A stretch of 64,000 nucleotides of DNA from Marsupella aquatica (taxonomy: Eukaryota; Plantae; Marchantiophyta), in assembly GCA_973895155.1 (NCBI GenBank), contig OZ316891.1, positions 29,866,331 to 29,930,330 on the forward strand. The letters run 5' to 3'. Under the pieces are notes generated by a model, which did not search any database, had not been told where the DNA came from, and saw only the letters and a list, made by a program, of their open reading frames with translations. The position numbers were made by a program, and so were the translations under genes. Shown here piece by piece: positions 1 through 64,000 of the stretch. Each line of letters begins with the position of its first letter. Position 1 is the stretch's first letter.

Positions 1-796
1 CAGCCAATACAGATTTTGAATTTGTCCAGGCCCTAATCCAATTATTTCTCAAGGTAAGCCTGAACCTGGTGTCAGTAATTTTGGATCAAGTTCTTTGTGT
101 TGTAGTCACTCCAAATACTGTCTAGGCATCCTACAGTGAAAAGTCTGAAGATGGCCAAGCTTTAAAGAAACTCGTTTTTGTTTCTTTGACAATTTGGTAG
201 AAACTGAAAATGTAATAGAAACGAGAGTTGCATTGAATCGAATGCAGAATGATAATGAGCCTATCTCAGACTTACAATGTACCTCGTGCTTTGACAGATT
301 CATGGGCAAACAATTATCAGGAATTCTCGCGTGCAAGAAAAGTCGAAAAGGCTCCTTGATTTACAAGGGTTGTCCTGGCAAAGACTGGATTCCACATTCC
401 AAAAGATCCGATGCACGGTTGCTTTTTTATGTAATTCACAACTGTAGCTAATACAAAAATTTTGAAAGAGAGTTTCCCCTTTGCAATCCATTCGTCTTCA
501 CCCTTAGCCAAGAGAGTTTTGCTGTCATTACCAGCTCTGGGCATTGAAATTAATGGCGTGGTTTCCTTGAAGCTATGTATTTGATCATCCTAATTTCAGT
601 TACCCAAGTGGGAGGCACTTGCATGCTGCTAAGGTTTTGAGGTGTGCCAATGAAGCTCATCCATATTGACCGTGAGATGTGGGATAGGGGTAAGGGGTCT
701 CTTTACATAATCTTTGCCCCATATCTGGCTTCCATAAAATTTGTCTCAGATCTCGTCTGAATCGATCATTCAAAAATCTTTCCCCCATATCTCGGC

Positions 797-929
797 CCTT
801 CAAATTTGCCTGAGATCAAGTCTGGATCATTCGAAAGACAACTGGAAAACTTATCTACACTTCCTTCAAATTTGCCTGAGATCAAGTCTGGATCATTCGA
901 AAGACAACTGGAAAAACTTATCTACACTT
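797..929. repeat. Tandem duplication, 2 x 66 bp
   Basis: CCTTCAAATTTGCCTGAGATCAAGTCTGGATCATTCGAAAGACAACTGGAAAA(A)CTTATCTACACTT occurs twice in tandem and shows up as repeated peptides in ORFs 741..983 and 806..1096. Confidence 0.9.
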
Positions 930-976
930 CTTGGAGGTTTAAGGGTGCGAACCTCTTTGAAGGCTCATGGAACACT

Positions 977-986
977 CCCCTAAAGC
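977..986. repeat. Left target-site duplication CCCCTAAAGC (partner at 12551-12560)
   Basis: Identical 10-mer (11 with the next G) lies just outside both ends; 9-11 bp TSDs are typical of MULEs. Confidence 0.75.
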
Positions 987-2883
987 GGGGGTATTTACAA
1001 ACGACAGGAACCAGGAAACAGCAAACAGTTACTGTTACCAGGAGAAATGGAAAAAAGAACATGGGATTGAGTTCCATTATTTGGTCAAGAAGTTAAAAAA
1101 ACACCATCAATAAACCCCATTTTCAGTTGTTTTCAATACCACCATCCAATTGTCAAGGAAAGTAGGGGCCATTAGAATAAAGGTGTTGCCGAAAACCGGT
1201 GATGGCCAGCGCACAACGCTAGTATGCCGGCAGGGAAGGGCAAAAATTTAGGTATTCATAAAATAACGAAAAAGATGGAGATTCTACGTAACGTCAATCG
1301 AGAAGAGAACAGTAAAGTTAATGACCATTAGAAAAAGGCGTTGCCAAAAATATGCGGATATTAGCAGCGCCCAGCGCTAGTATGCTGGAAGAGATTGTCC
1401 GTCACATCAATCGAGAAGTGAACACAGGAAACTCAATTTGAAGCATTTCCAACAAAGAGAGGCAATGGCAGACGTTGAATATTTTCAGCGATGGGCGCTA
1501 CATTAAATGTCGGACCTCAAGAAATCAACGTCTAAACACGGAATACAATGACCATAGGCAGCGCTCGGCGCTAGCTCAAATCTAGGAATCAATGAATGAC
1601 CATGAAAGAACAAGAGAGCCGATCCAAAAGTGCATTCCTTAATTCCAAAATTGGTCAAAACATATAACCGGTATTACACCATCCGCAGATCATCTTCAAA
1701 TCAACCCACGACATAACATGAACATAAGCAGCGCTCGGCGCTAGCTTAAATCTAGCTATCTTAAATGTAGCCCGCCCTGGCCCGTATGTGCTTTATCTCG
1801 ACCTGAGCCGCACATAACAGGGCCGCTGATCCAAAATGGGCCAAAGATGGAGCCGGAAATACATGAACTTAGAATCACCCATAGAAGAAATCCCACGGTC
1901 CAAGACGAACAAAAGCAGCGATCGATGCTAGCTTAAATGGAAACCCTATGGCCACTGAAGCTTGTGTCACTGAAACCATCTCCGTCGTGAATAACTTTAG
2001 CTCTGCGATTGGCAGTCGTCGTCGATGCCCGCCCTGGCACGTCTGGGGTTTTGCTTGAAACCTAGACCCCTGAGACGCACATAAGAAGACGAGGGGCGCC
2101 AAAACTCCGAACTCTGATTCCCGGGGTCTGGAACATTTGTATCTAGGAAGTCAACACGTCCCAGTCGCTCTTGTACTCGTAGCTCAATAGGCTAAATACC
2201 ATCAGCAGGAATGAGAGAATGAAACGAAAACCGATCAACAACTGCGAGCGGAGTGTCCCGGTCGTTAATCCAAGGTAAGTTCCTCTCCCCGGGACTAATC
2301 GCCTCATCATAAGGAAGAGAAAAATGATTCCGGAAGGTCGAGGTCTCGCTGGATGTGTCACCATGAATGGACTCGAAGGAGCTAAAGTGACTCTCGTCCG
2401 GTCGAACTCTGGAAGGAGCAAAGAAGGCAAGCATCTCCTCCACAGACATGATCTCCTTCTTCTCCATCTGGTGGGCACTGTTAAACGCAATCGAGGCTAA
2501 TGACAAGACCGGTGGTGTTGAAATGACTCGACTTCGAGAGAGGTTGTGTTTGAAATAACTTGCAAGAGTGACCCAATGGAGAGTTTAGGTTCGGAGATCA
2601 GCAAAAACGTATCACAGAAAGGTTCAACGCAAAAAGGACCGTTGAGAAAGAGACGACTGTTCCGGTAGCGACAAAATATGCGGGGCCAAGGAACGGACGG
2701 AGGATTCAAAATTCGCAATTAGACAAATAGATGTTTGGGGAGCGCCCGGCGCTAGTAAGGGAAATGAGGAATTTAATCCATTTTATTATCAATGTAATGT
2801 AAACAAATCATATCTAATATAATAAATAAATGGATTAAGATAACAGCGCCCGGCGCTGGTAAAATGTAAGCCGAAAACACTCT

Positions 2884-3237
2884 TTAAGAATTGGACGATT
2901 CCGATTCGGAGCTCTGTGACCTCTCGGTAGAGACCGCCTCATCATCTACATACTTGCTCCTACAAACGTCGTCCACATAAGGATTTCGGACAAATTTTCT
3001 ATCAACTCCTCTTCGTAGCCGGAGACCTTTGTTTTCCCAACAAAGAGTCCTCTGATTGTCTTCCATTCTTGCAGCATTCTCAGCGTAAAAGGGTAAAACA
3101 AATGGTTTCTCCGGAGTGACAATTTCAAAACGAGCTACCTTTCTTCTGAGTTTGAAGCGTCTTCTCGTATTCCATTCGGACCTGGGTGAGAACAGAAGTT
3201 CGTCAACCGATTGTATGAATGGATATCACAAAGGCAT
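2884..3237 (-). pseudogene. Possible small third cargo ORF or exon (~117 codons, one in-frame TGA), unknown function
   Basis: ATG CCT TTG TGA TAT... reads through into ORF 2884..3066 (MPL*YPFIQSVDELLFSPRSEWNTRRRFKLRRK...SESESSNS). No family recognised. Confidence 0.3.
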
Positions 3238-3280
3238 GAAGGAACTGGAAAGGAGAAAGAAGCTTACGAGTTTCAGAACA

Positions 3281-6200
3281 TTACTCGGAAGAGTCATCGC
3301 TGTCACTCTGGCCAGCGGATTGTTCCTGACCCTTCCCCTCAGGTGTGCCATCCTCATCTTCGTCTACTGTACCACCACTTGACTCATCGTCAGAGTCAAA
3401 ATTGAGTACAGAATGGAGCTTGTCCCTCTTTTTCTTTTCGGGTGGCTGAATTGGGGGTGGCAAAGTTTCAACTTCCTTTGGAGAAAGTAGATCTAAGAAC
3501 ACCTTGGAACCAGTCTCAACGAAATCTTTCCTATTCTCCACTCCAATTACAAACCTCCCAGAATAGTCTCCAGCTACAAAAGAGCTACCCAACCCCACTG
3601 TCCAATCCATGAAAATATCCCTAGGACGAGTGATGAGCTCAATCACAGATTGCATGAATCCAACCGACAAACGGGCATTTCCAGCAAATTCCATCTCAGG
3701 TGTTGGATCGACTTTGAGAGAGGGAAGTCCAATTAAATTTGTTATTGAGGGATCTTCTGTGGCAGACAGAGGTCTAAACCTCGAGTCTTTTGGCACCTTC
3801 CCTTTTTCAGACACTCGAGAGAAGACGTCCAGCCTCAGCGTGAAGATCTGTAATATAACCCAAGCAAGGTATGTCAATGGATGCATTTGTAGACAATTTT
3901 TTAACGGCAAACCAGATGTCACAATGAGAAATTTACCTGTCGATCAGTCTTCGGCGCGTACATTGGAACTGACATGACAACATTGTGTGACGAGATGCAA
4001 TGAAACTTCTTTGAATCTTGACAAGCCGATATAACCTGAGACATCGGATCGTATTCCCCGTTATGTAAAATGGCCAGCATTCCGTCATCAGATAAAAATG
4101 GATCCATTCCACGAAAGAAAGATGTGGCCAAAGTGTGGTCAGGGACATTCCATTTAGGAACTTTTCTGTCTAGAAGAGATGGTTTAAGTCCTGTTGGAAG
4201 GTAGATGAAACCCGCGTGGACCCCAAACGATCTCTCCTTTCCACCACGCACAATGCCCTTCTCTCGAAAGCCAGACTTCATGAGATCCTTTCCCCACTTC
4301 TCTACACCATTCACCCAGTCAGGCTTCTCCCCTTTGTTAAACGTTGAGTTGTAGAATTCTGAGATGCTAGATTCAACAAGGCAATGCCTTGAAAGTCTAC
4401 TCTTGAAGTCCCCGACTTTGCGTTGAAGACCTACAGCAGCAGCACTTTCTCGAGAAGAAGATCCACCTTCAATGGTCCTTTTTCTCTTCTTCCTTGTACT
4501 GGTCGCATCCACCGGCGCGATCGCCTTCCCTTTGTCGGCGGGAGTAATTGGATCGGATGGTGCTCCGGTATTGGCTTCTGAAGCCTCTGGGGTGGCATCT
4601 ATCTTTGTATCTCCGCTCCCCACGGCGTCCGACTTTCTCCCTGTTCAAATGGATGTCAACGTGATATCCGTCAATAAAGAGACAACGACAATGCTAACTC
4701 CCAGCACTGGCCAAACTATCATAAGACTTGGCCTTAAATATACATCTTTCCGAGTAATAAATACCAATTCAGTTTCTAAAACATTGACTCTCATAACAGC
4801 GCCTGGCGCTAACAGATTTGGACTCCCATAGCAGCGCCGGGCGCTAACAATGTGACAGATATTGACTGCCATAGCAGCGCCGAGCGCTAACCAAAGGAAA
4901 CAAATTATACTTACATTTTTTCCCAGATCTTGTTGATTCACTTGGGGCCGTAGTATCTGCTCTTGCTTTGGCGCGAGGCTTCCTGCTTTGGTCAACATGA
5001 ACAATTGTTGTCTCGCATATTGTTTGCAATTCTGTTGTGGATTGATCCACATCATCCGGAAGTCCCTGCTTCATGTCAGAAACAACGTTGACTGGGATCT
5101 GGGACTTAGACAGCTTATGGAAAGCATCCTTTTCTCTGTGATCAAAGGGCGAGTCCCATCTATCTGTATCCAGGTACCATGGACAATGGGTTCTCTCCCA
5201 TTCACTCAAAGGTCTTGCTGGGAAAATTCCCTCGGCAGGATACATAGAATACAATTCAACTAAAGAATTACTCTCCGGTATGACAGTCCACTTGAGGAAG
5301 GCGACGGGATACGCCCAGAAGTAATCAGGATTGGTAGCCTCCATGTGGATGTAAAAACGGTAGAGATACCGTTTTGCTCGCTTCTGGTTCTTCAAAGAGT
5401 AATCCTCTTTGTTAGAATACTTCAAGGGCCACATTGTATTAAAAAACTTACCCTTGACAGAGTCACCGTATTTCCTCAAATCATTCGTAACTATTTCAAT
5501 GAGAGATTCGAATGATTCACATGCCCAATCTTGTAAGCGATTCACGGGAATGGTTTGTTGGACCTCTCGTAGAGCACATTGCAACATCCCCACCGCAATC
5601 CCTTCTACATTATTCCATGTAATCCAAGTGTGACACCACTATTTTACTGGATCATCATTGACGCTATTCGGATGGAAGAATTGTCTCCGGAGCTCCGGAT
5701 TGCAATGTGCTACAAGCAAAGTACTTCGTAGCTTGGCGTCAAGAGCCGAAACAGCTGTAAAAAGCCTGGCCCGGTCCATGGTACACAACACGGTATCTGG
5801 CTTCTTCTCTCGCTTATTCCTCTCCGTGACAACATACATCTCTGCGCACGTAGATAGAAAGTCCTCAAACTCTGGACTCAACAAAGGAGTGATTTTTGAG
5901 GTCTTAACTGCCCATTCCTTGGTTGCTTCCTTCATCATAACGGCATGCCTTCTGGAAACCTCCTCGACCGACCAAGGGGTACCGAGGGCCGCAGCGGACT
6001 CCATGTCAATCTTGAACTGGTTCGAATACGACTTAATCTTATCCTGACATAGAATGTACAAAAGAGCCTCCTGAGGCATCTTCTTTGTGTACCAGGATCC
6101 TTTTCGCGTCTTCACCCTGATCTGCTCAAACTTCTTGTAATTTGCAGGGTCGATGAGCTTACTATAGTACTCCAGGTCGTGCATCAAGATCCGCTTAATT

Positions 6201-7121
6201 CGATCGGCATCTAGGATCCAGGAGGGTTCCACAACTGCTTGTCCTAGCCTGAAATAAAAGAACGAAATGAGAACATATAAGCAGCGCCGGGCGCTCGCAA
6301 AACATGGCCTCAGAAAGTTATGCTAGAAAGAATGAACAATTCATAACGACTCACGAAGTTATGCACAAAAGGGTATCTTACTGGTTAACGGTGTGCATAG
6401 CCGCTTCGATTTCTATCAGCGAACCCTTGTCGCCATTGAAAATAGTACAAAGCACACACGGGTGGTACTTTGGGTTTTCGAGACTCTCTTGAGTGACAAG
6501 AGTCCACGAGTAAAGCCTATGGTTCCCGTCAAAAGTTGAGAACATTCTGTCCTTCAAAACTAGAAAATCTGGGTCGGCAGCACATTCTTCCTCGAATTTC
6601 TCGTTCTCAGATGTCCATATTGGATCCTAACTCTCATGAATTTCTTGAGTACAGGTGAGAAGCGCTCCCTCAGCATCGGTAGGCTGAACGTAAAACCTCG
6701 TTCCAATCGAAGAATTGTATCCCATGCTACGGAAAGAGTCTTTTAGCTTGTCAATGGAAGAACTGTCTTTCTGTAGAGTTTGGACAACCTCCATATGCAC
6801 CAATCGACATAGTGGAATTCGTGGAGGCTCTTTGTCAAACCCTCTGAAATCCTTCCCAAACGACATGACATGTTTTGAAATAAGATCCATCTCGGAAAAT
6901 GAAACATCTTGAATCGCAAATGTGTCAAGATTCTCCATCTTCTTTCTCACTGGTTTGGCAAACAAAATACTTGAGATTGGAACAAGCGATGCGGTGGACC
7001 TCGTTACTCGACGCGTATACACTGAACCAGAGAATGAAGACTCAGAAGACTCGCAATACCCACGATCCTGATCCCCAACCACACTATACCCCCTCGACGA
7101 GGAGGGGATTGCATCCATCAT
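3281..7121 (-). pseudogene. Transposon cargo gene: ParB/Srx-like N-terminal domain plus C-terminal beta-class N4C/N6A DNA methyltransferase-like domain; ~1114 codons, two premature stops
   Basis: Exons 7121-6382, 6248-4915, 4640-3937 and 3847-3281 joined by GT-AG introns give 3345 nt in one frame. In-frame TAG at 6627-6629 and 5639-5641. FSTFDGNHR lies at 6516-6542. IELITRPRDIFMDWTVGLGSSFVAGDYSGRFVIGVE resembles motif X-I of beta-class amino-MTases. Confidence 0.75.
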
Positions 7122-8042
7122 CTTTACGATGAAAGGTGTACGAACGGAATCCTCACGACTAATTACCAGTTCTCCGTACCATTAACAGTTGCGTCCGTAT
7201 TATATCCGATCAATGAGCGCTATTCCCCTCTTTGTAATCGGTTGGAGAGACGTTACTCATTGCGAACGACAAGATTCAATTTAATTTATCAGTGACGGAA
7301 AGCGACAATTTAGAAATTGCGATAAGTATTAATGTGAACTACCCTAAAATGTTTGCGTGATCATCACGCTGAACATTAGTTACCGTTAAATGTTTCCGTT
7401 GTCTCAACACCTTGCAGACAAACATGCAATGCCAGCACCGGGCGCTAACAAATAAGAGACTACCAAATTGAAGAACTTATAGGTGAACAAATGCTAGCGC
7501 CCGGCGCTAGCCATTTGAATAATTTCATTAACGTTCTTTTTAAGTAACAGATATTGTCAACAAACTCCTAAATGTACCTCTTTCACCTGTAGTAACCAAA
7601 ATTTACTTGATATTATGAGATTAAGTATATTGTATCAATACTAGCGCCTGGCGCTAGTAACAATTTACTGTATTTGCATCAATATTTCGTGTGTAATTAT
7701 GCTAGCGCCAGGCGCTAGTCAGAAGACTTTTCAAATTATGTCATTGTTATTCCAATGGCTTTTAGGTAGCGCCTGGCGCTAATGAAATGGACGCACTTGT
7801 ATAGACTACTATCTAGTCGTATTCATGTAATAAATATTCCTGACACCCGCACTTGACGGGCAAAAACGACAAATGTATCATTTATGATTTCAACGGACGC
7901 AAAGTTGTGCGTGTTCTATGTCGTATTGAAACGTCTCTTTCAACAGCCGGTGGTCCTTGAAGGGGTGTTATAAGCACAAGAAATATGGTTGGGATTGGGC
8001 TATTGCATGAATTACTTCTGGCCTAAACTTCTTTCGTCTACA
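7122..8042. promoter_or_regulatory. Divergent promoter region between cargo gene and transposase, with five palindromic motifs
   Basis: AT-rich spacer between head-to-head ATGs. (T)AGCGCCNGGCGCTA copies at ~7433, 7494, 7641, 7701 and 7768. Confidence 0.6.
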
Positions 8043-11000
8043 ATGTCGCGCTCAATTGTTATTACACGTGCTTGTACCCGGGAAGTCGTCAAAGTTCCCG
8101 TGCAGGTTTCTGATACTTATAGGCAAGTAAGCGAGAACTACCTGTGCGAGAGATTCGATTTGAGAATCAATGACATTCTGTCGATTGTTCCTGAGGAGTC
8201 ATCGAGTGGAGGACTTGAACCAGCTGCGGCATTTGATGTGGATGACGGAATACATTTCTGGCACATGAATGTAGGACTTTGTTACACGCTTCATGTCAGA
8301 CCTACTCCTCTTCAATCGGTTGTTCAGGACATTCCGCCCCAGGTTGTTGAAATATCTGAGAGTGAAGATGAGGAAGTTGCGCCCAATCCTCCTGAGAAGC
8401 ACAAAGCTCCAAGCTCTAGTTGCCTTAAGAGTGAACCGGTGGCCACTTCCGGAGATGTCCAGAAGGTTTACCAGCGGAGTGCAATGGACACCTTACTCAA
8501 GGCCACGGGCCATAGTGAACTGTCAAGATTTATCTCGGCAGGGGACTTTCGACACGATCAAGTTCCTTGTTTGCCAAACAAGTACAACGGAAATATTGTA
8601 TTTGAATTGCCTCCCATTGTGGGAATGCAGTCCAAAGGATCTAGACTTCGTGACATGGACCGTGCCAAAGATTGTTACATTTGGACCAGGATTTTTCCGA
8701 CGACCGCAAACGTGCAACCAAAAAAACACTGGGAGTTTGGTAAAGTCAGTTGTACTGGGTTCGTCGAGTGCAGGAACAAGTCCTGTGAATATTTTTTGCG
8801 AAAGAAGAGATGCAATTTGAAAGCGTGGGCTGGTACCCCTAAGCTTAGTGGCCAGCATGTGGTGGGTTCGTTCATTGAAGAGGGTGGTATAGTATGTCAC
8901 TACTGTGAAAAGATTCCTTTTTGTGTGGACTCTTGCCCTGCTCGCTTGTTCTATATGTATCCACAGGTACTACTTGATACGGAAACCTGTAGTCACATGT
9001 CTCGACTCGCAGTCCATATAGGTGAACATAACCATCCGAGTAGAAAAGTTTTCTCCAGGAGTGCTGAAAAGATGGCCGAGGACTTAATAAAAAGAAATCA
9101 CAAAGCCAATCCTCTTGCAAAACCGGCTGGGATTTTGAATTCGGCGACTAGTTCGCTTGTGAAAGCTCTTTGCGAGAACATTGACGACATCGTAGATATT
9201 GAAGAAACCAAAATTTGGAAGTCTCTCATGGTTCTATCTACTCCTCAGAAATTTGCGTCCCTTTGTCGCAGCGTTCGAATGGACCAGGCTGGTCGTGGTG
9301 AGTTAGATTTCCTAGCTCAAATGCAAAGGTCAAATAATATTTCTTTTCTCCAAAGGTATCTTCTTCCGGGTCAGGGTTGTTTAGCAGATCGTCCCCACAT
9401 ATTCAAAATGTCAGTCAAGGGTCATGGATCTGGTGTAGATCTTTTACGTCAGATGCAACCTGGCGGAAGACTGGAAGGGGCTTGGGTGAGTTTTGATGTC
9501 ATGAAGCGAGTGACAACCGACTGGTTTACTTTTAGCGCACACGTTTACGATCACAACTTTCAAGCTCTTTGTACAATATTCACATGCGAACTAAAAGCTG
9601 AAGACACAGAGTCCTTTGAGAAGGCATGGAGAATTATGATAGAGGTTTGTAAGGAAAATGGGTTACATGAGGTTACCATTCAAGGTTTTATGGCCGACAA
9701 TGCTCAGGCTGGATGGATTGCCGTTCGCAATGTCTTTTTTGGGGGTCACCCAGACCCTGAACGTGAACGCTCCAATGCATTCCACTTTTACCAGTCTTTC
9801 CATCGACATTCCACGGAGGGAGTACTCGAGGGTAGGCAACCTGAACATCTAAGACTGTGGGAGAAATTGCGAAATGCTCCATCATTCGTTGCGGCGTACC
9901 GAGTTTCTAGGGAGATTGTGTTATGGTGGCAAGCAGGCAATTGTGTTCCAGGAAAACTGATGATGTTGCAGAGTTGGATATCATGGTGGGTCGTTCGATG
10001 GCGTCAGTGGGGGAATTTCATTCGCGTGGTAAGTTTTATCAATGCTTACAATAGTCACTTCGCCATGTTTTTTACTAGCGCCTGGCGCTGCTTTTAACTG
10101 TACAGATGCCAACATTATATTATTACATCATACACAATGCTAGCGCCTAGCGCTACTTTAAAATGTACAGAGAACTTTGCCACATTCATGACTTATGAAC
10201 ACTTGATAATACCAACATTACATTAATGTATATTATATACATTGCTAGCGCCTGGTGCTGCTTAAACAAATTGACTAAAGTTGGTCTGGATCCACTTCAT
10301 TGCAGAGCAAAAGCGCAGAAGAAGGTGCCCTCATTCCAAACTGTACAGCATCTGAGTCAAGGCACGCTTCAATGAAAGCATGGGCAACCAAAAAAATGGT
10401 GGGCCTCTTCGAAGCATGCGAAGTTGATCAAAATCGGGCTATATCTCAAGTTGCGGGTTACAGTGCATATCGGAAAGGACTCAATAGAGGGAAGGGGCCA
10501 ACTATCTGGGAATTGGCATTCCGTTCGGCAGACCAAGCAGGTTCACCCAAGTTATTCGAAGAAGCCACTAACATGATTCTTTCCAACTCTGCCGATTTTG
10601 ATCTGGGTAGGAATTCTCCTCTGAATGGAGATATTGTCACCAAATCGGTTAAGAGGAAGGGACTTGCAACTGGGATTGTCTCGCCACAAGACTCCCATCG
10701 GCATGACACCATTCTCATCACTACCCCAAATACTCGAGGATTCAAACGGAAGAATCTCAACAAGACTGAGTTCACTTCCATTCCCGCCAATGTAGTAGAT
10801 CCTGTAGTAGACCTCTGCGGGAGTGACACTTCAACAAGTGAAAGCGATTCCCTTGCGAACACCCCTGAAGCCACGAGGGAAACAACATCATCTCAACAAC
10901 CACGCAGTGCCCCCGCTGTGGTTCAACGTTTGCCGACAGAATCAGCTCCATTGGAAATGGACGTTCCAAGAGGAAGCTGGCATTTGAGACGGACGGCCAA

Positions 11001-11832
11001 ATATGGGGCAAGGCCACAGTGTAATAGGACCTTGTATGGAAATTCTGACAGAGATGAGTGTCGAAATCGTGTCAAGAAAATAGGGTTCCATTCTGCTGCC
11101 GGTGTTGTCGGCATTGTTGTTAGCGGACATCGCATTTTCAGAGGAACTCCCATTGCCGAAATGATATGGTTCTGCCCAAACAGCACATGCTACAAGAGCC
11201 GCCCGCGTCGCGGTGTTGAACGCCTTCCTCCTGTGCCGGACATCCTGCCAGTTGTGAAAGGAACAAACCTCTCGCCTGGCGAGATAGAGTACCTTCAAGC
11301 GCAGGGAGTCTCTATGGTCCAAACAGCTGCGACCTCTCGAACTCGAACTGCACCATTTGCATTCGACTTGAGAATCAATGTTAACACATTTCCAGAGAAA
11401 ATCAATTTTGCGGAGCCCAACGTGCGCCTTCGTAGCAGGAATGGGAGGAACTCCAGACCTCGCTCTAATCTAACTGTGGCTCACAGTAAACGAATGGAGT
11501 CGGCTCGAAAAGAAACTATGACTCTGGATGGAGAGTGGGATGTGATTAGTGGAATTGCTTTTGGGAAACAATTCAGAATACGGACTCACGAGAACCTTCG
11601 ATCGCCAAACACTTACTTTGTCCAAATGTGCATCTTCCCTACTTGTTCCTGTGAGGATTTCTTCCGTCGTCATTCCCGCGGCAAGCTGTATATGCCCTGT
11701 AAACATTTGTACAGGGTGTTCATAAATGTCTTCAAGTTTCATGTAGAGGAGTCTACCCTGTGTAGCCAGCCGATTTTGACAGTTGGAGAAGTCAGACTTG
11801 TGTTGGAGAGGCACAACGCAAATGGTTTATAG
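8043..11832 (+). CDS. MULE-family DDE transposase with N-terminal GCM/WRKY-like zinc finger and C-terminal SWIM finger, ~1170 aa, two exons
   Basis: Exon 1 8043-10028, intron GTAAGT..TTGCAG 10029-10305, exon 2 10306-11832, in frame with no stops. Motifs: CTGFVECRNKSC..CHYC..CPAR..HIGEHNHP; D1 VSFDVMK (9495), D2 FMADNAQA (9696), xxFH, E in ASESRH (10354); SWIM CSCEDF..CKH. Start codon inferred. Confidence 0.85.
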
Positions 11833-12867
11833 AGGGACTCGATTTATCCTTAACTGTCGTATTCCATAACGGATACTATGTTGTTTTGTCTTTAGTCAAC
11901 GGATATTACTTTAGTTTTTTATGTGGTTTTGGTTAGCGTCGGGCGCTGGTCAATAACTTATTTATAAAATTTTGTTTTCTCTGGTTAGTGCCATTGGATG
12001 GTTCCATAAGCTTTTATTATCGTCCCATTATTCTGCGTACTTAATCCTTTGTTAGCGCCTGGCGCTAGTTTCACACTCTGCCTGACAGACCCCTATGTTT
12101 CCGATAACATAATTCAGTCTACAACTGGCTTTGTGGTGGGTCCCGCCTGAGCATACTCCATCCCTCCATGGGTATTATGGTTAGCCTTTTTTTTAACCAC
12201 ACTAATGAAGTATATGAACTAAATGAAGCATTTAAAAGTGGACTGTTTAGAAATGTTGCTGTATATAAACAGCAGTGAATTGAATGACAACCCTTTTTTA
12301 TCTATAATCTGAGCAAGTGACAATGGATTGGAACCTCTCCGAGCAACTGTGAGCACACTTTTCCCTTATATCTGACGTCGTGTCTTATGCCAGTAGGAAT
12401 GTTTTTAGCTTAAGTATGTGGTTGTTCCTTACGTGAATTTTTGAAAAACTTTGCCAAATAGTACACCTTTACAATAACAATTTCCTGTTACTAGGAGATT
12501 ACCTGGTAACAGGAAAACTGTTTCCTGTCTCCACTGCTATACCCCCTAACCCCCTAAAGCGACGCTGTCATCTGCTGGAGATGTGTTTCGATCGAGAACT
12601 TCATCGAGCGTTCGATCTTTCTCTCGATCCCGTCCGAAAACTTGACACACCTTTTTAGTCGCAGCGAGCAATGTGCGATTCGAAGGGAACACATACAGTG
12701 GATGAGAATCACGATTCTTGAAAGCAGGGGAAGTACGTATGACTCACTCGTAAATTGAATCACCTTTGTTTGAACAGACCTCAACATTTTATCGTCTACC
12801 TGCACTAGATATAGCCTCGGAAATCTAGTACTGTTGCACTCATCGACACAATCGAACTCAATCGTGT

Positions 12868-12997
12868 GAGACTAGCCGTTTCTGTCGAAGCTCTTCTCCT
12901 AGATTTGCCTTGTTCAAATTCGCATTACTTGCCAAGCAAACGGAATCGTCCGAGACTGGCCGTTTCTGTCGAACCTCTCCTAGATTTGCCTTGTTCA
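12868..12997. repeat. Direct repeat, 2 x ~48 bp
   Basis: GAGACT(A/G)GCCGTTTCTGTCGAA..CTCCTAGATTTGCCTTGTTCA at ~12868 and ~12952. Confidence 0.8.
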
Positions 12998-13248
12998 CAG
13001 TAATATTATGATCGTAGGGTTGGTTAGAGACGGCTAGACGAAGCTTAGTTACTCAACGATTCGGGTATGGTGCTTCAACATGATTTTCAAGAGAGATGCA
13101 GAATCTCCAGCTCGCAAAGCTTACCTTACGGCTAGGAATCTCCATTCCGACAGTTGGTTAAGTTCATTAAGAAGAATCGAATTGGGTATATGCCAAAGAA
13201 GAGTTGACATATACCCAATTCTATAGAATAAATTGCTAAGACTCACTG

Positions 13249-16200
13249 TTATACAACGTGTGCTTTGTTTGCAGAGTCACAAACAATTGCTATTGGGGTA
13301 TGAATAATAGTCTTGACTAGGTCAGGCTGAGCTTGGCTGTACAATGTCTGAACATACTCAGCTGCTCGTTCAGCCTGGTCTGCAGCAGCAAAAGCCACAC
13401 AGCAGCCTCGAAAACCAGCTCCACTGAAACGAGCCCCGAGAACACCTGGGGCATCGAGAAGGATCTTCCGTAGCTGAACTAATGGGTCACAACCTGCAAG
13501 CACAAAGATCTAGTAGTAAAAAATGTCTGCCACTAAAAGCCTGTGCTATGCCTGAGATAGTCTACGACTCGCTAACGTTTGCAGTTCTTGAAATGTTGAG
13601 ACCAATCACTTTACATTTGGTGCTGTAGCATGCAGGACTGATCAATTGAATCCAAATTCAAATTGCAACCAGGGTTGGAGGATTTCATGGAAAACACAAA
13701 GCAAGCTTAAAGAAACGGCGTTTTATCGAAGTATAAACTAATGACTCACCACACTCGTAGTTCTCAATCGAACTCAGTCCAGACTCTGACATCAATTTGC
13801 CAAATTTGATTAGATCTCCCGACGACCAAGCATCTACTCCTGCACAGAAAAGAATTCATCTGGTAAATTTGTCTCGTCACTAGACTTTGGAAATGGCATC
13901 TTGATAGACTATAGGGTCAAAAATACTATGGCGGTGTTTCCAAACAATTAATGGATGCGATGTCCAAAGAAAACCATGTAATGGCAGTTGATCAAAAGAA
14001 CTCCCCTCGGCAGAACTTGGAATCATCTGATCACACGGTACAACAAAGTACCGATATTTTCGCAGTGGAAGACATACCTGCATGCACTCGGGAACTTTCA
14101 CTGAAGAAGTGTTCTGCTCTTCTAGCCAGGGTTCCTTCTAATACCCCCTGCATATAAGTGCAGATCTTTGCGTGGTCAACAAATCTATTAATTTAAGTTT
14201 GGATTTCCATATCTTGACAAACAGTTCAACGATCCTAGCACACTACATCTATAGAGCTACTTTCTGAGTTGAACGAAGAAAAGGATATGCAATGTTAGGT
14301 GAACTATTGTGGTGGGGGGCGGGGATAATCTTTGCAGTGAAACAGCCAATTCAGTCCAAGGTTTACTGGATGAGCAGCTTGACCATCACCTTATGCTCCA
14401 TATATTCCTCTGGGGTTACTGTAGAACAGCCATCAAAGAATACTCTCAGAAAACTACTTCAACATACAATGCGTTAACTGAGAGGAAAGGAGGGAAATAA
14501 AGCAAAACAAAACAATTTAATGAGCAGTGATAACACATCTATTTCAGTACAGGGGCATATAGGAACTTATACCATTGCACAGTAGGGGTTCACTTGAATC
14601 TCTGCCAACGGATCTGAGAGAGCAAGGAAATCTCAGTGATTTGCTAATCGGAAGATTGCCGTTAAAGGAGTAAACCTTTCATACTTTCTCGAGTCGGCAT
14701 CTTTGGGTGCATTCATTCGACCAATACATCGATTCCGCAGTTACTGCCAGAAAAAGAATACTCTAAAGTAGAGGCAAATCTATGTGTGATAGAGATCGCG
14801 CTTGTCAAAAATTTCAAAGCTTAGAAAACTCAAAGTCTCACAAGATCGGAAAAATTAAGTGAGCGTACAAGACAGGTCTCCGGAATATGACCTTCAAATC
14901 TGGCTACCAGAGTCTCTGTTCTTCTATCTGGCTACACATTTTTTTGGTTGCCATAGGTGAAGTTCAATTTACTGAGAACTGTGCATTATTCCTTTTACAA
15001 GTGATTCCTCTACAGGACACAATTTCATGGAGACAAGAACTTCTTGCCATTCTTTTCATTCCCAAGGAGCCCTTCACCTGAGAAGTTTTTTGGCTGCATT
15101 GCGGCACTCACTGACCCGCATGTTATACCCAGGACTTTGCGCTAGTGCATGCCGAAGACCAGAGAAAGCAAGAAGTATTTTGTAGTCTTTCCCTTCACCC
15201 TGCAAAGGATCATTCTTCTCGCACCTTGGTGGAACCACTATCTCATAAGTACGATCCTGCAGACGAGATGAGTTGGTTACTGTGTCTCAATACTTCAAAA
15301 AACATTTCGCACAATTACTGTGAAGAGGGGCACAACTGCAAGATCCATAAGTGTTGAAGAACATACTCGGCAGTGAATAAGACTAAGACAGTTCCGTTTT
15401 GAGAGCAGAATTGCTGACTGATCAAGCACTCCAATATGCAACCCCAAATAGTCATTCTCAATGAGTCTGCAATAAACCAAAGACAGAATTAAGAGCAAGA
15501 GCTTTTTGTCGTCCTAAAATTCATCGTAACAAGTTCCCGAGACCACCAGCCAAAAATTTCGGACCTACAGCTGAAAATGATATGCCACATAGTCGTCCGA
15601 TGAGTATACGGGGCACTGTTTAAGAAAGATTCAAAGTAACCAATACTTATTTCGTAAACATACAAGATTCTTATTTCATAGGGCTCTTGTCAAAAAGTAC
15701 TCAAACATGCATGCATCAGTTTACCTGTCAAGTTCTATATTTTCTTCTTCAGAAATATGAAGACCATTGACGTGCTCCAGGGCTAGCAAGAAAGCAACCC
15801 CAACCTGTCAAAAAGCACCTCAGCTAAAGATTCTCAAGTCTGAAATTCCTTAGGTCGATATGTCAAGATGAACAAGCTAAGTGTATCCTTGGAGAAGCTT
15901 CAATCAGATATCCTAAAAGTTCATTAACGTACTGCTGCAGACGAGCTCACACCTCCCCCGTCAAACCCTCTTGACCCCTCCAAGTATCCAAACATTCCCT
16001 GTCAAGATAAACAAGGCTTGGGTCAAGAAGGACTATCGTACCCCCAAGTACCTACATGATGGCCAACTGCCCGCCAAAACCACCAGGACAGAAGCTACTA
16101 TCCTCCTACCGAATTTGTGAGAAACAACTCCTGGTCAACGACAACTGTCAACCACTACATTCTCAAGCAGGAATGTGACAGCGCAATCTGCATATGAAAT

Positions 16201-17370
16201 TTATGGCTGGCTACCTTTGAAAGTTGATGTCCTTTCTTTTGGATTGCAGCAGCTGCACCTCTTGCGTAGTCTCCCCATCTACACGCTTCAGTGGCGCTAT
16301 TTTCATCAAATTCTGCCAAAGTCGGCAGTGAAGAGTTCAGTTCTCCTGGCGGAATTCTATCCACGCTGCAAAACCAGTCAGCATAGCCTCGTCAATTGGA
16401 CCGTCTCGACTATCAAAGAGAAACATTTGCGAGAAGGCATCCTACTAAAAGCAGGACATCTTAATTGCATCCAAGGCAGATTCTTCTGGTGAATTCTTGT
16501 TAAAATAGACGTCGTATTTGAGGAGACAAAGAAAGATAATTTCCAAAGACCTGAATTCCACCGTACCACCGTACTGGCCAGAGCGGAGCATCACCTGCAA
16601 ACAGATGCATGAGGCTTATGTTTTCTCATTTCATCAGAATTGAGTAAATGAGTTGCTTGAAGTGTTACAATATTTTCAGTTTGAACAACAAAGTACGCGC
16701 CAGAAGTATGGAAAATATTGAAGTGAATCGAATCAAAGGTTTACAATGTTAAGGAAGTTCTGACGATGCTCAAATGATTAGGTGTCGCATCTCGCTTACA
16801 TTGGAAGCAAGCTTTCTAATGAACTCCAAAGCTTCTCATTTAATTTATGAGACGAGCTTATGCCAAGACTACCGTAGCTTGCTAGCAGTACTTGCAACCA
16901 AACATTATTGACTACCAGTTTAAATTTATTAGATGATGATGCGACGCCAAGATCTTGCATACCTTCGGTCCAAGGGATGGAGCAAAAGCCAAAATTACTC
17001 CTCTATTGATGGCCATGGCCGTCACTGATCCGCCCTGCAGCATAATAGAATGACAAATTTCAAATGAGGACTATGCGCTATGACCTGTCTGTGTTCATCA
17101 TGCCATACGGGTGACATAGAGTTTGATTCTCTACCGTGCTTCCAAAAACCCATTATGTTGAAGTCATACTGTTCATTATTGATCTTGCACAACAAGCTGA
17201 CAAGGGATAATGATTTTGGAAGTACGACAGAAGTAGAAGAGGAAAACTACCTGATGGTCAATGTGGGCGCCAAGAGGACAAATTCGGTAAGGGGAAACCG
17301 CAATATGCACGGCATCAATCGTTCCCCCAGCCATGTCCGTCACTTCTCCCTTCACTCGTTCTATCTGCAG
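13249..17370 (-). CDS. GALAK: Galacturonokinase (GHMP kinase family), ~12 exons; first exon not located
   Basis: Spliced peptides SPYRICPLGAHIDHQ (~17250-17300), GGSVTAMAINRG, WGDYARGA, GVSSSAA, VGVAFLLALE, LIENDYLGL..GVLDQSAILLS, RRAEHFFSE, SGLSSIENYECG, CDPLVQL..GARFSGAGFRGCC match plant GalAK. Exon borders are GT-AG. Confidence 0.9.
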
Positions 17371-20300
17371 AAAACGCTCAGAACCACGTCAAACATTGCT
17401 CTCGGGCAGAATTGTACAGGCGGTAATCTCACTTAGGAATGCAGAAATTGAACAGCTGGAGTACTGGATGACCGCAAGAAATTCCAATCAGGATCGAGTC
17501 CGGATATCTAGCAAAAATGTCTAAGCAAATCACAGACAACGTGGCAATTTTTTCGCTCAATTAGAGCACAAACGTTCATGATTTTGCACACGCCAACTAC
17601 CGTCAACAATTAAAAATACATGAGACGAAATCCATTCGGAGATAATATCTAAACAAAAGGTGAACCGCCCAAACACTAAAAAAATAAAAGTCTTATGAAG
17701 TAGTGACATTCGAATTTTATAAATATTCCTGGGCTTCCTTCCTAACAATTGGGAAGAGTAGTGCCTTTGCAATATCTTTCTCTTGATTTTCAAGAACAAA
17801 CAGCCAGACCTAATGCCGTCGACAGGTAAAATATTAAAAGAAAATCTCAGTAGTGGCTGCTAAATTGTTAACAAATTTATACTGCAACCCGTTTGCCGCG
17901 GGCACCAAAATGTTAAGGCTACAGAGGGACATTCCTTGCACACAAGAAGACAACTGAACCGGAATTCCAATTTCGACAGAACAGGGAAACAGCTGGAATT
18001 TGCCTTACGACGGATGGGTCCGGCCAAGACGACGAGGAAGAAGAAAATTTCTGGGCCGCCATTGCTTCTGAAGAACGACCCAATACCGTTCACGAAGTGC
18101 AGTGCGTAAATTTCTTGCGCCTAAACTGAACTCGTTCTTCTCCTGCAACACAGCTGCCGTCATTCCCAACTAATTCCCAATAAGGAAACACTTCAAGCTC
18201 TGTACTCGCTCCGTTCTCCTTGATCCAGTGCTAGATCCACGCCTACTCATCAGTCCCACCACACCCTCCCAACCAAGCCACAAAGCATTGGACAGCTAAT
18301 CCATCCATCCATTGGCCCATCTATTCCCGGATCGCAGTAACATGACGCTGTCTCCATGTATGCTGGACATCTCTGCTCGGCCATTTGCTGTTGATATCCA
18401 GAATCTTTTCCTACGTACTAAACTCCTTGTGTTTTTTCTTCAGCTCAACTGTGCCTCTATGCCTTCACAGAAATTCCTCACCATTCAAAGCCCTGCCTTG
18501 ATTGATAATTGTCAAAACGCGCTCATGCATTTTCTATGCCTCTCAGCAATTCCCTCCCTGATCTGCCATAGGTTGATTGCCTGCCTGTTAAGACGGCACC
18601 AACCACATCTACGCAACAGGAGAATGTCTCTTAGCTTTCCTTCATTAGTGCATTGGGTTCTCCCGCTGCGACCAATTTAAGTCTCTGAGTTATGCCCATT
18701 GAATTCGCCAACATTTCATTCATGCCCATTGAAGTTTTTTGCGTTCACGAACATTTCATTGATGCCCATTGCATTGTGAAGAGAGATTCATTCATCTCAA
18801 GTAAATGGTAGTTCATTCTGAGTGGTATGCTTCACAATAGGGATTATCTCATTCATGCCCATTGAAGCAAAATAGTGTATATCTCACACTGCAAAAGAGC
18901 GAAAAGCTCCAGACAGGAGCCCAAAGGCAGGGGCCCAATAAAAAGGCGAGAAAACAAGGGAATTGCCACTGTTGACCAACGAGCCAAAGCACAATCAAGT
19001 GGAAAAAGTGGAGAGAAAAAAGCTCAAGTTTTCTGCCCAACAACCCCAAACAGAATGTATTCTCTTTGTTGTTCAAGAAAAAGAATGCTCTAAGAGCTGG
19101 CATGCATTGACGTGGAGGAACATGTGGTACTTATTGACCACTAGCTGAGCATTAGCTTGAAAAAAATTAGTTGGCCCTCTACAAGTTGCAGTAAATTTCA
19201 ACTCAACTTTACACAGAAACCCTTGAAAAGAAACCTAGCTTCAGCGCCATATCATGACCCATCCTTGGGTTGCAATCCGTACGTCTCTCTCTTTGGTTTC
19301 CCTTGTTTTCCTTTTTTTTTTTAAAAGGGTCTATACTGAGTTTTTCGAACCCACATTGCAAAATGAGAGCAAGGGAGACATGGTTTCCCAATGGCACTGC
19401 TCATCTCAGAAGTTGTAATGCTTTTGTAATTCTACAGAGTAAAGGACATTGTTTAGCCTTTTTTTGCTAATATGCCCAAACTCACCACACACCTGGCAGC
19501 CTTGTTGAATCTCAACTTAAGAAATAGATTATGGATCAAATATTCCATCTTATGTGGCTCTCTACTGCAAACTCAACATTTCATGCCTCTAAAACACAAA
19601 AACCTCATTTCATAAGAACTGAAATGTCAAGTTAGATTCGGTCAAGAGGACTCAGGAATATCTTATCCAAATCCACATCACTCAACAAAGACCAACTGCA
19701 ATATCATTTTGTTCAAAACCTGGGCAGGCCAGGACCAGCTTTTTTATTGGGGATATGCCAGGAAAAAGGCAATCCACTCTACCCTAGTAGGAAGTAACTG
19801 CCACCCTCCATATAGCAAGTGCTGGGGAATTTGGTGGAAATCACAGGTAACATGATGGCCCGAAAGACCCAAAGCAAATGTACATTCAGTTTGGCAGAAA
19901 CCAGGGCTGGGGAAAAGCATTTGCTAGGGGAGGGTTCAGGTTTTAGACTGCAGTGCACCAACCAAAATCATGGTAGAAGCAACTTGGCAATGGCTTCTAT
20001 TTACCCTAGGCTACGGGCGGCAATGCAATAAAGCCATATGGTGGCTCCTTAGGCAAATGGATTAGGCCGTCTGTTGGTTTTTGGTAAATAGAGCTCTCAA
20101 AATGCCACTTTAGGTATTGTAAGGGGAAGTGCAGTCCATTTTGGTGGCTATAACTTGACAACAGAACAAAAGTTGGCCAGGACTGGTACTACTGGATTTG
20201 TGGAGTCTTGACTCGTGCATTACCATGTTATACTAGCCTGTTATTTATGCTGCAAATCATAAATATGTTACCCTTTTGATTTGGAAATTTTGCTTCACCT

Positions 20301-21420
20301 CACAGTTTTCCTGTCACCTGGCCATTGGCCATCACCTAGTCATTTTCCCCTGTCAACCTAGGTTCTTGCATGGGACAATTTACTTCATCTGGTCATTTTT
20401 CCTGTCAACCTTTGTTTCTCTGGGACATTTCTCTTCACCTGGCCATTTCCCCCATCACCCTTTGTTTATCTAGGACATTTTATTTCACCCAGCCAAAGCA
20501 TTGCCATAAGCAAGGTCTTACTACTGTGACTTTTTGTCCTGACCAGTCATTTTTTGGTGGGCAAAAATTCACCTAAAAGTTATCTAAAAAAGGGGCTGGC
20601 TAATGATACTCAGGCTAAATTTTGGAAAAACTGGTAAGCATTTGTCACATCAGGATCAAGGGCTGACATCATTCACCAGCAAGCCCTAGACAAGATAAGG
20701 GCTGTTAGCCTGCTGCTCATTACCATGCAATGTACATAGTCACCAATTGCTGGGAATGAACTAGCGGTGTTTTCCCAAGAATGAGCTAGCGGAGCCAAGA
20801 AGTTTTCCCAAAAAGTTAATTTCAAAGTTTCTATTATAGAGAACAGTTGTTCAAGTTACCATTGGCCACCCGAGTGCACTGCTAAACTTTGGGATTTACC
20901 AGTGAACTTACTCTTAACCAGAGACTATTAGCTCAAGTTACCATTTGCCACCTGAGTGCAGTGCTAAACTTTGGGGTTAGCTTGGAACTTGCTCTTGACC
21001 AGAGACTCTTATTATCCAGCCCAAAACCTAATAGCCAACTTTCCTTTACTTCATAAGCCAATAGAGAGTTACCTTGGCTAATTTTTAAATACAGAAAAAA
21101 ATGGCTGGTCCCCACCATAAAATCATTTTATCTAAAAGTGGCTACTGTAGTCCCAACCACAAAATTGTTTTATGTACTTGGCCTACTTCATTGATGGCCC
21201 TGCTTTGATATGCCCCTATTGTCTCTTACTACTCTCTGTCCCCTCATGTCCCCTCACTTTGCTCGGGAATTTCCTCCTGCCTACATAATTATGAGGATCT
21301 ACTGAAATTTAACGCACTCTTAAGGCTGACGTTCATGAGAGTACCCTCTACCTCAGCAATGTCACTTTAAATTCTTTAGCCAGGGCTCAAATTAAGATGA
21401 TTGTGGGAACCTGTGCCATT

Positions 21421-21918
21421 CTCTGAACAGGGCTCACTCAGCTACAGTATGGCTAAATCTGATCTGAGAGTGAGACTCTGGGTATTCAGCAAGTAACAGA
21501 TCACCGCGGCAATGTCAGAGGGCAACCACAATTTTTGTCACAAGCCCAATTACTGACGACGGTGGGAACCTCCATAAAATTGTGTGTGTTGTGCTGCATC
21601 GTCTTTGTATTGGCAAAGGGTGAATTGTTCCAAGCTTTTGCGGGATTTCGAATCGGGGAAATTTTGCCTCTGAACAGTGCTCACTCAACTATAGTATGGC
21701 CAAATCTGAGCTGAGAGTGAGAATCTGTGATTCCAGTAAGTGACAGATCTTCGCGAGGCAATGTCAGAGGGCAACTACAATTTTTGATCAAGTGCCTATA
21801 CTCACCGCGGTGGGAACCTGCGTAGAATTGCGTTGTGTTGTGTTGCATCGTCTTGTGTTTGGCAAAGGGCGAGTTGGTCCAAGCTTTTCCAAATTTCGAA
21901 GCGGGGAAATTTTGCCTT
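21421..21918. repeat. Tandem duplication, 2 x ~247 bp
   Basis: CTCTGAACAG.GCTCACTCA.CTA.AGTATGGC..AATCTGA starts at 21421 and 21668; both units end GGGGAAATTTTGCCT. Confidence 0.85.
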
Positions 21919-22377
21919 CCGTAGGCTGAAGGAACGGGAAATTTGCACCGCCGGCACCGCTAGTGACTTGCCAGATCATATCCAAATCGGCCCGTCGTCA
22001 ACGAGCTCGACAAGATCCGATGGCGCAAGGGTGGCCCGGACCTTTTGCTGCGCAAGAGGACAGCAATCATCGACGATGGGTCTCCTGCGTCAGCCTGCTC
22101 CTCTACTCTGCTGGCACGCACCGAAGGACTGCCAGTTTGCCACTGGTGACGATGACGACGAAGGTGGGGGAGACGACAAACACGGAGAAAAGGAGAGGAA
22201 AGGTCTGAGAAACTCCCCATTAAAGGCTGCCGCTATGTCTAAGATTTCCCCTTCCTTTTCGTCTCTTCTGCTGGACCGACCTACTGAGTACCACCGACCG
22301 ACTTGCCGACCTTAACTTTGCGGCGGTACGTACGGCACTCCTCCCTTCATATCATTTCATTTCACTTCCATATGTTT

Positions 22378-22530
22378 TCATCTTGGAGGAGCTGAGTTGG
22401 AATTCTGTTCAACAGTCTCCTCCTTACGGAACGTTTTTCTGTTCCATTTACTTCATCTTGGAGGAGCTGAGTTGGAATTCCGTTCTACAGTCTCTCCCTC
22501 GCGGAACGTATTTCAGTTTCATTTACTTCC
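22378..22530. repeat. Tandem duplication, 2 x ~75 bp
   Basis: TTCATCTTGGAGGAGCTGAGTTGGAATTC..ACAGTCTC..CGGAACGT occurs twice. Confidence 0.8.
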
Positions 22531-24824
22531 ATTTACACTCTGGCCCTCTACTCTCGTCCGATTGGGAGACTCGGCCTGAAAAGACTCAAACTGGTGATGA
22601 GAAGCTTAATTTTCAGAATACCGGTGTACTGACAGCTACTGTAGGATCGTTTGTGATGTTCTGAATTTTACCAAATTAGATGGTATGCTTGTTGACTCCT
22701 TGGCTTGTTTGACTCCATCTCTCTTCTCATCACTCTCTTCTTCAAGTTCCTCGGATAACGGTTTCGAGAACAAAGTCCTTCGGTATCTGTACTTTAGACC
22801 TGAAATTAATTGTTCGCTCGACCGAAATCACTCGTTTTCAAGTTTCTGTACTTAATGTAAAATTATTTGTCCACAGACAGGAGCTTCCAAGAGAAAGAGA
22901 TGAAGCTTTAAGACTCAGCAAACCTCAGGGACCTGTTGCTTAGCTATTCTAAGTTCTTTCAATGATTTAGCAGATGTTTCAAAGACACGCGCACTTAGAA
23001 CCGGGTTGTTGCTAGTCCATGCACATCGAGGTGAAAGTAATGAGGGAAATTATTCAGCTTAATTGTTGAACTAATCAGCACAATCACTTAAAATCCAACC
23101 AATGCTTCCAATCATCCCACTTGATGAGCCCCTCATATTTAACAGGCAGGTATCAAGCAACCCAAGGCAAGGTGTCAACAAAACCGCTCTAGACCTCAGA
23201 AAGATTCATTATTGTTCTTTTCAATCTGCAACTTCTATTCTCCATCGTAAAGAGTCTGGCAAACTGAACTGGAAACGACAGGGTAACTGATCTTACTCTA
23301 TGAAATACAGTTGTAGTCACCAAAGTTGTCCCTGGAGATGTCAGAGAATGCATTTAGAATAGAACACGAGTTACTACGTCATCGAGTGGAAGGCAACCGT
23401 CTATCCATGCAAGTCTAAAGATGAAAACCCAAGTTATTCTTTAGATCTTTCCTCTAGGACTTTCCAAAGAGTGTCCCGGGTGGGTCCCGTAATTGTGCAC
23501 AAAGCTGTCAAAGATATCATTTCTCAAGGTTGCCATCTAACGCTAAAACAAAGAAAAATCTCAGGAAACTTGTGTCAAATTGTATTCAACAAATCCAAAT
23601 GTACCACTCAAAGGGTAAATCGTACAGAGGAGAATCTCAGAAAAGTTTTTGTTAAACTATGTCTACTCAAGAGACGTAGTAGTGTGTATGGGAAGTCTTG
23701 GACCCAGCACCCTCAAAATTTGTTTCTTACGAGAAAGAGAAGAGTACCGTACAGTGGTGCATGAGAACCATCAGTATATCACTCTACCTAAAACTGTTCT
23801 CCTTGATGTACAAGAACTCTACCAAAAGTCAAAAATGGGCTTTGGTCAGCCACGGCTCTCGTTGATGCCCCTTTGTGAGGTGTCTAACACGGCTCGTGGC
23901 TTCCTCAAGATCATTACAGCACAGCATGTTCAAGTGTGGTCAAACAGAAAATGCTTCAAGCCTGGCATGGCAATGACCTTCAACTCCACTCAAGGGACCA
24001 GAAGTTGGGGCCTTATTGACCCCAGACAGTCACGTCAACCACTACTCCGACTTCTCTCATGAGTGCTGGAAAGAATGATGTATAGATGTCCTACAAACGA
24101 AACTGTCACTGCCTCGAATTCGCCAATTGAATCGGGTAGCCAGTGAGGCAGTCACTTCTAACACAAAGCTCGAGCAATCCTTCCATCCACTTTGAAGGTG
24201 TGACATAGCTTTGAGGTTCCTTCACAATCCTGTCAGACATAGATGAGGCAGAGAAATGAGCAATCCACCTAGGGTACCGTGGTCCACTCTACCCACTACC
24301 CATTACTAAGAAAAGTTCCGTTTGATGTTTTCGATGGCAGCACTAGTGATGAAAATTTGGCTTCAGAAAGGGAAAACTAAGTCTCATGAAAACCCCAAAG
24401 TGAACACTAGCATGAAACAACTCTTTCAAGGAACCGTCACATAATAAATCCAAACCAACCACAAAACCAATCATTACCTTCCGGACAGAAGAAATTTGGC
24501 CACCTCGTCCATTTCGCAAAAGCCGATGAAGTCACCTTCCTCATAATGTATGGTTGAATGCTCCCAGCCACAAAGAGCATTTATAAAGCCGAAATTAGCG
24601 TGGATCACTATGTTACACAATGTTCTTCAGTGAAAGCCAATTCCATGAGACCTGAGAACAGTCAGGATCTCCTGGCTTGTGAAGCAATTCCGAACAGCTG
24701 TAAAGTTGCAGATCCCTGGCGAAGAACCATGTTCGGATCACGCGAAAAGAATGAAAGCCCTTAAAGATATCCTCCTCAACTTTAAAACGATCTGGGTTGC
24801 TGCACACCTTAGGTGACAGCCGAC

Positions 24825-27800
24825 CTAAATATGTAAAGAGGACATTTCCAATGTAGCTTGGGAAGTGTGCGCGGTAAAATCATTTAGCTTAGATGCTGAT
24901 GATGGGTCGGAAGATACTGCTAACGCTTGTAACATGTTCAACACATTTGACGGATCATCTAGATAATACTTTGCCTTGCTGGGTTTCTCCCCCACAGTGC
25001 AAGCAATCACTTCGGCCAATGGGGATTGTGGAGGCTCTGACATCGCGGTTTCAATACTTTCAAACATATCCTCATCTGACCTATCATCTCCAATACACAG
25101 AACGAAATCAGGTGGTGAACCCTGCTCTGCCATGAGTGATAACAGTCGCTCTCCAATGACTCCTTTGCTGACACCCTGTGTAAAAAACCATAGGGCCATT
25201 GAAATTAGTACCAAAGAATATATCTATACAAAACGGTTTCGCATCGCGCAATAAACTTTGGGGACGAACAAAAAACGACGGGAAGCCAGATGTAAATGAA
25301 AACTTCAATCAAGTTTTCACAATACCTGCGGTTTAACTTCTACAATATGGTGGCCACTCTTCACAGCCACCGGCTCATTTGCGAGAACACTTTCTAAATG
25401 ATCCAGGAGCTCTTTGGCCTGCCAAGATCCGAAGTCCGGGTCTGCATCTTGATAGTGCCAGACAATAGCACTTTCTTTCTCTTCTATGTTCGACCCATCT
25501 GTTGCCTCTCTGTACAACTTCAACACAGGGAGAGCAACGTCTTTCCACTCAAAACCTGGAACATTTACTGACGTCGTCCAATCATCTTCTTTTCTCCACC
25601 TGCATTGCATTGCAAGGCCGGGTTAGCAAGTCAGGACGATTGAAAATTTAGCAGTCGTAATCAAAAAGCTGCAACCATGCCGCAGGTCCCAAAATGAAAT
25701 CTTTTCACGGTAGCATAACATTGCATGAACAGAAAGATTGAACACAAAATACGTTCATTACTTCCGTTTTACTTGTGCTTCGGCAACAGAGACGGTGCGG
25801 TTATAGACAGACCCACAATTTCCTTTTATTTTCATGTTTGGATCACTTTCAAAACAAGTCCTTCCGTCTTCACTGCATTGCAGAAAATATTTCTCATGGT
25901 TTGAATTCCCTAGTTCCCATATCTTCAAGTTGCCGATCAAGCTTAGGGCTGGGCTGCTGGGCCGCTTCCAATCCCACCAGGCTACACTGCCGAAGAGTAG
26001 ATTTCATTCTCTACGACTGGAGAAGTACCGGAGGCTTCTATCCGCAATCACATCTTCTTGAGGAAGGCTCTTGATAACACCATTACACCTAAAGCTCCAT
26101 CAAATCCATCAAATTACACAACTAAATGTGACCTAAAGCCCAGTTCGATATGACAAATTGACGCTATCTCACTCAGTGACTCTAGTTTGTACTATACTCC
26201 GATTTTTAATCTTGACATTCCTTCTAAATTTCACTTTAGCCTACGCGAGAAGACCGGTGAATTATCCAGAATGGGAATCTAGACAGCTAATGGTCTGCAT
26301 TGCATCGCATTGACAGGTTGGACCAAACCGTGCATACCTGTAATAGAAGCCATGCTCTGCTGCAATCCCCAAACGGTCGCACGATTCAAACCAGTCAGAG
26401 AGAGGCGCCCGCCCTCGTCCACTAACGATGAAAACAACATTCTTTTCGTCGCTACAGATCGTGTTCAAAAGCTCCAAAACAGACGCACCGGGCTTCTTGT
26501 TGAGGGAGGTCTGGGGCATCATGGTGCCGTCATAATCCAGCAGAATGAGTCTCTTCTTACTCTTCTGGTACGCGGCAACTACGAAGTCCGTTTGCAGCTT
26601 CCGGAAATTGGGGTCTAGAGCCACCACCTTGAAACTCAGGCCGAATCCAATGCCATACGACGCCCGCCGTTGGTGCTCTCTGCAGGTGCGTTCCAAATCC
26701 CCCATAAAACTCTGAGCCCAGTAGGCGACGTCATGTGTGCTGACATACTTGAAGTGCTTCTCATGCCGCATTTGCTTCTCGGTATTGGGCAGCGTGATGG
26801 CCGTGTTTAGCGCATCTGCCATGGCCTCGATATTCCAAGGATTGACCCGAATAGCTCCACTCAGAGATGGTGAACAGCCAATGAACTCCGAGACAATCAG
26901 TGTACTATTACGTCCAGCACCACTCTCAGCACTACCTGATACGGAGTAAAGAGGAGGAGATGACCCCACCTGGGGCATTTGGGGCTCAGCCTCCAAAGAA
27001 GTAATACCCTCCCGGCAAACAATGTACTCATAGGGGATGAGATTCATCCCGTCTCGGACTGGTGTGACCACACAGCAGTCAGCTATGGCGTAATAGGCAA
27101 TCCTCTCATACAGAGGTACACTCCTCTCCAGGAGCACCACCGGTTGGTACCCTTCCCAGCCAAACTCCCTGTTAATTCTCCGGGCAATAGTGCTGGCCTC
27201 GTTCTGAATTTCCTGCACCTCCTTGCCTTGGCCTCTCGCCGGGTTGACGATTTGGATAAGCACCACCCTGCCCCTTCTCTCGTCATGCTGCCGTAGCAGC
27301 TGCTCCATGGCCAGTAGCTTGAGCCCAATGCCTTTGAAAATATCCATGTCGTCCACTCCCAGGAGGATGGTTCTCCCACCATATTCGGCCTTGAGCTCCC
27401 CAGCCCTCCACCCGGTTTCCTTGCTATTGAGCCTGGAGGTCAGCTGGCCCATGTGGACACCCACAGGCATGATCTTGATGCCCACGGTCCTCCCGTAGTA
27501 CTCCAATCCCATGTACCCTCGCTTGGATTCATAGACGAGGCCCAGCATTCGGCTACAGCATGACAAAAAATGTCTGGCGTAGTCAAATGTATGGAAGCCA
27601 ACGAGATCGGCATTCAGCAGGGCTCGGAGGATTTCGTCCCGCACTGGTAGAGTACGGTAAATTTCCGAAGATGGGAAGGGGCTGTGGAGAAAGAAGCCCA
27701 GCTTAATTTTGTTGAACCGCCTTCGGAGCATTGTGGGGAGGACGAGGAGATGGTAATCATGGATCCAGACGAAATCGTCCTCTGAGGCAATGACCTCGAG

Positions 27801-28466
27801 CACTTTCTCACCGAATACCCGGTTAGCCGAGACATAAGCCTGCCAGAAGGTGCGGTTGAAGCGACCTCCGTGATTCGGAGTGAGGGGAAGCATGTAGTGG
27901 AAGAGCGGCCACAATTGCTGCTTGCAGAAGCCGTTGTAGAAATCTGCTGTTAATCTGGCCGACAAGAATGCCGGCACGCAGTTGAACTTCTCCAGGAGAG
28001 TGGCAGCCACTTCGTCCTGCTCGCTCAAGTCTACCTCCACCTTCAAAGTCCCGATGTAGATTACCTCCATGTCATCCGCCAGCCCAGACTTGAGCTGGAG
28101 AAGGAGTGAGTCTTCATCAAAGGTGAAGCTCCAGGCGGTGTCTTCAGCGTTGCGCTGTGCATTCACCGGGAGCCTGTGTGCCACTATGATTACACGCTCG
28201 TAGCCGAGATGAGACGAGGGAGCCTCGGAAGTCACGCTACTGCTCTTCTCATCACTGATGGTATCTCCTTTGCCGTCTGATAGAATACCAGGTACTGTGT
28301 TCACCCTGGGAAGCTTGCCGGTGCGCCCAATGCGAACTCCTCCTCCTCCAGTTCCACCACCTACTCCTTTTTCTCCTACTCCTCCTCGTCTTCCTGTTCC
28401 CAGAGAACCCATATCCCCCGGTCCCATGGAAAGATCCAAGAGATTGGCATACGATCTTGACACCAT
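24825..28466 (-). CDS. TPS: Class II trehalose-6-phosphate synthase/phosphatase (TPS5-11-like), 917 aa, three exons
   Basis: Exons 28466-26338, 25599-25326 and 25175-24825 total 2754 nt. Motifs MVSRSYANLLDL, WIHDYHL, GFFLHSPFPSSEIYRTLP, RDGMNL, LDYDGTM, EVKPQGVSKG, GDDRSDEDMF. The two-intron layout is typical of class II TPS. Confidence 0.95.
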
Positions 28467-29776
28467 CCCTTCTCCACCTCCCTGATTTCCTGCTCGCCGA
28501 CCACCAAAACCTCACTCGCTGCCCCTGCCACCTCGTCTGCTAATAAATTGAGCTTAGGATTCAAGCTGATTTGCAACATTGATCGGGTAATTCTTCCTCA
28601 TTAATTTGCCCCTCGTCTGCTAACGTCTCCTGCCTAATTTTGGCCTTCGTCTAACTATGGTGTTTTATGAAACACTATCCACCATCAGGGATACTGCTGC
28701 TGCTGCTGCTACAACTGCTTCCTCCTGACCATCCTGTCGACATGAAGAACAAATCGAATAGCAGCTGTGATACTCAAATCTTCAAATTCCTTGCCCCGCC
28801 TCACAATAGCCTGCTGTGAGGACGAAACGCTAGGCTCGGAAACGGAAGGAACGTCACCAATTCAACTGCCATCCAAAAGTATCTGAGAACTGCTGCTGTC
28901 GCTGCTGCTGGGATTGGCACTTTCCAACCCCTCCCGCCCCCTCCCTTAAAACCAACCCGAAAAAACTCTGCGTGTCTCAATGGCAAACCTCCCAGGGGTG
29001 GACTTTGCGTGCACGCCCACTGTCGGAACTACCACACTCTGATTTCCTTCTTCGGCTGGCTCCTTTGCCTCGCTTTGGTTTCCTGGCTGGCTGCCTCGAC
29101 CTGGCTTTCGCTTGCACTGAAGCCGGGAGACAAAGTGGATATTGTTATTCAAAGCGAAACGGTTCCTTTCCATCAAACTTGCTCTCCATCTTTGCTCTCT
29201 ATCAACACTGGCCCTCTGCCGCCCACAAAAGTCGTTTCAATCTATGCTTACATCTGCTAGAAAGCAACGTACCTTCCAGCACAGAGACGAGCAAAATCCA
29301 CGAGGAACGGGACAGCTCAGCGGAAACAGGAGGGCCGAAGTCGATCCACGGAAGCAGATCAGAAATCACTCACAATTCTCCTTTACATTTGCTCCTCTGT
29401 GACATTAATGCCGCTCACCGGCAGTAAACACGGTCATCGCTTGTCCAAAATCCTGTCAAACCAGGCCACGGATTTCAAGCAGTACTTGTGCACCACCACC
29501 ACCACCGCCACCGCCGCCGCCGCTCACTTAACACGCTCGATCAAAAACCCAGCTGGGAAACGGAGAGTGCGTAAAAAGAATGAAGAAAGCCAACCGTCCT
29601 GAGTGCAACAAGACCAGACCAGGCTTCGTTTAGTTCGGTCCGGTTTGGTTTGTTAGGAGGCAAACACAAAGAAGACGAGAAGAAGAATGTCAGTCGCCGC
29701 AAGTGGCAGCCGTTTCCTTCACAGAAAGAATGGAGGATGATCACTCCTTCCTCTCCAGCGCGATGAGGAGGCCACG

Positions 29777-29804
29777 AGAGAAGAGAAGAGAAGAGAAGAG
29801 AAGA
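29777..29804. repeat. (GAGAA)n microsatellite upstream of TPS
   Basis: GAGAAGAGAAGAGAAGAGAA.. is directly visible. Confidence 0.75.
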
Positions 29805-30774
29805 GGTCAGGGACGGTGACCGAGACGACAGACGGAGGTATGAATCAAATGACAGAATGCAAAACCGAAAAGAGAGCCAGCGCAGGGGAGAGAACGGGCA
29901 AGAGAGTGGGGAGTGGGCGGGGAGTGGGCGGGGTGTGGGACGGGGAAGGGGGGAGCAGGCGAGAGGAGTGCAGAGCAGAGCAGAAAGCGAAGCGAATCCA
30001 ATCAGCCAGAAAGGAAAGGAAAGGAATCGAATCGGGTGAATGGCAAGTTATATTATCGTCAGACAGACAGCGCGATACAGTATAGATTGTGAGCAGCGAG
30101 AGTCGCGGAAGGGGAGGCAAAGGCAAAGGCAAGGCAGGAGGAACCCACAGAATAGAATGATGCAGCAGCAGCACGGACTGTCACAAAACGTGGAAGTGAA
30201 TATAATGTCTGATGAAATCAACAGCCTGATCAAGACGGGAAAGGCAGTGAGCGAGAGCCAGCAGTACTACTACTACTCCTACAACTACCGTAGCCAAATC
30301 CAATCCCACAAATGATCCTCCCTCTTCTACGGGAATGATGGATGGATTGACTCAGCGCTTATGACAGCCATGCTCTGCCTTCCAGAATGATGAGCACGCG
30401 GCGGAGGACGTGACTGGATTTATTAGCGACGGATGAGGCCCCTGCGAATGGGGGGAAGAAAGAAGGCCAGAAACCCAAAACACGGGATGGCACCCAACCC
30501 AGGTGGGTCAAGCAGACAGGCAGCTTCAGGAGTTCAGCTGGAGGAAATGCTCTGCGGTTTCAGAAGAGTGGGATCAATAGACAATAGGGGAGACAGTAGT
30601 AATGGCTGTGCTTCGAAGAAAAAAGATTTGGTTGGGTATTATGGGCCAAGCAGCACAGCAGAGCATAGCAGGAGGAGAGCAGAGGAGAGAGGGGGCTGGT
30701 GATGCCGATGGTGGGAGGAGCAGTATCCCCTTGTTGTGTGTGCAGCCACAGTAGCTTTGTCATGATTCTTTCTC

Positions 30775-30802
30775 GAGCATGAGCATGAGCATGAGCATGA
30801 GC
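30775..30802. repeat. (GAGCAT)4 microsatellite
   Basis: GAGCATGAGCATGAGCATGAGCATGAGC is directly visible. Confidence 0.8.
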
Positions 30803-32134
30803 TGGCCGCAGCATTGCAATCACTAATCAATTCCCAATTCCAGCTTGACAAACGGACAGCCCTGCTGCCCAAGCCCAGCCCACCCCTCCCTGCCCTGACC
30901 TGACCGGCTGACCTGACCTGGAGGCTACAGAGCAGTAATTATTTTCGTTCCGGTAAATTACACAACACACCAAAATATTATCTTTAAAAATAGTGTACAG
31001 ACGGAAGGCTTACATCAAAAATGCTTAGAATAGTCTGTAAACTTTACAAAGTCCGGTGTGACAACTCTGAAATATTTGGTGTCCAATATTTTAATGGTGG
31101 TTTATTTTTTACGCGAGCGGGGATGACACTAGGGTGTACCGTGATGGTACTTGTGATAGATCTGTCAACCTGCTATTGAAGGCGAAGTGAACATCACTCA
31201 GCCGGATCACTATCCGGGTACGAGTGGGGGCACGGGCAGGGGGAAAACACTATCCGGGTAGCAGTTTGGGCAGAGGGGAAAACGAAGTCATCATTACTAA
31301 CGGGCAGTGGAGAGGTGTGACAAACACTCCAGCTTACTCTCCCAAGTGAGTAGATCCGGGCAGGACGGGCACGGTCGAGGCGGGCGGAGGTACGAATGCG
31401 GCCCTACGGTACGGTTGCGTAGATCCGGGCAGCGTTATATCCCAAACTCCTCGCGGTAAATCTCTCCTGGGGCAGGATGGAAAAAACATGCTGCCAAGTG
31501 GAGCGATGGTAAGAACGCCTGTAATGTAGATCCCGGCAGCGAGTGATAATTATCACGACACCCCGCTAGTGTGATACCAGAAGTGTCCGCGCGTAAGAAA
31601 GTGACCCAGGCAGGTGACAAAAACCTTTCTTGGCAGAGGGGTAAAAAGACACTATCACGGTGCCAGGATCAGGGCAGCTGGGCAGGGCAGGGCAGGCAGG
31701 GTAGGGCAGGTTGGGCACGCGGTCAAAGAACATGGCCAGAAGGGACAGGCACAGTACAGACAGTGTCGTTTCGTGTAAAACATCGTTGTCGTGGATATAA
31801 AATCTTATTTTCAGAAAAGGGATAGAAATTGTTTTTTTTCCTGCCCAAGTACTGTAAATTGACTTTTATTTGTTTTGGCCCCTTGTTTCGGGATAAGAGC
31901 GATTCGTTGGCAAACGACTTGATAAGGCTGGTGAACGGAAGAATCCCAAACTGTCAAAGAGTTGAAACGCCGCCTCAGCTGAACTGAACTGCTGCCCGAC
32001 AGATCGCCAAGTTGCCGAGAAGGGCAGGGCGGGGCATCACGGAGAATATTCTGGTATTATTTCATGGGTGCAGGTACGCAAGAAATTTTTTGACTTTTCC
32101 TTTTCTAGAAAACTTAAGGTTTGATAATTGGTCA

Positions 32135-33605
32135 TGATGCCAGGATGGATGTGTGGAACCTAGATGGATACTACTGGAATATCCGAATTTACCCGTATAG
32201 CATGTGTTACGCTTCACAGACATGAACACAAGCATTGCAGGGATGCCAGGATGGATGTGTGGAACCTAGATGGATATTACTGAAATATCAAAATTTACCC
32301 ATATAGCATGTATTACACTTCACAGACATGGACACAATTAATTCAATGATGCCCGGATGGACATGTGAAACCCTGATGGACACAAATGAAGTATCAAAAC
32401 TTACTTGCATGGCATGTGTTACACGTCATGGACACAAACTTGTGGTGATGCCCCAATGTAAATGTGAGATCCTAATGGACAAATGAAATATCAAATTTTA
32501 CTTGCACCATATGTATTACACTTCATGGAAAAAAGCATTTAGGGTGATGCCTTGAAAGCCTGATGGACACAGACGAAATATCAAAATTTTACTCACATGG
32601 CATGTGTTACACTTATGGACACAAACATTTGTGTGATGCCCTGATGGACATTGGAAACCCTGATGGACACAAACTAATGAAACATGAAAATTTATTTGCG
32701 TGGCCAGTGTTACACTTCATGTACACAAGCATTTGATTGGAACCCAGATGGACATGTGGAACCCTTATGCACATAAATGAAATATCAAAATCTACTCTCA
32801 TAGCATGCGTTACACTTCATAGACAAAAACTTTTGTGATGATGCCCCAATGTACATGTGAAACCCCAATGGAAAAATAAAATGTCAAAATTTACTTGCAG
32901 GGCATGTGTTACACTTCTTGAAAATAAACATTAGGGATGATGCCCGAATGACATGTGAAAGCCTTATGGAAATGGCTAAAATATCAAAATTTATTTGCAT
33001 GGCATGTGATACACTTCATGGACACAAATGACGTATCAAAATTTACTGGCATGGCATGTGTTACACTTCACATACACAAGCTTTGCTGATGCTCAGATGC
33101 AAATGTGGACCCTGATGACACAAATGAAATATCAAATTTTACTCGCATGGCATGTGTTACACATCATGGACACCAACATTTGTGGTGATGCCCATATAGA
33201 CATGTGAAACCCTGATGGACACAGATGAAATATCAAATTTTCACTCGCAGGACATGTTACACTTTATAGACAGAAACGTTTGTGGTCATGCCCAAATGGA
33301 CATGTGAAAGCCTGGTAGACACAAATAAATTATCCAAAAAAAAATTGCATGGCATGTGTTACACTTCACATATACAAACTTTTGCCGTGATTGCCCACAT
33401 GGACATGTGGCACACTTGTGGACAAAAATAAAATATCAAATTTTACTTGCTTCGCATGTGTTGCACTTTATGGACACAAACATTTGTGGTAATACCCAGA
33501 TATATAGACATGTGAAACCCTGATAGACACGTACAAAATATCAAATTTTACTTGCATGGCATGTCTTTTGCATCATGGACACAAAATTTTGTGGTGTTGC
33601 CCTGA
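32135..33605. repeat. Degenerate tandem array, ~15 units of ~100 bp
   Basis: Recurring GATGCC..GGACATGTGAAACCCTGATGGACACAAATGAAATATCAAAATTTACT.GCATGGCATGTGTTACACTTCATGGACACAAACATTTGTGGT at ~100-bp spacing. Confidence 0.9.
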
Positions 33606-35158
33606 ATTACATAGATGTCGTACTCAAAAACCTCTTCCTCCCCAATCCTCCAGTTGTAGGGTTGTTGTAGGTCAGAACATTGGATATGCCTTCAGCATTA
33701 ACAAACCTATAAGCCATTGAGGAGGATTTTAAAGCATTTATTTAGGCTGTGATATTTTTCTATGACTTTCTAGATTTCTCATATATATGACATCGGCCAG
33801 CCTAATTAACCTGTTTGTTATATAAAAAATGTTTATAAATTCTTTCCAATACAGTGTATGTACAACAAATACATTCAATGCAAAATCCCAGGTGGCTTAA
33901 GATGTTTGTGTGCCGGTAAGGGAAGATTCAGCCACTATTGCAAAGCATTGAGACTTAGTTCTATGATGACGATTTGCGGGCAAGAGGCCGGCCACTGGTG
34001 AATTGCCCATTTCAGCAGCATTTTGTGGAAGCTTTTGGTTTGGTTGTTGAGCTTGTTGTATGTTGATTAAGGTAACTAAGATTGAACAAAATAATTAAAT
34101 TCCAGCTTTTCAAGCTAGGCAACTCTTTCAACATATGGATGAACACATGGAGTATCATTGTCATTGTATGCATTAAGAGTATCCATTTGCAATAACTATT
34201 CATGGATGCAATAAGTTGTGGCCTGATTAAACACTATGGTGAAACATCAAAGTTAATGATCATATTGTAAGAAACCATCGGCTTAGACTAGACAACAAAT
34301 GCAAAACATGAGAGCACTCAATCTCACATTACATTGACAAGACACTACAATGGAAAAACTCCTTAAGGATCCATAGCTCATGAGAACATACATGTGAAGA
34401 ATGAGGGAGAGAATGTTTTCTCTCCAACCTATACCCCCAGGGGTGCCAAAATGTGCGGGCCTAATCTAAGCGGATTTTATTGTAATGTAATCAAAGGGTT
34501 AACTAGCTACCCTAGTGAGTCCAAACTAACTAAAGCTGGGAACTTGAGTCAATTCCTAACAATCTCCACTTTGACTCTAGTTCACACAATGAGTCTAGTG
34601 ATATACAATATGTAAAGTTGTACATAACATATCCACATAGTCTCCGGTTTGGCCCAAGTCTTTCATTGAAAACTCTCTGTAGGGCAACATCTGTATTCCC
34701 ATCCAAGATTAGCATGTCATCCACTATTTAGAGGGTAGTGTAAAAACCCCTAAAACACGTGAGAACAACCAATAAAAATTTTAAAATTAATTTTAATTAA
34801 AAAACCCTTGTACCCTTTATTATACTACTTTGACAAATTTTTAGATATCTTGCTGAAAGTCTTTAGAAATAAGGTTTTGATTATAATTATTAGTCCGGCA
34901 TGATTAAAATTAACTTTCATTTGTTCAAAACCCATTCTAATAATCCAACGAGCAATTTCTCACGGGATGAGAGAACAAAGAGTAAATTGAGAATTCTAAA
35001 TGGAGTGAAATTTTACAGGTAGCTGGGAAATTTTCATTCAAAACAAATAGGAGACTTACATTCATGATCATACCAAGGGTAATTCTCTACGCAAAACATT
35101 TTCATTAATACCTATGTCTATACAATACAATACATGTAACACTACACATAGTTTAAGC

Positions 35159-35330
35159 AAAATATTATTTTGTCCATAGTAGTTGAAAGGATCTTAGAGT
35201 CCCTTGGTATTACTCTACCCATAGTAGTTATTGTGTTTCTTAGCACATAGTTCATGCAAAATATTATTTGTCCATAGTAGTTGAGAGGTGTTAGAGTCCC
35301 GCAGTGGTATTACTCTACCATAATAGTTAG
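35159..35330. repeat. Direct repeat, 2 x ~99-bp period
   Basis: AAATATTATTT(T)GTCCATAGTAGTTGA..TTAGAGTCCC..GGTATTACTCTACC occurs twice. Confidence 0.75.
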
Positions 35331-36129
35331 GGTGTTTCTTATCTTTGCTTGTTGACTCCACAGGAGCCGAAAGGTTTCTTAAGTTACCTTGGTAAATGTT
35401 AGAGAAATTCAAAAGTTTCTTGGGTTTCTTATGTTATCTTGGTAAATGTTAGAGTAGTTGAAGAGTTTCTTTCTACTCGTCATTATTTTAAAATGTGTAA
35501 AGTAAATAAAATGTGAAATAGATTACCAGGAAACATTGATATATCAATCACAAATTATCCAAAGATTATTTGATTTCACCCCTATTTTACCTTTTTCTTT
35601 GTTCACTTGAAATGTTACTTTTCAGTTGTCCATTTTTTTATAGTGACATGGTCTAACTATTTTTCTTTGCCTTGCCTAAAACACAAATTTGGTTCTTCTT
35701 GCATAACTAACAGTAAGTTCATGTTTGTTACAAATCATGCTCATGTGACAGCACGTGCATCCATGAATTTTGGAAGGAACTTCCCAGGGGGGTTAGTAAA
35801 TAATGTTAAAGTACTCATCATCAGCTTTGCAACGACACCACTACCTGCTGAAGACCAGATCTGTATCTTGACTGATGGCCTCTTGTGCAAGTGGCCCAAC
35901 AACTTAAAACTTACCACCTAAGGCACCTACAACGAAGATGGGAAGGTAGTTAGGGAGAGAGACACATTTGGGAAGTATAGATAAGGGGGCCAGGGAGCAG
36001 GGAGCAGGAGACTAGGGCAGTCAAGTTTTAGAGGGCAGGTTGGTGGGCAAGAGAGGGGGAGGGAGGAAGGGGTAGAAGCTTGGGTTTGCTTAGTGTATTA
36101 TTAAGATACCACCTGCAATCTAGATTTTT

Positions 36130-38740
36130 CAAACAAAAAAAAATTGTGAATACTTGTTTATTAGCGAAGCCACCGCGGTGAAGACCAGCGCGGCAGAAAA
36201 CAACCACACCGAGGGCCTCACACACCCCAAACTGAGACAACATGCCAAAAGCCACCCCAACAGTTCACAAGGTCACCTCCTAAAGAAGGACCAAGGGGGG
36301 AGAAAGCAAAAAAACTAAGCAACTCAACAGGGAAACAATGCACCGGCCGCAAGCAAATGGGGGCCCCAATACTGGAATGAATAGAGCTCCAACAGCAAGT
36401 ACCCAAGCTATGCGTGACTAGTGCCAATAGAAGCCCTAGCAGTCAATTTAGTGAGTTCAAGAAGGGTCTGATGTAACCTTTTGGCCTTCTGCACACTGTG
36501 AGTCCGCTGGAGGGTACCATGAACTTGAACAGCAGCATTGTTGAGAATGATGTGCAAAGGAAACCTGGTAGAGGTAGCATGATACGTGCGTTGCTGTTGC
36601 TCAACCCAGATGGTGCTAAGCATCTCGTGAATGAGGATCAGGAAGCCAGGGTTGCGCTTTTGGGACCTTATAGCAGTGTCAATCTTGCCAAAGGAGCAAC
36701 CAACAGCCTTGTTTAGACTGGTGCCAATAGCAATGATTTCAAGATGAGACCAACGGGGCCGCAACCTAGCCAGGACAATCATAGAACAAGTGTTCAATGG
36801 TCTCCGTGTGTCCTTGGCAGGGGGTGCAATGGCCATTGCTCACCGTCCATTTCAAAGCACGCAAATTGGAGAAAAACCTTGCATGGAGTACCTTCCAAAA
36901 CACGAGTTTAACAATAGGAGAGGTCCAACCTTTCCAAAGATGAGTCCACCGGCTCCTCCAGAGTTCTTGTGTGTCAAGAGAGAACCACCTATGATTGAGT
37001 TGGACCATGGGGGTAAGTTGTTGTTGCACCATTGTCGCCCACATCCGAGCCCACATCTTGGTAGGAAGGTGCCACCTTCTCTTCACACCAGTGGGCCATT
37101 TCCAAACCCACCCCTCAGATGTGAGGAGTCTCCCCATTGTTGGCCTCTTGGAGGTGTTCAAAAGACCAAGGATTTGTGGAAGAAGTCAAGTAGCGCTATG
37201 TCTGGTCAATTGAAGCGAACCTTGGACCTGTTCTAGAGTTTTCCAGCCATGACCAGGTGTGGAGAGGTTGTCCACAGTGCAAGCCACAGTGAAGACCTTG
37301 CTGGTGGCAAGAAAACTCATACCAACCCGCATCTCGGTGTCTGTGACAGTCAGCTGTTGATCCATAAGGATGAGAAATTGTGCAATTGATAGGGAACGAG
37401 GAATTTTCCCAGCAACTGTGCTAAAGTGGAGATGACAATAGGAGAGCTCCCAACCCCTAAGCAGACAGTTGAGGGTAGGTGCACACGCTACCTTCAAGCT
37501 AGGGGAGAGAAGGAGAAGATCAGTAGGGTCCCAGAATTTCCTCTCCTTACGATGAGGCCCTGTCCCTGCTGTGAGTGTGATCAATGACCTAGCCATGTTC
37601 ACCCAGGCAGTGTCAAAGCCAGTGAGGAGCTTAGTGATACTCCTCATCTTACACACGCGGGACTGAATCTCATAAGATCTGATGGTTAATCCCCCATCTG
37701 CATATGGTCTAGTAGTAGTGTCCCAAGCAACCAAAGCTTTTTTGGGAGCACCTTCTGAAGTGTGGCCCCAGAAGAAGATGCGACAAACCCGTTCTAATTG
37801 CTGGTACCTTGTCTTTTGGGTATTGAGAAGCATAAGATGATAGACAGGAATTGCCAGAAGGACATGCTTCAGTATGACCAACCTGCCAGCTTGAGTGAGG
37901 GTCCTATTGGTCCAATGCCGCAATCGCTTCCTGACTTTGCCCAAAAGAAACTTGACCTCTTGGCTAGGCTTGATGTGCGTGCCAATAGGACAACCCCAGT
38001 AGATGATGACCTCCCCCTTAACAGCAATACGGCACCTAGTGTGTTGAAACCAATCAGATTGGGCTGAATTGTCAAGCTGTATGATAACCAATTTGTCAAT
38101 GTTAAGAAGAGCACCAGAGACTCTCTCATAGGTATGCATAGCGTTGCATGCAATAACAAATTCCTCTTCGGTGGCTTTGAGAAAAAGACCAGTGTCATCA
38201 GCAAAGAGTTGATAGAACAACTTGCTGCCATCTCCAGTGTTGAGCCCCATCAATTCTCCAGCTGTCAATTCTCGGGGGTTTCACTTCCACAAAAATGACA
38301 TATCACATGCGACGAAGGATAGGGTCATTTTATTGGTTCTAAGGGAAGACTTAAGAATTTTTGTAGAAGACCAATAGGGTCTTTTAAATTCAATTTGAGA
38401 CTTATAAGAACATTAGGTTCTTATTAATCCAATTTTTAGAATATTCCAAAAATATTCCAACTTTATAGGGGTTAAAAAATAAAATAAAATTCTTACATTT
38501 TAGGGGGTCCGAGGCCTAAACACGTCGCAGGCGATGGGGAGGTCCCCATATAGTGAGACCCCCGAGTGTCAATTTAGCTTCAAGTAGACACATCAAGGGC
38601 TGAGTGGCTAGTGCAAATAGCAGCGGGGCAGTTGGGCACCCCTGCCTAACCACACGCTCCAATAAGATCTCTTTAGTAAAGCCTCCATTGACATGGACCT
38701 TGGAAATAGCATCAAGAACCAGACCTTGGATCTAGATTTT
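36130..38740 (-). mobile_element. 5'-truncated, degenerate L1-like LINE (RT C-terminal part plus zf-RVT), interrupted by a MITE
   Basis: RQGCPTAPLLF (~38610-38650), QLFADDT, YERVSGALLN, AIPVYHL, FFWG, GGL, then WKVLH..C..CQGHTETIEHLFYDC; contains stops and frame changes. The 3' boundary is approximate. Confidence 0.85.
38271..38566. mobile_element. 296-bp MITE with 15-bp TIRs and 8-bp TSD
   Basis: CTCGGGGGTTTCACT ... AGTGAGACCCCCGAG (14/15 inverted match), flanked by TGTCAATT at 38263-38270 and 38567-38574. Removing it restores the LINE frame (EAKLTAG). Confidence 0.9.
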
Positions 38741-41700
38741 TCTGTAAACATTCCTATTTTGAATTAGAAAAAAGGGTGACAATAAGCTAGGACCAAGAGT
38801 TGATGAAGTTGGCTACCTCTGACTCCCTCCTTCCCCATTCATCGTGCCAATGTATGCATTTGGTGAGCACAAGACTGGATTTTGAAGCAAACAGTAGCAT
38901 CTTCAATGTCAACAACGTGCCACCAATGATCCATGCAAAACTTACTATGAAATTCTTGGGTTGCTTAACTTCATGCCCAACTCCCAACCATGTGCCCTAC
39001 ATTTGACAGTTTACAATCATTTCTAATGAGGAGGGCCTTTTAGCTAGGGCAAGTTATAGTAAGAGTGGGAGTAAGAACTTTAGTATGGGGAGACAAGAAA
39101 CCATTAGACATAGCCATGTAGCCCAAATAGCCAATTACAATACCTGTCCAAAAGAACTACCAGGGCGCCTGTTTCTCAGGTTTAACACATTATTCGGGTT
39201 TAAATCATTCTGCACACACAGTTTGCAGATTCATATGATAGGTAGCACGTGATACTTGACCCATTAGGTTCAATTTCCTCCTCCACCAAATGACTTTTTT
39301 TTACTGTTCCTTTCACTTAAGCAGGAAGTTCCATTGTTTTTTGAACTGTTCACATCCTTTCAGCTATTCCTTCTGCTCTCTTTCCTTCTGCCTCCCCTTG
39401 TTCAAGTGGACCCTTCTTCCTCAAGTCTTTGAGGCAAGGTGTTCTTGTTTCAATGGCTTCTGCCATACCCCTGGATTTTCACCACCTCATCCATTTGCTC
39501 AGCCCCTTGCCATTTCCCCTAAACAAAAAAAGAACTGTCCAATTAGCACTATCAAAATCTGTAGTAGTTTATCCTTGTTGTCTAGGATTGAATGTGAAGA
39601 TTGTCCAAATGAAACATTTGTCAACCTAGTGGTCCACATTATAGATGCATACTGAGTACACCAATCTTTGAAACCTTATCTTGTTAATCTCAGGGTGGGT
39701 GGTCAAGCGGAGGTGATTCCTAAAATATTCATGTTGTCAATGCATTTACTTAGATCTTAACATTTTCCACATGAGGAAATAGAACGCTCAGAACACAAGA
39801 TTCACATGATAGGATAAAATTCAAATACTGCCCCAGTCAAGGAGAAGAGTTCAAATTGCTGTTTATTCTCTCTGCCTCCTCCTCTCAGGCAGTTTCCCTC
39901 TTCCTCCTCGTTTCAGGCAGTTCCTTGTATCGTATTATTCCATGGAATAAACTTTCTTGGCCAATGGCCTTATAACAAATTATTAAAAAATGGAGGAGAA
40001 GAATTCAAATGCCAAGGCTAATAGTAAATTGTGATGGAACCAAAGCATGCAAAACAACTAAACAGATATAGATAGGCCCCATGGCCTATTTTACTGGTAT
40101 TAAGCACCAGATTTTGCTCTAGCGAGTCTCCGGCTATGTCACAATATCAAAGAACAAGAAGTGGGACAAAAGCTGTCAAGCCCTTAGACAGGATCCCAAA
40201 ATGCCTGACAACCAATAAATGGGACAAGACATAAGGGAAAACCCAGGAAAACCAAAGTCCCCCACAACAGCACAGCACCTAAAGCCCTACTCAGCAATTA
40301 TTTGGAAAACACTGCAAAGCTGAGGAGTAAACTCCATGTTGTACCTGCCACAGGTGCTAGTCACTTACAGGTAGGAACTATTTTCAAAAAATCTAAAATA
40401 TTAGAAGGAAAGTTTTCCCTTCATTGCATCTGGATCTAGATCATCTAGATCTGTATTGTGCTTTGGTTACTATAAAGAGTAAATATCCAGTCTGACAATA
40501 CCAGTTTCTATTTTAGAGTCAACAGGTCAACCAAAATCTAGTCTTAACCCTTACTAAATAAATTTACTAAAAACTAAAAATCAATGCAGGCCACACAAAT
40601 GTAGATTAAAATGTTAAATACCCATCAACAGACCCAATAGAAAGACAGCTATTTATATTTCATATACAGATCCAGTACCCAATAAACCTTTTAAATCTGA
40701 TAGATTTATAATGGGTTGGACATGCTTTTTACATTTTAGGTACTTGGCTAGGTCAACAGCTCAGTACATAACCAAACCCCGAGGGGCTGGGGATGCTCTC
40801 AGACTAGTTGCACAGCCTGAGGTTTCCCTTTAAAACAACCAAACAACAAATGGATCACATAAGAGTTCTAAGACGTTCCTAAGCTAGTTTATGATAAAAA
40901 TACCAGAATCTTGCCTCTTGCGGAAGAAAGCAGTTTTTCCTATTACGAAGGAGACAAAACTTTTTAAGCATGTTTAAAAACAGATATCCCCTATCTTGCC
41001 CAAAGTTTCACTCCTCATGTTCTTCCCAACTCGCATATCCACACTTTTGACCTGTAGTTTAGTGAAGGTAAAAGTGTTGCACAAAATTTTAAACTATTCA
41101 GGCTAATTTATGCCAGTTTGATGGTCTGTTAGGACTAGTAAAAAAAGGGTTTATTGGGATTTAGCTGAAAGAGACCCAACAAATTACTTGGCATCATGAC
41201 CAAGTGAGAAGGTGCACATAGCACAAGAGAGAAAGCATCAAACAGATTGAAGAGTTAGAGAATGTGAAAGGAAAATCAACTTAAATAGGCAGCCGAGTCC
41301 CAAGGTAGATCAGAGGATTGGGTGAAAGGCAAATTGAGTAGTAGCGTTCAAAGGAGGATGAGTTTGCTGAATTGTTAGCAAAGGGAACAGATTGTAGCTG
41401 CTATATTAAATTCTTGCCACCACTTAACTAGGGTAGAACCCTGAAGCCCTCTCACCCGCAAAACAGATAGATGAAGTTACTTACCACCAAAAGGAACAGA
41501 AAAACAAGGCCATGTTTGCAGATGAAGGTTGTGTGTGTGTGGTTGGGGGGGGGGGGGGTACAAGGTTTGCACCAGCTTACTTTTTTCAACCATTTGGGCA
41601 TGCCCATTTTTCACAACACTAACACACACTACAATGCGGCATCCAGTTTGTGCAGGACATGCACAAAAACATTAATTATTTTTTATTTCAGGAAATAACC

Positions 41701-41951
41701 CAATATGCCAAAATTCCACTATTGTTTGCAATTCAAGTGAGGTCACAATTCAGCAAACTATTGAGCACTGGCTGATTGACTACAAAACATTTGAAGTCAC
41801 TATTAAAGCTCACAATTTCAGCTTAGGATTGGTAAGTAAACTCACCTGGGAAGGGAGAGCCAATGAGGTGTGCACTTGACCTGGAATACAGGTTACTGAA
41901 ACCCTTATATTATATCGGGGCAATATAACAATTAAACTGGAATGGGGGTAG

Positions 41952-43072
41952 TATTGTAATAAGCCTCAGTTTGGGGGTTAGCCTAGTAAAAAGCTGTATT
42001 CTTAAAATTTACATTGATAAAATTTATTAGGTTTCAACATGTACCCCATGTAGTTTGTTAATGAGGCCCAAAATCCAAGTCATTATTTATCTATTGTCTG
42101 AACCCAGATGTTACTACGGGACCTAAAATAACAGAGAACTTATGCCCTCTTTGTGGCCGACTGATCTATCAGGCCATATTGTAATAAGCCTCAGTTTGCA
42201 GGTTAACCTAGTAAAAAGCTGTATTCTTAAAATTTACATTGATAAAATTTATTAGGATTCAACATGTACCCCATGTAGTTTGTTAATGGGGCCCAAAATT
42301 AAAGTCATTATTTATCTATTTTCTGAACCCAGAAGTCACTACGGGACCTAAAATAACAGAGAACTTATGCCCTCTTTGTGGCCAACTGATTGATCAGGCC
42401 ATATTGTAATAAGTCTCAGTTTGGGGGTTAACCTAGTAAAAAGCTGTATTCTTAAAATTTACATTGATAAAATTTATTAGGATTCAACATGTACCCCATG
42501 TAGTTTGTTAATGGGGCCCAAAATTAAAGTCATTATTTATCTATTGTCTGAACCCAGACATCACTACGGGACCTAAAATAACAGAGAACTTATGCCCTCT
42601 TTGTGGCCGACTGATTGATCAGGCCATATTGTAATAAGTCTCAGTTTGGGGGTTAACCTAGTAAAAGCTGTATTCTTAAAATTTACATTGATAAAATTTA
42701 TTAGGATTCAACATGTACCCCATGTAGTTTGTTAATGGGGCCCAAAATTAAAGTCATTATTTATCTATTGTCTGAACCCAGAAGTCCTTACGGGACCTAA
42801 AATAACAGAGAACTTATGCCCTCTTTGTGGCCGACTGATTGATCAGGCCATATTGTAATAAGCCTCAGTTTGGGGGTTAACCTAGTAAAAAACTGTATTC
42901 TTATAATTTACATTGATAAAATTTATGAGGATTTAACATGTACCCCATGTAGTTTGTTAATGGGGCCCAAAATTAAAGTCATTATTTATCTATTGTCTGA
43001 ACCCAGAAGTCACTAGGGGACCTAAAATAACAGAGAACTTATGCCGTCTTTGTGGCCGACTGATCGACCAGG
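41952..43072. repeat. Near-perfect tandem array, 5 x 225 bp
   Basis: TATTGTAATAAG(C/T)CTCAGTTTG starts at 41952, 42177, 42402, 42627 and 42851; few substitutions between units. Confidence 0.95.
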
Positions 43073-45607
43073 CACTCAGGCCACTTTCTTTTTGAGCTGG
43101 TGTGCAATTACTTCATGAAGAGTACGGCCTAATCAGCAGCCAGTCCAGTGCCACGAAGGTGCCATCGTGGCTCTCTGTTATTGGACAGGACTGGATAATG
43201 GGCGCCCGATATGCAGCGAAACTTTAGCGCAGAGAGTCACGCCCTCTAAAAAAGGTGGATAAGGCTACGTGGGACGTTATCTGGAAAGGTGGTCTTACCG
43301 AAGCGTATCTTTTTACTGTCTTGGAAGTTTACATTTGGGATTTTGGGTGAGAGTGGTTCTCTGGTCTCCTGGAGTTTATAGATTCTGCCATATCTTATGA
43401 TCCGTTCTAATGCCAAAGGGCCCACTCACTGTCTTGGATCAGCCATTATTTACTTTCCGCATTTTTCTCTGATCCGATCCTCGACCTCGTTTTGAGTGGC
43501 TCATATTCCCCAAATTCCACCTAGCAGAAATGTCTGGCTTCCCCACTTTTGGTGAAAAAATTGCCAGGGATTAGCCCTGATACTTGTGTGTATGCAGGGG
43601 AAGGCACCTTGTACCCAGACTCAAATATCTACAGTAGGTGCTGGCAAGGAAGGGCTCACTGTATCTAGACTTGACATGCCCATGCTAGCTCACACGCATG
43701 ATCTATCAAAATTTTCTGCTAAGGGAGAAATCATGGTCTATAACTTCACTCTACCATGTTGGTCATGAAGAGCATAATTGAATCACAAAGTACAGTGTAG
43801 ATTTTTCTCTGATCCAGATAGGAAACAGAAGCCCTCATTGACTTGAATGTTTGGCAAAATGCCAGATGGACCAGCAAAACATAAATAGATTGCAGAAACG
43901 AGTTTGTCAATTTAGATAGCATTAGCTAAAGAAGATCCAGTCTTTTCTGGTCAGTAGTAGCCTGGTCCATCCAAGTTACAAGGTTCATGGGAGTGGTTAA
44001 TCCGAGCATTAGTTAATTTCAAAATTAGCCAAATCCCACCTGGCTGAAAAGTCTTAGCCACTTCTTCAACTTTTGGTCTTGGATCAGCCAGTTTCCCGCC
44101 TAACTGCACACCCCATTAGCCCAAATTTGACCGCCAGCCTTGAATTTAATTACATATGTCAAAAATCTACCTAGGATAAAGAATGTTTTGGCATGGTCTC
44201 TTGTACACAAGGTGTCACTCGCCACCTGGCACAAAAGAAAAACCCGTAGAAATTACCTTGCAGATTCTCTCTTCAGGTTGGACACGATTGAGCCTCCTCC
44301 CATCCAAAACAAAAGAATGTTCGAAACCCTGTGCCCCAAATTTTACATCCCTTTTGGGACGTACAGTACAACCTTTTTGGAAGCTTCGAAAAGGACATGG
44401 AAAAAGTCACATTTTGAATGTTTTTTGGGGGGAGGGAAGGAACTTTATTGTGGGAAATTTTGCCAAATCACTTAAAAGTATTCGCCATAAATTTTGTCTT
44501 CCAGTATCCCACCTAGCCACAGATCCCACTAGGTAGAGTCTGACGTTATCCTGAATATAGGGGGATCTAACGGTCAGAAATTAGTCCAGTAAACAAGGAA
44601 TATTACCAGCATCTTCTCGTCACACAATGTGACATTGGCCACCCTGGCTGAAAAGAAAGAAACCTTAAAAAGTACCCATATTGTCACGATTCGACATACT
44701 CCTATCCAAAACAAACTAATGTTGGAAACCCCTGTGTCCCAAGTTTTACATCGCTTTCGGAACAACCTTTTTGGAAGCTTCGCAAACCATTAAGAAAACG
44801 ACACAATTTTTTTTTGGGGGGGGGAGGGGGTCTCTTCGGTTATTTTCTATTCTCCGTTTTTAAAAATATCTTAAACAAGAGCCCCAAAATAACCGGCGAT
44901 GACAAAGTAAATCAAATACAGATGTTTATGGAATAGCTGTTTAACGATGTTCAACATGTACAGGTGACTGGTAAAGAGGAAATATTGACAAACATTGACT
45001 GCATGTCTGGGGGGCTTCCAAACTTGTTTTTACGTGCTTTGCTAAACCCTATCTATGTGTACTGTTGCGCCAGATGACGATATCTGAACTTGCTTTCCTT
45101 GCCCCTCTATCATCTACTTTGGTTTGCTCAAAATGGAGACTATACTCTGTGTCATCAACTTTGGTCTGTGTATAGTATAGTCCTGTTCACACAGCATGGG
45201 TGTACCATAATTGCCCAAAAATGACAGCTTCAGCTCGAGCTTTGAGTGGTTGTTATTGCCCATAATGTCCTGGTAACAATACTTTAATACACTTCAACAA
45301 CTTAAGAGACTTTTATTTCTATTAATTTAGTTAAAAACTGAGGAGAATTGTCATATTGAATTTATCAAAGTTGACTCTGCGTTTTTCTCCAATAATGCTC
45401 TGAAAATTATAAAGAGAAAAATCATGAAGGCAGTGAAGAGACACAAATGGCAGGGACAAGTGGGGAGCCCATCAGAGCACTCTCACCTGTGTGCCATTGA
45501 GCGTGACTGAGAGAGAATACAACAGGTTCACCACACAGGCCCATTGCTGGAACGCCCACTGTGCCCTGCCATCGCACCCATATCGCAGCCCAGCATTTTG
45601 TCCTCCT

Positions 45608-45706
45608 GAGACAGGCAGTCCTCTGCTCTAGATGCTAGTGCAACAAAGTCCCCCAAGACAGGCAGTCCTCTGCTCTAGATGCTAGTGCAACAAAGTCCCC
45701 CAAGAC
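45608..45706. repeat. Tandem duplication, 2 x ~47 bp
   Basis: AGACAGGCAGTCCTCTGCTCTAGATGCTAGTGCAACAAAGTCCCC occurs twice. Confidence 0.85.
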
Positions 45707-48700
45707 ATACTGGTCACGACCACAGTAGACTCTCTCAACTTTTGATTGAAGGCCTCTGCATTTTCTCTGGCTAGTACACTTTGAGGCTTTTTTAGCTTTT
45801 CTCATGGTGTTAGGTGAGACTGACCAGTTTTGGTGCTGGTTTGGTGACTGAGGAAGGCAGAAGGGGTGGGGAACTGAAAGCACCCTTCAAGAACCTAAAT
45901 GGCCTGGCATCTCACCTGCTCGCCAAATCTCCCCTATGGCAGGGCCATTTGGTGTGCACCAGTCAGGGTGCCCATAACTCTTATTTGAGCGCTGGTGAGC
46001 ACCGGTCAGGGTGCCCATAACTCTTATTTGAGCAGTGAGCATTATTTTTCTCCATGCAGTGTAATGTGTGCCAGATGCTGTTTTACTTAGTAATAGAATA
46101 TGCCTTTATGAGAAAGGAAGATTCCCTGGCATGTGAAGGAGCAGGAACATCCTCGCCCATGCACACATACATGCATGGACGCCACTGCCGCTCCCATTGG
46201 ATGGATGACTCTCCCATCTATGCCTCCATGGCCCCATGCAGACACCACTGTCGTCTCATTGGCTGCACTTTCTATTCTTGTCCTCTTTTCCAAGGACAAA
46301 ACTTTGGTCGCGGTTCAACCGTTTCATTTTCCATAGTACTTCTAGAAACAGTGCTTTCCCTCATAATACTTTTACGGTCAAACTACAACTCGAAAAGGTT
46401 CCCACACATTTCTGCTTGGGCCATAAACCGCAGCAAGTTATAATAACAAGAGGAAGCTGATTTAGACCAGATTACCAGAAGGACGGAATTAGGATAAACT
46501 TTGTATTAAGTAAGTGAGCATCGTTATCTGTATGTAGTACGAGGGTATTTTTTATTGATTATTTTGGTCCTTCATCTGTTTGTGTACTGTAGTACTGGTA
46601 TGGATTCACTGTCCCACGGACTCCATGTCACCACTTTATGGCAAACTTTCAGATTATTGGCAGCCTTAGATTCGTGCCATGTTGCCTCTGGAAAAATGAT
46701 ACTAGGTTTGAGCATTTTGTTTTCTCAAGTCTACGAAAGTGGTCATTTCAAACAAGCAACCTATGACACGTTAACAATAAGACATCGTATGCTTAGGGAT
46801 GCCTTAACAATGGAGACCACGTTACGATAAGACACTTATGCCAACACGATTAGGATGACTTAAGAATATAAAGCACGTGGAGGTGACTGCTTCTGTCTAT
46901 CTCCTCTTTCTTGCTTTGCAAAGTATGCAAAGCTTGTTGGACAAGAACTATCTCAGGCTGGAAGTACCATGAAGTACGATAGAAACCAACCTAATGTTTG
47001 AGCATGTTTTGGCTAATAACGGCTAGCATGACTAAGCTAGCCACAGAAGACTTGTCCAATACTTAAAAAAAAAATTGTTTCACAAGATGCGTGTCACTGC
47101 CACCCACAAGTGGAAATTACTATGTTCCCTTCAAAATGCATGAGAAAACACTTCACACGACTCATCCTAGTCATAAGGTTGTTTCTTGGCAAGAAAGAAA
47201 CTCACATTTATAAACTGAATCATGACAAGTACAAACTGATGAATCTTCTTTTGTACTTTTTGTTTGGACTCTCGCCCTTCTCTTGTGGAAATGAAGTTTG
47301 TGGGCTCTGTCCTTTTTCCTTTAAAAAAAGGTTTTTATATCTTTTTTTTGTCTTGAAAATCAAGAGAGCAGGCCCATTCAACAGAGGATAGACCTCCTAC
47401 TTTGGAGCATGCCTTTCTATATCTTGAAAGCTTCAAAAGACTTGATTGCAAAATGAAAGAACCAACAAGTGGGGGCCATTCCTACAGAATACGACCCAAA
47501 ATAGAATTTAACTTCCAATATCGATGAGTCATGGCAGTCCTGAATGCAACATAGGGACCAGTCCGGACAGAGGAAACCATCCAATTTTAAGACCCTACCT
47601 GTTCACCCTACTTAGTGTTACTCACACTAATTCTCGCCCACTAAATTTTGGCCTTCCCATGAATTAGTGTTATATAAATAAAAAATTCATGCATTTTAAA
47701 CAATTGGTTTTTCACCCAATGGAAAGAAGGTGGGTGCCCCTCTTTAAGAGTGGAAATCCTTGGCCCTAACATGCATAAATTAGTGTAGAGAAGCTTTATT
47801 CTCTTATTCTAACAGTATTGTGGGGGTGTACTATCCCAGATTCAAAGGATGAAATGAGAAAAGTGCCAGACAGTGCCCCCAGAAAAAATAAAAAAATTAC
47901 AACCCATGCATGTAATATTTTGGAAACTTGGAAAGCAAGCATTTCCTAGCGTGTTAGGGAAGCTACTCATTCTACTCATGAATGAGCATGCGAGAAAGGC
48001 TATGTCATTTAAAAGGAATTTATGTTATTAACATCCAAAAATCTGGGTACAAGCGCGAAGTGCAAGCTGAAACCAGGGCACTACAAAGAAATTGCATAGC
48101 TCTTAATTTTTTTTCCAGAAATTGTATAACGCTGAAAAATATTCAATTGGAGAAAATGTTATCCCAGTGGGGTTTTTCTCTTGTTTTCTCCCCATTCTTG
48201 GGTTTCCTGCTTTGACATCTTATCCTTCCGTTTGACGTTTTTTGTTCGTTAGCAGTAAGAGATATGTATCAAGTATCCAAGAGCCGAAATTCAATCTTGC
48301 TCTATCCTACCCCCCATTGTACGGTTGAATTTAACTATTGAATATGAGGTACAGGACAACTTACTGGGGTTCACCTCCAAGGTGAGCCGTGAACACTGAT
48401 TTTTTTGCAACTGATGGCGATGCAACACATACAAAAAGGTAAGGTAAGTTAAATTTCAAGCAAGAGGGGACAGATGGGGAGAAAGACCTAGCTAGGGCCT
48501 TGTGGGTCAACAAGTCTAGATATAAGATCTCAAGGAGCCAGTCTATTTAGGGCCTTGAGTGCGAAACCGCCCATGTTAAGTTATTGTGTGGCTGGGTGGG
48601 CGGCTGCTAGAAGATGGTGGCAACGTGAGGCGCTCTCTCACATGATTTCACACTGCAGCTAATTGGCGACCCATCCAAAAGGTGGGCTGGATATAGTAGT

Positions 48701-49781
48701 TGATCGAGCATCCCTTTATCTGCTTTGCCCACCAAAACAAATTGGGTGTTTATCCCAATATCTCGAATAGTCTCGAACGTACTTTGGCCAGGTGGATAAG
48801 ATAGAATAACTATTATTTTGGCGGCTTTGGCTCCACCATTTGGCTTGGCTGACAGCAACAAAAGCAAACAAATGCAATCAATGATCAGTTTCATGTCTAG
48901 ATTTAAAAGACTATTGCAATCATCCCCTTCTCCAGGAAAGGGAAACAGGCTTGTCCTTTTTATTAGAGCCAGGTGCCACCTTCATCCTGTCCTAATTTTT
49001 ATTGTGCTTTGCTCCTCCTGCAGTAAAATTCCTTTGCAAGACAAAAGAAGCGAAGGGCATAGTCCCACCTCAAGCTCTGTGCCTTGACATAAACTGGTGG
49101 TCCTCCACGTCAGCACCCCAATACCCTATTGGTAGCCACTCTTGGTTGACGAGTCCATGTTACTCACCCCTCCACTTCTCAAATACTATTTTACATAGTC
49201 GAGCGAGTCCTCAAGTAGAGTCTTGGAGTTCAAACACGATGCTGCTCAGTCAAAGATTTAAATGTCAATCATCCTTCCACTGCCTCCTTAAGCCATCCCA
49301 CCTGGCCATGTCTGTCTGGTCTTCAGTTACAATTGCGTGCAAGTGTGTAATGTACTTGCATTCCTCGTGTGCACCACCAGCAATGGCTATAGTCTCTTTG
49401 TAACACAATGGGAGAATTATCCCATAAATATATGCTTTTAGGTACCTCTCACGGCAGGCCAGCCCAACCCTAATTTGGGAACTATTGGTAGCCACTTAAG
49501 GTATGCTGCACAGCATTTGAATGATGCCAAGAAGCTTGGCTCATGGTCTATGCATCATTGGTTGACCCAGTTTTAGTTGGGGCAAGTCAGTGGTTCGTGA
49601 AGTAGGTGTGTACCATTTCAACGTGTATCAAGGAGTTCATGTCCTCAACAACTAAGTTTCCTTTCTTTAAGTTGAAGGTGATGGTGCACCAAATGTATTC
49701 CAAGAAGTCCGTGATGCAAACCAATGGGCACAGATAACACAGTCCAAGGGGCCTATAACAGACACCAGCCTACCCCGCAGC

Positions 49782-50066
49782 CCCAGGGTCCTCACTTCTT
49801 CTCTTTCGACCCATCCCGTGCAAAGAAGTTTGGGGTTTTTTAATTTGATTGTGCGAACGACTTCAAGTTTTTGTTGAAGAAATATAGAGGTGTTTTAATC
49901 TAATTTTGAGAATTATAAGAAATATATTCCAGAATCCCAGAATATTCCATAAATTTTGGGATTTGAAATAGTAAAAATTTACTGTATTTTCTTAAGTTCT
50001 AGAGTTGTTTATTACTTGAAAATTTTGGGCGTGATATGAGATCTCTCTTGGAGTGAGGCCCCTGAG
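49782..50066. mobile_element. Diverged relative of the 38271-38566 MITE, with its right end tandemly duplicated
   Basis: CCCAGGGTCCTCACT ... AGTGAGGCCCCTGAG (13/15 inverted match); similar length and shared internal GAATATTCCA tracts; 45-bp duplication at 50031-50121. No TSD recognised. Confidence 0.55.
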
Positions 50067-50629
50067 CACAACAAAGTGATATGAGATCTCTCTTGGAGCG
50101 GGGGCCCCCGAGCACAACAAAGTGCCCGAGAAATACCAACCTGGGTCACCAGATGAAAACCTTGGGCTTGGAACTAGTTTCTAAAACCTACCAGTTTTCC
50201 TACTTGAACAAATAAGTGGTTTCTAGTTATTTCCACTCTTCTTTTGGCTTGTGTGTACACCTTGGATCCCAACTCTTAGCCTGACTTCTTCTGACTTATT
50301 TTGTTGGTTGAGCCATGAAATTATCTTTCAATTTGTTTTGAGCCTCAGTTTTACAGGTCCTTGAACCTTCCACAAAAGAGTACCAAAACATCTACACACC
50401 TCACATACGATAAAAGATTCCAGCACTCACATGGCACAAAACTATTTCTTGCAAAAAGCCATCTGTTTCCTGGCAGCATTCACGAATTGGGTCGTGTCAA
50501 GAGTTACCGCCCCGTTTGGCAGCATGTCAAAAATGGATTCGGTCCCCACAATCGGATTGTCGTGAAGCTCTGTGGGCCACCATCTTAGTTGTCTCCATTG
50601 GCGATAACAAGCTGAGCTTCGTCCCTTTG

Positions 50630-50975
50630 ATTCTGGTCAGGTTCTACCAATCCCCTTCTTCAGCAGGACTCTCATCCTTTCAATCGGATGCAAGTGATTT
50701 TGGTCAGGTTCTACCAATCCTCTTCTTGAACAGGACTTCCATCTTTCCTCTCAGGATGACACGGTGATTCTGGTCAGGTTCGACCAATCCTTTCTTCAAC
50801 AAGACTCTCAGCATCGTTCCTCCTAGGATGACAGTGATTCGGTGATTCTGGACAGGTTCTACCAATCCTCTTCTTCAACAGGAGAGCCATCTTTCCTCTC
50901 AGGATGAGAGTGATACTGCTCAGGTTCTACCAATCCTCCACTCCATCGAGGACACTCGTTCTCTCTCAGGATGAA
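50630..50975. repeat. Minisatellite, ~5 units of ~68 bp
   Basis: GATTCTGGTCAGGTTCTACCAATCC..TTCTTC.ACAGGAC..TCAGGATG recurs about five times. Confidence 0.85.
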
Positions 50976-52624
50976 AGTGTAGAAGAGCATTCCCCTGGTT
51001 TTCTGTACAAGTACGTGGAGTCCGAATTACTTTAGAGCAATGGTGGATTTCAGTATTTAGACTAGGCCATAGTCACCGGGTCCCTGAGAATTGGCGTCCT
51101 ATCCACAGTGGCAAATCTCGTCCCCATAGTTGTGGCAACGCATCAGTGGTACATGACAAAGCCCAACGAATGCCCGATGAGAGGAGATTCTGCAGTAACT
51201 GGATTTGGTGAAACGTGGGAATCGAACAAAGACGTCGCCAACAAGTATTTCTTCCGCTGTCTGTAGCCTGAGCTGGGAGAAGCACTCCTACTTTCGTTGG
51301 CCATCTGATTGTCCACATCGATTGTGGCAATATACATACTACTGTACACGTCAACCTTTACCTTGCTTCCCAAGGAGTACACAGTAGATAACAACTCCAT
51401 ATCTTAAATTCCGTCAAGATATGTCGCTTTGTATTTTCCTGTATTTTATGGACGAGAATGCCCATCACAACTTGTGCAACGACAATTCGAGATTTGTCCT
51501 GAACTTGGCTCTTGGCAGGTAAATGAAAATATCAGATTAGCATGAAATTTGGGTTCCTTAAACTGAGAGGAAAAAAGAGAAAAATAAAAGAAACAAATAT
51601 AGTGCAAATTATTTTAGGAGTATATTTCTACCTTGTTACCAGGAAAAATACTAGCCCTTGAAACTAGGGGGAACATTATAGCCCACAATGCCAAGTAAAC
51701 AATGGCTACATACAAATTTCCTTAGAAACATAAGGTTTGAAGCAAAATAGTGAATAAGATATAGCATGTTCATCTTGGAACTTACTTCAGTTGTTTCTAT
51801 CTGGTAGCAATCAAACCAAAATTATAATCTATCTTAACTTAATGAGCTGTAAGATAATGTTTTTCTTAAAACCACTTATATTTACTATGGTCATGCCCTT
51901 GAGCTACGCAGGGGACTTGGGAGGAAGAGCCGGCACAGAATGAGTAGCACTTAATATGGATAGGGATCACTACATTGTTAGAGGATTGACTTCAGTGTTC
52001 TGGACAACTCCTCTCACTAGCAGTCGCATTCCCTGATCAAGGTGAATGAGACTGTTCACCCCTTCTATAAATTAGTTTTGGCTTCATGTCATGTCTGTGT
52101 TTTGGTTGTTAACCCTGATCCACTTCAGATCTTAGGCTATTTCTGGGTGATATTGGGCCCTCCTGTGGTTTAGGGGACTGTAGTGCTTGGTTAACATGTG
52201 CCTTGGCCGGTCTGTGTTCTCTTTGCCTTGCTGGTCTTAGCAGCTTGTTTGGAATTTGTTGTGCCCACTGTTTCAAAATAAAGAGTTATGAGAACAGCCT
52301 AATGGTACGAGCTTGGACTTGTTTCGAAGAAGTCTGTTGTTGATTCCTGGATTGCCCAAATTTGGGAATGTTTTATTTACCATATTCATCCAATCGCAGT
52401 TAAATCTACGTCATGTGTACAACCAGAACATAAACCAAGACACATGTAGTTCAAATCACTTGATTTTGTAGATGATAAATACAATGTATTGGTTTATGTT
52501 CTGGTGTACCGAAAGCAAGTGGATTTAACACTCAGTTTTATCCAGACGAACTAAATGGGCTCTCAGCACATGTTTTCAGAAACAGGAAAGTTAATGGGAT
52601 GATAAATAAATTGAGAAATTATAC

Positions 52625-53290
52625 TTGATGGACCCCATCTTTGGTCTGGATCACTCATGGGGTCCATCAAATAACACTTTTTATGTTACTTTTTATGCTG
52701 AGGGTCCATCAAGTATATCTCTCTCTTTTTCCTGGTGAATGGATCATGAACCAAACCAGAATCATGCCTTGACAAAAATTCATGGGGTCCGCCAAGTTAC
52801 ACTTTTCATGATGAGGGTCCATCAAAGTATATCTCTTTGCCTTTCCTGGTGAATGGATCATAAACCAAACCAGAATCATGAGGGTCCATCAAGTAACACT
52901 TTTGAGGGTCCATCAAATATATCTCTCTGCTTTTTCTGGTGGATGATGGATCATGAACCAAACCAGATTCATGCCTTGACAAAGCATGGCTCAAAGTTAC
53001 TCACCATTGTGGCTGTTCCTCACTGAAGTGAGAAGGCACCTTAGAAGAGTATTATCTAAGGTTGAGAATGGATTTCTCCATCGATGGCTGGCAAACCAGA
53101 ATCAAGCCCTGACGAACATGACTAGAAGCTCCTCACCATTGTCGCAGTTCCTCACTGAAGTGAAATAGGTACATATAAGCTTGAAATTGAATTTCTCTAT
53201 TGATGGCTTGCAAACCAGAATCATGCCCTGACAAAATGGATTAGAAATTCTTCACCATTGCAGCAGTTCCTCACTCACGTGAAATAGGTA
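52625..53290. repeat. Cluster of degenerate local repeats
   Basis: GGGTCCATCAA, GGATCATGAACCAAACCAGAATCATG and CACCATTG..GTTCCTCACT each recur 3-5 times. Confidence 0.7.
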
Positions 53291-55335
53291 CTTTACGAGT
53301 ACCATTCCGAAAGTGGAGGACTCGTACTCAATAAAATGAGTATTTAGTACTGTTCATGGCTTATGAATTGGGTTTGCTTTGATGATGCATCCACTCATTC
53401 TAAAGGTGGACGGTCTTCAAGTTTTATATTATTTGATCAGCTTCGAAGATCTTATTGTCTTCCTTGGATCATGCCGCCACTTAGTGGCGTTCAACTTATG
53501 GTGTTTCACAAATCCTTAGTTCTTCGATCATTTCTAGGGAATATAAGTTGTATTTTACTGTCAGCTTGTTCAATCTTGGGCTCCGAGCTGAAAAGGAATA
53601 ATCGATGCATAATTGCCGAGCCATCTGGAAACGGAAGTAATTCACATTTGAACTCACTGCTATGCCACAAACAATATTAAAAGACATTCCTGCCACGAAT
53701 CCATGCAGCTGAAGAGGGTTCAAACAAGTCCAATACCCAAGGGATTAGGGGCTTCTTCTATTCCACTTTTGGATTTACTTTCCACACCTTGCCCTATATT
53801 GCCATCAATTCCAGTCTAAGTTTTCACCCGTTGTCATGAGTTCTTACATACGATTGCCACCTTACATCCACCTGTCCGTTTTCCTGCCACAAGTTCCAAG
53901 TAGTCTAGTAAGGGTGTCATTTCCACTACAGAAGGTGATCCAAGACATATCAAGTACCACCGAGAAGCATCACACGCTGCTATTTGGATCGACGTAGCTG
54001 GTGGTGCTTGAAGTGCATGCACTTTTCCACAAACATTGTGTTCTGATCCCACCAGAGGAACCTCAGGCTATACATCTTGGACTCAGATTTTCATGTCTAG
54101 ACGATGCATCTGTTATTCACTAGATGGCGAGGCCCGCTAGTAGATTCTTTGTGATATAGTTGAACTGATGGAAAGGAGAAATTTCCTTCGCCTCCAATGT
54201 TCGATATCACTTGACCAAAATATACACAATACTATGTTGCCACGACTCAAATACCAAGATTGCCTTCTAGAGTGTGCAACACTGGCTTAGCTTTCAACCC
54301 TTCGATACCCTGTGAAAGGTGTTCAGAACAAAGAAAGCCCAATACTGGTGGGCTTCATCTCCCACATGGACAACAAAACTGTTCCAACCACGGAAGCCTT
54401 CACCTGCCGGGTCGTTAAGGGAGGCCACTCAAGCTCCATTTTCTGAGGGTAACAACCGCAAATGGACGTTTAAACCGCTACATATATATGTGACAATACA
54501 CAATTAGATTGGATATGGAGCCTTGTATCGACCAGGCAGATACTAGACGTCAAATCAGGTGCACTGAAACTTATAAACCTATGCAGGACGTAGGGCTAAG
54601 GCTGAAACGAGTTGGTCATTTTGTTAAGTCATTGGTATCGTACTCCACGCCCTATGAGTGATTTCTGAAGCTGACCTGATTTGGTGCGCCTAAAACTGCT
54701 CTTTCGCCACCAAAGCGATGGGCCTGTGTCAGCATTCATATAGCAGCTTGGTCTCAAGCTGATGTGATGAGATTTTAAAAAAATTCTCTGCAAAGTCCCA
54801 GCCGTGAGTTCCTTAGTTGCGCTCGCTGCAGAAGACTCCCAAATGTGAAACCAAAGCTGCTCGGAATACGGCCATAAAGTTTGTTCTTCAGGGAGGCATG
54901 CTGCACAGCATCTGGAAGGACACAAGTGACTGGAGCATCAAACTTGCTGTCTGGAAAGTTTCCACAAAATGCCATCATGAAACTTGACAATTCTCTGCAC
55001 TGCTATAAATAATCCTCACCGACTGCTTGAGCCTAGCTCATTCAACACGCCATTCAATTACTGAACTAGCAAGGCACTCATGCTGTAGTTGTCCTGCTAA
55101 GAAGACATTTTCTCAGGCCAGCTCATCCACACCATCTAAAGAAGTTAAAATCTATTCATCCATCCACCAGTAACGATCAATCTAGTGATCAGTCATAAAA
55201 CTTCAATTGACTTGGAATCCACCATCAAGAGAGGGTTTAGTTTCTACCAGGATGAACACAAGTTCGTGTCGGCGTTCATGTAGTACGGGATGTTGGCCGT
55301 GTAAAATAAACCCACTGAGCGTACAGGGAATTCGT

Positions 55336-58300
55336 CTAATCCATTGTTGCTCGACCTTTCCCTTTTGGCATTTTCTTGTCACCAGTGTCATCGACATCTG
55401 ATTTTTTGTAATAATGGGGTGCAATCTCAACTAACCACTCTGGCTTGATCTCGATCACCTGACGCATGTACTCTTTGGTGGTGAAGACAAGCTCATGGTA
55501 TAGAACCCATCGAGGAAGAACCTGTACGAGTCCAGAATTGGGATGTATCGAGACTGACTGTGGATTCTTGATCGTTCGATACGATCCGTTCTTTTGAAGT
55601 TTTGCCGTGTGGTAAAAGAAACCCGAGGTGATGGCTTTCTTGATAGCTTCATAATCTTCAGAATTGCTGAGAGGCTCTATTTCGACCCTTTCCAGCAAAC
55701 CCGCGAGTTGATCTCGGATATCTCGTGCTCGCTTCATGCTTCTCACTTGAATGTAATTCTCATAGCACCACTGAGTTGAGTAATCTGTTTCCTTCCAAGA
55801 ATCATACACCTTCAGAAGCGCGATGTGATCACCAACATTACCAGCATGAAAGTTCATTCTTGCATTATCAGCATGCACCTGCTTATCCTTTGGACGGTAG
55901 AATATAGAATTGCCAGAAGATATCATGGCACAAATCGTGATAATCTCATCTGCGCATTTGTATTTGTCGGACGCCACGATCATTTTTGATAGCATTGGAT
56001 CCAACGGAAACTCTGCCATTCTTCGACCCATCTTGGTGAGCTCTCCACGGTCATTCAGGGCCTCCAATGCATATAACTGTTCGAGAGCTCGTAACAAGGT
56101 CTCTGCTGGTGGGGCGTCCATGAAATCGAAGTTCATCAAGTCATTGATTCCGAGACTTTTCAACATAAGCACAACATTTCCCAAGTTTGTACGCTGAATC
56201 TCTGGAACAGTATTGTCATCCATTTCCGTTTCATAAGCGTGAGCAGTAAACAGCCTGAAGCATTTCCCTGGTGATGTCCTGCCGGCCCTTCCCGTTCGTT
56301 GCTTCGCTGCTGCCTTAGAAACGGGTGTAATCGACAATGACTCCATGCCAGTGCGGGCATTATAGCTCTTCTGTTTGACGAAGCCAGGGTCGATTACATA
56401 CTTGATGCCATCAATGGTTAACGAAGTCTCCGCAATATTGGTAGCTAACACAACCTTACGTGCTCCTTCTGGAGTTTCCTCAAATATCTTCGTCTGCATG
56501 TCCGAAGGAAGATTGGCATAGATGGGACAGATAATCATTTCTCCAATCCTGGTCCCTAAACCCCTTGTTCTGTGTTTCAATATCTCCTCAGCGGCTTCGA
56601 TCTCCTGCTGACCGGGGAGAAATACCAAAATGTCACCTTGGGGCTGAGTGACATGTATCTGCAAGACGGACACCACTGCGGCTTCTAGAAAATCGGCTTC
56701 TGGAGATTTAGTATACAAGATGTCAACGGGATACCTACGGCCTGGGATTCTGAAGATAGGAGCCCCATCGAAGTAGTTGGAAAACTTTTCCGCATCCAGT
56801 GTTGCACTTGATATCAACAGCTTGAGATCGGGACGGAAGCGCGCAATGTCTTTCACCAGACCGAACAGAACATCGGTCGAAACAGTCCGCTCGTGTGCTT
56901 CATCCACAATCATGACACTGTAGCTGGCAAGATCAGGTTCACCCAAAAACTCGCGCAGAAGCATTCCGTCGGTCATGTATTTTAGTATGGTTTTCTCGGA
57001 CGTGCAATCCTCAAACCGAATTGAGTATCCCACTTCGTGGCCTAGCTTGACACCCATCTCTTCAGCTACACGAGCAGCGACACTCATTGCAGCGACTCGT
57101 CGAGGTTGGGTGCATCCAAGTTTCCCCTTCTTTGTGTAGCCCGCTTCATGGAGATATTGTGGAATTTGGGTTGTCTTTCCAGATCCAGTCTCTCCCTCAA
57201 TTACCAGGATTTGATACTGCTCCACAGCCTTCAGAAGCTCTTCCTTGTAGGGATAAATGGGCAGTAACTTCCTGTCCTCCTGCAGTTTCTCAAACGCTGA
57301 CCGCGCAGCTGATATTTTCACTTGCTTTTCGTCCATTTCCTCTTCTTCTTTTACTCCATTCAGGACATCATGCTGTACAAATTGGATTAGGTCCTCATCG
57401 AAGACAAGCTCATAGTCATCTTCAGGCTTCTTGTCCTTGGCTCCAAATTTCAAGGTCGCCTTCCCTATTTGATGTTTTTCCCAATTTTCCTGTTCAGCAA
57501 ATGGATTCATCTTTTCCTGTCCACCGGCATCTTTGTAGCGTTCTGAAGCAACTGCGAAACGCCTGTCTTGCTTCACTCGCCCAGCAGCAGCATCATCATC
57601 ATATGCCTCTGGGATGTGATATGCTTCAACTTCGTCAGCGTCTTTAGCCCGTTCCATAGCCAGTTCATACATCTTCTTCTTGTATTTTAGGTCCTCCTCT
57701 TCTCTGGCTGTCAGTTTCACATTTTCAAATAGGTATTCCTCATCAACTAGAGCATCCCCCAATTCCTGCAGCTTTTTCTGCTCACGCAATTTGAGGTAGG
57801 CTTGTCGAGCTTCCTCCCTCATGACGGGGACGAGGTCTTTCATATCTTCTGCTTCAGCTCGTCTCCTGGCCTCTTCCTCCTGTCTTTTACTCAGTTTCGG
57901 CTCCGTAAGTTTCTTTGTCGCAGCTTCATCCTTCGCTCGCAGCCGGGCCTCAAACTCTTCCTTCTCTCGCAAATCCTCTTCCCTTTCCCTCTCCCTCGCT
58001 ACCATCTCCTCGTCCTCCTCGTCCTGCTCCCAAGCTCTCCCGGTCCGACCCTTCTTCTCAGGCCTTCTTATGATCTCATCGTCATCATCATCATCATCGG
58101 CGCCATCCAGCTCTTCCACCTCTCTCCTTCTCCGAAGGTGCTTTGACTTCGAGGATCCCTTCTTCTTGGCGGAGACTTGAGCCAAAGTAGGAGCCATCTC
58201 CACATCTTCATCATCATCAGCATCAAGGAGCTTATACTGTTGCTGTCTGTTCAAATAAGCAGCTGCCTCTCTTTCAGCTTGCTGATAGGTATTCAACGTA

Positions 58301-58518
58301 TGCTGCTTTCGTGGTACACGGCTGTACAGCTCTTGTGCGAAGCTGTCCGTATCTCTGGAATCGGGGAGATAGCTGTGAAGCTCGGTGATGAGCTGCTTCG
58401 TTGACGATGCCTTCTTGGCCAGACCTAGCACGAAGGAAATGACTGGTGGCAGCGAGTAACCCAACAAGGCATGCAACTGGTCTGATACCCATGCTCTCAT
58501 CTCCTTATCCTCCGCCAT
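55336..58518 (-). CDS. DHX16: Pre-mRNA splicing factor DEAH-box RNA helicase (Prp2/DHX16/ESP3-like), 1060 aa, single exon
   Basis: N-terminal [14 protein letters not shown]-like region; [47 protein letters not shown], then HA2/OB-fold C-terminus. ATG taken at 58518 (MAEDKEM). Confidence 0.95.
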
Positions 58519-61500
58519 CTCGCTCACTTGAGGAGTCAGCTGCTGCTGCGGATCAAAGCCAGGCCAGCCAGCCCGCACTGGCCACGGAAAACCCTTCACT
58601 TCCTCCCTGTGCGAAGAGAAGCGGATATTTTTTAGCCTCACTGCGATGGGTATATAAATTGCTTGGGTTCAATTCCTTCAGTAAAATTCAGCTTAAACTC
58701 TGATCCAACCCCATCCCATCCCCTCTATCCATAATTTTGCTCTATACCACTGAATTATATCCCTAACGCATGGGTCGATATTGAAATGAGCACTAAGCAT
58801 CAAGATGCAAATCCGAAACCCTAATACACACAAACAATTCCGGCAGGCCCTCGATTACTAAAATCCCGTTAGGTAACAAACCTTGTAGTGTTCCCTTTGG
58901 ATCCCAGCTCGAGCTGATGGCTCTAAAAAAGTCTCTAACCATGACACCAACAAATTATCTGCTGCCAACAGAATTGAGCTACTCGCAATGAAATACCCAC
59001 ATCGAGTGACCATTAAGAGGTTCGGCTGTTTCTGCTACTCAAAGGTTTAGACACACAATACTGACGAGTAAAAAAGAGACCCCTAGTAAGCTATTGAGTT
59101 CATCCTCTGCCTCACCTACATTCACAACATTCAAAATTTCCCCAAAATTTCCCCAAATTGAGGCAAGGGGTCCAAGGCCAACTACTAAAAACGAGTGTTG
59201 CCGCAATACGCTAGATCTAAAAATGCGTTCATTCATTCTACACCCGGAACACTGAGATTTCGGCACTATCTAGTTTTTTACTCACTGAGTTCAACAAGCT
59301 CAAGAGAACAAAAGAGATGTACCTGAGCAGTCAAGACGCAAGCTCATTCTCCTCGTCGTCTTCATCTTCATCTTCGTCCTCATCCACGACTTGCAGTTCT
59401 CCTCCATTCGAGCAAGGATCCCACAGATTCCTAAAATGGCACTGGCCAGTGGAAAATCAAGTGGAAAAACAAGACAAAGTCCACACTGAAGGCAAAATTG
59501 GGTCGAGTGGGAAATGAAAAGATTTGAAAAAGAAGCCAAATATGGCCGATGGCGTTAGCATTGAAACGCCCGAAAACGAGAACACGTCTAGACTCGAAAA
59601 AGATAACGTGTGATGAAAGAATGAACACACAACAGCAAAATTGGGAAGCATTACTCCGAATCCCGGAAGGATGCTTCGTTCCTTCGTCGCCTACCTTACT
59701 TCCTCTTCGTCGCCTGACGAGATTGTCAATCCTCTCTCAGACTCCGATGATCCTCGCTCCTTGTCTCCCTCACCCTTCCATTCACTGCTCATCAAACTGA
59801 AACCCAGTCAGGGATTTTGGAGTGCACAGAGCAGGCTGTCGCACTATTCCCGATCTCCATCTCCGGCGTGTCATTGAAAACAACAGTCTCGTCTGTAAAT
59901 CAATTCGATCAAACACTTCACGAAAGACTGGATGGCCCGAAACAAACCCCCGACGAGGTCTCTGCTTTTGGAAGGGACAAGCTCGGGCCCATCCCTGCCG
60001 TCCTACGAGGCTTCTTCTTTTCAAAGGACTTGCTCGGCACATCCCTGCCGTCCGACGAGGCCCCTTCGTTTGAAGGCAAGTGCTGGGGGCCCATCCCTCC
60101 CGCTCCTGGAAATGACCTTCCTTGAGCCCCATGCCCCTCCCCTACTTACTGTAGTTGTCACTCCATGTCTAGGTGCCACTAGTGTGTTGTCCCCGGCTGC
60201 CCTTCCTCAAGTTGTGCTAGTGCTCCAAGTAGTCTGAAGCTTGCCCGGAGTTACTTATAGGATAACGAGCCCTATGCCTGTGCCTTGCACGGCCCAAGAA
60301 GGCCAGTCCATAGGGAGTCGGGTTGGGGCATTTATGGGGTGCAAATTTTTTTCATCAATATCAGGGAAAACAGCCAATCAAATCCAATGGTTGTGGATCT
60401 TTCCCACCCAGGAGCTATTTTGTATTGGGATGAAGGAAGAAAAAAGACGGGATCCCTTATTATAGTTGTAAATAGATGGCTGTCTGGTTTGGGGTTACTA
60501 GCCTATAACCAGAAAGTGAGAAAAACCCTAACCCTTTTCTGAGTCTTGAAGTAGGGTTCAGGCTATAGTAGAACCCCTGCCCAGACCTCCATTATAGTCC
60601 AATTTTCTGTCTGGAAAAAGAAAAAAAGGGTTACTTTAGGGCAAAGATGATTGGACTAGCAGGTACCTCCAATAATAGTTACACACTGGTTAAGTGCAAT
60701 CCACACAGAAATTACATCCACAACTCCAAGTTGCAAGAGCTGGAAGTCAGTAACCATTGCAATGGGAGTAAGTGTGACCCTATGTGGCCTCACCCTCTAG
60801 AATACCTGGGGCTCCGTTTGTAACTCTGGGCACCCATTAGACTACTTAGACGTCTGCCATCTGCAGCATGACAGAGGGCAGACAGCCAGGGACAGAGCAG
60901 TAACTGTCTGGGGGGCTGTGGAGCGACCATACTGGAGTCGGGGGCAAGGGGGGGGGGGGGTGCGGGGTCCATGGATCCCATCAAGTCTTTCATTGGACTT
61001 TCCCTGCAAATGAAAAGCACAACATGAAGTCTTGGCCCGAGCCTGGCAATAAAATAGAGAACTGAGAGATGTCTGGGCAAAGCCTGGATGCACGATCACG
61101 AACCTGAACAACAACTTGTCTCGGCTCTGCTCCACCCTTTGCTGATCCCCCTAAGGATTTTGCCTCCACTCTTTGACAGCCCTGCACAGGTTACCAATGC
61201 AGGCCAGCAACTCCCCGAGACTGTAGCAACAAGTGTTTCCGTGCCGCCCAGTCGAAAGTGGAATTGCCGTTGGGCAAGTGGCTGTCCCTCGATCAATGTC
61301 TCTGTGGAAGCAAATGTTGAGACGTCGAGTGGTCGAGTGGTCGAGTGGTGGTAGACTCTCTGCATACACGAGTGGTCAGTGAACCGTCGCCTGGGCGTTT
61401 GAACTGTTCGTCACTGGAAATGCTAATGGAAATGGGAAATGGTCATTTCCCGCGGCCAAAAGTTAAGGTATGCGAAATAGGTATACCATATGAGCTACGG

Positions 61501-63363
61501 GAAAGTCGTTAACCAGAGGGTTAACGCCTGGAGTTAAGTAAAAAAAACCCAGGTTGCGACGCCCTAATTCATCATCTACCTACTCCATCCTCCCTCCCAA
61601 GAGGTATATTTTGTCACCCTACCCCTAATCTAAATCAGGAGTCCTGCAAGGTGGAAGGAGGAGATCTCCAACCAGCCGGGGATGAAGATCCATAGCCACA
61701 AACTAGAACCTAGCCACCCCAAAAACAACACTGGAGAGGTGCAGCAAACAAGATTCAATATGGACAAGCATAACACCCTGAGATAGCTCAGGTCAGATTG
61801 TTACCCATAACTGGTAGTGATCCACACTGACAGCAACCATCAGCAATATTTAGGGAGTGGTCTCAAAACATCTCATATTCTCCATATCCTCACATGATAG
61901 AGATGCTCTCATTGCATTTATGTGTTTTTTGCTTATAGGCACATATCATTCAATAAACAATTTCCTCATGGTTTTAGTACACTTTGGACCTCTTTTGTTT
62001 ATTCTTTTGTACTCTGTTTAGCCCTTTATGTAAAAGTTTGCCTTGGTTTTCTCAATAAAGTCAAGATGCATATTACAGCAAGTCAATGCAAGGGTGATGG
62101 AACCTCCGACAATTTAAACCAGGATTAGGCCTTGCCATGGAGGGGAGATGTGTGGACTGCTGGGATGTCAGCGACCTCAAGCTGCTTTTTGGGTGCATTT
62201 GTGAATGATATGGAAACCTAGCATATACCAGATAGTATACCAGTAGCAGCATCCATGGCAGGTGTTCACCATGGTAGCTGGATACGAGTATGGTACATGT
62301 AACCATAGTGAGCTTTATACCCCTCATCTGAAGTATGAGCTCGTTGGTCCATTTCTTTTGGTTCTGCCCATGATCTTACGAGAGAGACAGAGAGAGATTC
62401 CTTCAAGGAATTAGGGGTTATTCTACTAGTAGTTTGCGGAAAATATTTAAATCAAGTGTTGCCTGGTTCTACAAAGGGGTCTACTCACAAGGTGTTACTA
62501 CAACTATTTGCCAAGGAACACTAATAATAAGACATAAATCCACTAAACACTGGAAGTCTTGGTGACAACCACCCCTTTAATTGTGAATAAATAAAGTACT
62601 CTGTTCTGTGCCCCAGTTTTTGCCACTATTTTATCTCTTAAAGCACCTAGATTCAGAATTCGGATGTGGTAGATAATTTATGATTCAACTTTGATATCAG
62701 ACCCACAAATGTGAAGCCAGTAAAGCATGGTAATGATCCATGATTCAACTCGAATGCAAGGACAATTTTCAAGGCACAGAAACAGTGTCTGCCCAGGGAA
62801 GAAAAGAGGAAGTTAATTTAAAAAGAAGAGAGCTGTCACTGCTTGATTGTAGAAATACTGCTGATCCAATCAACATACACCGATTTTCTGATCCGCAAGA
62901 AAATCAAGAAATTCGCAGGAAATCCTTCCCTGCTTGTAGTACTTTCAACGTTAGAGGATATGTCCAAGCAGAGACTTAACTTATATATGCTAGCGCGACC
63001 TCCAAAGTCACCTCAATAGCGTGAGAAATACCTGCACTCAAAATCGATGCTGTCAAGAACGGTCCTCCTTGAAGGATATGGAAGAACGTGAATGATTTTT
63101 GGAAGCACCCCAATCTCACACTGATCAATGAAAGCACGGGTAGAACTAAGGCAAGGTCATTCTCGATATGATCGGACGAGTTTTGGAGACGACGAGAGCA
63201 CAGACAAGTATACCCCTCAAAGTCACACCGGCTGATAGCAGCACAAGTACAAAGATATTTCCATGTGGGGTAAGGTAGGCGATAACTCACAAATGGGGAA
63301 TGATGCACATACGATGCCCATCGTAGCTGTTATTGGGAAAATATTGGAGGACGAGGAGAGCGG

Positions 63364-64000
63364 TTATGACAGAAGAGACTCTATATACTGTGGCCGAGAC
63401 TCTATGTCCCGTGGCCCATATCGTTGATCGGAGCGTTGGAAACCTCCTAATGTATCTCTTTGAGATGATAGGATGCTCTGATGTTCCTCAGTTGGAGGAC
63501 TTCTGCGTCTATTGCGAGGATTTCTCGAAGAAGCTCCACTCATATTGGTCTTGGCTTTTGCCTCCGCAAGGATCTCGTAGAAGCGAGGCAGGGACAAATC
63601 TACCTTTTGTTTCCCCAGGTAAATTTCCTTTATGATGGACCACCCTTGCTGCCCTACCGCCACTGGGTTTACCAGTATGGGATCAGTCTTCTCATACTCA
63701 TTACTCAAAGTACTCTCTCCTACAGTAATCTTATACTCAATGTAGTGAAGGCCAAGCTTTCTTGCAGGGTCTCCATAATATGTCTTGGCTGCCCAGTCAG
63801 TACCTAAAGGAACGATTTGGATGAAGACCGTGCCTGGCCGCATGAATAGGAAGTGTGTCAATGCTGCTCCATGTACACCGATCAAGACATCACACCTGTC
63901 CAAAAGCCAAAAGATTTTCTTCATCTCAGTGGTGGGATCGGGCTGCAGAATTGTCACGGAGAAGCCCACCTTCACAGCCAAGTCAATAACCTGGTCCAAA
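63364..64000 (-). CDS. Glycosyltransferase family 61 (DUF563; xylan arabinosyl/xylosyltransferase-like), 3' part only
   Basis: DVLIGVHGAALTHFLFMRPGTVFIQIVPLG..YYGDPARKLGLHYIEYKI..ESTL..GW...YL is the GT61 C-terminal signature; the gene runs off the window. Confidence 0.9.
   Translation of the reverse strand, partial: LDQVIDLAVKVGFSVTILQPDPTTEMKKIFWLLDRCDVLIGVHGAALTHFLFMRPGTVFIQIVPLGTDWAAKTYYGDPARKLGLHYIEYKITVGESTLSNEYEKTDPILVNPVAVGQQGWSIIKEIYLGKQKVDLSLPRFYEILAEAKAKTNMSGASSRNPRNRRRSPPTEEHQSILSSQRDTLGGFQRSDQRYGPRDIESRPQYIESLLS

Follow-up and report, generated by a model that had tools for sequence, protein, structure and literature searches.

A Mutator-like transposon in the liverwort Marsupella aquatica with a ParB- and methylase-like cargo gene and a non-coding array of palindromes

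Genes for ParB-like proteins and methylases are known from transposons of brown, red and green algae, for which self-modification of the element has been proposed; the sources consulted report no functional test. In the brown alga Ectocarpus, the transposon Sola1-1_Ec32 carries, opposite its transposase gene, a gene for a 1104-aa protein that joins a ParB-like to a predicted N4/N6 methylase domain and is proposed to bind and modify its own element (PMC12477816). The Plavaka elements of red algae encode PAG2 and PAG3, with a PF01555 methylase and ParB-like domains, and next to the ParB gene they have inverted repeats arrayed in tandem; homologues are also found in Mutator elements of Chondrus (bioRxiv 2025.02.11.637652). 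The VANDAL elements of Arabidopsis are Mutator-like elements (MULEs) with an accessory gene, VANC, for whose product binding and demethylation have been shown by experiment; the short motif, which differs between VANDAL families, has amassed by tandem duplication in non-coding DNA, namely introns, intergenic segments and termini (PMC5735166). In the liverwort Marchantia, a prokaryote-type beta-class amino-methylase with an intact TSPPY motif, DN4MT1, is encoded by host genes expressed in sperm, and the term 'ParB' is missing from that text (bioRxiv 2021.02.12.428880).

The window, that is, the whole 64-kb stretch of M. aquatica DNA analysed, contains an 11.6-kb element (positions 987-12550), the span of which is set by the copies of CCCCTAAAGC on its two sides (Table 1). 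The terminal inverted repeats align imperfectly over ~120 bp (local score 54, versus a best of 44 in 300 shuffles), and at the right end the repeat is separated from the target duplication by four additional bases. A contig from another sample (X3) links position 976 to 12552, with the target present once and lacking one C, and represents an empty site. Together, the 10-bp duplication, the imperfect repeats and the empty-site contig bear out the original prediction of a transposon bounded by terminal repeats and target duplications. In runs X1-X3, bins that overlap the element have a summed contig depth, not to be read as a copy number, of 285-11,440, versus 25-135 for the three that lie entirely beyond it; related copies in three samples cover both genes. 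The target duplication falls within the 8-11 bp typical of Mutator/MULE elements, the terminal repeats of which are often long or degenerate, as here; the element is a DNA transposon present in multiple copies and likely belongs to the Mutator superfamily.

As modelled, the transposase gene comprises two exons and 1170 codons without internal stops, in agreement with the earlier description of an intact transposase. The roles given in Table 1 to the FDVM, MADN and FHF motifs are presumed from inspection, and the FHF and SES-H motifs have what we take to be a MULE-like look. Two Asp positions are invariant in all 12 transposase relatives, across which the Pfam MULE domain gave no match; the PDB gave none for the transposase. 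The C-terminal CxC...CxH arrangement is present, with a Pfam SWIM score below the cut-off (E 0.54), and a SWIM finger is common among Mutator/MULE transposases, not unique to that superfamily. An affiliation with KDZ/Zisupton was also considered, prompted by this finger.

Table 1. Features of the element and its flanks (positions in the window)
Feature	Position	Strand	Remark
Left target-site duplication CCCCTAAAGC	977..986	+	single copy in empty-site contig
Left imperfect terminal inverted repeat, ~120 bp	987..1110	+	begins GGGGGTAT
Five palindrome sites (1208, 1366, 1487, 1560, 1730)	1208..1742		partly in longer repeated units
Decayed palindrome site	near 1916		
Possible additional frame of 195 codons, interrupted by one TAG	1994..2584	-	weak DUF5030 match, below cut-off
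Two palindrome sites, AT-rich gap	2741..2857		
113-codon frame just downstream of cargo gene	2884..3225	-	weak likeness to Riccia P0022 tail
Cargo exon 4: C-terminal half of methylase-like domain, acidic tail	3281..3847	-	motif I region DWTVGLG
Cargo exon 3: linker, N-terminal half of methylase-like domain	3937..4640	-	YLPT at motif IV, Tyr codon 4201-4203
Cargo intron 2, three palindrome sites (4798, 4833, 4876)	4641..4914	-	35-43 bp repeated unit
Cargo exon 2: helical middle region	4915..6248	-	TAG 5639-5641 (codon 450); Riccia likeness
Cargo intron 1, one palindrome site (6283)	6249..6381	-	
Cargo exon 1: ParB/sulfiredoxin-like domain (predicted)	6382..7121	-	DGNHR (residue 198); TAG 6627-6629 (codon 165)
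Divergent intergenic region, five palindrome sites (7434, 7496, 7643, 7704, 7768)	7122..8042		
Transposase exon 1: Cys/His-rich region, presumed first and second acidic motifs of the catalytic site (FDVM, MADN), FHF motif	8043..10028	+	
Transposase intron, three palindrome sites (10077, 10142, 10247)	10029..10305	+	
Transposase exon 2: predicted catalytic Glu (SESRH), SWIM-like finger	10306..11832	+	
Two palindrome sites, right non-coding end	11935..12066		
Right imperfect terminal inverted repeat	12425..12550	-	includes 4 extra terminal bases
Right target-site duplication CCCCTAAAGC	12551..12560	+	

The cargo gene runs divergently from the transposase gene and, under predicted splicing, has four exons with GT-AG junctions and 1114 codons. 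A divergent spliced gene of about this length had been predicted and stands; the two in-frame TAG codons, to which the term 'stop-repaired' had merely alluded, mean that this copy cannot make the protein whole. The 17 silent and 23 replacement differences listed between copies in the cargo give a pN/pS of 0.38 (P 0.003), a ratio that covers the listed differences only. Among the 40 of 53 rows listed, none falls at either stop. Because related copies cover both genes, the cargo can be regarded as a regular component of the family. Relatives of the cargo are present in Riccia and in Adiantum: exon 2 is 24-26% identical to Riccia proteins (E to 5e-30), exon 3 matches Riccia P0022 (E 1e-7) and exon 4 matches Riccia P0163 (E 1.4e-10), which the Atlas places with PF01555 at 0.95. 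In the window itself, exon 4 matches PF01555 (E 0.0076) and a DpnA-type methylase (E 0.0016); for the Riccia relatives, the Pfam scores of this domain are below the cut-off. The domain order and motif I region, D-x-x-x-G-x-G followed by an acidic residue and positioned after motif IV, fit beta-class N4/N6 methylases. The C-terminal domain is predicted, from the Riccia relatives, to have a beta-class amino-methylase fold, and the likeness reported earlier holds.

The N-terminal part of the cargo is predicted to adopt the ParB/sulfiredoxin fold, as judged from a structural model of the relative Riccia P0159 rather than of the window protein. Of 48,161 chains compared with this model, five reach Z >=5, all of them ParB/sulfiredoxin-fold proteins; the top six structural matches have that fold in common, and the best is a middling one (Z 7.0, rmsd 3.3, 99 aligned); Foldseek ranks ParB/Noc proteins first to fourth, again with a middling best E of 0.46, and the KorB alignment spans residues 26-392. 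The ParB-like fold claimed originally thus gains support on the Riccia relative. Sequence searches of Pfam and the PDB gave no match to ParB, and no helix-turn-helix was identified directly for the cargo family. Among the 189 relatives of exon 1 collected, the G, N, H and R residues are kept in 107, 111, 103 and 96 of 112, respectively, a later Asn in 77 of 80, and core residues are conserved over 116 aligned relatives. The likeness to bacterial ParB/Noc/KorB extends from the predicted fold to the conserved G-x-x-R, the later Asn and palindromic candidate sites; unlike the bacterial systems, there is no ParA, and the gene is a eukaryotic, spliced one. For residues 10-330 of a Riccia relative, the nearest Atlas clusters are DUF3723 (score 0.97), that is, PF12520, which fungal Starships carry as conserved cargo (bioRxiv 2021.12.13.472469); Pfam DUF3723 matched none of 121 members, so this link is a lead only.

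The element offers an unusually clean candidate site. The 13-bp palindrome AGCGCCNGGCGCT occurs 19 times at <=1 mismatch in the 64-kb window, always inside the element and never outside (chance expectation from 100 shuffles: mean 0.02, maximum 1). At <=2 mismatches there are 20 sites inside and one outside, and the ~22 copies originally counted are a fair figure once decayed sites are included. That they are non-coding is borne out: none of the 20 lies in a modelled exon, though exons make up 59% of the element; of eight non-coding compartments examined, seven contain sites, among them introns in the transposase as well as the cargo gene. The terminal repeats contain none: the outermost sites lie 221 bp in from the left end of the element and ~485 bp in from its right end. 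The 13-mer is two-fold symmetric, with a free centre base (C7 T7 G6 A1 of 21), and contains CG and CNG contexts; at four arm mismatches of this copy (1213, 7437, 10256 and 4883), other copies have the consensus base. The sites are embedded in longer repeated units, copies of which are gained or lost between elements, and, stemming partly from local duplication, are not independent counts; the 13-bp core is the sole sequence common to palindromes of different compartments.

The same divergent gene pair is found in a distant element, on the metagenome contig L012, where a different inverted-repeat array lies between the genes and adjoins the 5' end of the cargo gene; the pairing of transposase and cargo is thereby borne out. 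A cargo match was obtained in one of 13 metagenome loci, most of them too short, and locus L009, with ~3 kb upstream, has none; AGCGCCNGGCGCT is missing from 13 of 13 related loci. In Riccia sorocarpa, the sole transposase found and the closest of the cargo tags seen are 25 locus tags apart. A separate metagenome scan and two viral scans found no relative, and longer proteins sharing words with cargo exon 2 were likewise sought in vain, which is weak evidence.

Like the Sola1-1 and PAG genes, the cargo lies within a transposon opposite the transposase gene, as it also does in L012, and has ParB-like and N4/N6 methylase-like domains. The likeness to Sola1-1, compared by description alone, extends to length (1104 aa versus 1114 here); Sola1-1 differs in its superfamily, Sola, with a 4-bp target duplication, in its size of 21.5 kb and in its host, a brown alga, and the available part of the description mentions no motif array (PMC12477816). 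Membership of the present element in Sola is ruled out by that duplication length. In Plavaka, two genes share the domains (methylase + SET; ParB + 2OG oxygenase) and the arrays are tandem beside the ParB gene, whereas here the domains are fused and the palindromes dispersed over non-coding segments (bioRxiv 2025.02.11.637652). The combination, claimed as new, is not new in kind, because the fused gene of Sola1-1 and the ParB cargo with arrays of Plavaka are already described; the present element is likely a land-plant version of this algal transposon cargo. No description of the land-plant family was found in the literature, subscription papers and preprint supplements lying mostly outside the scope of the search. 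With VANDAL, the element has in common a family-specific non-coding motif; VANC has DUF1985/DUF287 and motifs of 8-9 bp, in contrast to the ParB- and methylase-like folds and 13-bp palindrome here (PMC5735166), and no Pfam match to DUF1985/DUF287 appeared in the window exons or in 121 aligned members.

We tentatively favour, as quite possible if a little short of probable, self-recognition of the VANC kind, in which the cargo would bind the palindromes of its own element and keep it expressed or mobile against host silencing. An intact copy would make a ParB-fold protein with a degenerate methylase-like tail; its dimer would read the two-fold symmetric 13-mer, by analogy with ParB at parS, and may extend over the element; the methylase-like domain would write no mark but bind DNA or SAM as a module without catalytic activity; the present copy, with its broken cargo, would be served in trans. 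The layout of the sites, in introns and other non-coding DNA as for VANC21, their absence from the terminal repeats, the free centre base with consensus arms in other copies, the excess of silent changes, the conserved core residues, the ParB-fold matches, the placement of P0163 and the L012 pair all argue for this reading. The middling fold scores, the broken cargo, the single match in 13 loci, locus L009 and the distance in Riccia sorocarpa count against it, as does the ability of a MULE transposase itself to bind motifs and activate its copies.

This last point gives the most serious alternative, which we still regard as unlikely: the palindromes would be sites of the transposase or of a host factor, and the cargo would act elsewhere, for example in transposition or targeting. 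The AtMu1 transposase does bind short motifs and activate its own copies, transposases act as dimers, and the CG and CNG contexts of the motif could be read by host proteins. However, AtMu1 peaks lay at terminal repeats, which the present palindromes avoid while filling introns, and the array in L012 adjoins the cargo 5' end, as in Plavaka.

A more doubtful possibility is that the cargo binds the palindromes and, in intact lineages, is an active methylase that labels the element as self by writing 4mC/6mA on its sites or close to them. Active beta-class amino-methylases have (D/N/S)PP(Y/F/W) at motif IV. In the window cargo, YLPT has Tyr in place of the catalytic Asp and lacks the aromatic residue as well, and none of the five relatives with a readable motif IV (DLPT, DLPT, DMPS and DMPT in Riccia, DVPF in Adiantum) has the full pattern. 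No A>C at 4203, in the Tyr codon and 23 bases within the border of the compared segment, reached 60% in two runs, both listed A>C places being elsewhere. The domain order and motif I region would fit an enzyme of this class, and the Riccia and Adiantum relatives retain the motif IV Asp and a downstream Trp. Moreover, bacterial-derived 4mC methylases function in Marchantia (bioRxiv 2021.02.12.428880), and an equal proposal has been made for Ectocarpus (PMC12477816). Against this stand the degenerate motif IV and the sub-threshold Pfam scores, and the methylase-like domain of the window cargo is probably no active enzyme, judging from its sequence. Of the suggestion that the cargo 'marks or shields' the element, marking is accordingly less likely than shielding or recruiting.

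Less plausible again, and very unlikely in our view, is binding of the palindromes that would condense or bridge the 11.6-kb element, joining its ends for transposition rather than opposing silencing. ParB proteins spread along and bridge DNA, and the terminal repeats are degenerate here. The elements reported with such cargo are large, at 17-21 kb (bioRxiv 2025.02.11.637652, PMC12477816); bridging does not account for the retention of a methylase-like domain in liverwort as well as fern relatives. That the cargo is carried along passively and the palindromes arose as by-products of local duplication, as the two stops and the repeated units varying in copy between elements might suggest, is highly improbable given the silent excess, the core residues kept across relatives, the 13-bp core being all that compartments share, and the same gene pair in L012.

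The original prediction is thus confirmed as a whole in its observation and partly supported in its interpretation, through the folds, the family-wide cargo and the gene pair in L012; the degenerate motif IV, the two stops and the prior knowledge of the kind weigh against it. Self-recognition, if true, would solve the VANC problem a second time and independently, and would put ParB to use in a eukaryote; the clean candidate site together with the full-length Riccia relatives makes it directly testable in plants. A wider proposal, speculative and on balance unlikely, is that Mutator-like elements of liverworts, ferns and probably mosses would run, in nuclear chromatin, a ParB-parS system like that of bacteria, with CTP-gated clamp loading at family-specific palindromes and sliding over the whole element, the methylase-derived domain writing 4mC/6mA in some lineages and acting as a non-catalytic 5mC shield in others, and protein and palindrome co-evolving. 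Finally, the 113-codon frame downstream of the cargo gene aligns with the P0022 tail (31% over 55 columns, pairwise E 2e-4), which weakly suggests an extra cargo exon or a small third gene.

Set beside the algal proteins by description, the Marsupella element is likely a land-plant version of a recently proposed algal kind of transposon. Ectocarpus Sola1-1 carries, as is predicted for Marsupella, a ParB and N4/N6 methylase gene opposite the transposase (1104 aa in Ectocarpus), and its authors suggest that such accessory proteins form a class whose members bind, and modify, the element that encodes them (PMC12477816). According to a Bostrychia preprint, Plavaka elements and the Mutator elements of Chondrus contain accessory genes of ParB and PF01555 type, and inverted-repeat arrays adjoin the ParB gene, a feature of red-algal Plavaka that is likewise compared by description (bioRxiv 2025.02.11.637652). 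The idea of ParB-methylase self-recognition is therefore already in print for algae, and the combination is not new in kind; the literature searched yielded no description of a Mutator-like version from a land plant in which the palindromes are dispersed and the catalytic motif is degenerate.

The element is a real, well-formed feature, bounded as predicted: it is flanked by a 10-bp target duplication, its two ends align imperfectly as inverted repeats with a score of 54 (44 for the best of 300 shuffles), and one contig from sample set X3 joins 976 to 12552 with a single target copy, an empty site. The target, in our view, resembles the plant telomere unit CCCTAAA. In three sets of public contigs (X1-X3), 2,026-2,973 pieces per run were placed on the region and summed depth over both genes far exceeds that of the flanks, and in a more distant organism 138 pieces span both genes with the flanks hardly covered, all these being contigs, whose summed depth is not copy number. 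The CpG observed/expected ratio is 0.73-1.21 within the element and 0.44-0.69 outside, compatible with youth or low methylation alike, the two not being separated. One unit of the left-flank direct repeat is missing from one X3 contig. The genes around the element, by their presumed identities, point to a land-plant host, and the named relatives suggest a non-seed plant.

Coordinates of features in the window and, in the last row, in metagenome locus L012
Feature	Position	Strand	Remark
Element	987-12550		
Target, left copy	977-986		CCCCTAAAGC
Target, right copy	12551-12560		
Right junction	12543-12560		partial additional target copy CCCCTAAC
Left-flank direct repeat	797-915		exact, 53 bp, spacing 66 bp
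Frame 3' of cargo gene	2884-3225	-	weakly matches tail of Riccia P0022
Second frame 3' of cargo gene	1994-2584	-	one internal TAG
Host frame beside element	26262-28511	-	presumably trehalose-6-phosphate synthase
Host frame beside element	37186-38280	-	presumably LINE reverse-transcriptase fragment
Host frame beside element	55336-58668	-	presumably intronless DEAH-box helicase
Palindrome inside 64-bp repeat array	2960-2983 (L012)		near-perfect, TTTTCAAGCTTGAAAA

The transposase is intact, as anticipated (two exons, 1170 codons, no stop). Separate searches returned 5 and 11 relatives in overlapping sets, one of them named, from Riccia sorocarpa; none of 12 family members matches Pfam MULE, and SWIM is matched only at E 0.54. 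Assignment to Mutator is likely, not proven, and is based on the 10-bp duplication (MULE range 8-11 bp), the terminal repeats and motif inspection.

The predicted four-exon, 1114-codon cargo model is supported by long Riccia proteins, P0022 matching exons 1 to 3 and P0163 exon 4, but the frame is interrupted by TAG at codons 165 and 450; since 110 of 116 aligned relatives have Trp at codon 165, the window copy is broken. A search with exon 1 brought up 189 relatives within an E limit of 0.001, and the 27 looked up for taxonomy include 14 from R. sorocarpa and 5 from Adiantum. Among the matches listed, the window copy differs from others by 17 silent and 23 replacement changes; the pN/pS of 0.38 is only suggestive of constraint, because 40 of 1,745 and 40 of 53 rows were counted. 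The two frames 3' of the cargo gene are possibly a third gene.

The predicted ParB-like domain drew no match in sequence searches of the N-terminal domain, and emerged from structural ranks of a relative, all at Z under 8, a range that can reflect common arrangement. The AlphaFold2 model, made on Riccia P0159 with 121 sequences, is confident in its N-terminal half; Foldseek ranks 1-4 are ParB and Noc, yet none at E 0.001. In a wide structural search, 5 of 48,161 chains reached Z 5 or more: PadC (Z 7.0, rmsd 3.3, 99 aligned), KorB (Z 6.7, rmsd 6.2, 199 aligned, residues 26-392), Pnob8 ParB, SerK, which we take to share the ParB/sulfiredoxin fold, and sulfiredoxin. This fold is read from the fact that the six best-ranked matches agree rather than from any single score. 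In the Atlas, P0159 residues 10-330 are nearest fungal DUF3723 clusters (0.97). DUF3723 is described as conserved cargo of Starships (bioRxiv 2021.12.13.472469); a literature search for it together with ParB found 0 papers, and, as a lead, it may be a ParB-fold transposon cargo.

The non-coding array of palindromes was confirmed: AGCGCCNGGCGCT has 19 matches at ≤1 mismatch in the window, every one within the element (chance mean 0.02), and 0 of 20 sites are exonic. The sites occupy 7 of 8 non-coding compartments, with none in either terminal repeat. The centre base is free to vary, and, among the matches listed, four arm mismatches of the window copy are the consensus base in other copies. The units that hold the motif have undergone local duplication, and their number differs from copy to copy of the element, as is also reported for the sites of VANC, the Arabidopsis VANDAL accessory protein (PMC5735166). 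We tentatively favour, at slightly under an even chance, a cargo protein that would recognise its element's own palindromes and, once bound, counter silencing, depositing no methyl mark in the Marsupella family. The main rival, unlikely in our judgement, makes the palindromes transposase or host sites; a 2026 preprint reports that the transposase of one MULE recognises motifs at the ends of the element and switches its copies on.

That the cargo is an active methylase is a still weaker contender. The predicted methylase likeness holds: the Atlas places P0163 among the PF01555 methylases (0.95), Pfam gives PF01555 at E 2.5e-5, short of the cut-off, and PHROGs gives methylases at E 2.4e-7; window exon 4 matches are weaker, and a SAM-binding motif is recognisable. 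The catalytic motif is not intact, reading YLPT in the window and DLPT, DLPT, DMPS, DMPT and DVPF in five relatives. The loss of Asp is probably not private to this copy, because no change to Asp at YLPT reaches 60% in either of two contig runs compared; degenerate motif and unrestored Asp together argue, from sequence, against an active methylase in the Marsupella family. End-bridging by the cargo is distinctly improbable, and a passive cargo has very little to recommend it.

Modest support for the layout of gene pair plus palindromes comes from the 14-kb L012, one of 13 related metagenome loci, in which a decayed transposase (+) and a decayed cargo gene (-) lie head to head. The stretch separating the two genes contains seven 64-bp units whose imperfect inverted repeat is unlike AGCGCCNGGCGCT (8-11 of 14 positions paired); such inverted-repeat windows number 8, where 500 shuffles gave 1.5 on average and 7 at most; the support is only modest because the units are tandem copies. 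AGCGCCNGGCGCT itself is absent from 13 of 13 loci. The remaining 12 span 1.1-4.6 kb; L009 has no cargo match in about 3 kb upstream. In Riccia, the nearest transposase and cargo tags seen are 25 apart (R1sor_024500, R1sor_024525), which is not evidence of linkage. In another of the loci, L007, AAACCCTAAA repeats are also present beyond the transposase.

Follow-up and report, generated by a model that had tools for sequence, protein, structure and literature searches.

Among the described transposons with an accessory gene and a motif of their own, VANDAL21 is a close counterpart, with VANC21 sites filling introns, intergenic and terminal non-coding regions (PMC5735166). The transposon of the liverwort Marsupella aquatica considered here resembles VANDAL/VANC in being Mutator-type, in its poor terminal repeats, its accessory gene and a family-specific non-coding motif accumulated partly by tandem repetition, but the described VANC motifs are non-palindromic and 8-9 bp long, whereas the liverwort element and its relatives carry palindromes of 18-20 bp (PMC5735166). 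The accessory protein differs as well, as it would, by its folds, join ParB to a pseudo-methyltransferase instead of being VANC, and Pfam scans of the exons gave no VANC family. Likewise, anti-silencing was demonstrated for VANC, whereas for the liverwort element it would follow by analogy (PMC5735166). Sola1-1_Ec32 of the alga Ectocarpus also encodes a ParB-like and N4C/N6A methyltransferase-like protein of ~1100-1200 aa on the strand opposite to the transposase (PMC12477816). This element, set beside the liverwort protein by description, has another transposase superfamily and host; its protein was proposed to methylate the element, while the liverwort family is without the catalytic motif, and the main text of that source makes no mention of palindromes (PMC12477816). 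In the red alga Bostrychia, Plavaka PAG3 likewise features a ParB-like accessory protein and inverted-repeat arrays proposed to be parS-like, but its transposase is of the EnSpm type and its ParB is fused to a 2OG oxygenase (10.1101/2025.02.11.637652). Furthermore, its arrays are gene-adjacent, whereas the liverwort palindromes are scattered over all kinds of non-coding parts, and the portion of the report drawn on here describes no lineage-specific site code (10.1101/2025.02.11.637652). Among bacterial systems, KorB-OB of plasmid RK2 and Shigella VirB, the latter an anti-silencer (PMC10164555), are ParB-family regulators acting on mobile-element genes via palindromes; their helix-turn-helix and CTP switch are known (PMC11790492, PMC10164555), whereas searches identified no helix-turn-helix in the liverwort accessory protein and a nucleotide switch of it would be putative. 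The OB site, TTTAGCGGCTAAA, resembles the liverwort palindrome loosely. As in ParB-parS, palindromes in the range of about 16-20 bp occur in cis, but the ParA partner is absent; orphan ParB proteins are described as common (PMC12704722).

The window, i.e., the whole analysed stretch of 64,000 nucleotides, contains one multi-copy Mutator-like DNA transposon (Table 1). Sequencing depth falls sharply past 12606 in three runs, and coverage of the transposon comes from thousands of contigs that differ in identity. One contig presents the empty site, in which the 10-bp target sequence is single copy, and this length lies within the 8-11 bp known for target-site duplications of Mutator-like elements (PMC6446971). 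The terminal repeats comprise an 8-bp perfect match with a 4-base offset and, along some 170 bp, a weak resemblance that requires gaps. Words of the CAGGAAA type cluster at both ends, but were rejected as a separate terminal transposase motif in view of 29 copies in the window. Only two long genes are present, a transposase gene and, head-to-head with it, an accessory gene of 1212 codons; a ParA ATPase partner was not found in the transposon. The transposase gene is intact in this copy, unlike the accessory gene, which is broken by two in-frame stops.

Table 1. Coordinates, within the window, of the transposon, its genes and its palindromes.
Feature	Positions	Strand	Description	Basis
Mutator-like DNA transposon, whole	987..12550	.	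11,564 bp, multi-copy	contig coverage, depth drop, empty site
Left target-site duplication	977..986	+	10 bp, identical to 12551-12560	
Right target-site duplication	12551..12560	+	10 bp, identical to the left one	
Left end, degenerate terminal inverted repeat	987..1185	+	weak gapped alignment to right end; palindrome-free	
Right end, degenerate terminal inverted repeat	12360..12550	-	weak gapped alignment to left end; palindrome-free	
Accessory exon 1	6382..7121	-	predicted ParB/Srx-fold domain, invariant DGNHRL; stop at codon 165	
Accessory exon 2	4915..6248	-	conserved middle region without assigned fold; stop at codon 450	
Accessory exon 3	3937..4640	-	predicted amino-methyltransferase fold, first half; catalytic motif replaced by xLPx	
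Accessory exon 4	3285..3847	-	predicted methyltransferase fold, SAM-binding half; acidic tail	
Accessory exon 5	2884..3181	-	homolog not found	splice model alone
Transposase exon 1	8043..10028	+	Cys/His zinc region, two conserved aspartates	motif reading
Transposase exon 2	10306..11832	+	candidate catalytic glutamate, SWIM-like CxC...CxH finger	motif reading
Left-arm palindrome cluster	1208..1929	.	1208, 1366, 1487, 1560, 1730 and degenerate 1917	
Two palindromes	2741..2857	.	immediately 3' of accessory stop	
Three palindromes	4798..4888	.	accessory intron 2 (4641-4914)	
One palindrome	6283..6295	.	accessory intron 1 (6249-6381)	
Five palindromes	7434..7780	.	between divergent start codons; compared for variation among copies	
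Three palindromes	10077..10259	.	transposase intron (10029-10305)	
Two palindromes	11935..12066	.	right arm	

The original prediction described ~22 copies of AGCGC-N3-GCGCT, which were said to avoid the exons and the remainder of the window. Exact matches number 16 (0.01 expected), a count reached by 0 of 100 shuffles, and with at most one mismatch there are 21 copies against 0.52 expected, all within 1208-12066; a degenerate site with three mismatches at position 1917 makes up the 22nd. The predicted distribution was recovered, i.e., seven copies (plus 1917) in the left arm, 3+1 in accessory introns, five in the promoter, three in the transposase intron and two in the right arm. None of the 21 copies overlaps a modelled exon (p = 1.6e-9), and the non-coding DNA, judged by the same exon models, houses all of them yet amounts to 38% of the transposon. 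The other 52 kb of the window, which are host DNA, are likewise free of copies at this stringency; allowing two mismatches adds seven sites, six of them outside the transposon and one in transposase coding sequence. The two short accessory introns 3 and 4 (89 and 103 bp) carry no palindrome. The introns had further been called AT-rich, which applies moderately, with a GC content of 0.39 in non-coding DNA vs 0.47 in exons. As for the geometry, the complete site is the 19-bp palindrome RSY-AGCGCY-N-RGCGCT-RSY. The spacer length of three bases held, as spacers of 0-2 and 4-8 bases gave no matches, whereas the assumed free spacer sequence did not: the consensus C-N-G turns the core into a 6-1-6 palindrome with three more conserved bases per side. 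Palindrome density is greatest at the divergent promoter, site-free gaps within the transposon never exceed 2.3 kb, and its terminal 220 and 480 bases are palindrome-free.

The comparison of motif and flanks across copies, suggested with the prediction, gives modest support for the palindrome being less variable than neighbouring DNA. Variants occur at 2 of 60 motif positions vs 36 of 356 other positions (p 0.064), a plainest count that is borderline; several post hoc cuts gave lower values, i.e., p 0.019 after leaving out a private change of the window copy and p 0.004 for C/G positions only (1/49 in the motif vs 19/111 elsewhere). The sample for these tests is concentrated, 40 of the 64 variant rows coming from four runs of two studies. 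The sequences on either side of the 21 sites have for the most part nothing in common (median identity 0.33, with 3 of 210 pairs at or above 0.55), so that the palindrome outlasts its surroundings; sites 1560 and 1730 share 70% flank identity. Selection on the motif, as originally claimed, thus gains indirect support from the fixed geometry, the exclusion from exons, the lower variation and the lineage-specific palindromes of the relatives. The observed/expected ratio of CpG is 0.87, 0.96 and 0.82 with rising distance from the sites; it is therefore not raised near them and gives no sign of local methylation protection.

The accessory protein is, according to structure models, a ParB/Srx-fold domain joined to an amino-methyltransferase fold. 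For the N-terminal domain in predicted models of homologs, every top structural match belongs to the ParB/Srx family (ParB, KorB, Noc, Srx), the best being KorB with Z 7.2, rmsd 2.7 and 92 aligned residues, which amounts to a Z under 8 and a Foldseek E of 0.065. In addition, GNHR, the GxxR motif of this fold, is present in 14 of 14 sequences. A conserved segment of ~70 aa after this domain matched no family or structure, and sequence and structure searches identified no helix-turn-helix or other DNA-binding domain after the ParB domain. The methyltransferase fold has its catalytic half before its SAM-binding half, as in beta-class N4C/N6A enzymes, and most resembles the beta-class adenine methyltransferases (CcrM with a Foldseek E of 6e-5, DpnA with 0.0016). 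N4C/N6A DNA methyltransferases share the catalytic motif [D/N/S]PP[Y/F/W], which is found in 0 of 26 aligned sequences of this fold, 25 of them having xLPx or xFPx in its place. Usual methyltransferase targets, moreover, are far shorter than 19-20 bp, which counts against a methylation target. Leads from the ESM Atlas were weak methyltransferase matches for exon 3 and unnamed bacterial clusters with low recognition for exon 2. A longer-protein search with exon 1 gave no homolog among 786 candidates, pattern scans for relatives found none in viral contigs or prokaryote genomes, and profiles from alignments of the methyltransferase, ParB, transposase and post-ParB regions returned nothing useful against PDB sequences. 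The 4mC enzymes of Marchantia and rotifers were rejected as models, since they are described as active and without ParB. As for the transposase, the two aspartates and the Cys/His sets are kept in 5-6 homologs, the SWIM-like pattern having been judged by eye; Pfam, NCBIfam and PDB searches gave no match.

Relatives sharing the accessory gene bear other palindromes of 18-20 bp at comparable locations, and the palindrome of the window occurs in 0 of 75 related loci. At least five copies of a recurrent palindrome were found in 6 of 50 distinct related loci, compared with none of 28 control pieces and no more than 2 in shuffles, although the arrays of L001, L006, L020 and L036 are tandem repeats that inflate the counts; 36 of the 50, many of them short or decayed, have no recurrent palindrome. 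Among relatives, palindrome type tracks a quick ParB tree. A matrix trained on three loci and applied to 18 others from their ParB clade detected 22 sites, spread over 8 of these, and none in 31 outside sequences; flanks were alignable in just 10 of 55 locus pairs. Density in the relatives is highest upstream of the ParB gene. A same-family transposase lies head-to-head with the accessory gene in 6 of 50 loci; the 5' ORF of L006 gained no support as the beginning of a transposase (3% probability in hhalign). In L022 and L024, both genes are present and every site adjoins or sits inside the ParB gene.

The palindromes are tentatively read, at somewhat under even chances, as lineage-specific sites for the self-encoded ParB-fold accessory protein, which would probably keep the element genes expressed against silencing. 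Binding would be by a dimer of the accessory protein and not by the transposase; the protein would be loaded by a nucleotide switch and then spread, like ParB at parS, with anti-silencing or self-regulation of the element as the outcome; the methyltransferase half may serve as reader or scaffold, not as writer. Because its accessory gene is broken, the window copy would need other copies in trans. The predicted element-encoded binding protein thus receives indirect support, with the parS-like accessory protein favoured over the transposase; yet the two are not separated, as both genes are inherited together and tree concordance cannot assign the binder. More doubtful is the extended view that bryophyte transposons borrowed a nuclear ParB-parS system whose nucleotide-gated clamp would spread and shield from silencing, in at least six co-diversified orthogonal protein-site pairs; nucleotide choice of ParB-type proteins is reported as not predictable from sequence (PMC12704722).

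It is unlikely that the bound accessory protein has an architectural role instead, in which it would coat, compact or bridge the 11.6-kb element to bring the poorly matched ends together for transposition, or would tether the excised element. Although degenerate terminal repeats, sites strewn over the whole element and the described spreading of ParB clamps along DNA (PMC12704722) agree with such a role, the site density, highest at the divergent promoter in this element and 5' of the ParB gene in relatives, fits gene control better, and the element ends are without sites. Likewise improbable is a binding of the sites by the candidate zinc-binding DNA-binding domain of the transposase, whether to recognise the ends or for self-activation, with the accessory gene as a passenger. 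WRKY-GCM1-type DNA-binding domains are reported from Mutator transposases (PMC1702500), the AtMu1 transposase of Arabidopsis alone is described to activate and demethylate cognate copies (10.64898/2026.08.24.746577), five palindromes are located within the transposase gene or beyond its 3' end, and of the two genes it is the transposase that is intact in the window copy. Nevertheless, the reported AtMu1 binding peaks coincide with terminal repeats (10.64898/2026.08.24.746577), which here are palindrome-free, L022 and L024 have no site near the transposase (two loci only), and ParB accessory genes carried by another superfamily also come with palindromes (10.1101/2025.02.11.637652). Sites of a host transcription factor, or neutral remnants of local tandem duplication, have a low probability: shared flanks of some neighbouring sites, as at 1560 and 1730, unit gain or loss in contigs and tandem arrays in several relatives would suit them, but the surrounding host DNA is copy-free, the motif differs from lineage to lineage and it stays while flanks diverge. 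Least credible by far is a 4mC or 6mA target of the accessory methyltransferase, an option of the original prediction which the proposal for algal ParB-methyltransferase genes (PMC12477816) and the fold nearest CcrM and DpnA would suggest, but which is left unsupported by the absence of the catalytic motif from 26 of 26 sequences.

A ParB accessory gene with inverted repeats in algal transposons and motif-based anti-silencing are, by the accounts cited above, already published, and the liverwort case is a further variant. A set of orthogonal protein-site pairs, if they acted on plant chromatin, could serve as tools. With every protein lineage paired with a named site of 18-20 bp, the algal proposal of ParB accessory genes becomes directly testable. 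If the binding of these sites by a self-encoded ParB-fold protein holds true, sequence-specific self-marking of transposons would have arisen once more, from bacterial partition machinery and outside flowering plants.

The palindrome AGCGC-N3-GCGCT occurs in 16 exact copies in the window (0.01 expected) and in 21 if one mismatch is tolerated (0.52 expected), which share a 19-bp palindromic consensus, RSY-AGCGCY-N-RGCGCT-RSY, with a spacer of three bases only. The original prediction had counted about 22, the 22nd of which (at 1917) deviates at three positions. Its view that the motif is restricted to the transposon and avoids exons holds: all 21 sites lie within 1208-12066, and none touches a modelled exon, with non-coding sequence forming 38% of the element (p 1.6e-9). 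Only at two mismatches do seven further matches appear, six beyond the element and one within coding sequence.

The flanks of the 21 sites are largely unrelated (median 0.33; at least 0.55 in 3 of 210 pairs). Selection on the motif had also been proposed, and was assessed among copies in region 7400-7820 using four runs of two studies. Here, in 40 of the 64 variant rows (39 positions), variants fell on 2 of 60 motif positions vs. 36 of 356 non-motif positions (p 0.064), and one further variant on a central N. One of the two motif variants is private to the window copy, and excluding it results in p 0.019; considering C/G positions only, variants affect 1 of 49 motif vs. 19 of 111 other positions (p 0.004). 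As these cuts are post hoc and cover 40 of 64 rows, they lend modest support to a motif less variable than its neighbours. At positions 7437 and 10256, the consensus base is the one found in the majority of other copies. CpG content showed no increase near the sites, giving no support to local protection against methylation.

An empty site is documented by one contig of sequencing run X4, connecting 957 to 12551 via 18 flank letters. Contigs of mixed identity align to the stretch (2178, 2849 and 4989 in runs X1, X2 and X4), and their summed depth, which does not equal copy number, drops more than tenfold past 12606 in all three. Thus, the element belongs to a multi-copy family. Its ends have eight bases in common besides weak gapped similarity, and because four extra bases follow the right terminal match, the precise end can be placed only to within a few bases. 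CpG depletion is milder in the element (0.76-0.85) than elsewhere in the window (0.53), possibly because the element is young or less methylated.

Gene models built from GT-AG sites and open frames predict two genes pointing away from each other. The plus-strand gene is intact in the predicted splice model (1170 aa) and its product has five homologs with 42-69% identity, conserved Cys/His sets, two conserved aspartates and a SWIM-like end. By these motifs and the duplication length it is read as Mutator-like (PMC6446971 and PMC1702500, as far as their text was accessible); profile searches with the product did not confirm this identity. The accessory gene comprises five modelled exons and 1212 codons with stops at codons 165, where homologs have Trp, and 450, where the closest related locus has Gln. 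Its named homologs come from Calypogeia fissa, which makes a liverwort host probable. GNHRL is present in the N-terminal domain of all 14 sequences, and in Foldseek all top matches of the predicted model of homolog P0047 were sulfiredoxin, ParB, KorB and Noc (E 0.065 or weaker). In a further structural comparison the model matched KorB at Z 7.2 (rmsd 2.7, 92 aligned). In its C-terminal part, the protein shows similarity to beta-class adenine methyltransferases (DpnA, E 0.0016; model of homolog P0014 vs. CcrM, E 6e-5). Twelve sequences share a conserved segment after the ParB domain, for which searches against families and structures gave no match and no DNA-reading domain.

Scanning metagenome contigs for homologous ParB domains yielded 75 loci, which reduce to 50 once near-identical loci are merged. 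Of these 50, 10 carry the methyltransferase half at a distance of 1-3 kb downstream and six a same-family transposase in head-to-head arrangement, many loci being too short to tell. The window palindrome was found in 0 of 75. Another recurrent palindrome was present in at least five copies in six of the 50 loci, at least four in nine, and none in 36; shuffled sequences reached at most two, and neither the six window pieces nor the 22 distal flanks used as controls had five, one having four. Several of these palindrome sets are tandem arrays. In a ParB tree (quick method, 62 domains, all rows kept), the AACTTT/TACTTT type falls within one clade of 21 (SH-aLRT 89). A matrix from three of its loci detected 22 sites in 8 of 18 other members and none in 31 outside sequences, a test not blind, as an earlier result on the relatives was already known. 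The L006 matrix matched one of four close relatives and none of 47 others, and the L024 matrix its sister L070 plus one marginal outside site. Flanks could be aligned for just 10 of 55 locus pairs, and the sites are found 0.5-1.4 kb upstream of the ParB match or 1.3-2.8 kb downstream of it. Since kin share labels, the agreement with the tree indicates lineage specificity, not the identity of the binding protein. L020, L022, L030, L036 and others have a common central 8-mer, YGRYRYCR, with differing outer arms; in this centre, CG has often changed to TG or CA.

Features of the window and palindromes of related loci
Location	Strand	Feature	Remarks
797-915		53-bp perfect direct repeat	66-bp period; immediately left of element
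977-986; 12539-12560 region		target site	contains CCCTAAA, the plant telomere-type word
987-12550		element	bounded by identical 10-bp repeats
2115-2450		X1 contig alignments	~80%, gap-free; small-ORF region
2192-2467	-	possible third small ORF	91 aa from ATG; behind sites 2741 and 2845; weak DUF5030 match, under cutoff
13249-13509	-	presumed GHMP sugar-kinase exon	by eye
26262-28511	-	presumed class II trehalose-phosphate synthase	by eye
37186-38280	-	presumed LINE fragment	by eye
55336-58668	-	presumed DEAH splicing helicase, Prp2-like	by eye; intron-free, 1060 aa
L001:484-990		AAGCC-N4-GGCTT satellite	closest locus; alternating inverted half-sites enlarge intron matching accessory intron 1 to ~820 bp
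L006		AGGTGCC-N6-GGCACCT	17 sites
L020		TATTGGC-N6-GCCAATA	
L022, L036		AACTTT-N8-AAAGTT	
L030		TACTTT-N8-AAAGTA	
L024		ATATG-N8-CATAT	

Because the palindrome is long, of fixed geometry, kept in non-coding DNA of every kind and changing between lineages, it is best read, as originally proposed, as a putative site for a dimeric element-encoded protein, the binding step being what we infer. The accessory protein is favoured as the one that would bind, since ParB proteins recognise palindromes (PMC12704722, available part) and ParB genes accompany inverted repeats on another transposon superfamily. Sites belonging to the transposase are unlikely, given that the element ends, where the AtMu1 transposase of Arabidopsis binds according to the accessible text (10.64898/2026.08.24.746577), carry none, and that in the two relatives with both genes and a motif of their own, sites occur only beside the ParB gene. 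An architectural role is equally unlikely, and a host or neutral origin is improbable. The catalytic motif of active N4C/N6A DNA methyltransferases is [D/N/S]PP[Y/F/W]; with 0 of 26 aligned sequences having it at the catalytic position (xLPx and similar instead), the suggested methylation target is highly improbable.

The palindrome observation is real, and ParB accessory genes with inverted repeats are already known from algae, as far as the available texts show. Ectocarpus Sola1 carries ParB plus methyltransferase accessory genes like the window element (PMC12477816), Bostrychia Plavaka elements, of another superfamily, combine a ParB gene with inverted-repeat arrays (10.1101/2025.02.11.637652), and further ParB-linked methyltransferases are listed in PMC4738411. 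A literature search covering few subscription papers and the main texts of the algal papers found no land-plant ParB-methyltransferase transposon system, no catalytically dead accessory version and no lineage-specific palindromes with ParB accessory genes. With the accessory protein as the presumed binder, self-regulation or anti-silencing is tentatively favoured as the function of the palindromes, as their layout matches that of the VANC sites of Arabidopsis VANDAL elements (PMC5735166) and the ParB-family proteins KorB and VirB control genes of mobile elements (PMC11790492, PMC10164555; all in their accessible parts). On this reading, the accessory protein would bind the palindromes, and the element would possibly control its own genes or counteract its silencing.

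Follow-up and report, generated by a model that had tools for sequence, protein, structure and literature searches.

An earlier note on this stretch of DNA (64 kb long, hereafter the window) described a prokaryote-type domain resembling the beta-class N4C/N6A amino-methyltransferases (MTases), with an altered catalytic motif, and proposed that it belonged to a pseudo-enzyme, to a reader of modified bases or SAM, or to an enzyme with changed chemistry, possibly acquired horizontally. The questions raised by this locus are what kind of protein carries such a domain, whether that protein could still transfer methyl groups, and whether the altered motif reflects the decay of one copy or a trait of its family.

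The domain is encoded by the last two exons of a gene, here named gene A, which is predicted to be spliced from four minus-strand exons (7121-6382, 6248-4915, 4640-3937 and 3847-3281) whose in-frame join gives 1,114 codons; all of its introns (3/3) are of the GT-AG type. Exon 1, for which the start codon is inferred, encodes a putative ParB/Srx-like domain (IPLCRL...LKDSFRSMGY...FDGNHR), and exon 2 a helical middle region. Exon 3 encodes a low-complexity linker followed by a putative catalytic half without motif IV, carrying YLPT (4203-4192) and a motif VI-like LSDDG, while exon 4 encodes the SAM-binding half, with a motif I-like MDWTVGLGSS and a motif II-like IGVE, followed by an acidic tail. 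The exon 3 and exon 4 peptides and the YLPT quoted in the earlier note were all confirmed at these minus-strand places.

In the window copy the reading frame of gene A is interrupted by TAG at codon 165 (6627-6629, exon 1) and at codon 450 (5639-5641, exon 2), both upstream from the methylase-like domain. These two in-frame stop codons break the copy, which is likely to be dead. The stops lay outside the earlier note, as did the ParB-like region and the surrounding transposon presented below.

The SAM-binding half gave the clearest homology. Searched against the PDB, exon 4 returned three matches at E<=10, all of them (3/3) beta-class MTases: DpnA (5hek, E=8.3e-4), DpnA again (1.1e-3) and CcrM (E=0.12). 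The best match among the PHROG methylase families had E=6.6e-4; in the ESM Atlas, exon 4 matched PF01555 clusters with a score of 0.93, and 27 of its 30 matches fell in the PF01555-only set. The search against PF01555 suggested in the earlier note did retrieve exon 4, scanned alone (E=0.0025, positions 164-218), with a score of 18.2 bits that lies below the gathering cut-off of 26.7. Loci of bacteria and phages, 137 in number, supplied 66 distinct ORFs, and 27 non-redundant sequences among them were used to build a beta-MTase profile; with this profile HMMER matched the gene A model in the exon 4 part only. Motif I, given as DWTVGLG in the earlier note, reads DWTVGLGS: the D and both glycines (GxG) of DPFxGxG are kept and the PF is replaced, and motif II, IGVE, keeps GxE. 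In the 27-sequence set, itself chosen with a motif I pattern, 16 of the 17 motif I types have PF at positions 2-3. Exon 4 lies C-terminal to the putative catalytic half, as is the case in beta-class amino-MTases, and by these comparisons it appears clearly derived from them. None of 203 longer-protein candidates carried exon 4, and no relative was found to cover it.

Exon 3, taken alone, had no relevant match in Pfam, PHROG or PDB, and its HHalign score was reached by 97 of 150 shuffles. A single diverged relative, the contig ORF P0151, covers it; the start and end of P0151 nearly coincide with those of exon 3, in agreement with the bounds predicted for the exon. When the two halves were joined, HHalign aligned 171 columns with a probability of 79%, placing LSDDG on motif VI and DPPY on VPKW. 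The motif VI block fell best on FL(S/A)DDG, with a score reached by 8/1000 shuffles for P0151 and 63/1000 for the window sequence, and the scores of the strand and motif IV blocks on exon 3 were not significant against shuffles. LSDDG and LADDG are literally present in two long members (about 680-700 aa) of the 27-sequence set. In the ESM Atlas, exon 3 matched at rank 3, with a score of 0.75, a cluster in which 48% of members are PF01555, a result taken as a lead only. The AF2 model of this half had a mean pLDDT of 40, with low-confidence helices at the positions where we take helices D and E to be expected; used as a Foldseek query, this low-confidence model retrieved nothing at E<=0.001, and CcrM came at rank 19 of 25 (E=8.5). 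Exon 3 may thus be weakly assigned to a catalytic half of beta-class MTase origin, and the domain assignment made in the earlier note is firm for the SAM-binding half and weak for the catalytic half.

The earlier note had placed YLPT in the slot of the DPPY motif. No [DNSH]PP[YFW] sequence occurs in any register of the entire gene A protein or of P0151, and YLPT lies 36 residues before LSDDG, which is the commonest spacing to LxxxG in the profile set (4 of the 15 measurable sequences, the other 12 of 27 having no pattern match). VPKW, on which HHalign set DPPY, lies 22 residues before LSDDG, closer than in 14 of the 15 measurable cases. The YLPT register is accordingly favoured over VPKW from these spacings, with the HHalign placement standing against it. 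The mechanism of amino-MTases needs a polar first and an aromatic last residue in motif IV (PMC4738411), and the change of SPPY to APPA abolishes the activity of the rotifer enzyme N4CMT (PMC8885841). Given this role of motif IV and the inactivity of the APPA mutant, the gene A protein has probably lost methyl transfer.

This loss could have arisen by decay of the window copy or could be shared by the family. P0151 is 65% identical to exon 3 over the part searched and keeps FVYLPTG, with YLPT identical and no DPPY or SPPY in its place. Within exon 3 the MTase half is the best conserved part (71/100 identical residues, versus 46/80 in the linker). Variants over 4120-4300 were collected from contigs of four runs (two studies, two organism labels), giving 57 differences of which 40 were listed. 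Among the listed variants, which are not independent events, 31/40 were synonymous, versus 25-29% expected, and 32/40 fell at third positions; the synonymous excess holds at P<=6e-5 even when all 17 unlisted variants are counted as non-synonymous. The YLPT codons carried five listed variants, four of them synonymous and one a minor T>I, and one listed variant of the region was another stop. The pattern of substitutions indicates that the gene A family is under purifying selection. Since a relative with only 65% identity retains YLPT and selection acts on the family, the absence of motif IV would be a family trait and not decay. The pseudo-enzyme reading of the earlier note gains support from the same two observations, the non-canonical motif being kept both in P0151 and among contig variants under purifying selection.

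The front part of gene A was compared with the relatives of exon 1, P0156 (77% identity) and P0157 from Riccia sorocarpa (42%). DGNHR is kept in all three sequences, and both relatives have Trp at the site of the first stop of the window copy. Against a ParB-N profile of 35 sequences, exon 1 scored 24.7 in HHalign, versus 11.3 +/- 2.0 (maximum 17.2) for shuffles, none of which (0/120) reached its score; the probability was only 18%, and the alignment covered only the first half of the domain. The GNHR of exon 1 fits the GxxR P-motif described for ParB folds (bioRxiv 10.1101/2025.10.10.680097). The ParB assignment had no match in Pfam, PHROGs or PDB and no confirmation by AF2, the ParB part of the P0157 model having a pLDDT under 50. 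Exon 2 up to its stop was 29% identical to P0157, whose model was confident only around residues 281-400, a helical stretch; two fold searches with this model gave generic helical matches, none of them clear, and no helix-turn-helix was located in gene A. Matches to Pfam TRAPP, CDH1_2_SANT_HL1, AadA_C and Anthrax_toxA were under the cut-off and were taken as chance. P0157 ends ahead of the methylase part, and for this reason the whole ParB-methylase fusion is seen only in the window copy.

Gene A lies within a DNA transposon that extends from 988 to 12550 (11,563 bp), as delimited by contig depth and by its ends. It is flanked by the 11-mer CCCCTAAAGCG, at 977..987 on the left and 12551..12561 on the right, which occurs exactly twice in the window, once per element end. 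The ends consist of short imperfect inverted blocks, the only terminal repeats present, starting with GGGGTAT... and followed by ACAGGAA and TGTTACCAGG blocks; at the right end there are 4-5 additional bases. Summed contig depth rose to hundreds to tens of thousands within bins 935-12609, versus 18-308 in the flanks, in all four runs (4/4), a signal that marks a repeat family and gives no copy number. Between 2,193 and 5,015 records per run were aligned, over a wide identity range, and the comparison comprised 40 listed variant rows and 2,297 further ones. The 11-bp target-site duplication falls within the 8-11 bp reported for MULEs (PMC6446971). Two short minus-strand ORFs may represent further genes: ORF C (2884..3237, in-frame TGA at 3226-3228), a possible third gene, without Pfam match, and ORF D (1997..2467, in-frame TAG at 2192-2194), a possible further gene or exon, matching DUF5030 with E=7.5e-4, under the cut-off. 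The observed/expected CpG ratio was 1.02 and 1.32 in non-coding parts of the element versus 0.44 and 0.56 in the flanks; the palindromes described below contribute to this ratio, for which there was no control, and it was not used as evidence.

Head-to-head with gene A, on the plus strand, lies gene B (8043..11832), with two inferred exons, 8043-10028 and about 10306-11832. Its product, assigned as the transposase, contains a Cys/His-rich region, the motifs FDVMKR, FMADNA and FHF, and a C-terminal SWIM-like finger (E=0.55, below the Pfam cut-off). An exhaustive HMMER search found 422 relatives with E<=0.001. Names were available for 12 of the 16 that were looked up, all of them liverwort proteins (11 Riccia sorocarpa, 1 Calypogeia fissa), and these relatives alone suggest a host among the liverworts or other bryophytes. 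Two Asp motifs and a His are common to gene B and its relatives, and this His is one we take to be that of the MULE CxxH motif. At the Cys position of CxxH, gene B has Asn, and among 17 relatives checked the 14 with a pattern match were divided equally between Asp/Asn (7) and Cys (7). No Pfam MULE match was obtained for gene B, and the third acidic residue of a DDE transposase was not located in it. With two Asp motifs, the His of CxxH and a weak SWIM match, but no Pfam MULE match, the element is probably Mutator-like, which falls short of proof.

The element also contains a palindrome, AGCGCYNRGCGCT, whose 20 occurrences in the window all lie between 1366 and 12066, spread over introns, intergenic sequence and subterminal parts. 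Only 0.11 occurrences were expected in the window, and none of 100 shuffles reached 20, for a pattern drawn from the element itself. None of the 19 sites tested lay in coding stretches, which make up 67% of the element, and the twentieth, at 1487, is also non-coding. The first two introns of gene A, the intron of the transposase gene, the space separating the two genes and the regions towards either end all contain sites; most sites are internal, with no match within about 370 bp of either element end. A CCNGG core is present in 13 of the 20.

The reading that we favour, tentatively and with slightly less than even confidence, is that the domain closes the product of an accessory gene combining ParB-like and methylase-like parts, and that this product, where intact, would be a non-catalytic self-recognition factor shielding the element. 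The intact protein, likely dimeric and ParB-like, would bind the two-fold palindrome sites; the motif-less methylase fold would serve as a non-catalytic scaffold, contacting DNA or binding SAM; and the bound protein would protect the element against silencing by the host, keeping it active in the manner of VANC. We put at about even the odds that the palindromes are bound by the gene A protein, dimeric on a two-fold site, and not by the transposase. Anti-silencing as the outcome is conceivable and stands below even chances, and the use of a nucleotide by the ParB-like domain to load or spread is rather doubtful. In the boldest form, which we hold to be improbable, a ParB-fold clamp would load nucleotide-dependently at AGCGCCNGGCGCT palindromes and slide over the 11.6-kb element, its rebuilt methylase fold flipping or covering cytosines, with host 5mC kept off. 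If true, a sliding clamp of bacterial style would counteract silencing in a eukaryote independently of VANC, by way of a borrowed ParB/parS-like system in liverwort-type Mutator elements.

The palindromes could instead be bound by the transposase, through its Cys/His-rich region, leaving gene A as a structural or regulatory cofactor of transposition, like MudrB, without a direct role in anti-silencing. Binding sites of a transposase are expected at element ends, and the mostly internal palindromes, absent from the terminal 370 bp or so, argue against this possibility, as does the association of inverted-repeat arrays with ParB genes described for red-algal elements. The sites do flank and interrupt both genes, the transposase intron included, mudrB was reported to be apparently required for integration (PMC6446971), and the AtMu1 transposase alone was described as activating cognate copies in a sequence-specific manner (2026 preprint, 10.64898/2026.08.24.746577); on balance we consider a palindrome-binding transposase unlikely.

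Two other explanations concern the domain itself. It could be an active amino-methyltransferase with a rebuilt site that deposits 4mC or 6mA on the palindromes or close to them, perhaps at the CCNGG core, and so blocks host 5mC. The conserved D, GxG and GxE of motifs I and II, and the conservation of the MTase half above the rest of exon 3, would be consistent with activity; CCSGG, a sequence to be compared with the core of 13 palindromes, is the recognition site of bacterial enzymes related to rotifer N4CMT (PMC8885841), and self-modification was proposed in the algal papers (PMC12477816; bioRxiv 10.1101/2025.02.11.637652). The missing [DNSH]PP[YFW], whose polar first and aromatic last residues the mechanism needs, and the replacement of the PF found in 16 of the 17 motif I types of the profile set make an active enzyme quite improbable. 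At the other extreme, only exon 4 might be methylase-derived, exon 3 having another fold, or the whole domain might be a decaying remnant without function. This would account for the failure of exon 3 alone in HHalign, Pfam, PHROG, PDB and fold searches, for the two stops and for the additional stop among the variants. The strong synonymous bias over the YLPT region, the fit of the motif VI block and its spacing, the low-confidence helices where D and E would presumably lie, and the ESM Atlas matches, which point both halves to the same family, speak against it, and a remnant or a different fold of exon 3 is in our estimate very unlikely.

Comparable genes have been described in algae. In Ectocarpus, the element Sola1-1_Ec32 has, facing its transposase from the other strand, a gene whose 1,104-aa product combines ParB-like and N4C/N6A methylase domains; the same study cites comparable proteins from green and red algae (PMC12477816). 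Compared by description only, gene A resembles it in size (about 1,100 aa; 1,104 vs 1,114), in joining a putative ParB-like domain to an amino-MTase-like one and in its place within a large DNA transposon, where it runs opposite to the transposase; it differs in occurring in a land plant and in a Mutator-like, not a Sola, element. Gene A itself lacks motif IV, and for its element a palindrome is defined. Red-algal Plavaka and Mutator elements were also reported to carry ParB and methylase accessory genes (PAG2/PAG3), and in Plavaka families arrays of inverted repeats adjoin the ParB genes (bioRxiv 10.1101/2025.02.11.637652). With PAG2/PAG3, as described, gene A shares the linkage of a ParB-like domain with a fold of DNA-modifying type, inverted-repeat units within the element and a proposed self-binding or self-modification. 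The partner of ParB in PAG2/PAG3 is a 2OG oxygenase, a separate gene combines the N6A methylase with a SET domain, and the repeats form tandem arrays, whereas gene A unites ParB and methylase in one protein and its palindromes are dispersed.

Among plant systems, VANC is likewise described as the product of a MULE accessory gene associated with a short motif enriched in non-coding element DNA; the motifs of VANDAL elements gather in introns, intergenic and terminal DNA and are 8-9 nt long, non-palindromic and same-oriented (PMC5735166), unlike the 13-nt palindrome of the present element. Gene A had no Pfam match to any known plant accessory family. Marchantia MpDN4MT1a/b and rotifer N4CMT resemble gene A in that a eukaryotic gene encodes a prokaryote-type amino-MTase domain with the permuted beta-class order, and were reported as host enzymes with SPPY and demonstrated activity (bioRxiv 10.1101/2021.02.12.428880; PMC8885841), the Marchantia DN4MT1 motif being TSPPY (bioRxiv 10.1101/2021.02.12.428880). 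Gene A, in contrast, is transposon-borne, ParB-fused and without SPPY.

Two domains corresponding to those proposed here for gene A, in the same order and with a GxxR box (GNHR in gene A), are found in the ParB_N + N6_N4_Mtase fusions described from phages and bacteria (bioRxiv 10.1101/2025.10.10.680097). Six such fusions were present in our comparison set (422-596 aa, all with DPPY) and ranked only 17th to 57th of 64 when compared with this domain, in a ranking whose top places are biased because those loci had been picked with exon 4; direct capture of a phage ParB-MTase fusion was accordingly set aside as unsupported. No relative was detected in metagenome contigs, nor in prokaryote genomes by pattern. 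Exon 4 gave no more than weak matches in 29 phage records (best E=0.01) and in 21/401 bacterial genomes of one phylum, the latter with 27-40% identity over short stretches, and the alignable length was about 55-75 residues. As to the horizontal acquisition suggested by the earlier note, a prokaryotic ancestry of the methylase fold is likely and a horizontal origin plausible, while neither a donor, in the phage records, bacterial genomes, pattern search and fusion ranking, nor a recent transfer emerged.

Our literature search returned no land-plant or motif-less case of a ParB-methylase gene; Iyer et al. 2011, which is cited for green-algal cases, may mention plants. ParB-methylase accessory genes are known from algae, and what is new here is a land-plant, Mutator-like and apparently non-catalytic variant with a candidate binding site, present as a broken copy. 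According to the red-algal study, no transposon system other than VANDAL/VANC is known both to bind its own sequence and to modify it (bioRxiv 10.1101/2025.02.11.637652). With a candidate protein and a precisely delimited cis motif both supplied by one land-plant element, binding, spreading and anti-silencing become directly testable. These findings suggest that in the plant branch selection maintained the methylase fold even once its catalytic motif was gone; the published idea that such proteins methylate the element carrying them would then need revision.

The CCCTAAA sequence, the plant telomere unit, is present within the target duplication of the Mutator-like element (window 977-987 and 12551-12561). 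The two ends of the element are asymmetric by 4-5 bases, because its right end (window 12546-12561) carries an extra CCCCCTAA-like block. Short subterminal units, ACAGGAA and TGTTACCAGG, are repeated near both ends in inverted orientation (window 1003-1050 and 12480-12535); they could serve as sites for the transposase, separate from the palindrome.

Two further ORFs were found inside the element on the minus strand (window 1997-3237): ORF C (2884-3237) and ORF D (1997-2467), each interrupted by one in-frame stop. Together they possibly represent a third accessory gene. One transposase-related match, P0105, was also found to carry E+ and DYW deaminase domains; this protein could be the product of a chimeric gene call.

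Elsewhere in the window there are two long single ORFs, both on the minus strand: one at 26262-28511, which we take from its translation to encode a trehalose-6-phosphate synthase, and one of 1,060 aa at 55336-58668, whose translation is presumably that of a DEAH-box splicing helicase and whose putative gene looks intronless. A sequence whose translation we take to be a broken LINE-like reverse transcriptase with a zinc-finger tail is located at 36408-38280 on the same strand. The window also contains a tandem array with a unit of approximately 225 bp and 93-96% identity (41952-43073) and a diverged tandem array with units of roughly 100 bp (32130-33615).

In 7 of the 20 palindromes of the element (window 1366-12066) the core differs from CCNGG, and most of these differences are C>T or G>A, which the search pattern itself admitted. 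Within that limit, such changes are as expected if the palindromes had at times been 5mC-methylated.
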